NCBI GenBank assembly: GCA_963514005.1
Contig: OY740820.1
Span: forward strand, 24,056,001 to 24,120,000
Source of the DNA: Raja brachyura
Lineage: Eukaryota
DNA: 64,000 nucleotides
Direction of reading: 5' to 3'
The translations under genes were made by a program, and so were the position numbers. The notes below the pieces were generated by a model. That model saw only the letters and a program-made list of their open reading frames with translations, ran no database searches and was not told where the DNA came from. Shown here piece after piece: positions 1 to 64,000 of the stretch (its first letter is position 1; the number at the start of each line of letters is the position of its first letter).

Positions 1-790
1 GGCTAGGGCTGAGGATTGGGCTGGGCCAGGTTTGGGTTTGACGGGGCTGGGGACTGGGCTGGGAGAGTTGGGCTGGATGGGGCTGGACCGGGCCACGGTT
101 TGGTTTGATGGGGCTGGGGGTTGGACTGGGCCACGGTTTGGTTTGATGGGGCTGGGCTGGGAGAGTTGGGCTGGATGAGGCTGGGGTTTGGGCTGGGCCA
201 CGGTTTGGTTTGATGGGGCTGGGCTGGGAGAGTTGGGCTGGACCACGGTTTGGTTTGATGGGGCTGGGCTGGGAGAGTTGGGCTGGATGAGGCTGGGCCA
301 CGGTTTGGTTTGATGGGGCTGGGCTGGGAGAGTTGGGCTGGATGGGGCTGGGGTTTGGGTGGATGGGGCTGGGGTTTGGGCTGGGCCACGGTTTGGTTTG
401 ATGGGGCTGGGCCACGGTTTGGTTTGATGGGGCTGGGCCACGGTTTGGTTTGATGGGGCTGGGGTACGGTTTGGTTTGATGGGGCTGGGCTACGGTTTGG
501 TTTGATGGGGCTGGGCTGGGCGAGTTGGGCTGGATGGGGCTGGGGTTTGGGCTGGGCTACGGTTTGGTTTGATGGGGCTGGGCTACGGTTTGGTTTGATG
601 GGGCTGGGCTGGGCGAGTTGGGCTGGATGGGGCTGGGGTTTGGGCTGGGCTACGGTTTGGTTTGATGGGGCTGGGCTACGGTTTGGTTTGATGGGGCTGG
701 GCTGGGCTGGGCGAGTTGGGCTGGATGGGGCTGGGGTTGGGGCTGGGCTACGGTTTGGTTTGATGGGGCTGGGGGTTGGGCCGGGTTGAT
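1..790. repeat. G-rich complex minisatellite/satellite upstream of LARP6 (truncated by window start)
   Basis: Built from recurring blocks C/TACGGTTTGGTTTGATGGGGCTGGGC (26-bp period around 388-516), GAGAGTTGGGCTGGATGGGGCT and GGGCT pentamers; strong G/T strand skew. Confidence 0.95.
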
Positions 791-1345
791 TGGGAGGCGG
801 GCTGTTGATAAGCGGCCGGGGGAGGCGACCGGGCCCCGCCGCCTCCCATGTACAACCTGCAGGACGCACTACTGCGCTGGGCCGCCTTCCTGGCGCCGCC
901 GGCACTCCGGGAGTCCCTGGCGCCCACCCGGGACCACAGGCTCCTCCCGCCGGCTCGGAGGCCCGGCCTACCCCCGGCCCCGCCCTGCGCTCCTCCTCCG
1001 GCCCAGGCTCGGCCTCGGGGCGGGGGCCCGTGCTCGCCGCTGACCATGGAGGGGGGAACGCTCGGCGACACCGGGGCACCGGCCGGGGAGGCCGCGCCGC
1101 TCGTTCGCATCCAAGTGGCGGCGGCCGAGGAGGAGCCGGCGGCGCGGCCGGAGGGCGGCAGCGTGGGCAGCGGCACGGACGAAGAGGTGGCTCCCGGGCC
1201 CGGGATAAGCAGGTACCGAGGCCGCGGGGAGATGCAGGGAGGGAGCGGGCGAGAAGGGCGGGGGTTGGAGCTCCGTTAATCCGCTCCCTGTGTGTTGCAG
1301 CGGTGCAGAAGATGATCTGGCGGCGGAGTGGGCGCCACCGGACCG
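790..1345 (+). promoter_or_regulatory. CpG island / promoter and first exons of LARP6
   Basis: Very high GC and CpG density, abruptly ending ~1350; GC-box-like GGGAGGCGGG at 792 and TTGATAAG at ~805 just before ATG 848. Confidence 0.7.
848..1212 (+). CDS. LARP6: LARP6 coding exon 1 (in-frame ATGs at 848 and 1046)
   Basis: VRIQVAAAEEE-type LARP6 N-terminus; donor AG|GTACCG at 1212/1213, phase 2; ATG 1046 has strong Kozak context ACCATGG. Confidence 0.8.
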
Positions 1346-1487
1346 TGAGCTGGTGCAGAAACTTGTTGCCCAGATTGAATATTATCTGTCTGATGACTAC
1401 CTGGAAAACGATGCATTTCTACTGAAACACGTGAGAAGAAATAAGATGGGCTATGTCAGTGTTAAACTGCTGACTTCTTTCAAAAAG
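1301..1487 (+). CDS. LARP6: LARP6 coding exon 2 (La motif N-part)
   Basis: Acceptor TGTTGCAG|C; encodes WAPPDRELVQKLVAQIEYYLSD...HVRRNKMGYVSVKLLTSFKK; donor AAG|GTAACA. Confidence 0.97.
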
Positions 1488-1504
1488 GTAACATTAATAT
1501 TATT

Positions 1505-1765
1505 GCGCAGGAAGGAACTGCATATGCTGGTGTGAACCGAAGATAGACACAAAAAGCTGGAGTAACTCAGCGGGACAGGCAGCATCTGTGGAGAGAAGGA
1601 ATGGGTGACGCTTCTTAATATTATTGCCACGCTTTGCCCTCTTCTCTTCCAGCTCTTTCCCCCCCCCCCCCCCCCAAAAAAAAACAGTCCCGGACCGAAA
1701 TGTCACCCATCCATGTTCTCCAGAGATGTTGCCTGTCTTGCTGAGTTGCGTTATCTTTTTGTTGT
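1505..1765. mobile_element. Penelope pLTR-derived short element, inverted (palindromic) pair
   Basis: GAAGGAACTGCATATGCTGG...GAGTAACTCAGCGGGACAGGCAGCATCT...GGGTGAC followed by its approximate reverse complement (GTCACCC...AGATGTTGCCTGTCTTGCTGAGTTGC). Confidence 0.7.
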
Positions 1766-2489
1766 AAACCAACACTTGGAGTGTCTTGTGTCGTAGCTTG
1801 CATGGTGGCTGTGGCTAATTTGAAGCTTTAGACACCAATAAGGTAGTAGAATGGATCCCTCACTCACTGACTTATTCTACTTGCTGGGTTGCTCAGTCAG
1901 ATGATGGGGAATTATTACATAGATAAAGAACGTTGAAGTCTCAATCATCTACTTTCAACTATAGTTGATTATTGTGGTATAGTACTTGCATTTCAAAATG
2001 AATAATCCACCCATCTGCCAATACGTCCCTCATGTATATTCACCTATTACTTGTCGGCTTTTCTTCCCCATCTCCATTGGTCTGAAGAAGGGTCTGTCCA
2101 GAAATGTCACCTGTCCATTCCCTCACCAGGTGCTGCCCAGCCTGCTGAGTTAATCCAGCACTGTGTTTTGCTAGTATGTATTCAATGAATGAATAATATC
2201 ACTGGCATTTAAGGAAGAATTTGAAGAGACAACTGTTTTTGGTCCGATGACCACTATGATAGTTATAAAATCCCACCTGGTTCATGAATGTCCTCGGGAA
2301 GGAAATTAATTCTCCTTGCCCTGAACTAGACTAACTATTGTGTTCCATTGCAATGGCCCAGCAAACCATTTAATGTTATCACTACCATGTATTCAAACAA
2401 AATAAAGCCAGTCATTTCACCCAACAGCCACATAGGCACCTAGTTTGACCACATCCAAAGTATTCATATCCAACACTAAACGATGTGAG

Positions 2490-3200
2490 ATCGAGCAATG
2501 AAGACATAGAGGGTCAAGATGATACAGACAATCTGGATGAGTGGGCAAGAACATGGCAGATGGAATATAATGTGTGGTCGCCATTTTAATGCTCAAACAG
2601 ACTGGAGAAAGTTTAATTGTAACTGGGAAGTGTGGAAGTTCAGGGACTGAAGTTTGCTCTTGCACAAGTAATTGAACATCGGGCCGGTGCAGCGAGTCAT
2701 TCAAAAAAAAAATGTAGTGCAGTATTTGGAGGATTTGAATACAGAAAAAAAATCAGTTCAGGTCTATAGGTTCTTGGTGACTCCATATTTACTAATTTTT
2801 GTCTCGCCTAAGAATGAAAATAGTTGCCATAGTGGAAGTTTAGTGAAGGTTCATTAGACTCTTCCAAAAGTGGATGTTTGCCGTAGAAGAGGGTGAGTGG
2901 ATTACAATCACAAATTTACAACAATGAGAGCAGATCTAAACATCGTTAAAGGGCTTGTGGGCTTGACATTAGACGGCTTAGGAGCCTGAGATCGGGGAGC
3001 ACAGTTTCTCAAAAAAGTGCACCCTGAAGGATAGTGAATCAGTGGAATTCTCTACCCTCGGGCTATATTCTTTCCAATGACAACGATTGATTTCTGGATA
3101 ATAGGGGACTGAGGGATGTGGATTGTAAAGTGAAGCTGAGGAAGATGATCTGTCTCGATCTTGATAATGGCAGGACAGACTCGGTAGTCTAGATAGCCTA
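2490..3200 (+). mobile_element. Highly degraded CR1-like LINE 3' fragment
   Basis: Residual similarity to the better-preserved copy at 58.7-59.7 kb (GAGTGGGCAAGAACATGGCAGATGGAATATAATGTG; GTGAATCAGTGGAATTCTCTACC). Confidence 0.55.
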
Positions 3201-3379
3201 CATTAGTTTAGATACAGTATGGAAAGAGGCCTTGCATTAGGCCTCTGCCTGTTCCTGTGCACCCACATCTCTCCCAGCTTTACATTTCTTTCTGATTATC
3301 TGACTGTCTCCTCTGCACCTCCAGCCATTGTAATTTATTTCACTCATCTGCCCATCAAACCTCTCGTCGGTATCCACCG

Positions 3380-3870
3380 TAGACAAAAATGCTGGAGAAA
3401 CTCATCTATGGATCGAAGGAAATGGGCGACGTTTCGGGTCGAGACCCTTCTTCAGATTGATGTGGGGGGGGGAGAAGAAAGGAAGGGAGGGGTGGGAACA
3501 GTGGGCTGGGGCAGAGCTGGGAAGGGTTGGAGAAAGCAGGGACTACCTGAAATTGGAGAAGTAAATGATCATACTGCTGGGCTGTAAACTGCCCAACCGA
3601 AATATGAGGTGCTGCTCCTCCAATTTACCGTGGGCCTCACTCGGGCCATGGAGGAGGCCCAGGACAGAAAGGTCAGATTCGGAATGGGAGAGGGAGTTGA
3701 AGTGTTGAGCCACCAGGAGATCAGGTTAGTCATTGCGAACCGAGCGGAGGTCTGTATCCACCTATCACTTGCCATGCCTTGCCCCCTCCCCATCTCTGTT
3801 TATCAGCATTCTCAACCCTCCTTCAATCTAAAGAAGGGTCCCAGCCGAAACATTGTCTGTCTATTCCCTC
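3380..3870 (-). mobile_element. Penelope-like element 3' fragment (end of GIY-YIG ORF plus pLTR)
   Basis: 3540-3750 matches the nucleotide sequence of the GIY-YIG C-terminus at 33720-33900; pLTR with hammerhead core at 3428-3455. Confidence 0.8.
3428..3455 (-). ncRNA. Minimal hammerhead ribozyme core (Penelope type)
   Basis: Minus strand reads CTGAAGA-A-GGGTC-TC-GACCC-GAAA-CGTC: CUGANGA box, stem II, GAAA box, palindromic stem III, GUC cleavage triplet. Confidence 0.7.
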
Positions 3871-3976
3871 TGCAATGGTTTAACTGCTTTGATATTTAAT
3901 TACTATAATTAAGTGAATCGTCCAGGTGTTCATTCCTGTTGAATAGGCATGGATAAAACTGAATCTTTTGTTCTAG

Positions 3977-5065
3977 GTAAAACATCTAACTCGTGACTGG
4001 CAAACAACTGCCTTTGCTCTTAAGTACTCTGACCTTTTGGAACTAAATGATGAAGGGAAAAAAGTGAGACGGAAGACGGCCGTTCCAGTTTTCCCCAGTG
4101 AGCATCTTCCAAGTCAGATACTGCTGGTATATGATATGCTTCTGTGTCCAGAACTCCAGGTTTTAAATGATAATCTAGAATGTGAAAATGCTGGCTTGCA
4201 AGAAAGGATAATGGAGTACGTACTGAAGGCATTTGGTGCGTTTGGTCCAGTCATCTCTGTTCGTGTTATAAAGCCAGGGAAGGAGCTCCCTGCAGATGTG
4301 AAAAGACTGGGCAATCGCTATTCACAGTTGGGAACAAAGGACTGTGTAATTGTAGAGTATGAAAATGTTGAATCTGCAATCAAGGCACACAAATCACTTG
4401 GAAAAAACGATGAAAGGGGAATGAAAGTGGTGCTAATAGAGATGAAACCACCAAAGAAGAAAGTCGTCAGAGAGAAGAACAAAGAGGCTGAAGATGTTGG
4501 CAAGAATGAGATGAAAAGCAAATCTAGCAATAAGCGAGTGGAGGAGTTGCAGTATATATGTGAAGATTCCTCAGCATGCAGCTCTTCTGAACCAGACAGC
4601 AACCCTGCATCTCCTATGCTTGGCCGCAAACCCAAACCCATTAATCAGCTGAGCCCCAACACCTATAAAAACAATCACCTGAGTCCTAACACTTCTCCCT
4701 GGGCTAGTCCGTGGAACAGTCCGCGTTCCAGCCCATTGATGCAACGGAAAGATACAGCTGTGCACAAATCTCCGCTCACTGCAGATGCTAAGCTTGGAGC
4801 TCCTGCAAATGCTGAGGTTGGAAGTAAGTGGACTGACTATTCATCAGACAGCAGCAACACACCGTCTGGCAGCCCCTGGGTACAGAGACGGAAGCAAGCG
4901 CAGGGGGTATCCCATGAGAATACTCCAGTTGGCAGCCCCATGCTTTCTAGAAAGATGCACAGTGCAGGCGGGCTGCCTGCAGGAGTAGTACGCATGCCCA
5001 GAGGACCAGACGGCACTAAAGGATTCCAAACACCTGCAGAGAGGAGCAAGCCGCTTGTAATCTGA
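3977..5065 (+). CDS. LARP6: LARP6 coding exon 3 (end of La motif, RRM, LSA domain)
   Basis: Acceptor TTTTGTTCTAG|GTA; VKHLTRDWQTTAFALKYSDLLELNDEGKKVRR continuing into ORF 4037-5065; TGA at 5063-5065. Confidence 0.97.
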   Translation, partial: VKHLTRDWQTTAFALKYSDLLELNDEGKKVRRKTAVPVFPSEHLPSQILLVYDMLLCPELQVLNDNLECENAGLQERIMEYVLKAFGAFGPVISVRVIKPGKELPADVKRLGNRYSQLGTKDCVIVEYENVESAIKAHKSLGKNDERGMKVVLIEMKPPKKKVVREKNKEAEDVGKNEMKSKSSNKRVEELQYICEDSSACSSSEPDSNPASPMLGRKPKPINQLSPNTYKNNHLSPNTSPWASPWNSPRSSPLMQRKDTAVHKSPLTADAKLGAPANAEVGSKWTDYSSDSSNTPSGSPWVQRRKQAQGVSHENTPVGSPMLSRKMHSAGGLPAGVVRMPRGPDGTKGFQTPAERSKPLVI

Positions 5066-6139
5066 GTCTTGTAACCTACCCTAGCTACTCTCAGAGTAAT
5101 GCTGCATTTGTACTTTGTAAATTGAAATTATTTCAGTTAAACCAAATGTAATGCGATTTAAACGTTTCCTATGTTGAGTTGGTATTTCATGTAACTGCAG
5201 GAGTAAACTGCATTTTTTTAATTTCCATGTTTTTGGGTGAAATATCCTACCTTTTTATTTTAAACTATTGTTTACAAGTGGGCTGTATCCTAACCCAAGG
5301 CTAATATTTTTGTCAACCTGACAATGCTATGAAAGTGCAGCTGGTAATTGGGGGACGTGGAGAGAGACTTGGAGTTATTAGGTTGAGTAACGGTGCAGAA
5401 AGGGACATTGAGCTGGTATTCATATTTGAATGAAAAGATGGTGTATGTTGTGATTTGAATAAATGCAGATTAAACATCCTTCTACTCGTGTGTCGATTGT
5501 ACTTGAACAATTGTCCTTCCTGCCAAAAAGTTTATGCCACATTCATAAGCATTCCCACGATCTCCTTCCACAGAAGGTCCCAATTCTAGAGTGGAATTAG
5601 GCCATTATGCCCATCAAGTCCACTCTGCCATTCATTCATGGCTGATCTATCTCCCTCCCAACCCCATTCTTCTGCCCTCCCCCTAACCTGACCCCTGTGC
5701 CAGAAGGTGATGTTTTTGTATACAAATGCTGGGTGGCTGGTAAGTTGTTGATCAGAAGTCTGTGTCACTAGAATACTGATCGGCGTTCAATGCTTGAATT
5801 ATACTGCAGCACCTGCACTCAGATTGTTTATTGATTTTTCTTTGGTTTGCAAATGAAATAGTTAATTCCTATCCTGTCTATCTAGCAATTCACTACCAGC
5901 AAATGATTTTTAACAACATTTCCTTTTTTTTTCTCCAAAATAGTCTCCTCCTGACACCCTCGTGTCCCACAACAAGTGCCAGGTTAAATAGCTTAGTTGG
6001 ATATGGCAAACTGGTGATTTTATACTCCTAACGGCTAGTACAATATAGTGAAACTCTGTGTCCCATTTAGCCAAGCAATTACTGCTGTTGTAACAAGGAA
6101 CAGCAGATGCTGGTTTATATATTTTTTTAGTACTGTTGG

Positions 6140-6470
6140 GTTGGAAGCTACTAAAGCGGAATTAGATGCTGTTCCTCTGGTTTGTGTAGCTCGCTGTGGC
6201 AATGGAGGCCCAGGGCCAAAAGGTCAGTGTGGGAATAGGAAGAGTTCAAATGGTTAGCAGCTGGGAGATTCGGGCCTTGGCAAACCCAGTGCAAGTATTT
6301 GGTCACCTAGTTTATGTTTGTCAATATACAGGAGGCCACATTGGGAACAGCAGGTGAGGTTGGAGGAATTGCATGTAAACCTCTGTCTAACCTGGAAGGG
6401 CTGCTGGAAGTGAGGGAGGTATAGGGACAGGTCTTACATCTTATGTGGTTGCAGGAGAAAGTACCTGGGT
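6140..6470 (-). mobile_element. Degraded Penelope GIY-YIG fragment
   Basis: Minus ORF contains PGTFSCNHIRCKTC, same motif as PGTFPCNRRKCYTC at 33720-34280. Confidence 0.65.
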
Positions 6471-7935
6471 GGATTGGGATGAGTGAAGCAAGATTGCACA
6501 GGGAGCAATCTAGTCTGCTGTTATTTGGTTGGATCTGACACTTAAGTTGTGTGATGCAACAATGGAATCTAGTAATGTTGGCTGTCACCATGCAATGATT
6601 TTTCATCCCTAACAACCAGTTTTCTGCTGTTAGATTACTGCAGGTAAACATTGAGTACATTGTCTACATTTAATTGGATAAATGCAAAGCTCAATCTGAA
6701 ACCTGGCCTGCCTTCACCATTGCTGTGTTTTTCCACAAATGTTTTGATTATATTGGAAACATTTGAATGCACTTATTTCAGGAATATACAATAAAGAATA
6801 GCAAGAGATGTGACCAACATGCCACATAGTTTCATACAAGTTACGAGACAAGATTCAAATAGTTGATATTGATGTTTATTTTCACAATTTTGTAATAATG
6901 TACAGTACAGATATCTTAAAGCACTGAATCCAACAGGCTGGTTAAATATGTTCAAGGTGACTGAAATCACTGCCAGATATCTCCATTGGGCACCTAATGG
7001 TGCATTATAGAGCCTTTCCTCACACACCTTAACAGCCCCAGCTGTAACATTAAATGCAATTTGAACTCTAACATGATAAGTGTGGAGTGATACAGCTGTG
7101 AGGCCACACCTTCCAGTCTCCCCTTCCCTGCACTCCTCACCCAGGTAAGTAATGTAACTTAGGAGCTGACCAACATTAGGTGACTAGAGTCTTCTAGTAA
7201 ACCTCCATGGGACCACACCAGAACTAAACAGCTGGCCCAGACTGGACTGAGCAGTGTCGCCAGCACATGAAACTGGCAGGTCACCTTTTGCGCAATGGAA
7301 GGTAATAATTAATTCCAACCCTTGATACAAACTGCCTTTATTTTTACCATAGAGTACAATCAGGTTGTGCATTTAGCTTGTTACTGGAAATACCAGCAAA
7401 TTTACAGTGCCAAGAAACTCCACAAACAGGTGATTCGTGGCCTTACTTATGCACTTGTCTGTAGTCAGCAGCCCAAAACTATTTGCTTATGTTTCCCATC
7501 TTCCTTTGTTCCCCAATGAGAAGGCAATGTTGAAACAGTGCAAATTTGTTGAGGTTAATATCTTTAAAATCTTTTTCATCTCCCATGCCATCCACAACTC
7601 ACCCTATCAAAATAGTCAGAATTGCAAGCAGTCTTTAGGTTTCTGACCTATCAGCAAATATGTCCAAATGTTGCACATGAAATAACTCCATTAAAAGAAG
7701 AATCAGAATTTTAAAAAGTCACTGTAAGGTCCCAAGCATGCCTTCATTGATAGTTTCAATAATCACCATCACCAAGGTTGACCAGGAAGCAATGGAAGAC
7801 AATCCAACCTGGCACAAATCCCCAGCTTGATAGTGGCAAAGAAAGTGATTCCTGTACAGATGGAGCATTCTCCAAAATATCAGAACTTGAGCTCCGTAAC
7901 TCCACGTGGTATCACAGGACAGGTCCTTGTGCAGC

Positions 7936-8101
7936 TCAGATGTACAACGAGCCGTCAGCAGGCCCAACATAGCCAATCCCAATTAATAGCACATCTATCA
8001 AGGTCCATATTCCAAGGCCGCCAAAACTAAACAGTTTACCAAGACCCTCCTTCCATTGGCCCAAATAGAATCGGTCAGCTCCAAACCCTCCCAAAGTGAT
8101 G
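7936..8101 (-). CDS. TM2D3: TM2D3 exon 6 (TM2 domain, stop)
   Basis: ITLGGFGADRFYLGQWKEGLGKLFSFGGLGIWTLIDVLLIGIGYVGPADGSLYI*. Confidence 0.97.
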
Positions 8102-9432
8102 CTGAAATCAAATCAAAATTTCAGTTAAGCAAAGAGGAAGTATATGCATAAGAATGAACATGTCTACATGATAGCAAACTGGTTAGAAGTGTGGGTCCAA
8201 CACCTGCTCTTAGATACTAGTTCAGCCCGTCCTGGTAATAGAAAGTATACCGATTAACCCAAGCCCAGTTGCTGATCACGATCCAGTGTCTCCCCCTCCC
8301 ACCCACTCCCCGCTGTCAACAGATATTATATGACACAGTTTGCTGCAAAGATGTACTTTTTCAAATGTTCTACATGAATCACAGTTTGGAATGAGACGAG
8401 AGAGCCACAGAATGCCTGCGTTCATGTAGGTTCTCTGCTTAAGTGTGGGGAGGGGAGGGGAAGAAACCCAACCATGACACAACCTAGGACTTACTGCAAA
8501 GATTGAGAACGGTTTGTTACTGGGAATGCAAATACTGCCAGCCAAAAAGACCACACAGTTTCAATGAAACAATTTTACTTTGCTCAATCCAAAATGAACA
8601 CATCAAAATGTGTTCCCTCACCAGAGATTAGCTCTCTTAACCCCCCCCCCCCCCCAAAAAAAAAACAAATCAGGCCAGCCTTTGATTAGATTCAAATAGA
8701 GCTGCTGACTGTAGAACTGTATCCAAATAATTTTGAATAGATATTATTACTGCCCCTCGTTTGCTCAGCTGAAACCTTTTGTAAGTACCGCACCACACTC
8801 CATAAGATTTAAATGCTCCAAACCCTTGCTGCTCACATATTAAGAGCATTACAATCAGATAAATCACTGAAATCAAATGCTGCCATTTGTAATTATAGAA
8901 TTGTCAAGATTTGCGCAAAAATGCCATGGCAATGTTTATCAGGGAAGCAAGGCTGCCACCTTCACCTAATCCATGCAGTCCAGGCCAATGAGACTACAAT
9001 TCTGGCCTAAAGTAATTGACTCAAGACATTATCTCTAACTGACCAGAGTTTTCCAGCTGTGCATCTTTGTCCTCTGAGATAGTCTGGCAAGTAATTAAAT
9101 GAATGCAGCAATTAATGTAATGCAATAAATGCTGTCAATCATGCAATCAGTGCTCCAGAAATAACTATCAAAGGGCTAATTAGAAAGTTTTCTACATTCA
9201 ACACCAGTCATTGTGGCCATAACTACCAAGGTACGGGGTGATGATCAGTGGGGACTGAGTGGAGGCAGAGGAATCAGATATTTATAAGAATAAATGCCTT
9301 GGGGGATGCATTTCATGCAAGAAACGGCCAAAATCCTTCTTAATGACCTTACTTCCCATGGGGCTATTAACTAGCATACAGAAAGGTTTAAACACAAAAC
9401 ATCCTCACTCAAGAATCAAAATATTTCCTCAC

Positions 9433-9508
9433 CTCAGAGCCAAAGCAGTTGACCACTTGTAACCCCCTGTCCAATTGCAATACATCTTCTTCTGAAATGT
9501 GCGATTAC
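9433..9508 (-). CDS. TM2D3: TM2D3 exon 5
   Basis: GNRTFQKKMYCNWTGGYKWSTALALS; TCAG| and |GTGAGG. Confidence 0.96.
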
Positions 9509-10492
9509 CTGATAAAGAAAACAAAATCTCAGACTTCGAGACATTTACTTTTGATGTGTTCTATGTGTGTATTGTCTGTGTCAGAGTGGTCAAGAAATCA
9601 CTACAGTGAAAGTAGTCTTGGTGCCAACCGAACGAATAAGTGATGGACGTAGACGGCAGGAGGTCTGAGGAATACTGCATGACATCACAGCAGCACTCGT
9701 TCAGGTGCAGCCAGCTTTGATTGACAATATTTACCAAATTGTCAGAGCACAAAGCCATGCAAAAGGGTTGGCACATCTCAATGAACTGTGCAATCGATCA
9801 GGTTTTAACAAATGACACAATAAATTGCAGTTCGAAGAAAAAGGTCCACAAGTTCACAGCAATGTTTACGGTTATTGCTGAAAACCATTGTGGTCTCACT
9901 ACTTCACATGCATCCCCTATTTTTAAGCCTTTCCAAAATCAAAATAGTTGATTCTGCTTATCCTAGCAGTATTCCCTCACTTGTAATTTTGATCCAGTCA
10001 TTAAACCTTCATATGCCAGGGAACATGACCCTGGCAATCCGTGCCCGAATTCAGTTATCAGCTCTAGTACATCAACACTGTCTTCCCTCAAAGCCCAATG
10101 TATTCTTCCTGGATGCACTACTTAGAACTATTCAACTTAACCCGACTTTTGATTAGTTATTACAGCATAATTTTAATCCTTTGTATTACAGTTTACCAAA
10201 TAAGAATCAACATTGCTATTTTTTACACCTGTCCATTACATTTAAATGATTAAACTACTTGGGCTTCACCAAATCCATTAAACCATTGGTTCACGTATTT
10301 CCACACAGCTAACTGGATAAATCATTGATAACTTTGGGAATACCACATATTCGGTCAGGGTTAGGGATTTTTTTTATAATGAACAGGAAAGCAACTATTG
10401 AATTATAGCAGAACTATCCATATTTTGAATAAAGTCATTGCACTGACACAAATCACACAGCACCAATGCTTGCCCCTTTGAAGAATACCTAC

Positions 10493-10667
10493 CAAGACAA
10501 TGCACATGTTCCAGAGCTGTGCAGTTGGAAATAAAGTATTCACGCGGGCAACGCACCGTCTTGCATTTCGTACTTTCCTTGCACTGGTACAGAGTGGGAG
10601 GCATCTGCCAACAGAACTGACAGACCATTGATATCCAAAATGTTTTTTGTTCTATCTTATTCTCATC
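10493..10667 (-). CDS. TM2D3: TM2D3 exon 4
   Basis: DENKIEQKTFWISMVCQFCWQMP...CKTVRCPREYFISNCTALEHVHCLG; TTAG| and |GTAGGT. Confidence 0.95.
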
Positions 10668-12040
10668 CTAAGTAGCAAACAAAATAAAAACACATGAACA
10701 ATAATAAATATTTGATAACAAAGTCACTGATGCGCCAGAATCCATTACTTTACATGCAGTCAGCTAATCTCCACCATGGTAGCTATGTTTTTCTCCCATG
10801 TTCCTCGTAGGGCTCCAGTTATCACCTCTGATAAACCACTGCGATCCTAACCCCTTTTCCCTCCAAGGTTGTGAATGGTTTCAATATTCAAGTGCCTCAA
10901 CTACAAAGCTGGGGGTGGGTGGAGAGTGGCAGCATTGCCAGATGCCTGAACCATGTTCCACCAAGAATGAGTGTGCTACATCAGAAGCAAAAGGCTGAGA
11001 AACATTTTTTTTTAATATTTATGTTTTCAGATCTGGGCATTTCTGGCAAAGTCTGTATTTACTGTCCAACATTACTTACCTTTAAGACTTACTTGAACAG
11101 CTGCAGTGTGGCGGGGGTTCAAGGATTTAGACACAGTAATAGCAGTGGAGTTGTCAGCATGGTGCGCAACTGAAGGATACTTGTGGGTAGTCGCCATCCT
11201 GTGCATTTGCTGCCCTTATTCTTCTTGCAGATTTGAAGGCTGCTGCCAGGATTGCCTTGGCAAATAATCACATCCTGACTTGTAGATGTTGGAAAGCCAT
11301 TGGGACACCAGCAGGTTACACAGTATCAAACCTAGTCTTCTAGCCACAATATTAGTCACACGACCAGATAGAACTAGTTCGGTTCTGACAGATCCTCAAA
11401 TGGACCTGACAGACTGCCACTATCTCCCAAAATAATGAAAGATTCGCATCTTCTGAAGATGAGAATCTTCTGGACAACGTTTTGGTCCAAAACGTTGCCT
11501 ATTTCCTTCGCTCCATAGATGCTGCTGCACCCGCTGAGTTTCTCCAGAATTTTTGTACACCTTCGATTTTCCAGCATCTACAGTTTCTTAATTCAACAGC
11601 TACAGTTCATGTAGCACTGACTTGCAGCTGAGGAAAGAATTCTGGCAAGACACCTGGAGGCTAGCTTCCCATACAAGCAAACACAAACGCAGAATATAGC
11701 GGAAAAAGACAAAACCAATAACCATTTGCACATGGGAACCTCGAGAAGCTGAACAGATCGCGTTCACTGTTAAGAATTTTGTGTTCCTTAATATAATTAG
11801 AAAAACAAAATGCCACAAAACATCAGTTATTGTGTATGGAATGAGTCAACATTTTAGGTTAATTCTGGCACTACTTGACCTAGACAAGAACATAAACAGC
11901 AGGCCATGAAAGCCCCCAAGCCTGGTTGGTCATACACACAATCTGCTGGCAAGTGGGGTTGACACAGACATAGTGGGCCGAAGGGCCTGTTCCTCTGATC
12001 TATCTACCAGATTCCTCTTTTTGTTGCATCGGTTGCTTAC

Positions 12041-12198
12041 CGTGCATTGTACGCCTGGCTTGACTGTGCAGTTGAACGAAACCTCCTTTCCGTAGACACA
12101 GTTAAAATGCAGCGAGCAGTCGACACAGTCGGGCGGCAGCCTGTTGCACGGCCCGGCGCTCGGGCATCTCGCCAGGTAGGGCGGCAGCGTGGTTGGCG
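12041..12198 (-). CDS. TM2D3: TM2D3 exon 3
   Basis: PPYLARCPSAGPCNRLPPDCVDCSLHFNCVYGKEVSFNCTVKPGVQCT; CCCCCAG| acceptor, |GTAAGC donor. Confidence 0.95.
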
Positions 12199-12306
12199 CT
12201 GGGGGAGGGGGGAAGGGAGAGAGAGATGGTGATTGCAGAGACCGATGGCACGGCGAACGTGGAGCTCCCGGCCGGCGGGGCCGCCACACACACACCGCTT
12301 ACTCAC

Positions 12307-12408
12307 CGACTTCGGGCTGGGCGCGGGTGCTGTCCAGGCCACCGGCAGCGGGCATGCCGGTGCCCCGGGACTGGAGCAGGCCTTCGGGGGCGCCGGTGCT
12401 CGGAGACT
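12307..12408 (-). CDS. TM2D3: TM2D3 exon 2 (low-complexity linker)
   Basis: Acceptor TTCTTGTCCACAG|, open 102-nt phase 1-1 exon (ESPSTGAPEGLLQSRGTGMPAAGGLDSTRAQPEV), donor G|GTGAGT. Confidence 0.8.
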
Positions 12409-12562
12409 CTGTGGACAAGAAGCAAAGGGGTTAGGCCCAACGCATCACCCCGACCGGGCCAAGGGTCTCCACAGCGGGAAGCGCCCGGATCCCCGGCCCG
12501 CACTCACCGCTGCCCGCTCCCATTAACGCCGCCATCAGGAGCAGCCCCGGCCTCGCACTCAC

Positions 12563-12635
12563 CGCTGCCCGTTCCCAGTGCCACCGCCATCACCATCACC
12601 AGCAGTAGAAGCTCCAGAAGCTTCCTCACCGCCAT
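12563..12635 (-). CDS. TM2D3: TM2D3 exon 1 (signal peptide)
   Basis: MAVRKLLELLLLVMVMAVALGTGS; donor G|GTGAGT, phase 1. Confidence 0.88.
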
Positions 12636-12639
12636 TGCT

Positions 12640-12740
12640 GCCGCCCCGCCCAATGAGGGGCAACCCACACACCGGCCAATTACATCGCAGAGAAGCCGGG
12701 CCAATCGCAGCCCGCGCGGAAAGCCACCAATCAGCGGCGA
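12640..12740 (-). promoter_or_regulatory. TM2D3 promoter: four CCAAT boxes and a GC box in a CpG island
   Basis: CCAAT at 12650, 12676, 12701 and 12727; CCGCCCCGCC at 12641; CpG-rich 12.1-12.75 kb. Confidence 0.75.
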
Positions 12741-12879
12741 GTGGAAATAAAGGCCGCAGATGCTGCAATGCTGAGCGAAAGCACAAGTTCAAGCAGACAC
12801 AGAGTGGAATAAGGCCCTTCAGCCCAACTTGCCCACACCCCCACACGCTGCCCAGCCCCATTCCCCTCCACACGCTATG

Positions 12880-13620
12880 TGTCGGAAGGAACTCAGATGC
12901 TAGTTTAAGCCAAAGATAGACACAAAATGGGACAGGCGGAATGGGTGACATTTCAGGTCGAGACTGAAGAAGGGGCTCAACCCAAAACATTACCCATTCC
13001 ATTTTTCCAGAGATACTGCCTGTCCCGCTGAGTTACTCCAGCATGTTGTGTCTATCCCCTCCACATACTGCCCACTGTGACCTATAGATGCCCGTTCCCC
13101 ATCACACACGCTGCCGTGGTTAGGCCATATTTGGAGAATTATGTGCACTTCTGGTCTGAAAAGAATGAAGTAGAACATTTTTAAAGGGTGGAGAAGATGT
13201 TCAACAGGATGTTTCATGGATTGGAAAGTAAGATAAAGAGTTTGGACTTTTCTAAGGAGTGTCAGTGATTGAAGAGAGACCGGACTAAAGCATATACAAT
13301 TATGAAATGCATAGATAGGGTACACATAGACTTTTCCCCAGGGCAGAACTGTCAAATACTCAAGCAGATAGATTGAAGATGAGGTGGGGAAAGTTTAAAG
13401 GATATTTGCAAGGTCAGTTTCTTTTTAAGCAGAGAGTAGTAAGAACCTGAAACGCACTGCCTATGGGGGTGGTAGAAGCATATATGTCTAAGAGGCATTT
13501 AGACAGGTGTATAAACAGACAAGGATTAAGAATATGGGCCATGTCCAAGCATGTGCAATTAGTTAGATTGGCATCATGGTAGACACGGACACTGTGGGTT
13601 GAAGGGCCTGTCCTGAAGGG
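12880..13620. mobile_element. Palindromic Penelope pLTR-derived element (12880-13055) plus degraded CR1 3' fragment (13110-13620)
   Basis: GATAGACACAAAATG...CATGTTGTGTCTATC inverted arms; CR1-type tail GTGGGTTGAAGGGCCTGT. Confidence 0.6.
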
Positions 13621-13740
13621 CACTGAACTGCTGCTGTAAGTCTACTGAATATTAGCAGAAAAAATTCGCACGACTAGTCAACTGCCAGGAAAATGCACAG
13701 AATCAACAATATTTTGAATAAATCAACAATCTAATTTTGG

Positions 13741-13746
13741 TTTATT
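13741..13746 (-). terminator. Candidate polyadenylation signal (AATAAA) of TARS3
   Basis: TTTATT on plus strand ~150 nt downstream of the TARS3 stop. Confidence 0.45.
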
Positions 13747-13892
13747 TTTATTGTAGTGTTACTTCCTCGTTGAATTTCACATCAATTCCTCGAATACATT
13801 CCAGCCCAGAACATCAAGGTTGCAATTCCAATTAATGAGTAATATATTTTAATGTTTCTGAATGCTTCCATGATACTATAATTCTTAGTACG

Positions 13893-14077
13893 TCACGGTT
13901 TTGCATCCGCCCGACCACAGACTAGAAGCTGGAAATCCTCCTGGGCCTTCGGGGCTCGTTGCTGCTGCAGCCACCTCAGCTGCTCCAGCGTTGCTGCCAG
14001 CGACTGCTCGACATACTCTTTGTTATCTCTCATACAGACATTCACTGTGTCATTCACCTTCTCTTTCTCTCCGACCT
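13893..14077 (-). CDS. TARS3: TARS3 last coding exon
   Basis: EVGEKEKVNDTVNVCMRDNKEYVEQSLAATLEQL...KAQEDFQLLVCGRADAKP*; TTCCTTGCAG| acceptor. Confidence 0.92.
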
Positions 14078-14669
14078 CTGCAAGGAAAAGAAGTGCCATA
14101 AAAATTGACCCATCTTTAGTACAACTCACCAACATGGAACAAAAACTTCAGCAAACTTGTGCAGTGTAAACATAACACACAAGGTCATCAATGCCCACTC
14201 CTGTTGATGTGGACGGGAATATCCAAATCCTCTACTACCCTCAGCCCTGTTTTACCTTCTCCCAGTATCTTCTGTGTGGGTCCCCGTGGCCAGCACAATG
14301 CCTCTGTCCCTCTGTTCCGCTATCTCTAGACTGAGGGCACTTGCCTTCCACCTCACCACCCTGTAGGCACATCTTCAAAGTAGGGAAGCCCACACTATAC
14401 CCCTGAAAATTCCATGGTAGCACCAAATTGATTAACATTAATTTATCACAATCAAGGCAAGGTAGAAATTCAACTGTCTGGTCGAGCCAGAAAAAAATGC
14501 ATCATGAATGTATGCCTTAGCTGGGAAATCGAGGAGTGATCTTTCCACATCTTCTTGAGGCAGTACCCAGGTCTGCCCCAATAGCTGCACCTGCCTGAAT
14601 AAGGGCAATGGGGCCGTGGGGAGGGCAGGCTGTCAAAACGAGATCTCAGAGCAGAGTGGTTTTGCCTAC

Positions 14670-14784
14670 CGAAGATAAAGTTGTACTGAGCGAGCTGGGA
14701 ATTCTTCTTCTTCTTATAAGGCACTGAGCCAGTGTCCAGGACCACATCGGCCATGAAACCAGCCCCAGTCAGTTCCTGACAAAC
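14670..14784 (-). CDS. TARS3: TARS3 anticodon-binding domain exon
   Basis: VCQELTGAGFMADVVLDTGSVPYKKKKNSQLAQYNFIF; TTTGTAG| and |GTAGGC. Confidence 0.93.
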
Positions 14785-14859
14785 CTACAAAAAACGAGAG
14801 TCAGGAGCTGTTGGCACAGGTGGCACACGTCACCCAAGGAAGTTACAGCTTGTGCTCAC

Positions 14860-14929
14860 CATCCTGCCGTACTCCTCACAGCCAGGTCCAGCGACCACCA
14901 GGACCTGCCACGGCGACAGCCAGAAAGGC
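14860..14929 (-). CDS. TARS3: TARS3 exon (start of anticodon-binding domain)
   Basis: WPFWLSPWQVLVVAGPGCEEYGRM; CTAG| and |GTGAGC. Confidence 0.93.
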
Positions 14930-15389
14930 CTAGATTTAAACAAGTAGAAACTGCTTAAAAATATCACGCAAATCATTCAGTAATTAACGTTTTTTCATTC
15001 TATTTTAAAACAGTTACAGAAAAAGATAGGACTGGTCCAACCAATTTTAATGGTATTAGAAAAGGAAATTTCAGTAGGTAATTGGGGGAGGTTGTTTACA
15101 TGCAAGTGGAAGGCTTTCAAACATGAGATAGGTAGAGGTGTGCCACTATCCTGTTGTGCAGAAAATCTTCCAACACCTTACCCACCACTGATGTTAGGCT
15201 CACTGATTTGTAGTGCTCAGGTTTTTCCTTGCACTCACACACACCAATCTTCAGACACCTAAAGCTGATGTATGCCTCCTTATTTTTTCTTGACCATAAC
15301 CTCAATATCTCTCGTCTTCCATAGGTTCCCTATTCCAGCCATCCTTGCCTTTCATTCTATTGGAGCATGCTAGCCCTAAACTCTCCCTA

Positions 15390-16490
15390 TCTTTGTGCAT
15401 GGGAAATCATGTCTCATGATTTGATTGAGATTTTTTAAGAGGTAACCACGAAGATTGACACGATAATTTGTGGTATAGTGGACAGTGAAGGTGGTTATTT
15501 AAGATTACAATGGGATCTTTATCAACTGTGAGCAGATCGAGTTTAATTCAGATAAATGCAATGTTGAAACCACACATGATCTACACAATAAATGGTAGGG
15601 ACCTCGGGAGTGTTGTAGAACACAGAAGCCTGGGACAAACACAAAATGCTGGAGTAACTCAGCGGGACAGGCAACATCTCTGGATAGCATGGGTGACGTT
15701 TCAGGTTCAGACCCGTCTCCATACTGGGATCCGAGACCCTTCGTTCTGTAGGTCTTGACCCGAAATGTCACTCATTCCTTCTATCCAGTGATGTTGCCTG
15801 TCCCGCTGCGTTACTCCAGCATTTTGTGCCTATCTTCAGTGTAACCAGCATCTGCAGTTCCTTCCTACATAGAGGCCTCGGGATGTAGGTACATAGTTAA
15901 GTGAAAGTGACAACAAAGGTAGTCAGGGTGGTGAAGAAGGCATTCGGCATCTTTGTCTTCTTTGGTCAGAGTATGGAGTACAGAAGTTGGGACATCATGT
16001 TATAGCTACACAAGACGTTGGTAAGCAGCATTTGGAGTACTGTGTACAGTTTTACACGCCCTACTACAGGAAATATGTCATTCAAGTGGAAAAGATATAA
16101 AAGAGATATGAGGATGTTATGGTCTGGAAGATTTAATAGTTGGATAGGCTGGGCATGATCTTGGAGAGGTTAATAAAATCATGAGGAGCATAGATAAGGT
16201 GAGTCTTTTCCCAGGGTAGGAGACCATTAAAAAAAGCAGGCATAATTTTAAGATAAGAGGGGAAATCTTTCATAGGAACCCGAGGGACACGTTTTCCTCA
16301 CATAGGGTGGTGGATACGTGGAACGAGCTGTCAATTGAAGTGGCAGAGGCGGTTTTAATTACAATGTGTTAAAGACACGGACACGTACATGGATAGAAAG
16401 GCTTCTGAGGGATATGGGCATTGTGCAGGCAAATGGGAGTAGCTCACAGCAGGCACCTTGGACAAGTTGGGTGGAAGGGCCTGTTTATGT
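15390..16490 (+). mobile_element. Degraded CR1 LINE fragment interrupted by a palindromic Penelope pLTR-derived element (~15630-15870)
   Basis: CR1 RT-like remnants (GGGAAATCATGTCTC..., GAGTACTGTGTACAGTTT, GGGTGGAAGGGCCTGT); ~75-bp inverted arms ACACAAAATGCTGGAGTAAC.../GTTACTCCAGCATTTTGTG. Confidence 0.7.
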
Positions 16491-16762
16491 AACCCATTAC
16501 TATTCAATCCACATGCTCCCACAGGGACCTCCTGTATTTTTTCCCACGTTTTGGGAACAGGCTGGAGAGAAAGCCAGTTCCTACCTGTCGCCAGAAGCCA
16601 TTCATTGTGTGCTAGGCAGAGAGGTTTCAGCAGCAGCCCCCCCCCCCCCCCCCCAGCAGTTTACAGATGATGTGGAGGAGCTGGGCATGACAGTGAAAAA
16701 GGCCCCTGAACGGATCAGACATCCCAACCAAGGGAGTACTGTCTCAATTCCCCACAGGCAGT

Positions 16763-16790
16763 CTGAAGAAGGGTCTCGACCCGAAACGTC
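16763..16790 (+). ncRNA. Minimal hammerhead ribozyme core in Penelope pLTR-derived element (element ~16760-16856)
   Basis: CTGAAGA-A-GGGTC-TC-GACCC-GAAA-CGTC, identical to the cores at 3428 and 55321. Confidence 0.7.
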
Positions 16791-18224
16791 GCCTATCTCC
16801 TTCACTCCTTAGATGCTGCTGCACCCGCTGAGTTTCTCCAGCTTTTTGTGTAACCCTCCCCACAGGTAATGTTCATTCTGCTTCCACTGAAATCCCCCAT
16901 CAAAATCAGTCACTCATGTAGAGGCAACAACAACAAACCAGCCCTACCTTAGTCAGGAGAGAGGGTGGAACGTGGAAAAACAATTAAGACAAAGGTCAAT
17001 CTGGGGGCAGTGGGATAATCACAGACCAATCGCCCAGGGAGAGCCTGTGAGACAGACAGTGTGAGTATGGGTTCTGGTCTAATCTCGACGGCCCAGCTGT
17101 AGCAAGTTAACAAAGCATGTGATATCTGTTCTGACATTGATAAGTTCTTTATCAACACTTGTTAGCAACTGTCTTCTTTCATTCAACACCCTGCTGTGCT
17201 CACATCAGATCCGCCCATCCTGATACAGATATCAGAGCCCAATCCAACTGTGAAACTTCTCCAGGACTGATAATGCCTCACATACCAGACACTCCAACCT
17301 ACCCCCAAGATTAAAGTACACCTGGCAGAGGGGATTCAGAAAACTGGGTGGCCGAGTTTCTTTTGCCAAAGGTCAAGAAAATAAGTTTGTTGAATTTAAC
17401 AAAAGTTGCAAACTGAGACACCCCAAATGAATATCTAATGAACAACAGGATCAGATGGCACAGGCGCAGAAAATCTACCACAAGATAAATGGAGTCTTCA
17501 GATCTGAATGCTGATAATGAGATAATCAGAGATAATCCTAGTTACCAAACGGGGGGGGGGGGGGGGGGGTCAACCACACAGTCACTAACGGCAACACTGG
17601 ATGACCGGAACGACAAATTTAATTCCCCACGAAGCACGAGTCGTTAAAATGAGTTTTACAACAATCCAACCATCGCGGTATTGGATGACTCAAGTTCAAA
17701 TACCACAGATATTCAAGTTCCTGTCTTCAGGACACAGTCCATTATCCAGCAACTCATACAATGCTGTTTAATGCTCATCATCACCCTAGGTATCTCGCAT
17801 TGTCCATCCGTTCAAATTAAGGAGCTTCTAAATGGCAATGTCAAAGGGATCAAAGTATCCCCAAGATGACATTGGTGCTTCCAGGAATCCCACTGAGTGA
17901 GCCTGTGTTTACAGAGCTCCCAGCAAGGAGGTCACTGTTTGCCGAGTCTCGCGATGCTGATAAAGGCCATATTGAGTCAAAGGCTGACTCAATATCATGG
18001 GCAATCACTCCCTACCTCTGACATACTGTGGTTCACAATTTAATCAAGACTGATGAGATCTGGAACCAAACACTCCTGGCCAAATCCAAACTGTGCAGCA
18101 GTGAGTTGGTTATTACCATTTGACACATATTGGCAATTAGTTGGGTGTCAAGGGTTATAGGGTGAAGGCTGGAGAATAAGGTTGAGAGGCAAAGATAGAT
18201 CAGCCATGGTTGAATGACTGACTT

Positions 18225-18660
18225 GAATTGGATTGAATTGAATACATTTTATTAGCCAAGTATGTACACATACAAGGAATTAGCCTTGGTGCTTTGCTCG
18301 CAAGTAACAACACGATATACAGCAGACAATTAAAAATAATACATTGTAATTTAAACATGTGAAGAATTAAATAAAATACCAGAGCAAAAGGAGGCTACAG
18401 ACTTTTGGCTGTTGAGTAGAGCTATTATTTGTGGAAAAAAAACTGTTTTTACATCTGGCTGTGGTGGCTTTGACAGTCAGGAGTCACCTTCCCGAGGGAA
18501 GTGTTTCAAAGAGTTTGTGGCCAGGTTGAGAGGGGTCAGAGATAATCTTACCCACTCGCTTCCTGGCCCTTGCAGTGTACAGTTCGTCAATGGGGGAAAG
18601 GTTGTAGCCAACCTTCTCGGCTGATCGAACGATGCACTGCAGCCTCCGGATGTCATGTCG
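18225..18660 (-). mobile_element. LINE 3' end (Rex/Babar-like) with (TTGAA)n tail
   Basis: TTGAA repeats then ACATTTTATT (AATAAA on minus) and HPLTPLNLATNS...FP-like RT-tail remnant. Confidence 0.5.
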
Positions 18661-19271
18661 CATGGCCTAATTCTGCTCCTATCACTTATGAGCAAGAGTT
18701 GATGGCAGGGCCCCATGACTTTATCATTGCCTCAGTTTAGATTAGTTGGATGGTAATCACCCCATTGGATTTGTCATGCTCCTCGTGAACAGGACACAAC
18801 TGGGCAAGTTTCCCTACGGTGCGGTCAGATGGCAGTGTTGTAACATTGGAACAGTTTGACAAGAGGCATGTCTAGTTCTGGTGTACAGGGTTTCAGTACT
18901 GGACATGGGATCTTGTCTAGTCCAGCAACCTGTGCCATATCTGTGCTCTCAACCAGTAACTGACATCATATGGAATACATTGTATTGGCAGGCGAGTGGT
19001 CTCTGTGACACACGCGGGCAGCAAATGCACCTCTGCATGAAGCTAAGATGGATCATCTGTTCGGCTTTTCTGGTTGAATATAATAATGAATTCCTTCGTC
19101 ACATCACTTGCACCGTCCACAAAGTGACAAATCCAACAAAGCACTTGATGCAACACCACGCACATAACCTTGGACAGGATTCCCCACAGAGCCAATAACG
19201 CAGTGCCAGGGTGACCCGAGACTCAGTGGGGAAACTCACTTGCCCTGTGCTGTTTGGCATTGAAGCATTAC

Positions 19272-19376
19272 CATTTCCCAGCATAGTCCTCAGCAAGGAT
19301 AGCCACCATGCGTTCCAGCGATCCGAGCACAGCACGATGGATGATAACTGGGCGGTTCTCATCCGCTCCATCCTTG
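19272..19376 (-). CDS. TARS3: TARS3 catalytic-core exon (motif 3)
   Basis: [35 protein letters not shown]. Confidence 0.96.
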
Positions 19377-19800
19377 CTACAAACAGAAAGTTGAATCAGC
19401 AACATATGCACACTACACCAACCCTCCCATTGCATCTCTAGTGTTAGTGGTGAGTGGGAGCGGTCAGTACCCTGATGTCATAGCACAACCCAAAAAAACT
19501 ATTCAACCCAAGCCTGGCATTCTGTCAAACGCATGCACTGTGTTCCAGGGCAGAATGGAAAGTGACTATTTCCATTCCCCATGATCCAGCTCCCCAAGCT
19601 CATTCATGTAAAACACTATGACCATCTACACTGCCATCAGTCTGCCCGGTGCTGCATTTACCCACAGACTCATCTTTGCATGTTCCTCTCCACCACCCAC
19701 AGGCAAGGACAGGTAGGAAGGGAGCAGATACGTTTATTTCCCAGATTTAACATTTAAACACAGGATTCCAAGAAGTTTGACAACCTGAAACCACTCTCAC

Positions 19801-19901
19801 CTAACGTAGGTCAAATTAAACCGAATAGGAAGCTGGAAGTCCAACTGGATGGTGGCGCACTGATGGTATATGCCAAGGGCATCCTTCACGTCAACATCAA
19901 T
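19801..19901 (-). CDS. TARS3: TARS3 catalytic-core exon
   Basis: [34 protein letters not shown]; |GTGAGA donor. Confidence 0.96.
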
Positions 19902-19986
19902 CTGGAGTCAATTAGAGAAGGTAAAAGTGTCTGGGAGATTAAGATTGACAGCAGTCTCTCAAACCCCAAGTGCTCCCCTCACTAAC

Positions 19987-20064
19987 CTTCGGTCCGTAGA
20001 AAGCTCCATCTCCTGCACTCAGTCTCCAGGCCTCACCAAACGCATCCAAACTGCACTTCAAATG
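19987..20064 (-). CDS. TARS3: TARS3 catalytic-core exon
   Basis: HLKCSLDAFGEAWRLSAGDGAFYGPK; TTTTAG| and |GTTAGT. Confidence 0.95.
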
Positions 20065-20442
20065 CTAAAACAGCAAAGAAACCAAGGCTCAGCTCCAACT
20101 GATGATCATTGCTTCTTTTATACAACTTTAAACTGGAATTAATAAACCTTATGCTCATTCCGGTCCAGATGCCATTCACTGGAAACCAATGTCTACCCTT
20201 TCCAGCAGCCTGTCTGTGATCAACCCTCTCAGGTGACACAGCGTCATCAGCCTCTAAAGAAAGCTCTTTCTTTCTGGAACTTTCCTATACATCATGAGAT
20301 TTGACAGCTCCTAAATGGAGAATTTCAAATATTGGATGCCTGAAATGATGGATTATGAACCACTTGTTTTCCAGCAAGTTTCCTGGAACATCCAAGAGCC
20401 TTAGCCTGAATACTGTAGCCCCTTAGCCCAGTTATCACTTGC

Positions 20443-20580
20443 CTCTTCTGCTTGATTCCATGTGTTCAGGTCTCCTAAAAACATCTCTGGCCGTGTCGAG
20501 AGGTTCAGCTGGAAAGTGAAACCAAAGACTCCATACACCGAGCGCAAGAAGTTGAGGCAGCCGATGATCTCCTCCTCAAT
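20443..20580 (-). CDS. TARS3: TARS3 catalytic-core exon (GC donor)
   Basis: [46 protein letters not shown]; donor GAG|GCAAGT. Confidence 0.92.
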
Positions 20581-20903
20581 CTGGAAGAAGAGCAAATCTT
20601 TCAAGACATGCGAGCCACCAATTACACATGTCTCTTACTCATGATTCCATAGAATAAAGGCCCATAGCTTTGCAAGCGTCAGCTTCCATGAAGCTGTCCC
20701 AAAGCAACAGTGAGCACACCAACTCTGTTCAATGTCAGTGTCCCAGAGTCAGCACCTTCAGGGACTGTAACCCAGGTAGAGTCACACCTTCAGTGTATAA
20801 ATCACAACCAGTGCAAATAACTGGTTCAATTTCTGTTCATGTTTACGGTGCTACCATGGAGAAGAGGCTAAGCAGGGAGACCAGGAGGCACCTCATCACC
20901 CAC

Positions 20904-21066
20904 CTGCTCCATCATGCAAAAGATGTGGCCATCATCCTGTTCAAATCGCCGCACTCTGGTCAGCCCATTTAACGTCTCTGATGGCTCTCTGCGGTGAAGA
21001 ACGCCAAAGTCAGCGAACCGAAGAGGCAACTCTCGCCAGGAACGTGGGCGATGGCTAAACATCAAA
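20904..21066 (-). CDS. TARS3: TARS3 catalytic-core exon (motif 2)
   Basis: [54 protein letters not shown]. Confidence 0.96.
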
Positions 21067-22427
21067 CTGAAAGTGTTACAGCAGATGATTATTTCAACAT
21101 TCTTTACTAAACATGCAACAGAATTAGATAAATTAATGCCACAGAAATCTAAAATTAAAAAGCTAAGACCCTCCTAATGCTGTGGGAAAACCCCATCTGC
21201 TTTGCTCAACTTCTCCATGAAAGAAAATCTGTCATCGTTATCCAATCTGGCCAAACTGAGAGTGCAGACATGACACAATACGGATCACTGCAAATAGCCT
21301 GCGGAAAGGGTTTCACAAACAACTCAATTCAGGGTCAACCATGAATGGCTTTGTCAGCATTTCTAACCTCACCCGAAGAAATACACAAGCTGAAAAATTA
21401 GATCTCCTAAGCCAACCTCTGCCTCCACCTTCACATAACCATGACCTACACATGAGCAAAGGGACCAGGTGAATGCAACTATCCCATAACAACAGTGAAC
21501 AACTCTGACAAAGGATGTTGCTGGACAGTGATGAAACTTTGGCAGAGTTTCTTCGCCAAGCCAACAGTAACTGCAATGCCACCGCTACGGCCAAGGTTGG
21601 TTCCCCAAGTGGGACTTGGACCTTTGCATCAGCACATTTCACCGAGAGCAGCTACACATGTGCAGCAAACAACTAGGAAGGTAAATGGAATGTTGGCCTT
21701 TGTTTATGAGAAGATTCAAGCACAGGAGGAGAGATGTTAATTGGAAGAGCTCTGATGAGACTGCACATGTAAAATATATACAGGTTTGGTTTCCTCACCT
21801 TATCACTGAGTGACTACAGCAAACATTCACCAGACCGGTTCCTGCCATAGCATGTTTGTTAAATGAACAGACTAGGTCTGCATACTCCACAGTTTAGGAG
21901 AATGGGAGAAGACCTTGTTCAAATGTGCAAAATCACTTGGGCATCTAGAGGATGAATCCCAGTCTTGCTCATCATGCAGTCATGATTCTATGACGACAAT
22001 TACATCACACCCATTCACTTCAACAAGTGCCATTAACTCACTGCCTTGTTACAAATGCTTCAGCATTTAGATAAATAACTATTTTTGCCATTTGAACGTT
22101 ATTCCACATTTTGACCATATTTGCCATTTTCAACATTTTTCATTTCATTCATTGGGCAGTAATACTTTCAGCTACATGTTAGGACTCTAGGGCTTAATGC
22201 ACATTGCTGCATTGTTGCAAAGATCCACTGGGCTTTGAGGGAGGGCCCTGGATTCAGATGAATGAAGGTCTGTGTTTATCTGTGAAGCAGATTGGTAACA
22301 AACACCAGCTCACCCACACGACAGAATAGATCCTCACGCCAGTTGACCCCGATAAATCACCTGAATATCAGCCTAGACATTTAAAATAACCTATTTTTCA
22401 ATAACTGTTTTTGTGGTTCATATGTAC

Positions 22428-22594
22428 CAGTGGCCTGGACAGTTCATGGGCTTCAGCGCAAACATCTCCTTCTCCACATCAAAGCTGAACATGTTGTGGC
22501 TGCAGTGCTGCCAATGGCCGGACATCTCCCATAGACGTCTGCTGTAGATATTTGGAGAGATCACTTCATTGAACCCACGCTTTCGGTTCTCCGA
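22428..22594 (-). CDS. TARS3: TARS3 catalytic-core exon (motif 1, Zn-ligand Cys)
   Basis: [30 protein letters not shown]...[12 protein letters not shown]. Confidence 0.96.
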
Positions 22595-23207
22595 CTGCAA
22601 CAGGACAGACAAACAGTCAAACCTGACTTGCATCTCTTGTCTGATGGAGCTCCTTCTTAAGAACAGTGATAGAACAGAAAATGCTGACATTCAACAGGCC
22701 AAGCAGCATCTGCAGAAAGGGATGCAGAGCTAACATTTCAAGTCGAAGATTCTTTTTCATATGAGGGGTGTATGACCTGAGGTGTTTACTGCGTCGAGGC
22801 ACATCTCATAAATAGTAGCTCCCACCAGCGCAGCACCAATACTTGACAGCAATTGGTCATAATTTTCCACCAAACCCCCAGCAGATGTTGCAAAACCGAG
22901 CAGATTGCTGGTTCTTACTTGGACCCAGGAAATGAGAGTCTGCAGTCTACTCCACTATCACAGCCCCTTCTTGTTCCCACAGAAACCTGTTGAGAACACA
23001 TGGAAACAGCAATCTGCCCAACGTCTCTCCTCCCCTCAGTCAATGGGATGTGACCGTAGCTACTAAATAGTGGAACCTGGGACCACCTTGATCCAGAAGC
23101 AAGACAGCAATAACCGAGGTATAACTGAGAAATTATGAGGCGTCTCATTGTTCATGAATCCACCACTCTAGTATTTTGATGAATAAATCAGTGAATGGCT
23201 CCCCTAC

Positions 23208-23306
23208 CTGTATGAATGACATCAGTGTGTTGTAAATGAAAGCACCTCTTGGGAGGAAGAAACAGCTCCCCGGGCTGAGTTCATGGAAGAAAAACAATTC
23301 CTTTTC
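23208..23306 (-). CDS. TARS3: TARS3 catalytic-core exon
   Basis: [33 protein letters not shown]; TTTCCAG| and |GTAGGG. Confidence 0.95.
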
Positions 23307-24029
23307 CTGGAAAGCAAATAGAAGTTAAATCAATGAGAAACAATCACATACCCTGTTTATTTTGATCCCACTGCCAAAGGAAATAGGCCCTTCCTATTTA
23401 CTCCACCCAGACCACAATTTGCACACCTTGATTAAGTCTTTCCACAGCCTTCACTGTTCCAACGGAGATAACCCTCCAATACGGGGCACAGGTAGCAGAG
23501 AGAACTATAGGCAGCTGTTTCACAAAGGTGGCCTTAGAGGGCCATAGATTAGATTTGCCCGTAGGGGAGTTAAAAAACAGAGGCTTAAGGTGAGAGGAGA
23601 AGATTTAAAAGGGAACCAAGGGGTAATTTTTTCACAGAATGTGTGGGTACAAGGAACAAGCCACCATTGGAGGTAGTAGAGGTGGCTACAATTCTGATAT
23701 TTAACACTTGGATAAATGTGTGGCGAGGAAAGAAATGGAGGGGTATAGGCTAGGCATAGGCAAGTGGGACTCGCTCGGTTAGGCAACTTGGTTGGCATGG
23801 TTACATTCAGCAGGGCCCATTTCTGTATTGTGCAGCTCTATGACTCATACAACAATGTCCAGTATGTGTCTGGATCAAATTAATTGGAACTCTCTTCTCC
23901 TCAGTGGCCTTTGCATTGTCCAAGCTCTTTTTCTGCCCATGCAGTGGTTTTCTTTCGCGATTTGCAAATCATTTTTAACCTTGAACATCAAACTGGAATT
24001 TAGAAGGATGAGAGGACATCCTTCATGTC

Positions 24030-24358
24030 CTTCAGCATAACTTCTGATATATAAAATTGGACAGGCTAGATGCAGGAAAAATGTTCCTGGGGAGTCCAGA
24101 AACAGGGGTCACAGTTTAAGAATAAGGGGTAGGCCATTTAGGACTGAGATGAGGAAAAACTTTTTCACCCAGAGAGTTGTGAATCTGTGGAATTCCTTTA
24201 GCCCTAAGAGTTAGATTTACCTCTTAGGGCTAAAGGAATCAAGGGAAAAAGCAGGAATGCTGTACTGTTTTTAGATGATCAGCCATGATCATGTTGAATG
24301 TGGTGCTGGCTTGAAGGGCTGAATGGCCTACTCCTGCACCTATTTTTCTATGTTTCTA
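24030..24358 (+). mobile_element. CR1 LINE 3' end
   Basis: Closely similar to 59350-59717; ends GAATGGCCTACTCCTGCACCTATTTTTCTATGTTTCTA. Confidence 0.85.
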
Positions 24359-24379
24359 ACCACAGAAATATTCCCATAC

Positions 24380-24511
24380 CCATCCAATGTTTCTGTGATT
24401 GAAGTTATTGGTTTCTTCTTGCTCTTTCTGCATATTGCTGTCAAGGAAAGCGATTTTAGAAATTCTTTCCAATGTCTCCATGTTGGACTTGCCTTTCCAA
24501 TAAATCGAGTT
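24380..24511 (-). CDS. TARS3: TARS3 exon (end of N2 domain/linker), divergent
   Basis: NSIYWKGKSNMETLERISKIAFLDSNMQKEQEETNNFNHRNIGW, recognisably NSSTYWEG..METLQRIYGISF...RDHRKIG; 132 nt phase 0-0. Confidence 0.75.
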
Positions 24512-24624
24512 CTTCAAATTTGTATATAAAGTTGTATATAATTTAAAACAATATTATGCGATTGTGATGAAAATCAATGAAACATTCTCCCTCGTCAAAG
24601 AGTGGATAGCATACGTTTTCTCAC

Positions 24625-24675
24625 CTTAAAAATTCTGAAAGCTTTAATTTGGTCACGATGCAATTAATCAAGATA
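24625..24675 (-). pseudogene. TARS3: Degenerate relic of the TARS3 editing-domain exon (normally CGPLIDLCxGPHVRHTGKIKxxKIFK)
   Basis: 3' part reads HRDQIKAFRIFK|GTGAG, but there is an in-frame TAA two codons upstream; LINC (LIDLC-like) lies in another frame and the GPHVR segment is absent. Confidence 0.6.
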
Positions 24676-25398
24676 CTTTCAGCAGTTCATCAGTAGAAAA
24701 TATTAGTTGTTATGCCAAATGTCTTTACATTTCTAAGAATGTAGACATGCCTTCTTCATGATTACGTCTATGTGCTGGACCTGGAACAGGTCATCTGATA
24801 TATTATCACACCGGACATTAAAGCTGCTAATGCTCTCCATTGCCGACCAACCAATGAAAACTGAATATTCATTGTCACCTCTTTGGAAGAAACCCTCAGA
24901 CTGTTTAATTATGCTTGATGAGTATAAGCATAATTCTGGTATCCTAAAAAAAATATATACACAGTCAATCCTCGTTATAACAGACCTTAAAGGGTAGGTG
25001 GTGTCTGTTATTGACGATTGTCCACTATAACTTGGTAAAGGAGGATTATTGTATAAATAGTAGAAACACACAACTAGAGTTGCTGGTTGATACACAAAAG
25101 GACACAAAGTGTTTGAGCAACACAGCTAGTCAGCAGCTCTGAAGAACATGGATAGGTAATGTTTTGGATCAAAGAAGAAAGACCAGACCCTTCGTCAGTC
25201 TCTGGACCTGGAATCCAAATGAATTGATGGCCCCGGCCTGTTAGCGGCTGGGGAAGAGGTGAGGGTCATCGGAGTCATTGGTTGCGGGCAGCCGGAGCGC
25301 AGATAAGGGTCGGCGGCAGTGGCGGTGATATTGACGGTGGTAGTGGCAGCGACAGTGGTGGCGGGGATGACGGTGGTAGTCTCAGTGGCGGTGGTGGG

Positions 25399-25584
25399 TG
25401 TAAAGTTTGAGACCACGTAAGGCCCTGTTGTGACTAGCACAAAGAAAACACATCCGACATCTTGTAAGTAAGGTTTAATCTCGACAACCGACGGAAACTT
25501 CTCCAAGGTCACCTGACCTCAATCACGGCGGCACAGGCATTTATATTAAAGGGGCACTGGCATTTATATTACATATACATCACA
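25399..25584 (-). repeat. 3' LTR
   Basis: TGTAAAGTTTGAG...CATCACA; adjacent TCCTCCCCCTT (25585-25595) is the PPT AAGGGGGAGGA on minus. Confidence 0.95.
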
Positions 25585-25855
25585 TCCTCCCCTTTACTAT
25601 AATTACAATTCTCCCACTTTGCTATAATTACAATTCTCTCCCTTCCCTTAAATTACCTTACATCTCCCACTCCAACGTTGGTCAAAACTAATAACTTGAA
25701 CCTTTAATCAATTTAATGTGGATAAAGTACCCCAATAACACAGTGCTCTTTATACTACAAAACTATTAAATAATTGACCAAAAATTTTACATAACAAGTC
25801 AAGTTGGGGGTTTTGACAATCGCCCACTTCTTGTGCAAGTCGTATTTCCAACTCG

Positions 25856-27142
25856 TTATGTGTGGTATTTCTGTTGTGTGCGAGAACCTTGTGATGCAGC
25901 CTGTGATAGTTCTCTTGAGTCTGGGAGACTAGCTCCTTCTCGGAGAGGGGTTCCTCCTTGTGGGAGAGTGTTCGCACTTGTCTGCTGCGTGTTGCCAGGG
26001 CATAGCTCAGCTGCTTCGTGCGCAGGTCGTATGTCCTTCCTGTTTCTGCGGAACTCCGTACTGCTCGGTGTAGAGATGACGTAGCTCCGAGGTGACAGGT
26101 TTTCTCTTGCAATCCAGCCACGTTGCCACTCGGTTGGTTTGGCATGAAACCACACCTGTTGTTGTCCCAGGCGCGGCAGCGGCGTGGCGCTTGCCTTCTC
26201 ATTGAAGTATGCTGCCTGTTTTTCTTGCTGGACGGCCAGTTGTGGTCCCATGGGAGGGACATGATGAGGCAGTAAGAGTGATAGAGGCGATGGCAATTTG
26301 CTTCTTAACAGTCTACTGTTCAGTAACTGTGATGCGGCATAGCCACCTGGCCCGTCAAGGGGTGTGTTGCGGTATTCGAGGATGGCGTACATCGGGTCAC
26401 GGCCGCTTCGTTTGGCTTTCCTCATAATACTTTTTATAGTTTGCACACAGCGCTCTATCTTCCCGTTGCTCTGTGGATATATGGGACTTGAGGTGACATG
26501 GGCAAATTCCCAGGCATTCTGGAACCTACGAAACTCAGCACAGACAAATTGTCGCACATTGTCTGTCATCACCAAGTCTGGAATGCCTTTCCGGGCAAAC
26601 ATGGCCGTCATCTCACGTATCACCAAATGTGACGTCATGTCCGTCAGTTGTGCTATTTCTGGGTACTTGGAGTAAAAGTCCACCACAAGCAAATGGTAAA
26701 CTCCATCCAGATGGAAGATGTCTGTGCCGACCTTAGACCAAGGTCTGCTGGGGATGAAGTGTGGTTGGAGCGGCTCGCTTGCTTGTGTTTTCCTGATCGC
26801 CTGGCATATCGAGCAATTTCCCATAGTGTCCTCAATCTGTGCATTCACTCCTGGCCACACAAATAAATTGCAGGCTCGTTGTTTAAGTTTCACCACTCCC
26901 AGATGCGATTCATGCAGCGCGTTCAGCATCTGCCTTCGCATGCTTTGGGGGACTACAATTCGGTTTTCCCTCAAGACTAATCCATCGACTTCAACCAGCT
27001 CATCATGGTATGTATGAAACGGAGTCAAGTCCGAGGGCAGATCACACCTGTTACTAGGCCAACCTTTTGCTATGTACTCGCACAACAATGTTAGGGTTTG
27101 ATCTTTTTTTTGTTTCAGCTTTGAACTGCGCAAGGCGCTCAT
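25856..27142 (-). CDS. gypsy integrase (separated from RT by a frameshift)
   Basis: HHCC (LHESH...CSIC), D-D-E core (GTDIF, MTDN, NGKIERCVQTIK), PRSY...RRNR C-terminus. Confidence 0.92.
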   Translation of the reverse strand: MSALRSSKLKQKKDQTLTLLCEYIAKGWPSNRCDLPSDLTPFHTYHDELVEVDGLVLRENRIVVPQSMRRQMLNALHESHLGVVKLKQRACNLFVWPGVNAQIEDTMGNCSICQAIRKTQASEPLQPHFIPSRPWSKVGTDIFHLDGVYHLLVVDFYSKYPEIAQLTDMTSHLVIREMTAMFARKGIPDLVMTDNVRQFVCAEFRRFQNAWEFAHVTSSPIYPQSNGKIERCVQTIKSIMRKAKRSGRDPMYAILEYRNTPLDGPGGYAASQLLNSRLLRSKLPSPLSLLLPHHVPPMGPQLAVQQEKQAAYFNEKASATPLPRLGQQQVWFHAKPTEWQRGWIARENLSPRSYVISTPSSTEFRRNRKDIRPAHEAAELCPGNTQQTSANTLPQGGTPLREGASLPDSRELSQAASQGSRTQQKYHT

Positions 27143-28573
27143 CTGACATGTGTAGGATGGCTTCTACAGCATGAATCACGTTCGACAGTGCGGTGTACTC
27201 TTCCGCAGGCGTGTTTGCATTGGGCAACCGACTCAGGGCATCGGGGACAAACATTTCACGTCCTGGCTTCCACCGTATTTCCAGGTCGTACCATAGCAGG
27301 TGCATTCGCTGCAGTCTGGGGCTTAATTTGTGTAGCGGCTTGGCAAGCAAGCCTACTAATGGCTTGTGGTCAGTAAAGATTACTGTGCGCTGACTAACAA
27401 TGAAGTCATGAAACTTTCTGCATGCGTACAATATGGAGCACAGCTCCTTCTCTATAGTCGCATAGTTGCGCTCAGCCGCATTCACACGCTGTGAAGCATA
27501 TGCAACAGGTCTCTCGTCTTGCATCAGTACCGCTCCAAATCTGTTGTTGGAAGCGTCTGTGGCAATTGAAGCGGGCACGTTCACATCGTACAGTTTGAGT
27601 ACGGGTGGCGAAGTGAGAAGACATTTCAGCTTGTCTACTGCCTGTCTGTGCTCCTGCTCAAAATACCACACTATTCCCTTTTCTGTTAGCTGTCTAAGTG
27701 GGGCGGTGATCTCCGAGAGGTTCGGAATAAACATGGCCATGTTTGTCACCATCCCCAAGAACGTTTGCACTTCAGCCTTGTTTGTCGGGTATGGCATTTG
27801 TAACATGCTGCTGACACGAGATGGGCTTGGCGACACGCCTGCTTGCGAGATGACGTGTCCCACATATTCAATCTCATTTGAGCGCATTACCGACTTTCGG
27901 GGATTGAGCTTTAGGCCAGATTCTTCCACCCGTTCGAGTAGGGCTTTCACCCTTGCGTCATGTTGTCCTGTGTTCACACCCCAAACGAGAATGTCGTCAA
28001 CAACTATCTCCACCCCTTCTAAATCGACAAACTCTTCCTGCATCGCCCGCTGCCAAATCTCACTTGCGGATGAGATTCCAAATGGAAGCACGAGGTATCG
28101 GTATCTCCCAAAGGGAGTATTAAATGTGGTCAGACGCAAGCTGTCATCGCTCAGTGGGAACTGCCAGTACCCACTTGTAGCGTGAAATTTCGAGAACCAT
28201 TCTGCATTTGGCATGTGGGCTGCAATGCTCTCGAACGTCGGCATCGGAAATGCTCCCTACGAATGGCCGCATTGAGGTCACGTGGGTCAAGGCATATGCG
28301 GACTTCGCCATTAGGCTTGCTAACCACAGTCATTGAATTCACCCAATCCGTCGGTTCGCTCACGGGCTTTATGACTCTCAAGCTTTCCATGCGCTCTAAT
28401 TCGGCTTTGACCTTATCCCTGATCTTATAGGGGATAGTGCGGGGCAGGTTTTGCTTAGGTTGCACGTTCTCTTGCAGCGCTATGTTGTACTCATGTCTTT
28501 TTAGCCTTCCCAGCCCTTGGAAAATCTCGCGGTTTTCCCTCAATGATCCTCGCAGTGTATGATGGGCTCGCAC
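27054..28573 (-). pseudogene. gypsy reverse transcriptase-RNase H (frameshift near 28245)
   Basis: VRICLDPRDLN; LPFGISSASE; VVDDILV; TDAS...YATIEKE...TDHKPL; split across ORFs 28151-28573 and 27054-28244. Confidence 0.95.
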
Positions 28574-28579
28574 TCACAC

Positions 28580-28981
28580 CATCAACTGCCTCCTTTCGCA
28601 CAAGAAGCCCTAACTTTTCACACGTTAGTTTCCCAAATATGGGTTTCACATTCCCCCTCACTATTTGAAAGACAACCCTGTGCTCTTTCTTGCCTACTTT
28701 GACGTTCCCCTTTGCCTGCCCACAGGCTTCATTGTATGTCCAGAGTATGACCTCAGTGTCACGTTCGTGTTCAGTAAGGCAAGACCAGTCTTTCTGAACA
28801 AGTGCTCTGGCAGGATGTCCACTTCAGCTCCAGAGTCAAGTTTGAACTCAATGTTCACATTGTTGATGCTGCACATCTGTCCCCATTCACGCGTTGACTC
28901 AATCACAGCGTCAGTCACGGCGTCAATGTAGAAGACATCAACATCGTCGTTCACTGGCTCAGGCAGCGGTGCAGTGTTCAT
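28580..28981 (-). pseudogene. gypsy aspartic protease (frameshifted)
   Basis: FKLDSGAEVDIL active-site motif in ORF 28694-28981. Confidence 0.88.
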
Positions 28982-29039
28982 CTGGAACTCGACGTCGCGG
29001 ACGTCATGGCTCCAGTCCCCGGCCTTTTGTCTGATTAAC

Positions 29040-29805
29040 TGTCATGTTGTCGGGGACGTGGGCGGCTGTTGGGCGCTCTATTTACCGGGCAGTCGGGGGA
29101 TCTGGAAAGATGTCCAATCTCTGCACAGGTATAACATCTCATGTACTGAGCAGGGCAGTAGTTGCTTTTATGCCTGCGGGTGCATGACCGGCAGACGGTA
29201 TCCTTACCAGAATCACGGATTTCTGTCTGCGGTTGTCTGGGTCACGAATCCCTGCCCCATGGCCGACTGGCTCTGTCCCATTTCACGTAATCAACAGTCT
29301 CTTCAGTGTCGATGGCAGTTGGGGCAATCTGCTTCATCTGTTCGGCTGCTGCTTCAGCTATCAGACACATGTCACTGCATTTTTCCAGTGTTTAATCATG
29401 GCATTGTAGTAGTTTTTCCCCAGAGTGGCTGGCTGCTGATGCCGCAGACAATTCTGTCTCGCAGCAATGAGTCATAGATAATGCCAAACTCACAATCTTT
29501 GGCTAAAGACTTCACTGCAGTCAGGTAGCTGGAGAAGGTCTCCCCTCGCCGCTGATTACGTGTATTAAAGATATATCTTGAGACAGTTAAGTTATTTTTT
29601 GGTTCACAGTATGTCTGAAACTTAGTCTTCAGCGTTTGTATTTTGTCAGTTTCCTCCTGGGCAAACTCAAAGGTCTCATAAATCTCCTGAGCTGCCGGCC
29701 CGGCTACGTGGAGGAATGTTGCACACCAAATCTTATCTGGTTTATTTGTCAGTTCTGTTGCCGCCTCGTACAGCTGGAATGCCCTTATCCAGCCCTTATA
29801 ATTCT
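29040..29805 (-). pseudogene. gypsy gag (5'-truncated, frameshifted; two CCHC zinc knuckles)
   Basis: WIRAFQLY...RYIFNTRNQRRGETFSSYLTAVKSLAKDCEFG...LRDRIVCGI; downstream CRSCTRRHKSNYC and CYTCAEIGHLSRSPDC. Confidence 0.88.
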
Positions 29806-29808
29806 TGG

Positions 29809-29824
29809 CCCACTTCTGACACCA
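29809..29824 (-). other. Primer binding site complementary to tRNA-Leu 3' end
   Basis: Minus strand TGGTGTCAGAAGTGGG immediately inside the 5' LTR; matches the CCCACTTCTGACACCA 3' end of tRNA-Leu. Confidence 0.85.
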
Positions 29825-30010
29825 TGTAAAGTTTGAGACCACGTAAGGCTCTGTTGTGACTAGCACAAAGAAAACACATCCGACATTTTTAAAGTAAGGT
29901 TTAAACTCCACAAGCGACGGAAACTTCTCCAAGGTCACCTGACCTCAATCACGGTGGCACAAGCATTTATATTAAAGGGGCACTGGCATTTATATTACAT
30001 ATACATCACA
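29825..30010 (-). repeat. 5' LTR
   Basis: Direct repeat of 25399-25584 with 9 substitutions by manual comparison. Confidence 0.95.
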
Positions 30011-31094
30011 GTGGGGGTGACACCTGTGGCAGCGATGGTGATGGTGTTGGCGGCGGCTTTGGAGCAATCAGGTTGGAGGTGGTAGGTGGCCGTGGTGGGT
30101 GTGGTGGTAGGAGCAGCCGGAGAGGCAGCCGGAGAGGTGGCACAGGCCAGGATGGCATCAGCTGCCCAGCCTGGCAGTGTAGGTCGGTAGGTCTGTCCGC
30201 TATAGCTAAAATCCATAATAAAGAGGTCCGAAAAGCAAGGATTTACTGTGTATCTTTTTTATAACAAAGTCAGAACAGTGTTTTTGTATGGGTCCAACAT
30301 AATTTCAATCCATCTTATGAAGTTGCCAGGTGCATGTTTTTTTTTGGTCACCGTAACCTGAAGCATATATGTTTTAATGAAGTTTGCTCCTGTAACTCCC
30401 TTGTGTTCCCCCAATCCCACTTGGAAACATGTTCCAAGGAGCATGTGACCAGGGAACTTGGATTGTTTTCTCTGGAGCATCAGGGTAGCTTCTGAGAATC
30501 AGTTTCGATCATCAGGTTTTACCAGAATCAAACTCGAATCAATCAGCACTCCAGTCTACCATGTTGGTTAACTTGATGCTATGGATTGGAATCACTAAAG
30601 ATTTTCATTTACGTTCAGGAAAATGAAATTTGTTAAGGGCTTGTGGCTATCCCTGGCAAAGAAAGCACTTATTGCACAGCTGTAATTGCCTTTCAACTAC
30701 ACAAGGTTCATTTGGTCAGTTCAGAGATAAGAGTTAACCACATGGTTGTGGGTCTGGGATCAAAGAGTGCCACATTTTCTTGTTTGACTAGATGGGTTTT
30801 TACAAGGCAGCAGTTTAATGGTGATCAGTACCCAGACCACCCTTTTCAATGCAAAGGGATTCAAACTCATGTATCCAGATCAATAGACCAGGCCTCTGAG
30901 TGCTGGCCTTGCAAGTTCACTACACTCATGTCAAAAGCTAACTACTGACAATCACAAAATTTATTAATTTAGAACATGCAGATTGTTCCTGAATCAAGCC
31001 TTTTCCCCTCTAATGAGATGAAGGGCAACAATTAGTTTTGGCTGGGATGAGCAGAGAGAATTGTTTGTAAACTTGAATGACAACATCAATCACA

Positions 31095-31270
31095 AATGTA
31101 GGAAGGAACTGTAGATGCTAGTTTTCACCGAAAGATAGACCTTCCATTCTCCCCTTAATCTCAGCCTGAAAAAGGGTCTCGACCCAAAACGTCACCCGTT
31201 CCTTTTTCTCCATTTTTCAGATGCTGCCTGACCTGCTGAGTTACTCCAGCATTTTGTGTCTATCTTCAAT
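31095..31270. mobile_element. Penelope pLTR-derived short element
   Basis: GTAGGAAGGAACTGTAGATGC...GATAGAC and GGGTCTCGACCCAAAACGTC...GAGTTACTCCAGCATTTTGTGTCTATC. Confidence 0.65.
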
Positions 31271-32505
31271 CACAAATGCATTCCAAACCAGTATTGGGCT
31301 GGTTTTAAATGTAACCAACAGGGCTGTAACGAATTCTGCACAAGATCGCCAGAGTTTATGAAGAACAGCTCTTTTCCAAAGTTATTTAAGATTAGTGCTC
31401 AAAGCAGCAAGTGAGCCGCCAAACCCGAGGATTGACTAAGGTCAGCAAGTACATGATACTGGGAAGTATTCATTTACCCAAACGTCAGTAGTGAAAGCCT
31501 GGACGAGAAAGCACAGGTGGCTTTGGTGTTGTGGGAAATTTCTGGAGGAAGCCTAGATGGATCATCCACGGCCCTTCTGCTTGAACATGGCTGCAACTGC
31601 TTCAGCACTTGCAGGCCAGCCTCAGTGGTTGTTGTGGACAGATGACTGTGAACCAACTTTCATCAGCTGTTCAATTTTCCAGCACAACTCAGAACCACAA
31701 ACAACTGCATTACAGAACTTCAATTGGATCAGTTAATTGTGGGATTGTTTAGTTCCTTCCTTTACATGGTGTTATTGCAGTTTGTGCACAATGTGTTACA
31801 GTTTTGACAGGCCGAAGCCTGGTACATTTCTCAGCTGGCCAGTCTGTATTTCTCTTCGAAGTTGAGGATTATGAAAGAGCTTGGAACGCTACTTTTAAGG
31901 AATGATTCTGAGTGGAACTATTTCAAGCTGTTGTTCAACTACAGTATAACACAGCACTCCTGCCTTATACACCAGCCACCAGATGTTTGTGAAAAACACA
32001 TTTTAAACATTATTGTCCTGTCAATTACTTCCCCAAATTCAATACTGATCCCTGATGAGGCAACCGTTTTGTTTTTAATCCATTTTAATGTCACAGTTAT
32101 GGTACAACCGCCTGACCGGTTTAAGTAGTAAATCAATGGATTAGGAGTCTCATTTAGGCAAGAGTAGGTAAGGATGACAGATGTCCTACCCTAAAGGGTA
32201 GTGGCAAATTGTGTGGGGTTTTAAGATAATGCAATAGCTTTCCTCATTACACAATGGTCATTACAGTATTGGTCACCTTATTTAAGGAAAGACGTTAATG
32301 TGTTGGAAGCAGTCAGAGAACGTTTAAGATTATTATTAAGTTAATACTTGGAATGGGGGGGGGGGAGTTGCCTTACGATTTTACACCGAGTACTCTAGTA
32401 TTTGTCAATTAGGGAGGTCAATGGGTAGTGTTTAGGTTCAGGCAACGATGCCCAGTAGAGCTGGTGTCTCTCACACCAACGTGTCCCAGATAATTGCCGC
32501 CCTAC

Positions 32506-32742
32506 CTGGGGCCTAGGACCGGCGCTGTGTGGGGCCGGGCCCCTCGCCATCTCCGCCCGCAAGCTCCGCTGCAGGTGCAGTCGACGATACTTCAACTTCT
32601 CGTTCTCCTCTCTGAGGCTCTGCAAGTCCGAGCCGACTAGTAACTCCTCGTCTTCACTTTGCAGCCGCTCAATCACCTGACTGAGCCGACGGACCTCAAC
32701 CTCTTGGCCGGCCAAGAGCCGCGCTATCGCCGCCGCCATCAT
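32506..32742 (-). CDS. TARS3: TARS3 exon 1 (N-terminal coiled-coil/leucine-zipper extension)
   Basis: MMAAAIARLLAGQEVEVRRLSQVIERLQ...LQSLREENEKLKYRRLHLQRSLRAE; donor CAG|GTAGGG, phase 0. Confidence 0.9.
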
Positions 32743-32764
32743 CCCGCTCACCCCACGGCCGCCG

Positions 32765-32913
32765 GCAGGCGCACTGACAGACCGCCGGCACCCACGCAGG
32801 CGCACTGACGGACCGCCGGCACCCACGCAGGCGCACTGACGGACCGCCGGCATCCACGCAGGCGTACTGACAGACCGCCGGCACCCACGCAGGCGTACTG
32901 AGCGACCGCCGGC
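32765..32913. repeat. 31-bp tandem repeat (~4.8 copies) at the TARS3 promoter/5'UTR
   Basis: Unit GCAGGCG(C/T)ACTGAC(A/G)GACCGCCGGCACCCAC; begins ~23 bp upstream of the ATG. Confidence 0.92.
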
Positions 32914-32979
32914 GCCGATCCCGTTGCCTTAGCAACTGTATGAGGCGATGAAGCCCATTCGACGTCTCCTGAGGAACAG

Positions 32980-33103
32980 CAGAAGGGTCTCGACCCGAAA
33001 CGTCGCCTATCTCCTTCACTCCTTAGATGCTGCTGCATCCGCTGAGTTTCTCCAGTTTTTTGTGTAACCCTCGATTCTCCAGCATCTGCAGTTCCTTCTT
33101 TAA
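32980..33103 (+). mobile_element. Penelope pLTR-derived short element
   Basis: AGAAGGGTCTCGACCCGAAACGTCGCCTATCTCCTTC...CAGCATCTGCAGTTCC, near-identical to 16767-16856. Confidence 0.75.
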
Positions 33104-33579
33104 CAGTTTACCGTGCGTGTTTAGTCGAATATTTCCCAGTTATGAAGCACTCATTTGAAGCCACACTTCTATCATCTAAATAGGGTGTGGAAGAGTTCCA
33201 GATTTCCGCTGACCTTACTGCTTTCCCTGAAGGGCCTGTCTACACCAGCCCATAAATTCGGCCCCCTGTCTGAGGAAGGTTCTCGACCCAAAACATCCTC
33301 TCCTCTCTTTCACCAGCAGAAGATAAACTCCAGTGAGAATCCGTGCCCTTGGAACGATTCTCAAAAAATACAGCTGGATCTGGATCGGTTGAGCAGTTGG
33401 GCAAGGGATGGTGAATGAGTTTAAGACAGTTAAGTATGGGTGTAGATGTGGCATATTGGTTGGTGTGGGCGTTAGATGACGGGCTTGTTTCCATGATGTA
33501 TGACTATGACTTTATAACTCAGTGCCAAGTAGATGCAGATCAGAGTGATCAGAATAATTGGTGGTTTGAGTCTGACAAT

Positions 33580-34250
33580 CAGTCATTTCGGGTCAAGACC
33601 CTTCTTCAGACTGATGTCCGGGGGGGGGGGGGGGGGTGGGAAAAAAAAGGACGAGGCAGAGACAGTAGGCTTTGTGGCAAAGCTGGGAAGGGGGAGGGGA
33701 AGGAGAGAGAAAGCTAAGGCTATCTAAAATTAGAGAAGTCAATGCTTCTACCACTGGGGTATAAACTACCAAAGCGAAATATGAGGTGCTGTTCCTCCAA
33801 TTTGCTCTGGGCCTCACTCTGGCAATGAAGGAGGCCCAGTACAGAAAGGTCAGATTGGCAATGGGAGGGGGAGGTGAAGTGCTGAGCAACCGGGAGATCG
33901 GGTTGATTAATACGAACTGAGAGGAGGTGTTGGGCGAAGCGATCGCCGAACCTGCGTTTGGTCTCGCTTATGTAGAGAAGTTGGTGCCTGGAACAGCGGA
34001 TGAAGTAGATGAGGTTGGAGCAGGTGCAGGTGAACCTCTGCCTCACCTGGAAAGACTGATTGGGTCCTTGGATGGAGTTGAGGGGGGAGGTAAAGCAACA
34101 AGTGTAGCATTTCCTGCGATTGCAGGGGAAAGTACCCGGGGAGAGGGTGGTTTGGGTAGGAAGGGACGAATTGACCAGGGAGTTATGGAGGGAACAGTCT
34201 CTGCAGACAGCAGAAAGGGGAGGAGATGGGAAGATGCCTACCATTGTTTG
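33580..34250 (-). mobile_element. Penelope-like element (Neptune-type) GIY-YIG endonuclease region plus pLTR
   Basis: ORF 33720-34280: PGTFPCNRRKCYTC...FTCTCSNLIYFIRC...LLYISETKRRFGDRFAQH...VAQHF...LEEQHLIFRFGSL.PSG. Confidence 0.9.
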
Positions 34251-34759
34251 GAAGAGTAAGAAGTGATTCGTCTGACACATATCAGACTCTAAGGGGGCAT
34301 GATAAGGTGGATGTGGAGAGGATGTTTCCTCTTTCGAGAGAATCTATAAAGGGAAGAGGCAGAGATACCGTTTGTAAATATGGGGTGATCCCTTTAATAG
34401 AGCAATTAGGCATATGTTTTCTTTCAGAAACTAGTGAATCTTAGGAATTCTGTTGTTCAAAAGGCAGTGGAAGCAAATGTTTTGAATATTTTTACACATA
34501 GATGAATTCTTGATAAACAAGGCAATGACAGATAAGGGGTACTCCCGTAGCTAGAGTTGAAGTAATTGTCAGATCAGCCATAAACTTATTAAATGGTGGA
34601 AACCAAATAGTTTACAGATGCTCCAAAATCATATGAGTGTATGACAGTATATAAAAAGGGCAGGCATTGTTCTTTTGCTACACGGGAAAGTATCATCAGC
34701 TGGAGAGGGTGGTAGAGATAGAAGAGTGAATTAGAGCATTGTGGAAATAATACAGTAGG

Positions 34760-34940
34760 TAGACAGAAAAAGCTGGAGTGACTCAGCTGGACAAGCAGCA
34801 TCTCTGGAGAGCAGGAATGGGTGACATTTCGAAATATCACCCATTCCATCTCTCCAGAGATGCTGCCTGTCCTGCTGAGTTACTCCAGCTTTTTGTATCT
34901 ACCTTCGATTTAAACCAGCATCTGCAGTTCTTTCTTACAC
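34760..34940. mobile_element. Palindromic Penelope pLTR-derived element
   Basis: AAAAAGCTGGAGTGACTCAGC...GAATGGGTGACATTTC|GAAATATCACCCATTC...GCTGAGTTACTCCAGCTTTTT: ~65-bp arms with no spacer. Confidence 0.8.
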
Positions 34941-35174
34941 ATTGTGGCAATAATTATTGTTTTGGGAGACTGAGGAGTATGGAAGGGAAGATCTGTCCGC
35001 TGGTGATATCACATTGGTATAACATAAACTGTGTGCTTATTAATGCACCAACTGGAAAAACCGTCTCAAGACTGAAGATTTCTTCTATCATCCTGCTGTG
35101 AGAATGTTTTAAGCAACATGATGCTTTAATAATGTCCCCCAAAGAGCAAAACTTAGTTGGCGTATGTGGAAGTC

Positions 35175-35600
35175 AAAAGTCAAACAAACTTTATTGTCAT
35201 TTAGAAATACATTGATATGTGCAGTTCCAAACAAAATTACGTTGCATTTGGCTCCCTGTGCAACACAGTAAATTAACAGAAGGATAGGCATGGATGAAAA
35301 GGATAAAAGGATAAATAGACAACGGTGGCAGCCCATTACATGGCTCGTGGGAAGAAGCTGTTGCAGAACCTTGATGTTCTGCTCCTTATGCTGTGATATC
35401 TTTTTCCCGAGGGCAGCAGAGTGAACAGACCGTGATGGAGATGTGTGGGGTGTTTTATAATACTGCTGGCCTTAGACACGCAACGTTTGGTCGCAATATC
35501 CCCGATTGAGGGGAGAGAGGTCCCGATGATTTTTTCCGCTGTCCTCACCACTCTCTGCACAGACTTCCAGTCGGAGGTGACAGCGTCTAATAGCAATGCC
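35175..35600 (-). mobile_element. Rex1/Babar-like LINE 3' fragment
   Basis: KSVQRVVRTAEKIIGTSLPSI...IIKHPTH..HGLFTLLPSGKRY.SIRSRTSRFCNSFFP. Confidence 0.8.
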
Positions 35601-37299
35601 GGTGATCTGACTTCGGTGTTTACCAGTGGATGGCCTCATTACATCGCGTTTCATTAAGTGTTAATCAGGTGATGAACTATCCATGCATTTAATTTGCACG
35701 AAGTGTCTCGATGTAGATCTGCAGTGCATGTTCAGTGCACTGACCAGAAGATGCCAGATTCAATCTTTGTAATGCAATTAATTACTCCCAAGCCCAGTAA
35801 TGAACAGGAACATAATTTCCTGCACTCTTCAGGACGCAGTATGGACCTGAAGAGTGCAGGAAATTATGTTCCTGTTCATTACTGGTATATGCAGAGAGTG
35901 TAGCCGATGCCAAATTAAATCTTTAATTACATCTTGAATATTTTAGTTTTAAACAATAAAAACTGAGAAAACTCATCCTATTGTCTACCTGGAAAGTGAA
36001 ATTATTTTTACATGTTTAGCAATTCTGTGCTAGCAATTTATATTTTTTTACATTTTTACCAATGGTGTTTTGTAAATATCACTTCCCAAGTTTTACATTT
36101 AATTTTAGGATACATACCTCACTGACAAAGCCAGCATTTGTTGCCTGTTATGAATGGCCTAACATGAAATAGAAGAGCTGGAGTTACTCAGCAGGTCGGG
36201 TAACATCCATGGTGAGTGAGAGAAAACATTCTTCCAAAGCAAAGTGCTGTTGATAAAGAATCATTGACCTATAAAGTTAACTCTGATTCTCTGCTGACTC
36301 TCTTTCACTAAACTAAACATCTTCAAACACTAGTGTATGTCTATATATACACTGCTGTTCATTTGAGAGTTACTGCATAGAAGAACAAATATTCTGTTTA
36401 TAGATGAGCCGCTGTGTTTACAGTATGTGCTTATCCTTGCAGCAACATTGATAGAAACCCACAGACACTGCAAGTGCCTATTAGTATTTCCAAAACATCC
36501 CCAACACCAGGATTAAAGGGACTAGTCTGATTTTGCCAGGCATGTCCTTCAACTGTTTTATGAACATTTGAAAGTTTCTCGTCCACTGGCTTGTCACTTG
36601 TAACTAGGATTGAAAGATTATATCCAGTAATTCTGTAACCTCCAGTAACGTTCATTTAATAACACAGCAAGCATCCCATCTAACCCAAAGCATTACCAGC
36701 CTTTCTTGGAACTCATCAATTTTAGATAATTTCATGAAAAGCCAATGAGGATTTCCATAAAGTGTTGCTCCTGCCAGAAACATACTGCCCTGATAGCAGT
36801 GCCAGAGCCCAATCAAACCTTTCCTCAATTTCCCCAGAATCGAGCGAGAATGGGAGCTCATTCCAATGTCATTGTATAATTAATGCCTGAGTTTGAGATG
36901 TATGAGCAGTGAGGGATAAAGAGTAAAAACAGATATTTGTAATGTAAAATGAAAACAGACATTCTGGAAAGATTGTGCTGGTCAGAAAGAGAGATGTAAT
37001 ATTTCGAGTGGAGAACATTTTTTAATCAGTTCTGTGGTTGATGGGGAAAAGACAAGGCTGATCCCAAGGATTAGCTTATTGACAGGGATATACGTTACAG
37101 AAACAGGCCATTTGGCCTATCTCATCCCTGCCAACCGAGATGCCTATCCACACCAATATCCTTTGCCTTACCTATCAATGTACCTACTCACAAAGGGACA
37201 CAGAGTGGTCATAACTCAGCAGATCAGACAGCATTTCTGGAGAACATGGATAGGTGACGTTTCGGGTCAAGACCCTTCTTCACAGTCTTAAACTTGAAG

Positions 37300-37765
37300 C
37301 CTGAGGTCGAGTCTGTCTACTGTGCCATCAATTTTGATGTAATCTGCAAACTTGCTCATCGTGCCATTCCCATCCCAATCATTAATATATATGGTAAAAG
37401 AAGGGACCTACCACTGGTTACAGGTTTCCAATCTGAAAAGCAGCCCTCTACTATCACCTTCTGCCTTGTACCACCAGCTAATTTTGTATCCAATTTGCTA
37501 TCTCTTCCTGGATCCCATTTATTCAAATCTCCGGACCTGCCTACCTTGCAGGACCTTGTCGGAGGCCTTGCCAGAGTCTATGTAGACAAAGCCCTACCTT
37601 TGCCATTCCTCTTCCTCTCCTACTCAAAAAGACTCAACATTTGTGAGACATTATCTCCCACAAAACAAAGTTATAGTCACTATCCCTGAACAGTCCTTGT
37701 CTTTACTAATTCGAATATATCTGGTCCCTCAGAAACCCTTCCATTAAGTTTACCATGACTAATGT
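37300..37765 (-). mobile_element. Degraded CR1 RT fragment
   Basis: AATTTTG...CATCTGCAAACTT-like (KFADD on minus) and GGACCTTGTCGGAGGCCTTGC (KAFDKV on minus) remnants. Confidence 0.55.
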
Positions 37766-38995
37766 AAGGTTCACATGTAGACAAAAGTGCTATAGAAACT
37801 CAGCAGATGCAGCAGCATCTATGGAGCGAAGGAAATAGGCAACATTTCAGGCCGAAACCCAAGGCTCACTATCTGTAGGCCTTGGGTTTGTGCTAAGTGA
37901 AGCTTTCAGGTACGGAAAGGTTTCAATAAGGAATTATTGTATTAGAGTATCTAATGAGGAAACTAAGAATGCAAGGCTCGGGTGAAATGTGAGTGTTCTT
38001 AACTTTTACAATTTACTCCAATCTCTATCACATTGTCAAATCCCAGTTTTTACAATTTTATTTTCTTGGATCCAATCTTTAGCAAATGTGAAGCATCTTT
38101 GGCTGGAGAACAGATAATTGAAGAGAAACAGGAATGGAACCAGTGAGAGGCAGATCCAGCCCAGGGGTGGTGTCGGCCAGCTGCAGGGAAGTTCTGCATT
38201 TACCTCCATGGAGCATTGTAAGCCAAGTATTAGCTCATGGCCTATGACGGAAAAGGGTTACAATTGAAGGCATATTATGGTCGACTGTCAGTATTCCCAA
38301 TTTACAGGTATCCAATGATCCAACATACTGAATGGTGCAATGCATTCACCCCGCCCTTACCATGTTGATATAGGTCTGAGATATTCACAGTCCACAGCTC
38401 TAGTTTTCTATTTAGAGTAGCAGCAAAACATTCAGCCAGACCCCAGAGCCCCTGGCAACTGTAAACATTTGGCTGAACATGGATTTAGAAGGGGCAGGAG
38501 TGTCAGGGGAAATTGTAAAGCAATTTACATGTCAGTAAACTCCCAAATACATAAGCAACAATATTGTTTTCCATGTTATTAAATATTCATAGGACTCCAG
38601 GGTTATTCAACAGTAATATTATTTAAAGTTACAGTGATGAATTGTGATTTCCTTCATAGTCAGTGATTCCCACTTTGTTTTCCTGAAATATATTGCAGAA
38701 GCATTCTGGGTTTTTAGTCTGAGGAGATGTTGACGACAAATGCTTCAGGCAGGGTAGGCGCTGCTCTGGAACTGACTGCTGATAGCTCGAGACAGTTTAT
38801 TGCTGCCCATTACCTCTCTCAGCTTCACAATTCCTCTGAGAATTTCTGTGTCACTTTCATATTGAGGAATGGTTCTGAAAAGACTGAAATCAACTCGTAC
38901 AATGGCACCTGCAGAGAGCTGAGAACATCGCCTTGTCATTCTGTTCATTGGATTTGTCGCAACTTTATTGCAGCTACATTTGAAATATCGAAGGA

Positions 38996-39090
38996 ATGAA
39001 GTATCAGAAATATCTGAGCGTGTTGCAGCTCTCTTTGGGAATAACTCCATCAAACAGGAGCTCAGTGCTGCCTCACAGAAGGGCCCTGTG
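38996..39090 (+). CDS. TJP1: TJP1 distal alternative first coding exon
   Basis: MKYQKYLSVLQLSLGITPSNRSSVLPHRRALW, like long-isoform MKYQKYLTVLQMAIGVTPSNRGSLLPLKRKLW; donor TG|GTGAGT, phase 2. Confidence 0.9.
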
Positions 39091-39858
39091 GTGAGTATCC
39101 CAGTCATCACCATGTTGTACAGCAACCTCTAGTCCTCTGTCAATATTATTAACAGTTTTATTCTGATTTGGAGAAACTAGGGTGTTCAGTATTCTGAGAT
39201 GAAAGATTGGATATAATCTACAAACATTTATCCACCACGCTTCTATTGCCATTGCGTGTGTGTCATTATTTAAAATAGTGAACTCTTTCATTTTTATTTC
39301 TTGGCCTTTTAGTTACTGTCAATCCAAACCCTCTCTTGCAGTCTAAATTATCTCATCTAAATCACTTCCGTCTATAATTTGTGATAAAATACTGAAAGGG
39401 ATGTTTTGTACATTAAACTTGAACTTCTCACTAAATCAACATTTTAATATAACCTCTGTTGACCTATGCAATATGCAGGTCTGATTTGCACCAATTGATG
39501 CTGATAATTCACACGCAACTAATTCTCCCTTCCATATCATGATAATTTATTTTTATATAAGAATTTTCCTCTTGTAACAATATGTTGTTGGTTATTAAGA
39601 GTTTATTAAAACTAATCTCTTACTGTAATCTCATATAGACAATTCAACCTGCACCTTGAGAAAACATATCCCAGGGATAGTCAGTACCTGGAGGAACTGA
39701 TCACAGGGGGATGTGAGAACCAAGTAACATTTTGCACCAACTCACTCATACCCCTCCTCAACGCAAGCCCCTAACCAGTTATTGTGTAGAGGGTTAGTGA
39801 TCTCAGCCCCCTGTACATGGTCTATTGCAATAATAAGGTCAGCTTTGTTTCTCAACAG

Positions 39859-39994
39859 GTTGGTTCCAGACTGTTCTCCGTCACTTGGTGCACTGGACAC
39901 TTGCAATCAAAGGAAACCAAAACTATCATTGAAATGTGTCAAGACTCAAAGTCAACGTTGCAAAAGTCATGGCCATGGGAAATTGCCATTCTGT
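39859..39994 (+). CDS. TJP1: TJP1 distal isoform second coding exon
   Basis: Acceptor TTTGTTTCTCAACAG|G; LVPDCSPSLGALDTCNQRKPKLSLKCVKTQSQRCKSHGHGKLPFC (cf. SQGKPSLRRIKGRLHRSKS); donor |GTGAGT; phases 2-0 fit. Confidence 0.8.
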
Positions 39995-41709
39995 GTGAGT
40001 GCTTTGTTTTATTCTAATTTAAGTTATCTCAGTTCAAAACAATGACCAGCTCAGAATACAAATAGCTGGTCATTGTTTTGCAGCCTTCTTATTGTCCATC
40101 TATCTGCAAAGTGTTGTGTGAACGCACGTTTGTATCTCAATTTCTGCTCCTCTTATAAAATGGAGGCCAGCTGCAAGCAGCCACTGTGCCAAGTTCCACC
40201 TGTTCTACCTGCAGGAGACTTTGTTGATCCTGCATGAATCTCCTAACAACCAAAAGAACCATTATGGAAGCACATCCTTCTTGCCCCATGGTGCCGTCAG
40301 AGAAGACGAAAAGGAAGCCAGCAGGTGGCAGTGTAGCCCTGGGGAATGAAATGTTGCAGACCCGCAAATTTGCTTGATTCTTTACAATGGACCTCACTGG
40401 AAAAGTATCACTATTTCTTTTCAAAATCATCCAAGCCCACTGCCAGGATAAGTGTACCAACACCAGTATTCTCCCCAGGCCAACATCTCTACAACTGAAT
40501 CCCTATTTATATATTAACAAATACACAATGAGTAACTCAGCGGGTCAGGCAGCATCTCTGGAGAACATTGATATGCGACGTTTCGGGTTAGGACCCTTCT
40601 TTCTGAAGGTAACCATCCTCACGGTCTATGATACCACTTACTTTAGTGTCACATGAGCAGGGTCCTAATCCTATTTCCTCACCCCGTTTCATGCTTAATC
40701 CTCCCTTTGTTTATCACCATCTGGCCTGTATATAGTGGTCTTTGCTGGCTTTACTTGGCTCTGTGCCTTAGTCAATAATTCTGGCTGCACATTCCACAAC
40801 CTCAACTCTGTGGCAAACCATTTATTCCCATTATCTACCCTTAAATTTTCTATCAATGCAACCCTTCAGTTTTGGATCTAATTTTAAACCTGTGTTTGCA
40901 TGAAGAAGTGCACTGATTAACCTGAACTTTCCTTCTCTGTCAGCTTAATAGGGGCACAAATGCAAGATGGAGAACTAAAAAATAATTAAATGCATGTAAT
41001 GAAATTAAATTGGAATAAAACACTGATGTTAATGAAGTTACACGACGCAAACACATTGGGTTCATGTCGCCAGTGAAGAACATGTGCCCGCGTTTGCCTA
41101 AGTGGGACTCAAAATCCACCAATCTGGTTAACAAGGGGCAATTAGAAATGGACATTATTTGTTGAATCTAACAACAATATGCACATTCCATGAACACATT
41201 TCCTTTTAAGTTGGTGTATTTTGCAAGGAGAAATGTAGAGATTATATAATCATTTGATAGTTGAAGTCTGTTGAGTGGAAGAGGAAAGAGATCGGAGGGG
41301 AGATATTGACAAACTGTTATAAGCAGCAACGTAAATGAATGCTCTTGGAAATAGTAAGCGGCCTAATTCCATACCCACAAAATCCACGAGTGACTGGAGC
41401 AGATCTTGGTGGCAACTTCACCCAGGGTGCTAGCTCTGACCTGCTTGGCAAGTCTGTGAAGTGCTGGTCCCTGCAGTCCGAATCGGCACCAGGAGGCCAT
41501 GCCTGAAGAAACCCGGAACACACAGAGGCCTTGACAGCAGGTTAAAGCAGAGCCCCATGGTAAACCAGCTGCCACACACCTGCCACGGTTTGATTGTGAA
41601 TATCATTCAAAAACATTCAAAACATTCAAAATCCATTAAAAAAAGTAATTAAAAATAAACATTTTATTAATATGTGAAACCCAGGACAGCGCTGAGATAA
41701 ACATAATCT

Positions 41710-42840
41710 GGATGGTTTGGTGCAGTCTGGTATGTAGGTACAGCAAATCATTTAGAAAGCAAACAGAATGTTATCATTTGTGGCTAGGGCAAAAAATACA
41801 AAAATAGTTTGGCTCTGCTTCATATGGCCTTGGTGAGACCACATCTGGAGTGCTGTGAGAATGAATGGTTTCCTTATTTAAGAAGAAATGTTAATGCTTT
41901 GGATACAGTTCAGAGTAGGATGACAATACAAAGTGTAATGTACTACTGCTATGTTTGCTAATTATACCAACAACAGGTGGATTAGCAAGATATAAGTTGT
42001 GCAAAGGTAAACAGATAGGTTAAATATGTGGGCAAGAGGTTGGCCCATGTTAAGTAATGTGGGAAAATGTGAGGTTCTCTGGAAAGGACGAAAGAATGAA
42101 AAAGCAATTTATTACATAAAAGGAGTGAGATGGTAAAGTGTTGTGGTGTAAAAGGATCTGGGGATCCCAACACATAATATGCAAACAGTACAGCAAGTAA
42201 CAGGGAAGGCTAATGGAACGTCTTTGTTGCAAGCGGTATGGGACATGAGTGCAGGGAAAGTAGACACAAAATGCTGGAGTAAACTCAGTGGGCCAGGCAG
42301 CATCTCTGGAGAGAAGGAATGAGTGGCATTTCGGGCCGAGATCATTCTTCAGACTTGAGAAAGGTCTCAACACAAAACGTTACCCATTCCTTCTCTCCAG
42401 AGATGCTGCCTGTCCCACTGAGTTAATCCAACATTTTGTGTCTATCTTTGGTGTAAATCAGCATCTGCAGTTCCTTCCTACACATGAAAGTAGGGAAGTT
42501 TTGTTGCAATTTTACAGGATGAGGGTGAGACAGCAGATGGAGAGCACTGCTTTCAATGTTGTTCTCTGTATTTAATGATGAGCTTCTATTGGTTCTTAAC
42601 TGGGTCAATTCCTGGGGTGATGTAATTGACATAAAAGAAAGGTTGTGCAGGGTGAATCTCTGAAGGAGAGTTGATATTGTTGAAACGGCACAATTCTGAG
42701 TGGAATTTGTATGATGGATGCTGAGTGGATGCTTCCTCTACTGGGGAGAACTAGGGGCATAGTTTGAGAATAAGGAATTGACTATTTCAAATGCAGAGGA
42801 GGAGGAATTTCTTTTCTCAGAGGGTTATGAATCTTCTGAT
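41710..42840 (+). mobile_element. Degraded CR1 fragments with an inserted palindromic Penelope pLTR-derived element (~42260-42485)
   Basis: GGCCTTGGTGAGACCACATCTGGAGTG; inverted arms AGACACAAAATGCTGGAG.../CATTTTGTGTCTATC. Confidence 0.6.
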
Positions 42841-42854
42841 AGACAGATGTTCGG

Positions 42855-43200
42855 ATACCTCCTCCCTCTATCCTTTCAGGGACCCCAGCAGTCCTTCCAG
42901 GTAAGACAGAGGTTCACATGCACCTCCTCTAACCTTATCTACCTCTTTCAGTGTTCTTGATGTCTCCTTTACATGGAAGAAACCAAGCGTAGACTTGGCG
43001 ACCACTTCACTGAACACGTGCTCTGTCCACCAAGGCCTGATGTATCTCTAGGTTGTTAACTATTTTAACTCCCCTTCCCATTCCCATACTGACCTTTCTG
43101 TCCTGGGTCTCCTCTATTGCTGGAGTGAGGCCACGTGCAAACTGAAGGAACTGTGCCTCATATTCTGCTTGGGTAGCTTACAACCTAATGATGTGAACTG
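42855..43200 (+). mobile_element. Penelope GIY-YIG fragment
   Basis: QGPQQSFQVRQRFTCTSSNLIYLFQCS, then nucleotide similarity to the reverse complement of 33740-34000. Confidence 0.85.
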
Positions 43201-44284
43201 CTGGATGTGAAGCTGCTGTTTCCCACTCTCTTGTTTGACTGCACAACTCTCCCAGTACATGGTAACAAGCGTCGGTGTGATTATATGATTAATTAACCAT
43301 TGTAAATTGACCCGAGTATATGGGTAAGTGATAGAATTGGAGAGGACAGGGTGCAGGAGGATGCAATGGATAGGGACTTCAGTCTTCGACTCGCCGCACA
43401 CCAAAATGACCTCAAGTTATTACCTTAATTTTATGCATGTTTTCCTTCATTCTGGTGGTTCTACCTGTCCCAAGTCCTACTTACTCATCTGTTCCCAAAG
43501 ATATGATGAAAAGAATCGCTTCTTGTCTTCTTGTTGTACATAACCCATCACCCCCACTGCCAGTGCCTTCATTATAAGCCTCCAACATCTCCCTTGTCAA
43601 ATATCCCCTTTCTCCCTTTCACCAAGATCATGATTGTTCAAGGTGCTGTGAACCTTATTCTGTATCTTCTTCACCTCCAACCTTCGGAATACTTTTGTTT
43701 CAATTCAGATAAATTCACTAATTTACCTGACATTCCACCTTGCTTAGTTTTTCTATTACCTAAATTCCTGCTGGCTTTAAAGTGCCGTCTGGCATCACAA
43801 CATCATCTCCTGATTTTTATTTTGCTTCCTCAATTGAACATTCTGTTTATAAGTTGACAGTCACTTTGTGACTTGGAATGGAAAATTCAAAAGTTGAGTT
43901 GAATTTAGCCCTGACCTGCAGCTGACGCATGATTGCCATGTGGGATCGAATGGCAAAGCTATCTGTACCTGACCTGCTCCTTTATTTATACATCCTGAAC
44001 CTCTGCTTCCTAATGATCAAAGATCTGGGGCACACTACAGCAGGCTAATTTTGGATTCCTCTTGGGATTTTCCGATTGTTCAAAATTTAATGAGATCGGG
44101 AAGTGTGTCCTTGGCCTTCCAGTCCCTGTTCTTTGAGTTGATTGATGTGCTGAGCAGCGCACACAGTGTTTTGCAGATTAGGCAGGAATGTAGCAGTAAT
44201 TTCAGCAATGTGTGAACTATATCTCCCAGCCCCAGGGCTGCTAAGCTGCATAAAACAGCCACTCTACAGTCATAACTACTTTCC

Positions 44285-44378
44285 TCACCCACACACAAGC
44301 AAACACATACACATGTGCAGAGGTACACACATATACATATGAATGTGTATTGACACACTCAGACAGGCACACACACAA
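44285..44378. repeat. Degenerate (CA)n-rich microsatellite
   Basis: ACACACAAGCAAACACATACACATG...CACACACA. Confidence 0.6.
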
Positions 44379-45279
44379 AACCGTGTACTGTACATCCGGG
44401 CAGGCTGACGTACACCATTGAGACGAGACTGTGTATGTAAGAAGGAACTGCAGATGCTGGCGTAAACCAAAGAGACGGACAGGACAGATGGAAACGGGTA
44501 CAGAACTCAGTACAATTCATACAAACTCCACCATGTATATGAAACACATTTGCAGTATAACATAATTATTAAATCATCATGTCAATAATTGATCTGCAAT
44601 CCTTTAGCAAAAGTATTTGTGTTTATGATAAAGATAGTTGCAGTGATATGCAAAGTTATTAATAGTTACTGTGGTATCAGCAATTCCCCACCCCATGCAA
44701 ACTCAACCACAACTGATCTACTGCAGGCTTTCTCTGTTGTTTCTCTGAAAATCCTTCTGTCAGTGTCACAGGAAGGTCGTAACAATGGAGCTTATTCATG
44801 CTTCCTGATAGAGGACAATTGAAGAGTTTCCTGGTCGGTGTAACGGCTGCTGTACAAGTGGAACCATAATTTTGTCTGTACAGTGAGAACCCTGATGTAC
44901 TGAGAGACCCAGAGCTTTATTGAAACAAGCGAAGAAGAATTGGAAATTGAACTCAATGTGCCAGAAATAGAAAATATGTGACTCACTTCTATCACTCTAT
45001 TGTGGAAGTCCCTTCATCAAGTGGTTTGCAATTCTAGATTCTCATGGACATTGAACAACATAAAAAACAGAATCAAGCAAACGTGTAGAGTTTGTGAAGA
45101 TACCGAAAGCTAGCTTCACAGAAAGCTTTGAAGAGTTTACAAAGTGCAAAGGAAAATTAAGAAGAACAAGCAGGGCAAAGAGAATGCATTAAAACATTTT
45201 TAGGTTAAATCTTGAAATATTCTATAAACTAATGAAGGAAAAGACAGTTTGGAAGTAAGTGGTTCCTTTTAGAGACCAT

Positions 45280-46030
45280 AAGAACTAAGAGCTTAAGAAG
45301 CCCATTAAGGCTCTTGTTCCTGTTCCAACATTCAGTAACTCAACCTTGTTCTTTTACCCAGAGTCATTTTCCTGCACAAAGCTCATATCTTCTGATTTCC
45401 TTAACATCTTAAAATATTTAAATCTCTGTCTTGAAAATGCTCAGGACTGATCCTCCACGAACTTTTGGAGCAGAGAATTTCAAACATTCATTATCCTTTG
45501 GGGAAGAAATTTGTTCTTATCGCCGTTCTGAATGCCTGACCTCTTAAAGCTGTGATCCCTAGATCTAGATACCCCAGCATGGGGAAATTTTAACACCACA
45601 TTTCTCTGTAAGCACCTGAAGAGTTTTCTATGCTGCAGTGAGATAATCTCTTATTCTTTAAAACTCAATAGAGTGCAGGCTCATCTGCGTACGCTCTCCT
45701 CGCGCAACTAACCTGAAACACAGAAATCAATCTGGCAAACCTCTGTTGTCCTTTCTCTATCTAAATATATATATTTTCTTAGTTGGGGAGAGCTGACCTG
45801 TATAAAAAGCCTACAAATTGTTTCTCCAGAGTTCTGTATAAATAAAGTAACACATCTCTAAATTAAATTAAATTCTCCTCAACAAAGGTCAACCTATTGC
45901 TAGCTTTCCGAATTACCTTTTGTAGCTGCACATTAAATTTCAGTGAATTATGTACAAAGACAGCCAGGTCTTTCTGAACACTAACACCTATCAATCTCCA
46001 GCCAGTTAAAAATATTTTGACGTTGCATGT
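45280..46030 (-). mobile_element. Highly degraded CR1 3' fragment
   Basis: CATAAGAACTAAGAGC tail; GCAGAGAATTTCAAACATTCA and CCCCAGCATGGGGAAA are reverse complements of CR1 3' motifs. Confidence 0.55.
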
Positions 46031-48535
46031 TTTCTACCAAAGTGGGTGGCTTCACATTCCCCATATTTGTCCTCCTCACTATAACTGCTCATTTAGTTTG
46101 TCCGGTTTTCTTGATTGTTATTACTCTTCTTACACGTTCCTCTACTTTCCCAAGTTAGCATTGCTGTTTGGGATCTATGTACAAATCCCACCATTTGTTT
46201 CTGCTTCCTAGTTCCCGGACTTCACTCAAAATAATTTTCTCTCCTTCATTTTCAGAAGTTAATCCAATTCCTCCACTGCAATTTTTTGCAACTAGTTCCA
46301 CAAATCAACATCTATTTAGATGCTTAACATCTTCCAGGAGAAATGAAGCATATTTAATTTTATGCAAAACATAAGCTACAAATGAGAGTTGGCTTATGGA
46401 TCTCTGTGAGAGTGGAAGGCAGGAAACCACAGGAAGTTGTATCTGAAACACTTGTGGTTACAGAATTTCCGGCCAAATTTCCTACTGTAACCGAGATTGG
46501 GCGTCTTGTGTGAAGTTCTTGGTCTTAGAATTGTGTAGTTTGTTCTTTTATTTTTCTTCTGTCTTCATGCTGGATTTTAATCCATCGCTTCAGCTGGTAC
46601 CATTTAGCAGTTCACTGCAGATAAAGGGCAGCATTGCAGGAGCCGGCTAAACAGCAGAGGCAGCACTGCAGCAGCAGTAGGGGTCATATAGCACATTATT
46701 GGCAGCACTACCGCAGCAGATGTACTTGCAGGGGGAACAGCATAGCTGCAGAGGCATTTCAGGGACAGTGTTGTCATTGCCAAGGCATGGGCAGTGGTGT
46801 AGGAGCAGGGGCCAGGGTGGTGCTCTGGCTGCAGAAGCACTGCTGCTGCAGAAACTGCAGCATTATAGGAACACAAGTTGGTCCATTGACGAAGAGTATT
46901 TGTAAATCAAGGCTTCTTAGCTGGCAAAAAAAAAATGTTTTGGAGAAAGCTGTGATCTCTGATCTTTGTTATTCTTCAGTGACTGGAAAATACTACCAAT
47001 ACTGCCTCCAAGTTCACTGGGAGGATTTGTGAACCATCATCAGCTTTCTCTCCTACTTCAACCTCTGCAGCATTGAGGTTCTAGTCATTCCCAGTTGGTA
47101 ATGTTATACAGGCCATGTTGTTTGTATGTTTAACACAAGGTACCAAAGACAGAACCAATATTCCCAGCACCCTTGTAAGAGGCTGTTATTTGTTGAACAG
47201 AAGAACAAATTCAAGAAGGTGATCTTCTGGGAAAAAATAAAACATTCCAACTAACTCCAGGAATGTCCAGCCCACAATTGTTCAAAGTGGAGTATGGTTT
47301 TGAGAACTTATAGCCATGCATTAGGAATCCACAGAAATCCTGCTCCAGCAACAGGAGCACACCACCTCACAAACTGTCAGCCTATCCGTCAGCTTCATAT
47401 CTGACAAAAATAAACAGTTGACTCAGCCCTCCTGTCCCATTTGAGGAAGAACTATGGGTCATCTTGGCCATCTCAGAACCCAGTACAGAAGCAAGTTATT
47501 CTTAATCTTGAGATACAGTGTAACAATAACAAGGAACAGGAACTGCACCTACTACAGCATTCAATGAGATCGTGGGTTATTTTTCAGCAGTACTACTTTC
47601 ACACATATATCTACAGTTGTTTTCATAATATCCACAAATCTATGAATCAATATTTTAAATATATTTAGTGATTGAACCACCACTGCATCTTGGATGGAGA
47701 AGTCCCAACAGTGAAGACTATCTGGGTGAATACATTTCTTCCTCGCCCTGTCACAAATGATTAGTACTATATCTTGAGTCAGTAACCCCTGGTTTTAGAC
47801 ATCCCAGTCAGGAAAAATATTATCCCAACAACTCTCCGGCCCTACTAATATTGTTTCTTGTTTCTGGGGCCAAGCGATTTGTTGAAGGCTACAGCAGGAA
47901 CAGCATCCGAGATCAGTCCACCATTGCAACTGCTGAGTGAAGTAGACAGCAGCACCTTTATCAATCCTGTAGTTAGACCGTCACCAACAGTCAAGTTTAT
48001 TGCAGTGAAATGAAAAGTGGCAGTGCCTGTGGACTTTGTGCAAAAAAACAAACAATCATGGAACAGAACAACACAACTGCTTTAAATTAAGTGGTCAATA
48101 TCCCGTAAAAGAAAATGAAATTGAGATTTGCAGTTTAGTTTCTTGTCACATGTACCGAGGTTTTTATTGAGTGCTATCCAGTCACCAGAAAGACAATACA
48201 TGATAACAATCGAGCCATTTACAGTGTATAGATACATGAAAAGGGAATAATGTTTAGTGCAAGGTAAAGCCAGCAAAGTTTGATCATGGATAGACTTGAG
48301 GGTCACCAAAGAGGTAGATAGTAGTTCAGCACTGCTCTCTGGTTGTTATAGAATAATTCAGTTGCCTGATAACAGATGGGATGAAACTGTCCCTGAATCT
48401 GGAGGTGTGGAAGATTTAGATTATGCATTGACAGGAGGCTCTTTTCTTGGGAGTCACTCAACTTGGCTTAGATCCACAAACAAATAAACCGCTGGAGGAA
48501 CTCAGCCACCGTCCATGAAGGTGGAGATTGGATCA

Positions 48536-49180
48536 CTGTGTGGGTGGAGGTAGGTGGACTTTGGCTCACTGTGTGGGTGGGAGTAGGTGAAGCCTGGTTC
48601 ACTGTGTGGGGGGTTAGGTGGACACTGGTTCACTGTGTGGGGGGTTAGGTGGACACTGGTTCACTGTGTGGGGGGTTAGGTGGACACTGGTTCACTGTGT
48701 GGGTGGGGGTAGGTGAAGCCTGGTTCACTGTGTGGGGGGTTAGGTGGACACTGGTTCACTGTGTGGGTGGGGGTAGGTGAAGCCTGGTTCACTGTGTGGG
48801 GGTTAGGTGGACACTGGTTCACTGTGTGGGTGGGGGTATGTGAAGCCTGGTTCACTGTGTGGGGGGTTAGGTGGACACTGGTTCACTGTGTGGTGGGTTA
48901 GGTGGACACTGGTTCACTGTGTGGGGGGTGGTTAGGTGGACACTGGTTCACTGTGTGGGTGGGGGTAGGTGAAGCCTGGTTCACTGTGTGGGTGGGGTTA
49001 GGTGGACACTGGTTCACTGTGTGGGGGGGTTAGGTGGACACTGGTTCACTGTGTGGGGGGGGTTAGGTGGACACTGGTTCACTGTGTGTGGGGGTTAGGT
49101 GGACACTGGTTCACTGTGTGGGGGGGGGGGGTTAGGTGGACACTGGTTCACTGTGGGGGTAGGGTAAGCCTGGTTCACAA
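48536..49180. repeat. G-rich ~31-33-bp minisatellite (~20 copies) abutting the TJP1 proximal promoter
   Basis: Units GGTTAGGTGGACACTGGTTCACTGTGTGGGG and variant GGTAGGTGAAGCCTGGTTCACTGTGTGGGTGGG. Confidence 0.95.
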
Positions 49181-49436
49181 GGTGGATGGAGGTCCCTGCG
49201 TGGACTGTGTGGAGATCATGCAGGGGTATATATAGCGGTGGGGGCGGGCTGACATGCGGACTGCAATGTGATAGGTGGAGGCAGGCGTGGGGGGCGGGAC
49301 CTGTGCGCCAGAGAAAGTTACTGATTGGATGGTGGAGTGCCGGCGACACCAGTTGGCTAGTTCTCCTGTCACTCACCGTGGTCGCTAGGTGCCGGGTAGG
49401 TCCGGGGCCCTGTTGTTGTTTGCCGCCGCTGGGACA

Positions 49437-49547
49437 GCGGACTCACAGTAACTGGGGAACCGCCGCCGGGACCGGATAGCGGGCTCGCAGTGACTGGGGA
49501 ACCGCCGCCGGGACCGGGCAGCGGGCTCGCAGTGACTGGGGAACCGC
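49437..49547. repeat. 42-bp tandem repeat (~2.6 copies) in the TJP1 5'UTR
   Basis: GCGGGCTCGCAGTGACTGGGGAACCGCCGCCGGGACCGG(ATA/GCA) starting at 49437, 49479 and 49521. Confidence 0.9.
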
Positions 49548-49659
49548 AGCGGGCGGGTAACTGGCGCAGACAGATCCTCGCCCGCCTGGGATGTTCGGCT
49601 GGAGCCTGTGAGGAGCGGCGGATTCAGGCCGCGGTTTCTGCTTCAACCAGCAAAACAAG

Positions 49660-49692
49660 ATGTCCGCCCGAGCGGCCGGAGCAGCGGGCAAG
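49660..49692 (+). CDS. TJP1: TJP1 proximal first coding exon
   Basis: ACAAGATG TCC GCC CGA GCG GCC GGA GCA GCG GGC AAG|GTCGGG = MSARAAGAAGK, cf. ZO-1 MSARAAAAK. Confidence 0.9.
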
Positions 49693-52587
49693 GTCGGGGC
49701 CTGAGGCGGGGAGCAGCGGGCCTGGGGCGGGCACCAACGGGCGGGGAGCAGGGGGCCTGAGGCGGGCAAGGTCCTGGGTTAGGGATTGGAGGACGAGGTG
49801 GCAGGCACAGCGCCAACCCTCTTTGGGTCTGGCAGGTTTGGGTGTGTGAGCAGTGAACCCGGGAGTGTGTGAGGCGTCCGGGGTCGGGTGGGCAGCACCC
49901 CCCCCCCCACCCCGCTGGCTGCGGTTCCGACAGCATTGTAGTTGTAAAGTTTAAACTTCACAGCTCGCATCACTTTATTGGATCTTCCTGGTGTTTTTTT
50001 TGCTCGGTATTTGAAAGAGGCGGCGTTGCCGTACACTAGTGAGATTAGAAGTAATTTTAGTGCGATGATGTAACTTTATGGTATGCCTTCGAAACCATGG
50101 AAAGGGTGCGATGAGTATCTCATCAGATGATTCTGCTGCGTAAGTATCTCATCACCATAAAAGTAAAAATCAGATTTATAAAAAGACTTATGAACTGACG
50201 GCAGTTCGAGCGGAGTGAGTTGTATGGTTCCATGACTGAGTTTAATCGCCGGTCCTGTATTCTTTGAGTCTCTTGAATTGTTGTAAGTGACAGAATTGAA
50301 TGTGTCTTATTTGTAGTAGTAAATCCTCAGATGTTGGACGGAAGAGGTGTTTACTATGTTTGTTGGTTGTACTACTGGTTGAAGACGGTGGCTACCTTGA
50401 GCAACAGCGGACGCTCATTTAACCAATTGTGGTGCGAGGGCTTGGTTTTAAACACGGGTGTCCCGACGTGAAAGATGATGCCTCGTCATTTACAACCTGT
50501 ACTGGTTTACTATTTTTACCAAGACCACGAGGGAGAACAGTAGTCAATATTTCTTTAAACAAGGAAGACAAATAACAATTTTAGATTTCGGTAAAGCTTA
50601 ACATTTTTAAACATTAGTTAATTTTCGACAACTGGCTACCAAACTGTTGTAAAATTTCCTGATTCATATGCCGTAATTTAAGAGTGAAGTATTGGAGATT
50701 TGAAATCTGGTTGTTTGTGTTCTTGTTTTTTTTTAAATGTTTATCTAGTTTAGTTAAGGTACTTTGAAGCAGAATCAGTCATGAAGAATAATGGACTCCA
50801 AAAGAATAATCAAAATACACCCTGAAATATTGACCCAGGTGCAATTGCATCGTAGAAATATTTGAATTTAAATATGAACTATAAATAAGTAGGAACGAAT
50901 TGAAGGTCAGATCACTGATAATTTATTCATACTTCTGAGTGTGTTGCACGAGCTTGACTATGATTGACTATGATTCTGCTGATTTGAGAGCTATTGTCTG
51001 TGGGGAGTTGGGAGTAATTTTAAGTGGAGCCGGCCCCAACCTCGAAATTATGGTGGGAAGAGTAGTGATGTGCTTGGGTGTTTCAGCAGTTAAATGAAAA
51101 GTTGTTTGAGTGAGGCAGATTTGCCCCATCTTGCTTTGTAGTTTTTTTACTGCGCTTATTTTTAGATTAGTTACGTTGTTTTAAACAACTAGGGTCTTGA
51201 ACAGACCTGATTTACGAACCAACGCATTAATGAATCATTCTCTTCAATGATAAACTGGATGACTAGTTGATATAGAATTAATGTTGACATTGCAATGCAA
51301 TAATACAGCCCAGTAATGCACTGTTTTGTTCCTGTGCTGATGTCAATCTGAAGGGAGTGAGCCAGAATCAACAAAGTAGTTTGCTTTTAGTGGCTGTGTG
51401 ATTGGGGAGTGAACCTTGTTTTAATGATTTTTAGGTTCCTGTATGTGGAGGTGAATGTCTTGATTCAATGCAGTGACTTGTATACTGGGTTTCTGGGAAA
51501 CTATTCTAGATTGCCAAGGTTTTGTTGAAGCTGATGTATTTTAGTGCTTTGCCTGATTGTACTTGGAATACTGTTTATGGCAGGACTGAGAGCTTTCAGT
51601 AGTGTGAATGTGACCAAATTCTGTAAAGCTGTGTGGGCTGGAAATTCCTTTGTGCAAACATTTGAATACAGTGCAGTCACTGCCCAGTTAGAATTGTTGC
51701 AACTTTTGGGGTAGTTTCCTGGAATTGTTAACAATACATTGTACGTGAGTGAAAATTTACATGCTGCCATTTATGTAAAACAAAATCCTGTATCTGGACA
51801 AGATTCCGTGTGTAAATAAAATGCGTAATGCTGACTAAGGAATGGAGTACGAGGCCTGGAGGGTAGGGTTCACAAAAGGTCAGAGTGAGGGGAGCAGATT
51901 GTTTGTTTATGGAGGAGATTGGAGAAGGAAAAACAACGATTTAAATGGAGGGGCAGGAATTTTAGCATTTGCAACCTTGGGATCTGGTGCTGATCTCCAA
52001 CGGTAGAATTTAGGATGACATAGGTGCCTTGCCCTTTACTGCCACAAGTGAAATTGTTAACAAGCTCACTGCTGGCTTTGGTTTTGTCCTGATCAGCAAC
52101 ATTTTGGAGTAAAAAGCCATTTATCACTGGGATTAGGGAACCTTTAAAGCTGAAGTTCTGCTGCAGTTGTAATAAGCACTTGTTTCTGGGGCCGTTATAT
52201 TTTGCTTGAACCATCTGCAGTTGTAGAACATGGTTGTTAAATTTTAAAGAGTACATGTCCAGAATTGTGGCAGATGGTCTGTCAGAAATCTAAACAGTAT
52301 GTTGTGCATTTGCTGATTTCACATTACAGCAGTTGTTCAATTTTGTTATAAATCAATTAGTGAAATATTTGGGAAGAATTATTTATAGAGTAAGCTTGGT
52401 GACAAATTATTCCCCGAAAGAGGATGTTTTAGTGCTGAAATTGAATTCTACTTCAATACTAAGCTGTGAAAGATACCAAGCTCCTGGTTGGATTTACATC
52501 TGCCATTCGTGTTCAACGGATGTCAATGACAAGAAAGCATTTGTGGACAATTATATTCTTGGGTATTAAATCTGAAAATGTATTAAA

Positions 52588-52847
52588 TATCTCAGTGGTC
52601 ATGCAACATCTCTGGAGGAAAAGGTTAGATGACGTTTTGGGTCAGGACCCTACATCTGGACTTGTGCAATTCCTTTTCCTCTATAGTCGCTATTTGATCC
52701 ATCGAGTTCCTCCAGTGTTTAATATTTGTGAGAGCTTTATTTGACTGATTCTGAAATTGCATGAACCATTAAGTATTATTTCTCTCTCAAGGTACTGGAG
52801 TAAATAGTTCAGCCAAAACTATCCCTCCGAATAACGTGTACCTTTGG
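52588..52847. repeat. ~260-bp local direct duplication, copy 1
   Basis: TATCTCAGTGGTCATGCAACATCTC...AATAACGTGTACCTTTGG recurs at 53686-53947. Confidence 0.92.
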
Positions 52848-53685
52848 GTTTCAGTTTATTTGTTCATCAGGGTTACATTTCAAAATTTTATTTCTTGCGT
52901 CTCATCATTTTCTCAGAATTAAACTTGAATACATTAAGTTCCAGAATAACTTTTGCAGATGTATGCAAGCATTCTATGTTCAAGTTCATATCTTTTCAAC
53001 CATATAATAAAATGAAATTTGTATGTAGAATATGTTCTGTCAGATCTGAGGAAGAAATAATCATTGTATGAATTGGATGTACTTGTGATGTAATCAGTAG
53101 TAACATTTGAAGAAATTGAAATTGCGTTCCTTGGTTGTGATGTGACTTGTTTAAATACGTCAGCTTTAGGGTACATTCTGACATGGGGCAATTTACCCAA
53201 TTATTTATCCTAAATTATCTTAACCCGTAGATATTTTTAAACCATGTGCATCTATTATTTTTGCGGTCTGTGTACAATATTTAGTGATCTGTGCATTCTC
53301 CAAAATAACCACTGGTTTGGAGGGAGAGTTTCATCTTGGTTACAATGCTGAACTGTTAAAATATATCCGTGTGTATATAACATGTGATGTGTTCTATATA
53401 TTATAGCATATTGATGGCCCCATATGTTCCTGTCTTTGTTGGCTATGCTGAACACGTGTTCCAAGGTATCCTGGCATCACTACTCTCTTTCTTGAATTCC
53501 ATAGCTTCCATGATCTTCTCTATGTAATTATAGAAAATAAATATTAACTTGAGACTCCAATCTCCGTGGGTCCACGCACATTTAATGACACTGGAGCATT
53601 AATTATTCTCTCCTTCGTTGCCCTTTTGCTCGTAATATACATTGAATCTATTAGAATTGGCAAATATAGACACACAGTGCTTGAG

Positions 53686-53947
53686 TATCTCAGTGGTCAT
53701 GCAACATCTCTGGAGAAAAAGGTTAGATGACGTTTTGGGTTGGGACCCTACATCAGGACTCGTGCAATTCCTTTTCCATCACAGTCGCTGTTTGATCCAT
53801 CAAGTTCCTCCAGTGTTTAATATTTATGAGAGCTTTATTTGACTCTGATTCTGAAATTGCATGAACCATTAAGTATTATTTCTCTCCCAAGGTTCTGGAA
53901 TATATAGTTCAGCCAAAACTATCCCTCAGAATAACGTGTACCTTTGG
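53686..53947. repeat. ~260-bp local direct duplication, copy 2
   Basis: Highly similar to 52588-52847 with scattered substitutions and a 2-bp indel. Confidence 0.92.
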
Positions 53948-54379
53948 ATAAAACATTGATGCAAAGAGAAATGAACAATGGTTGAGAAGCTTGATTATCC
54001 CATTTTCAAGGACTTCATTGTCCCATTCCTGGTGCATATGACAATTAAATACTTGACACTTGAACTTTAAGACGACTTTGAGTTTTGCTCTCAGTGGCGT
54101 GCCAGAACTGTTAATGCTGAAGTTATAGTTCAGGGAAATTGGCCCAAGTTATAAAGTCAACTATTGGTGGGTCTGTCTGGAGTGTGTAGAATAATAATTA
54201 GACCAGTTGTATCTCTGTGGCAGAGCGTGGATGCATTTTTGGATGTGCATCACCTTGTATGAACTTGCATTCATTTTGGAAGTTTATTTTTTGCAACTTG
54301 AGTGGTTTCTACAACACTCAAAACTAATGTTCCTGGAAAGTTTTCTGTATTTGTATTCCCTACCTTGATGCCAATCCTA

Positions 54380-54592
54380 GAGTGGTGAATCTCTGGAATT
54401 CTCTGCCACAGAAGGTAGTTGAGGCCAGTTCATTGGGAGGGATGTGGCCCTTGTGGTAAAGGAATTAGGGGGTATGGAGAGAAGGCAAGTAAGGGATACT
54501 GAGTTAGATGACCAGTCATGATCATATTGAATGGCGGTGCAGGCTCGAAGGGCCGAATGGCTTACTCCTGCACCTATTTTCTATGTTTCTAT
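54380..54592 (+). mobile_element. CR1 LINE 3' end
   Basis: GTGGTGAATCTCTGGAATTCTCTGCCACAG...CTCCTGCACCTATTTTCTATGTTTCTAT. Confidence 0.85.
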
Positions 54593-55169
54593 CTGCTTGT
54601 GCATTGTCTGTATCCCTCGGTTGCCTGCTTAAAAGATGGTCTGGTATATCAAGACATAAGGAGCTGCACATACTGGTTTAAAAAAAAAAGAGGCGCAAAG
54701 TGCTGGAGTAACTGGTCAGGCAACATCTCTGGAGACCGTGAATAAGTGATGTTTCGGGCTGAGACCCTTCAGTCGGAAGAAGAGATGCTGCCTGACCTGA
54801 GTTATTCCAGCACTTTAGAGCAGAAATGGTTATCTGTATTTGAATTCGAGGCTGAGTACCTGTACTTGAAGAATGTTTGATAAATATTGTAAACTAGTCT
54901 GGTCATTGCCTTGCTCGCTGTCTACATAATTGGTACTGGATGGTGATTCAACACTAGAAGCCGTGACAAAATGGTTCTCTGAGCCTTGGCAGGTGAGAGA
55001 AAATTCAGCTGGTCCAATTGGTGGTGTAGGCGGTAAGCAAAGGTCTGAAGGTCGGACAGCTGGCCGGGCTGCCGACAGACGGGGCCATCACGAGGCGCTG
55101 CTGCTGCTGCACTCCATGGGCTGCACTACGTTGGGACATGTAAGGCAGGGCCAGACGCGGCGCTCTGAC

Positions 55170-55273
55170 CTGACAGTCCCCTCGAACAGAGTAATAGCAG
55201 TCAAATACGGGACAAACCAATTTAGCCCAATATATGGGATGTCCTGGCTAATACGGGACAGTTGGCAACCCTA
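55170..55273. mobile_element. hAT (Tip100-like) DNA transposon terminus
   Basis: Ends in TGGCAACCCTA (reverse complement TAGGGTTGCCA) with subterminal AATACGGGACA repeats; partner TIR not found. Confidence 0.5.
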
Positions 55274-55320
55274 TTCAATTACTTATCCAGGTGCCTCTTC
55301 AATGTGTTAAAAATGTGTGT

Positions 55321-55348
55321 CTGAAGAAGGGTCTCGACCCGAAACGTC
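55321..55348 (+). ncRNA. Minimal hammerhead ribozyme core in Penelope pLTR-derived element (element ~55318-55415)
   Basis: CTGAAGAAGGGTCTCGACCCGAAACGTC. Confidence 0.7.
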
Positions 55349-58300
55349 GACCATCTCCTTCGCCCCTTAGATGCTGCTGCACCTGCTGAGTTTCTCCAGC
55401 TTTTTGGGTAACCCCCCTGCCTCTTCAATGTCTTGTTATTGTAGCCTCTTCCACCTCTGGCAGCTCATTTCAGATCTTTGTGTGAAAAATATACCCCTCG
55501 TGTCAGCTTTAAAACCTCCCTTTCGTCTCAACCTGTGCCCTTTTAGTTTTATACACCGTGTTCTGTGAAAAGGACAGTGGCAATCTGCTATCACTAGCCT
55601 ATCTATATGTCTAATCATTTTATATCCCTCTCATGATGTCTCCTGTGCTCCAGTGAAAAATTGTAGCTCTTAATGTTGGTTGGTTGATTTTACAATGCAA
55701 CCAACGACACGTCTCTTTGGGAGAACACTGTTACTTTTCAACTTGTATAATGTTAGTTTATTTGCTCTGGCATATAACCAACATGAGGATCTAGTGCAAA
55801 TGTATAAAGTCCACATTTCCATTTTAACAATCAATATCGAATAAATGCTGTCAAAAATTTAGTTACATTAAGATGAAGATATTATTGCATTTTGTTTGTG
55901 TGTAGGTTTGTACACGGGGAAATATCAATTTATTTATCTTTTTAAACTTTGACTTTTTAGACTATAACTAAAGGTAGTTATCTTGGTTTAGCACCATTAA
56001 CTGTTTTGCGAATTTTAAACAAAATATTTGTCATACTTTTTCCTGTGGTTTTTAATTGTGTAAGTTGCATAAGAAAGATGTACTCTAACTCTCTTATGTA
56101 GCTACATTAATGTAGCACCTGCTGTATGGGAAGAAGGCAACAACACGAGATTGAAGCTGCATACCTAGATTTGTGTAAAGCCAACAATGCATTTGAAACG
56201 TGAAAACTTAAGCTTATGAGCCTTTTTCTTTGTTTTCAATGCAAATTGAGCGTACAATTGTGTTGTTTCCATTAGTTCTATTGACATTTAAATTTAATTT
56301 CTTGATACTAAAAGGGTAATGTTGCAGAAGAGTTTCTCCCTGGTTCTGCGTGTGGCCGATTTGACAAGGAATTGCTTGTCCATCTCTGCCAGTGGGTGCC
56401 TTGTGGGAAAATGTAGCTGAGACTGACAAACTTAGGAATTAGGCATGAACTAAATGGACAATTTGAAGCATTTTGCATCAGAAGCAGTATTTTTGTGAGA
56501 TTTCAATTGCATCCCTTTTTGGACACATTTTAATTCATCCTTTTGGATTTTCATTTGTTGGGATGATTAACATGGAGGTTGTGTTTGATGGATCAATGGT
56601 TTTATTGCGAGTAACAGTCACTGGAAGGCATTGTCAAGTTGAGCTCATTGCCATTTGCACAAGTACGGCGAGCTGCAGGTACAGTGGCAGCATCACATCT
56701 ATTGTCAGTGGCAGCATTTGTCTATCCTCATGTAGACAAAGGATAGGACATAATATTACAAAATATGGGCAATTTGTAGTATGTGTTTTTCATCTCAATG
56801 GCTGGGGAACTGTTTCTGTGACTTTGCTAATTGTTGATGCTGGGAAATTGGATATTAAGCAGACAACATCAAACCATCCTGTAATAATGATCAGTAACTT
56901 TGTTCTCTGCTGCAATGACTCCTGGACGATGACTACAGGCCGTTTATACCTAGGATTGCCAGCTTCTTGTCACTTTGTGTTGAATTAATAGCAGTTTGGT
57001 GCTGTGGCTGCATATTGGTGGGAGCTAAAGTGAATAGCCCAATCTCACTAACCTCTGCAGCCAACAAAGGAAACATTTTATTCTGTTGTGCAAAAGAAAA
57101 TGCTGAGAATGCACAGTGGGCTTGTTGGCATTTAAATTATGAAAGACGGGTTGTAATGTTTAGATGTTTAACCATTAATCAAAATGACCAGATGGCTGTT
57201 ATTGAACTAATTGCCATTTAGTTCTCAAATACATTTTAAAATGTATGAAAATAAACAGTATGAATTTGTAGTAGTCACCTGACAAAGGACTGTGGTTTAT
57301 TTCTCAGAATTGGTGCCCATCAACGGTATAGACTGTGCCAGTTTATACTGGACAAAGCAGTTGGCATCTGTAAAGAATTTGCTGTCTGACTTCTATAATT
57401 GCACTGGAATTCAATTCCATTTTCAGCATATTGATGGGAAATGAATTAGACTTAAGTTCAGTGATATTTTGTCAAACATGAATTGGGTGTAACTTGCAAA
57501 ACACAGACTAGGTCTGAACCAGCTTGTGAATAAGTACAATTAAATTATCACCTTAGACAATGGTTTCTTTGAAGCAACCAATAATCAGGATAAACCTGAA
57601 AACTTAAACTGATTCAAAATACAAAATGCAATGGTTGTACTTGTCAGTTTTTTAATAGCATGTAAAAATCAAAGTGCATATTTATAGTTCTGGTGCCTGC
57701 CCTTATCAAATGGATCCAATTGATGAGTGTTAGATCAAAGCATCCCATAATTCTACATGTTTTTAGTGAGCAAATATACATTGGTTACAAGTGTAGCAAT
57801 CTTGTTAAAAATGAGAACTTGTGAATGCTGAAATTTATATGCTTTAATCTTTTTCCTTTGGTAAATATTAGTGTGTCAACTAGGTATTATTGGTCCAAAG
57901 CTCCTGATTACCAATGCAAATTCTTCAATTCATGGATGTGGTTTATTGCTGGACTTCTTAACCACTTTAGTTTATTGGACACAATTGCATAAAATGTAAG
58001 CTTCAGTTGGTACTGCACTTACTTTGTATTGTACTCTGCGCATTTATTGTAGATTATATTCTCCGCCCCTACCAAAAACTCAAATGCCTGAATATGTGTG
58101 ATTAAACAACAAAAATAATGATTAGACTTTTGTAAATTGTTCTGGTCTTGCAGGCTGAGGGTTTGTTCCTCATCCATACCTGCATTATTCTGTTTTAAAG
58201 AACAATGGTTAAGCTAACAAAGCCTTAAGGAATCTACGTCACTGAAGACTATGTGCAACAATGGCACCAAGAAGCAATCAGACTGTCATCTAATCGTGAA

Positions 58301-58664
58301 ATTCACATTGTTTTGTAAGTTATACAGTTCATTGGGTGGTATGTTTTTCACATTCAGTATTAGAAATTCTTTCTTATAATTGGAAATATTACTGTGGTTT
58401 ATACATTTCAATTTGAACTGTTTAACTATAACTACACATTGACTGAACACTAGTTTGTTGTGGAGACTGTCTACTATGCAGTAAATTAATAGGTTTAGTA
58501 GAGTGAAAATTTGATTATGTGAGCCTGAGCAGACTATGAGAGCATAAAAATAGAAAAGGAAGAGGCCAGGGTCCCTCCAGGCTGATTTGCAGCAGTCCTC
58601 ATCTCCTCTTCTGTACCAGTTCTACACAAATCTCAATTCCCTGATCCATCCAAAATGTATCTGC

Positions 58665-59718
58665 ATACAAAATGAACTGGCTGGCAGACAGGAACCAAAG
58701 AGTAGGAGTAAACGGTCCTTTTCAGAATGGCAGGCTTGGTGCTGGGACCCCAGCTATTTACAATATATATTAATGATTTGGACGATGGAATTGAATGCTA
58801 CATCTCCAAGTTTGCGGATGACATGAAGCTGGGGGGCAGTGTTAGTTCTGAGGAGGATGCTAGGAAGCTGCAAGGTGTCTTGGATAGGTTGGGTGAGTGG
58901 GCAAATGCATGGCAGATGCAGTATAATGTGGATAAATGTGAGGTTATCCACTTTGGTGGCAAAAACGGGAAAGTAGACTATTATTTGAATGTTGGCCGAT
59001 TAGGAAAAGGGGAGGTGCACCGAGACCTGGGTGTCATGCTACACCAGTCATTGAAAGTAGGCATGCAGGTGCAGTAGGCAGTGAAGAAAGTGAATGGTAT
59101 GTTAGCATTCATAACAAAAGGATTTGAGTATAGGAGCAGGGAGATTCTACTGCAGTTGTACAGGGTCTTGGTGAGACCACACCAAGAGTATTGCGTACAG
59201 TTTTGGTCTCCTAATCTGAGGAAAGACATTCTTGCCATAGAGGGAGTACAGAGAAGCTTCACCAGACTGATTCCTGGGATGGCAGGACTTTCATATAAAG
59301 ATAGACTCTGCATGTACTCGCTAGAATTTAGAAGATTGAGGAGGGTTCTTATAGAAACTTACAAAATTCTTAAGAGGTTAGACAGGCTAAATGCAGGAAG
59401 ATTGTTCCCGATGTTGGGGAAGTCCAGAACAGTTTAAGGATAAAGGGGAAGTCTTGTAGGACCGAGATGAGAAAAACATTTTTCACAAAGTGGTGAATCT
59501 CTGGAATTCTCTGCCACAGGAGGTGGTTGAGGCCAGTTAATTGGCTATATTTAAGAGGGGATTAGATGTGGCCCTTGTGGCTAAGGGGACAGGGGGTATG
59601 GAGAGAAGGCAGGTACGGGATACTGAGTTGGATGATCAGCCATGATCATATTGAATGGTGGTGCAGGCTCAAAGGGCCGAATGGCCTACTCGTGCACCTT
59701 TTTTTTCTATGTTTCTAT
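58665..59718 (+). mobile_element. CR1 LINE, 5'-truncated: RT C-terminal half and 3' UTR
   Basis: VLGPQLFTIYINDLD...ISKFADD.KLGG...WQMQYNVDKCEVIHFG; stop; LYRVLVRPHQEYCVQFWSP; TTCTATGTTTCTAT tail. Confidence 0.95.
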
Positions 59719-59774
59719 AAATGTCAATTTAAATTGTCTTGAACAATCTAGCTTTCACAACCCCATGGATTAGA

Positions 59775-60030
59775 GTTTTAAATCGTGAAGGGAATAGAGT
59801 GAATCACAGAGTATTTCCCAGGATTAAAAAAAACTAGAGAGCATATGTTCCAGGCGAGAGGAGAAAGATTTAGTAGGAACCTGAGAGTGGAGGGTAAGTG
59901 GAATGAGCTGCCAGAAGTAGTTGAGGCAGGTATATTAACAACCTTTAAAAGACATTTGGACAAGTAAGTGGTTACGATAGGTTTGGAAGGATGTGGACAG
60001 GGATGGGATTGGGACTAACTTGGACTGGAC
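59775..60030 (+). mobile_element. Second-family CR1 3' fragment
   Basis: GAGAGGAGAAAGATTTAGTAGGAACCTGAG...GGAATGAGCTGCCAGAAG...TTTAAAAGACATTTGGACAAGTA. Confidence 0.65.
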
Positions 60031-61689
60031 AAACTATAACAAAAGTAAAAAGTTGAGTTAATTATATCCTGAGAATGGCTGATTTGTACAGAACAGTTTG
60101 TGCATCATATTACTTTGTGGGGAATTGATGTAAAGGTTATGTCTTCGCATTGGCTTATGTTTAAACTTGGAATTAGGTAATCCAATGAAGCAAAAATATT
60201 CCATAATTCAGTGAATAGATGAAGACCCACCCCCCCCCCCCCCCCCATAGTTCCACAACAGTTTGATGAAATAGAGCCAAATTGACCACGGATAATTAAT
60301 TTGACACAAGGGTGGCAGAGTGGGCAAAATAGATGGCTGAACAGAATGAAAAAAAATCGGCCATGCAGTATTGAGTCATCCAAATTCCTCCCCTAAATCA
60401 ATAATTATACCAAAATGTTTATCAATAGTGACCGACAAGTGGCCAGTAATGCAGCAGGCAGTGTTATACTCTTAAATTAACATTATGTTGAAAGCTAGTT
60501 CAATCTACGCTTCGCTATCTGCCTCCGGGTGATTTTGGGAGTCCACCTCTAATTTGTTCCCACTAGTGAGAACCTTTTTCTTTGCCTGGCAACTTCTGTG
60601 TACATATATAATTTTAAGTGCATCATTAACAATGCAAAGAGAATTGTGCTTAATTTTCACGTTCAACATGTGAAATGTCAAAAAATTTTCAAATAATGCA
60701 AAAGTTGGTTATCGCCCATTTAACCAACTTTTAGTACTCTGCAGCTTTGGTTCAGTAATTTTTCAAATTTATGTTGTTTTGTTATTAAAATAAGTTTTTC
60801 GTGTTGAAATCACTGTGGTAGTTTCCAGTCAAGTATATTCCTCTAACCTTTCCATATGTCAAAGATCTCAATCTGTTTTCTTGCATTTGTGAAGGCTGTA
60901 CATGATCTTGGCAGTAATCTTCCAGGTGACATGGTACTTGGCTGCTCTGATATCAGGTCAATTGCTATCAGAACAATTGGTCAAGTCCTTCCTTTCAAGC
61001 TCTCCTTCCCACTACTGAAACTTCAGGTGCACCATCTTCATTTTCTTTGTATCTTGATTGTAGACCGATCAATGTAGCACACTGTCACAGAACAGAGCCT
61101 TTATTCTTTTGTTTCTCTTGAGTATCAGACTTTTTAGAAATATGACCTCATTGAATGACACTTTCAAGATTTGCTAAACAGCTGAGGTTTCAGTGCAGGT
61201 GTCCTATTTTTTTTTTAAGTGTTTGTGAAATATGGAGAACTGCAGTAAAGAACAGGGCGTGTAAAGCAGCTGCGTGTGAGTTGTTTCCCTCCATTGTTGT
61301 AGCTTTCCACATTTAATAGCAACGTGCTGAGACTATGGTGCCAGCAACAGGAATGTTCTTGGGACTTTATGTAAATTACTCCAACCCCATTCTGTGGCTG
61401 CTTAACATTTCAACATATCTTTATTGATAATGATCATGCAAGTTTAGCGTTTAGTCATTGACAACGGGTGGGAGTTGCTGAATCTGAGAAATATTGGTGC
61501 GATTTACGGGTGACCTCACTTTGCATTCACTAAAAATAGGTTTTGTACGGTGTTCAGTTTGGCAAGAGGACTTTATGGAAATGGCATTGTCAGCGAATCC
61601 TGGATTATTTTGTTGGTCTAATCCTTCGTCTTAACTGTTTTGCATTCCTATTACACTTGCTAGTCACTGACCATACTACATAATGAAAT

Positions 61690-62075
61690 GCCTTGATCGA
61701 GTTTTCTGAGGTGACAACAAAGATGTTTGATGGGAGTAGGGTGGCAGATGTTGTCTACAGGAATTTTAGTAAGCCGTTCATGGTAGATTACTGCAGAAAC
61801 TTAAAATTCATGCGATCCACGGTGACTTGGTCATTTGGATTCAAAACTGGATTCTTGTAGAAGACAAAGGGTTGTGATGGAAGGTCGTAATTTTGACTGG
61901 AGGTCTGTGGTCAGTGTAATTTTGCTGGGATCTTTGTTGTTTGTGATGTATATAAATGACAGATGTAAATGTAGATGGGTTGGTTAGTAAATTTGCAGAC
62001 AATACCACAATTGGTGAACTTGTGCACAGTCAAGTTTACAATGGGATATAGATCACCTACAGAAATGGGTGAAAA
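61690..62075 (+). mobile_element. Degraded CR1 RT fragment
   Basis: GATGTTGTCTACAGGAATTTTAGTAAG (DVVY.DFSK-like), TATATAAATGAC (YIND), AGTAAATTTGCAGAC (SKFAD). Confidence 0.7.
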
Positions 62076-63009
62076 AACTGTTTATACAGTATTTCCTTAC
62101 AATATACAAGAAGACCATGTTGTTCACTGATAGGATAATCAGCTTTGGAGCAATCATATTCCCTCATTTATTTCCCTGTAACTCTTGACTCTTACATGCC
62201 AATCAACTTTCCAACCACTGATTAACTTTTCAACTCTCATCTTATTGGGATGCCAGAGGAAGCCAGAACACCCACATGTTCATGTAGAATGTACAATAAA
62301 GACTGCATGCGAGGTTGAAATAGACCCCCGGGTGGTGGGACTGTACTGATCGGCAGCTATGGCAGTATTCAGGTTTATTGCCAGAACTGTTTTCAAATGA
62401 TTGATGTCTCTTCAGTTTGAAATTGGTATTCAGCTCTTTCTCTTCCTCACCTGGCAAGGATGTTTTTTTGAAAAGCAATCGTGGCATTATAACTGAACAA
62501 TAGCAATTCATTCAGTCAGTGGAGCTTAATAAATCTGTTTAGTGTAGAAGGCATTGCTGTTTAGTCTGGTATTTGTGCCAGTAACAGGAATGCAGACTGA
62601 CTTGTTGCCACTTTGTCCTTTTACCTTTGTCTGAGGCATTTGCTGGGCCATTACAAAGGGCATCGCCACATCAATACGAGCCTCGCATGTACACAGGTCA
62701 AACCAGGTAACAATAGCAAATCTTCCCAAAAACACCCTGGTTTTTGGCCTGTTTTCTTTTTTCTGTTTTGACGGTACTAATGTCGAGCAGAATTCATTTA
62801 CTCAGGTGAGGGTGCATACTTATTGCTACGGCTTTAAGAACTATTGTAATGGGTGATGAAAACTGTATAATGTCTCTGACAGATTTTAGTAGGTATAATT
62901 TGTGGTATCTGCTATCCATGAGTTAGATCATCGATAACTGCTTAACCTCGGCTTAATTATCATTGAGGTGAACGGTGCAGAAATATAACATATAAGAGCA
63001 GCTTGCCAT

Positions 63010-63270
63010 AGACATGAGCAGTCCAGTTAGTGAAGCTGCTGCCTCACAACTCCAGTGACTTTACCGCCAAACCACGCACTAGGGGAAATTAACCTACCAA
63101 ATAGCAATTCTGTGGGATGTGGAAGGAATCCAGAGGAAAGCTATTTGGTAACAGAGAGGATGTGCAAGTTCAACACAAATATGGGGAAACAGTAAATGCA
63201 ATTAGATTGGAATTACTGTAAATGGTGTCTGATGGACTTGGTGGGCTGCTGGGCCTGTTTCTGTGCTGTA
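63010..63270 (+). mobile_element. Degraded tRNA-head SINE-like fragment with CR1-type tail
   Basis: GCTGCTGCCTCACAACTCCAGTGAC head-like motif and GGTGGGCTGCTGGGCCTGTTTCTGTGCTGTA tail. Confidence 0.4.
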
Positions 63271-64000
63271 GCTATCTCTCTCTGACTTTGAAGAATGGCA
63301 TACCATGGCTACAATCTGCCTTCCATTGGCAAAATATGGTGCCACTTTGCTATTTTATCTGGATCCAAACTGACACACTCTCTTATTTGTCTTGGATATT
63401 TTGGATCGTGGGCCTTCAGTATTCCTTGCTTAAATATTAACATTTACCTGGTGTCTCCCTATTTTGCCAGTCTTGAATAAATCTTCTGAGTTTGGCAAGC
63501 AACAAGATGCAGACAAGATGCATTTCAAATTCCCTTTACACATTTTCCTTTATTCTCTCCCCGAATTTACGAACGCCCAACTTATATAGGCCTGTGCAAA
63601 TGAATGAGCTTTTGGGACACTGGTGGTATGAATTTGCTGGCAGCTGTGGGCATGCATCTTCTACATGTGGGTGTTCTGTTGGTGGCCACATTTCCCACGT
63701 GAACTTTTTGGGTTACGAACTGTAACCTCATGGATATGCCAAATCTTGTCAGACCCCAAAGAAAGTAACTCTGCTTGGTCACTCAATTGGTTTGAAAATA
63801 CATAGTTGGATTGTTGGTGATACAGATGTCTTGGAATTTGATACACAGGACCATCGTTACTAAAGGCCCGTTGATGAGGACAAGGTTATGTTCACTTCCT
63901 TGAGTTAACACTATTCATCGTATTGATGTTAAGGATTAGGTTATCGTCTATACACCATAACACTAGGTTCTCAATCTCTTTCCTGTACTTTGTTTCATTG

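Follow-up and report, generated by a model that had tools for sequence, protein, structure and literature searches.

What purpose does a threonyl-tRNA synthetase (ThrRS) paralogue serve once it has lost the part with which it proofreads its product? The question is raised by the TARS3 gene of a rajid skate, which lies on the minus strand of the window (the whole 64,000-nucleotide stretch of DNA analysed here), adjoining a TM2D3-like downstream neighbour that was recognised by its TM2-domain exon (8002–8100, minus strand; PF05154, E=9.5e-13) and that fits the TARS3-TM2D3 synteny. The gene has 12 exons in one open frame of 529 aa, as expected from the original prediction that exon 1 and the exons from 24511 to the stop are open and spliceable. 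About 233 aa, corresponding to the N1/TGS and N2 editing domains and to six exons in the TARS1 paralogue, are absent. Mammalian TARS3 is reported to edit Ser-tRNA-Thr by means of these domains (PMC5909460).

Exon 1 (32506–32742; all exons are on the minus strand) encodes 79 aa that form a two-helix leucine-zipper N-extension and ends in a phase-0 donor, next to 31-nt tandem repeats in a GC-rich 5' region (32734–32888). Its only PDB match is human ArgRS (4r3z_B, E=0.0016), and two helices are predicted at residues 2–30 and 39–67, so that the ArgRS-like two-zipper extension, a TARS3 trait, is present. AlphaFold2 models of the 529-aa protein were low in confidence (mean pLDDT 47.6 with 6 rows and 54.9 with 77 rows). 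The linker exon (24380–24511), with the N2 acceptor-stem hairpin, RIYG and the DHR helix, is open and eroded, and its acceptor has the lowest pyrimidine content among the 11 TARS3 acceptors. It is followed by catalytic exons at 23208–23306 ([12 protein letters not shown]; phase-0 start) and 22428–22594 (HWQH, with C187 as the Y313 equivalent, and MNC, with the Zn ligand C208), the motif 2 exon at 20904–21066 (R237, E239, R249, H259), a catalytic exon at 20443–20580 that ends in a GC donor and is spliced in all four runs compared, and the exons carrying GAFYGPK (19987–20064; Y335), QCATIQLD (19801–19901; I349 as the R476 equivalent) and motif 3 (19272–19376; Zn ligand H385, R394). The anticodon-binding domain occupies exons at 14860–14929 and 14670–14784 (K457, the R583 equivalent), and the last coding exon (13893–14077; E474, and C483 as the R609 equivalent) closes with a 12-aa skate-specific tail before TGA. 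The Zn ligands, motif 2, motif 3 and every other motif named beforehand as retained were found in the window protein. A further candidate exon at 17042–16945 proved to be wrong and is absent from the 12-exon model.

The site of the missing module is intron 1 (24512–32505, minus strand, 7,994 nt). Neither sensitive tblastn of the window with seven ray/shark TARS3 proteins nor a frameshift-aware scan of the two non-LTR segments with six exon peptides found a TGS or HSSAH exon, and PF02824 (TGS) had no match in the 529-aa protein. The N2 editing-site residues H73, H77, D180, C182 and H186 were likewise absent in both searches and in the residue alignment, the skate His under column 186 being an alignment artefact that comes from exon 1. 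The claim that no intact TGS or HSSAH exon remains thus stands, with one amendment: the orphan 3' end of the CxGPH editing exon, 12 codons with their GT donor and in-frame stops upstream, survives at 24660–24625 (minus strand). Its score of 39.4 was reached by 0/60 shuffles, and the other 11 peptide/segment pairs lay within shuffles. An apparent YNK exon remnant near 25040–24980, inside the transposon and within shuffles (24/60), and a DNA match to the TARS1 CxGPH exon at 24860–24746 (16/300 shuffles, not significant) were rejected. The nested transposon of some 5.3 kb that had been noticed in this 8-kb intron was confirmed as a terminal-inverted-repeat (TIR) element of 5,297 nt (24957–30253; TIRs at about 24950–24972 and 30238–30260; TA flanks), which by its features appears Tc1/mariner-like. 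It holds an LTR retroelement of ~4.6 kb (25399–30010, minus strand; TG..CA ends, 5-bp target duplication) whose RT, RNase H and integrase frames are disrupted, and a short interspersed repeat with other copies in the window lies at 31096–31270. The LTRs (25399–25584 and 29825–30010) differ at 9/186 nt and yet the loss is shared with Rhinoraja, so that the LTR insertion is unlikely to have caused it. We infer that a single deletion with one end within the CxGPH exon took out the module before the Rajidae/Arhynchobatidae split; because exon 1 and the two retained exons that follow it all meet at phase 0, the loss keeps the frame.

The same short protein is found in other skates. It belongs to a cluster of 22 proteins (leader 531 aa, without TGS/SAD Pfam domains), and among the 15 members listed there are 12 of 529–535 aa and three shorter pieces. 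All 12 listed full-length proteins have open frames, with every indel in whole codons, and proteins of 529–535 aa with the same exon 1/linker junction come from three named skates, Amblyraja, Leucoraja and Rhinoraja. The exon 1 zipper is the part best kept among skates, 2/62 aa differing between the window and each of these three. Among the runs listed for this stretch none was on record as RNA from this species, the best holders (organisms D and E) not being RNA and the 18 small-share runs being presumed RNA. Splicing was followed in runs from related skates, and the exon 1 junctions were read from contig piece coordinates, with the joints table swamped by repeats. The proposed direct splice from exon 1 to 24511 was present in contigs of two runs (X6 and X12), as it was in the proteins of the three named species, but in the closest of the runs compared (X1) exon 1 is joined straight to the 23306 exon and the eroded linker is skipped. 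The core introns were spliced in all four runs (5/5 in the stretch compared).

The comparison with rays and sharks that the original prediction called for also revealed the lack of the same module in four carpet-shark RefSeq gene models (Hemiscyllium, two Chiloscyllium and Stegostoma; 473–489 aa), in which the exon 1 equivalent is joined to the equivalent of the 23306 exon and the linker exon is absent too. In the tree the window protein falls inside the elasmobranch TARS3 clade (100/100), apart from the TARS1 rows (100/99), and a single origin of editing-less TARS3 was rejected by the AU test (p-AU 9.6e-5). On this phylogeny the editing module was apparently lost twice, in skates and in carpet sharks. 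The matches listed, which in the second homologue search were the best 120 of 644, included no TARS3 from whale shark, guitarfish/sawfish or chimaera. In RefSeq the short models are labelled only 'threonine--tRNA ligase 1, cytoplasmic-like'.

A short protein of this kind could also be apparent only, arising from an assembly gap, from a free-standing editing gene elsewhere, or from a protein that replaces the mitochondrial TARS2. The finding of a single TARS2-like exon in genome G000, beside a 200-N gap, speaks for this reading, which we nevertheless consider disfavoured and very improbable: the window contains no N, the module is skipped in spliced contigs, and three other skate assemblies yield the same model. 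TARS1 is intact, with HSSAH and CRGPH, as a separate gene on contig C1. Genome searches found N1/N2 matches at TARS1, one TARS2-like exon and one MRPL39-like exon and nowhere else, with PF07973 above cut-off at TARS1 only; no relocated copy of the TARS3 editing module was found in them. In addition, run X12 carries a third ThrRS paralogue, likely TARS2, recognised from loose ends read by hand.

Slow decay, in which a transcribed gene drifts towards a pseudogene, is another rival reading. It agrees with an omega of 1.1 in the linker, about 0.65 in the anticodon domain and 2.6 in the read-through tail, with the long branch of the window in the tree (0.04 versus 0–0.008) and its private changes at invariant columns, and with the reported dispensability of TARS3 in zebrafish (PMC10200997). 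However, the interior of six core exons shows 15 synonymous and 6 non-synonymous differences (omega 0.12–0.16; p 2e-6 to 5e-5), a total of 21 that excludes positions closer than roughly 35 nt to an exon end, as well as nine intronic rows, and whole core exons compared with X12 give 11 and 7 (omega 0.20, p 9e-4). Judging from these substitutions, the zipper (omega 0.29) and the catalytic core are under purifying selection and the linker is not, which argues against simple decay. The per-domain check of dN/dS places values near 1 in linker and tail only, and no frame disruption was seen. Open frames in the window, in the 12 skate proteins with their whole-codon indels and in the four carpet-shark models point the same way, as does a neutral simulation (1,500 runs) in which the frame survives in <=0.1% of cases with indels (0.2–9% without). 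Compared with the single intron piece available, synonymous sites are faster (10/84 versus 11/295, p 0.011) and dN (4/248) is not significantly lower (p 0.19), the latter being a point for decay; omega may therefore be underestimated, and would be about 0.4 on the intron clock. Overall, decay is disfavoured and, in our judgement, improbable. Between the two readings offered originally, a repurposed paralogue is favoured over early decay by the core omega (about 0.12–0.20) and the apparent second loss in carpet sharks.

The pattern of residues kept and lost bears on what the protein may still do. The 3' end of the tRNA is reported to be bound by Tyr313 and Arg363 (PMC9880928), and further contacts to be made by hairpin 201–214, Arg375 and Arg583 (PMC4756836). 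In E. coli numbering, and with a ligand/contact set picked partly after the motifs had been seen, the Zn/Thr/ATP residues are kept 15/15 in 8/8 short proteins from skates and carpet sharks; in the window they include the Zn ligands C334, H385 and H511 (C208, H259 and H385) and the motif 2/3 residues R363 and R520 (R237 and R394). The tRNA contacts fare otherwise, 4–5 of 10 being lost in each of the eight proteins (Fisher p 0.005–0.017 per protein). H309, R375 and E600 persist in 8/8 and R609 in 3/8, whereas skates lack the Y313, R476, Y219 and R583 equivalents and the window also that of R609. The E600 and R609 labels are matched by spacing to MST1 E425/R434. The changes in the window, Y313C, R476I, R583K and R609C, were not part of the original prediction; among canonical 3'-end and anticodon contacts they put C187, K457 and C483 at the Y313, R583 and R609 positions, and leave E474 (E600) in place. 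Stingrays, which are batoids, also lose the R583, R609 and Y205 equivalents. At the rate of other invariant catalytic columns, of which 19–24/203 are changed in the editing-less lineages, 15/15 retention has a chance of 0.13–0.20 per lineage and by itself is weak evidence.

We see an even chance that skate TARS3 is no working tRNA-Thr ligase but a regulatory subunit of the multisynthetase complex (MSC), docked by its zippers and predicted to bind Zn, Thr and ATP. The tRNA contacts would already have been relaxed in batoids, making proofreading superfluous, before one deletion ending in the CxGPH exon removed N1/TGS and N2 in the skate ancestor. The protein would dimerise through its catalytic domain, with itself or with TARS1, and enter the MSC as mammalian TARS3 does, for which both zippers are reportedly needed and in which TARS3 co-precipitates TARS1 (PMC6794377). 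Its pocket would bind Thr and ATP or form Thr-AMP, while intact TARS1 would charge and edit tRNA-Thr. Deletion of the editing domain in a bacterial enzyme is described as preserving activation and weakening charging (PMC4267643), and charging is reported unchanged in the Tarsl2 knockout (PMC10200997). Against this reading, the same report finds MSC integrity undisturbed, the cytosolic ThrRS of yeast, when truncated to this core, is said to lose much of both activation and charging (PMC3592468), and yeast mitochondrial ThrRS is said to charge without an editing domain and with Lys at the R583 position (PMC4756836).

It is conceivable, with a lower probability, that TARS3 is a purely structural tether in which nothing but the zippers and the dimerising catalytic fold counts, for instance by keeping TARS1 or another partner at the MSC, with a vestigial active site that has yet to erode. 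The modest chance value of ligand retention, the well-kept zipper and the reported reliance of TARS3-TARS1 binding on the catalytic domain (PMC6794377) would suit a tether, as would the 6/13 editing-keeping elasmobranch TARS3 that persist having lost at least one ligand residue (R363, Y462, D383 or R520 equivalents). These losses also weigh against the regulatory reading: the pocket may be vestigial, and is not a function common to all elasmobranchs. No ligand residue, however, is lost in either editing-less lineage despite the changes at other invariant catalytic columns, and Tarsl2 is reportedly dispensable for MSC integrity (PMC10200997). Rather unlikely, in our estimate, is a low-rate unproofread ligase like yeast mitochondrial MST1, in which TARS1, perhaps as its partner in a heterodimer, would clear Ser-tRNA-Thr errors. 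The synthetic site is complete, with H309, R375 and E600 in place, solved human catalytic constructs start at about the same point, and natural editing-less ThrRSs are reported to charge tRNA (PMC4267643, PMC4756836); yet the lost tRNA contacts, the reported failure of the yeast cytosolic core to rescue a ThrRS knockout (PMC3592468) and the reported lack of effect of full-length mammalian TARS3 on charging in vivo (PMC10200997) all tell against it. Returning to the regulatory MSC subunit, we would extend it only tentatively to the broader and somewhat doubtful proposal that elasmobranchs twice made TARS3 a minimal zipper and Thr/ATP-pocket protein, a threonine or adenylate sensor of the MSC, with the opposite outcome in other lineages, where the editing domain stayed and the active site was disrupted.

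TARS3 has been described as the sole duplicated aminoacyl-tRNA synthetase gene in vertebrates, and its knockout as leaving mice stunted with tRNA-Thr charging the same and its molecular job open (PMC10200997, PMC11088916); its catalytic activity is said to be 'maintained throughout evolution' (PMC11088916). A spliced, conserved and apparently twice-arisen editing-less form shows that selection in these fishes is not on proofreading, and probably not on charging. Its role could be tested directly with skate and carpet-shark TARS3, which nature supplies as deletion alleles. If the sensor proposal is true, these and the lineages with a disrupted active site are natural halves that map the part of TARS3 carrying its unexplained non-translational role in vertebrate growth. 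A literature search, with subscription journals outside its scope, found no paper describing editing-module loss in TARS3.

Compared with vertebrate TARS3 (TARSL2, ThrRS-L), of which the tree makes it an orthologue, the skate protein has the same catalytic and anticodon domains, ArgRS-like zipper and TM2D3 neighbour, but lacks N1/TGS and N2 and several tRNA contacts. The carpet-shark models resemble it in the zipper fused to the core, the absence of TGS/SAD, the 15/15 ligand residues and the lost R583 equivalent, and differ in their separate origin, the missing linker exon and the retained Y313 and R476 equivalents. Laboratory N-truncated ThrRSs (PDB 1evk, 4hwt) comprise the same catalytic and anticodon fragment, yet are engineered, without zipper and with tRNA contacts intact. 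Natural cores without a cis editing domain are also reported in yeast mitochondrial MST1 and crenarchaeal split ThrRS (PMC4267643, PMC4756836, PMC3592468); those, however, are working ligases of their own compartment, whereas skate TARS3 is a spare paralogue beside TARS1 with an MSC zipper. The best functional analogue is LeuRS-I of Sulfolobaceae, a duplicate with a disrupted editing domain that is reported to form the adenylate and to be unable to aminoacylate (PMC9437257), although it is a class I, archaeal enzyme that still binds tRNA and has no homology to ThrRS.

The TARS3 gene of Raja brachyura lies on the minus strand of the window, where 12 open exons, the first starting at 32742 and the last ending at 13893, give an in-frame 529-aa product when spliced, as in the original prediction; their borders are AG acceptors and GT donors, with a single GC donor at 20443 whose GC-AG intron (20442-20065) is spliced in all four contig runs of related skates. 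The window protein groups at 100/100 with the Amblyraja, Leucoraja and Rhinoraja models in the tree (94.3, 94.1 and 89.8% identity), and a TM2-domain gene follows downstream, in what we take to be TARS3-TM2D3 synteny. Exon 1 (32742-32506), which carries the leucine-zipper extension, is the best-kept segment among skates, with the ArgRS N-terminus as its only PDB match. In the tests applied, the gene is a TARS3 orthologue that is neither a canonical editing ThrRS nor a pseudogene, and its editing-less form is real. All skate proteins carry a fast-changing tail of about 12 residues beyond the usual ThrRS end (13893-13930). P0018, a 458-aa contig protein, begins with a short peptide whose match, read by eye, is to intron sequence immediately preceding the linker exon (24511-24380); it is a form that lacks the zipper, through either intron retention or an alternative start. 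Elsewhere the window holds an ORF with a SUZ-C match and a weak RRM match (3977-5065, plus strand; presumably LARP6-like) and a 471-aa GC-rich open frame (3-1418, minus strand) with no Pfam match; upstream of TARS3 lies an island rich in CpG (48000-50000), at which no gene was identified.

Intron 1 (7,994 nt) is largely occupied by a TIR element at 24957-30253 (5,297 nt), within which sits an LTR retroelement (25399-30010; 186-nt LTRs with 9 mismatches, 5-bp target duplication) with broken RT, RNase H and integrase frames; 445 nt and 2,252 nt remain outside. The predicted loss of the N1/TGS and N2 editing exons is upheld: tblastn with seven ray and shark TARS3 proteins found no TGS or HSSAH exon, and about 233 aa are absent relative to stingray TARS3. 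The statement that no intact exon lies between 24512 and 32505 stands with an amendment. In a frameshift-aware profile scan (six exon peptides against two intron 1 segments, compared with shuffles), one of 12 pairs beat all shuffles, and it marks the last 12 codons and donor of the CxGPH editing exon (24660-24625, minus strand), all that is left of the module. A single deletion with one end inside this exon may have removed the rest. In TARS1 of the same assembly, each of the two exons that open with NSS and EQEL starts in phase 0. The matching TARS3 exons share that phase, and it is also the one in which TARS3 exon 1 ends; because all these flanking TARS3 borders are phase 0, the module can be lost without a frameshift.

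The short form is shared. An exon 1 query returned five clusters; the best has 22 members, of which 15 were listed: 12 with lengths of 529-535 aa (including the three named skates) and three shorter pieces. N1/N2 is absent from every aligned member that reaches the junction. The module is kept in Narcine, Hypanus, Hemitrygon, Mobula and most sharks. Splicing was read from the four related runs, whose RNA kind is only guessed (X3 is flagged as probably DNA), and all five core introns are joined at the predicted borders in each. The predicted junction of 32506 to 24511 is used, with one extra codon, in two of these related skates: in X6 the last letter of exon 1 is record letter 242 and the linker exon picks up at 248, and in X12 234 letters (99+135) separate exon 1 from the 22594 exon. 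It is not used in the closest run, X1 (9 of 752 letters differ), where that spacing is exactly 99 letters and exon 1 therefore joins the 23306 exon, skipping the linker. The X3 junction is ambiguous. Among the runs listed, none is recorded as RNA of Raja brachyura itself.

Among the best 120 of 644 matches to the window protein, the only other one without both TGS and SAD is from Hemiscyllium (481 aa), in a cluster that also includes two Chiloscyllium (473 aa) and one Stegostoma (489 aa) models. In these four RefSeq gene models exon 1 is followed directly by the EQEL exon, an architecture identical to that of X1. The proposed comparison across rays and sharks points to a loss common to skates and, by these models, apparently repeated in carpet sharks. 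In an LG+G4 tree (31 rows, 394 shared columns) skates fall within batoids and carpet sharks apart, module loss needs two changes, and a single clade of the eight short proteins is rejected (p-AU 9.6e-5).

Genome searches of the assembly did not find relocated TARS3 N1/N2. Seven matches among 16 candidates belong to TARS1 (five), a TARS2-like exon and an MRPL39-like exon (the last two named by presumed likeness); PF07973 exceeds its cut-off only at TARS1, which is intact. The one TARS2-like exon found (contig C49, 8009336-8009530) adjoins a 200-N gap, with no further ThrRS exon in the surrounding 100 kb, and its solitude is likely an assembly gap; X12 contains a third ThrRS paralog. On contig C26 (about 5353600-5354150, minus) lies an intronless chimera that opens with the initial coding segment of a Rab-type GTPase (Pfam Ras), continues with a TARS3 exon 1 copy (89.7% over 242 columns, with 16 nt deleted) that stops at the exon's donor, and then carries an NOA1-resembling piece. 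We take the outer parts to be RAB18-like and NOA1-like, and the whole has the appearance of a three-gene retrocopy or exon-capture product.

The zipper and core are under constraint. Of 30 listed differences between runs and window, 21 are exonic; among these, synonymous changes outnumber non-synonymous ones by 15 to 6, with omega at 0.12-0.16 (p 2e-6 to 5e-5 versus neutrality). Whole exons against X12, paired by assumption with protein P0010, give 11 versus 7 (omega 0.20, p 9e-4). In the per-domain analysis called for earlier, omega on the X12/P0010 clock is 0.29 for the zipper, 0.21 for the catalytic domain, 0.65 for the anticodon domain, 1.1 for the linker and 2.6 for the tail. Against strong constraint stands one 295-nt intron piece: its divergence of only 3.7% is below that of synonymous sites (p 0.011) and does not significantly exceed that of non-synonymous ones (p 0.19), which could put omega nearer 0.4. 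Under neutral simulation the frame survived in at most 0.1% of runs with indels and in 0.2-9% without. The window branch is the longest of the three rajid rows in the tree.

Mapped onto E. coli ThrRS, whose numbering we use, the Zn/Thr/ATP residues examined are kept 15/15 in all eight short proteins (M332, C334, R363, E365, F379, Q381, D383, H385, Y462, K465, Q479, Q484, H511, S517, R520). The roles of most are presumed; those of the Zn ligands and R363 follow PMC9880928. The tRNA-facing parts, in contrast, are eroded, with 4-5 of 10 contacts lost (Fisher p 0.005-0.017, on a partly post hoc residue set). Skates lose Y219, Y313, R476 and R583, and the window and Rhinoraja proteins R609 too; carpet sharks have hairpin residues deleted, R583 lost and R609 lost in three of four. 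Since stingrays, which keep editing, also lack Y205 and R609, and R583 in two of four, relaxed tRNA contacts likely preceded the loss of editing. Of the 13 elasmobranch TARS3 that keep editing, six (Narcine, two lamniforms, three carcharhiniforms) have lost at least one of the 15 ligand residues, and full retention alone has a chance of 0.13-0.20 per lineage. These six (P0021, P0004, P0028, P0034, P0035, P0029) keep N1/N2 and have lost the R363, D383, Y462 or R520 equivalents, two also having a changed editing residue; judged by these residues, it is the half opposite to that in skates that has degenerated.

With about an even chance of being right, our preferred reading is that skate TARS3 is an MSC-docked, charging-poor subunit that would likely still bind Thr and ATP. 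By extension from mammalian work (PMC6794377, PMC10200997), the zipper would dock on AIMP1/RARS1, dimerisation would proceed via the core, and TARS3 would have no part in bulk charging. Bacterial ThrRS without its editing domain keeps activation and charges more poorly (PMC4267643); in the yeast cytosolic core, activation and charging are both largely lost, and it gives no rescue (PMC3592468). That TARS3 serves purely as a tether and its pocket is vestigial, which the per-lineage chance of full ligand retention would accommodate, is possible but clearly less probable. That the protein is a weak unproofread ligase seems unlikely. Slow decay, to which the linker and tail values might point, is more doubtful still beside the constrained zipper and core, and an artefact or relocation, in a window without any N and after the genome searches, is hardly credible.

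In the literature consulted, we found no account of a vertebrate cytosolic paralog with module loss, or of repeated loss. Mouse TARS3 edits via N2 (PMC5909460), a domain that skate TARS3 does without. Yeast mitochondrial and crenarchaeal ThrRSs are known editing-less forms (PMC4267643, PMC4756836, PMC3592468), and the Sulfolobaceae LeuRS-I is a duplicate synthetase that activates its amino acid without charging (PMC9437257).
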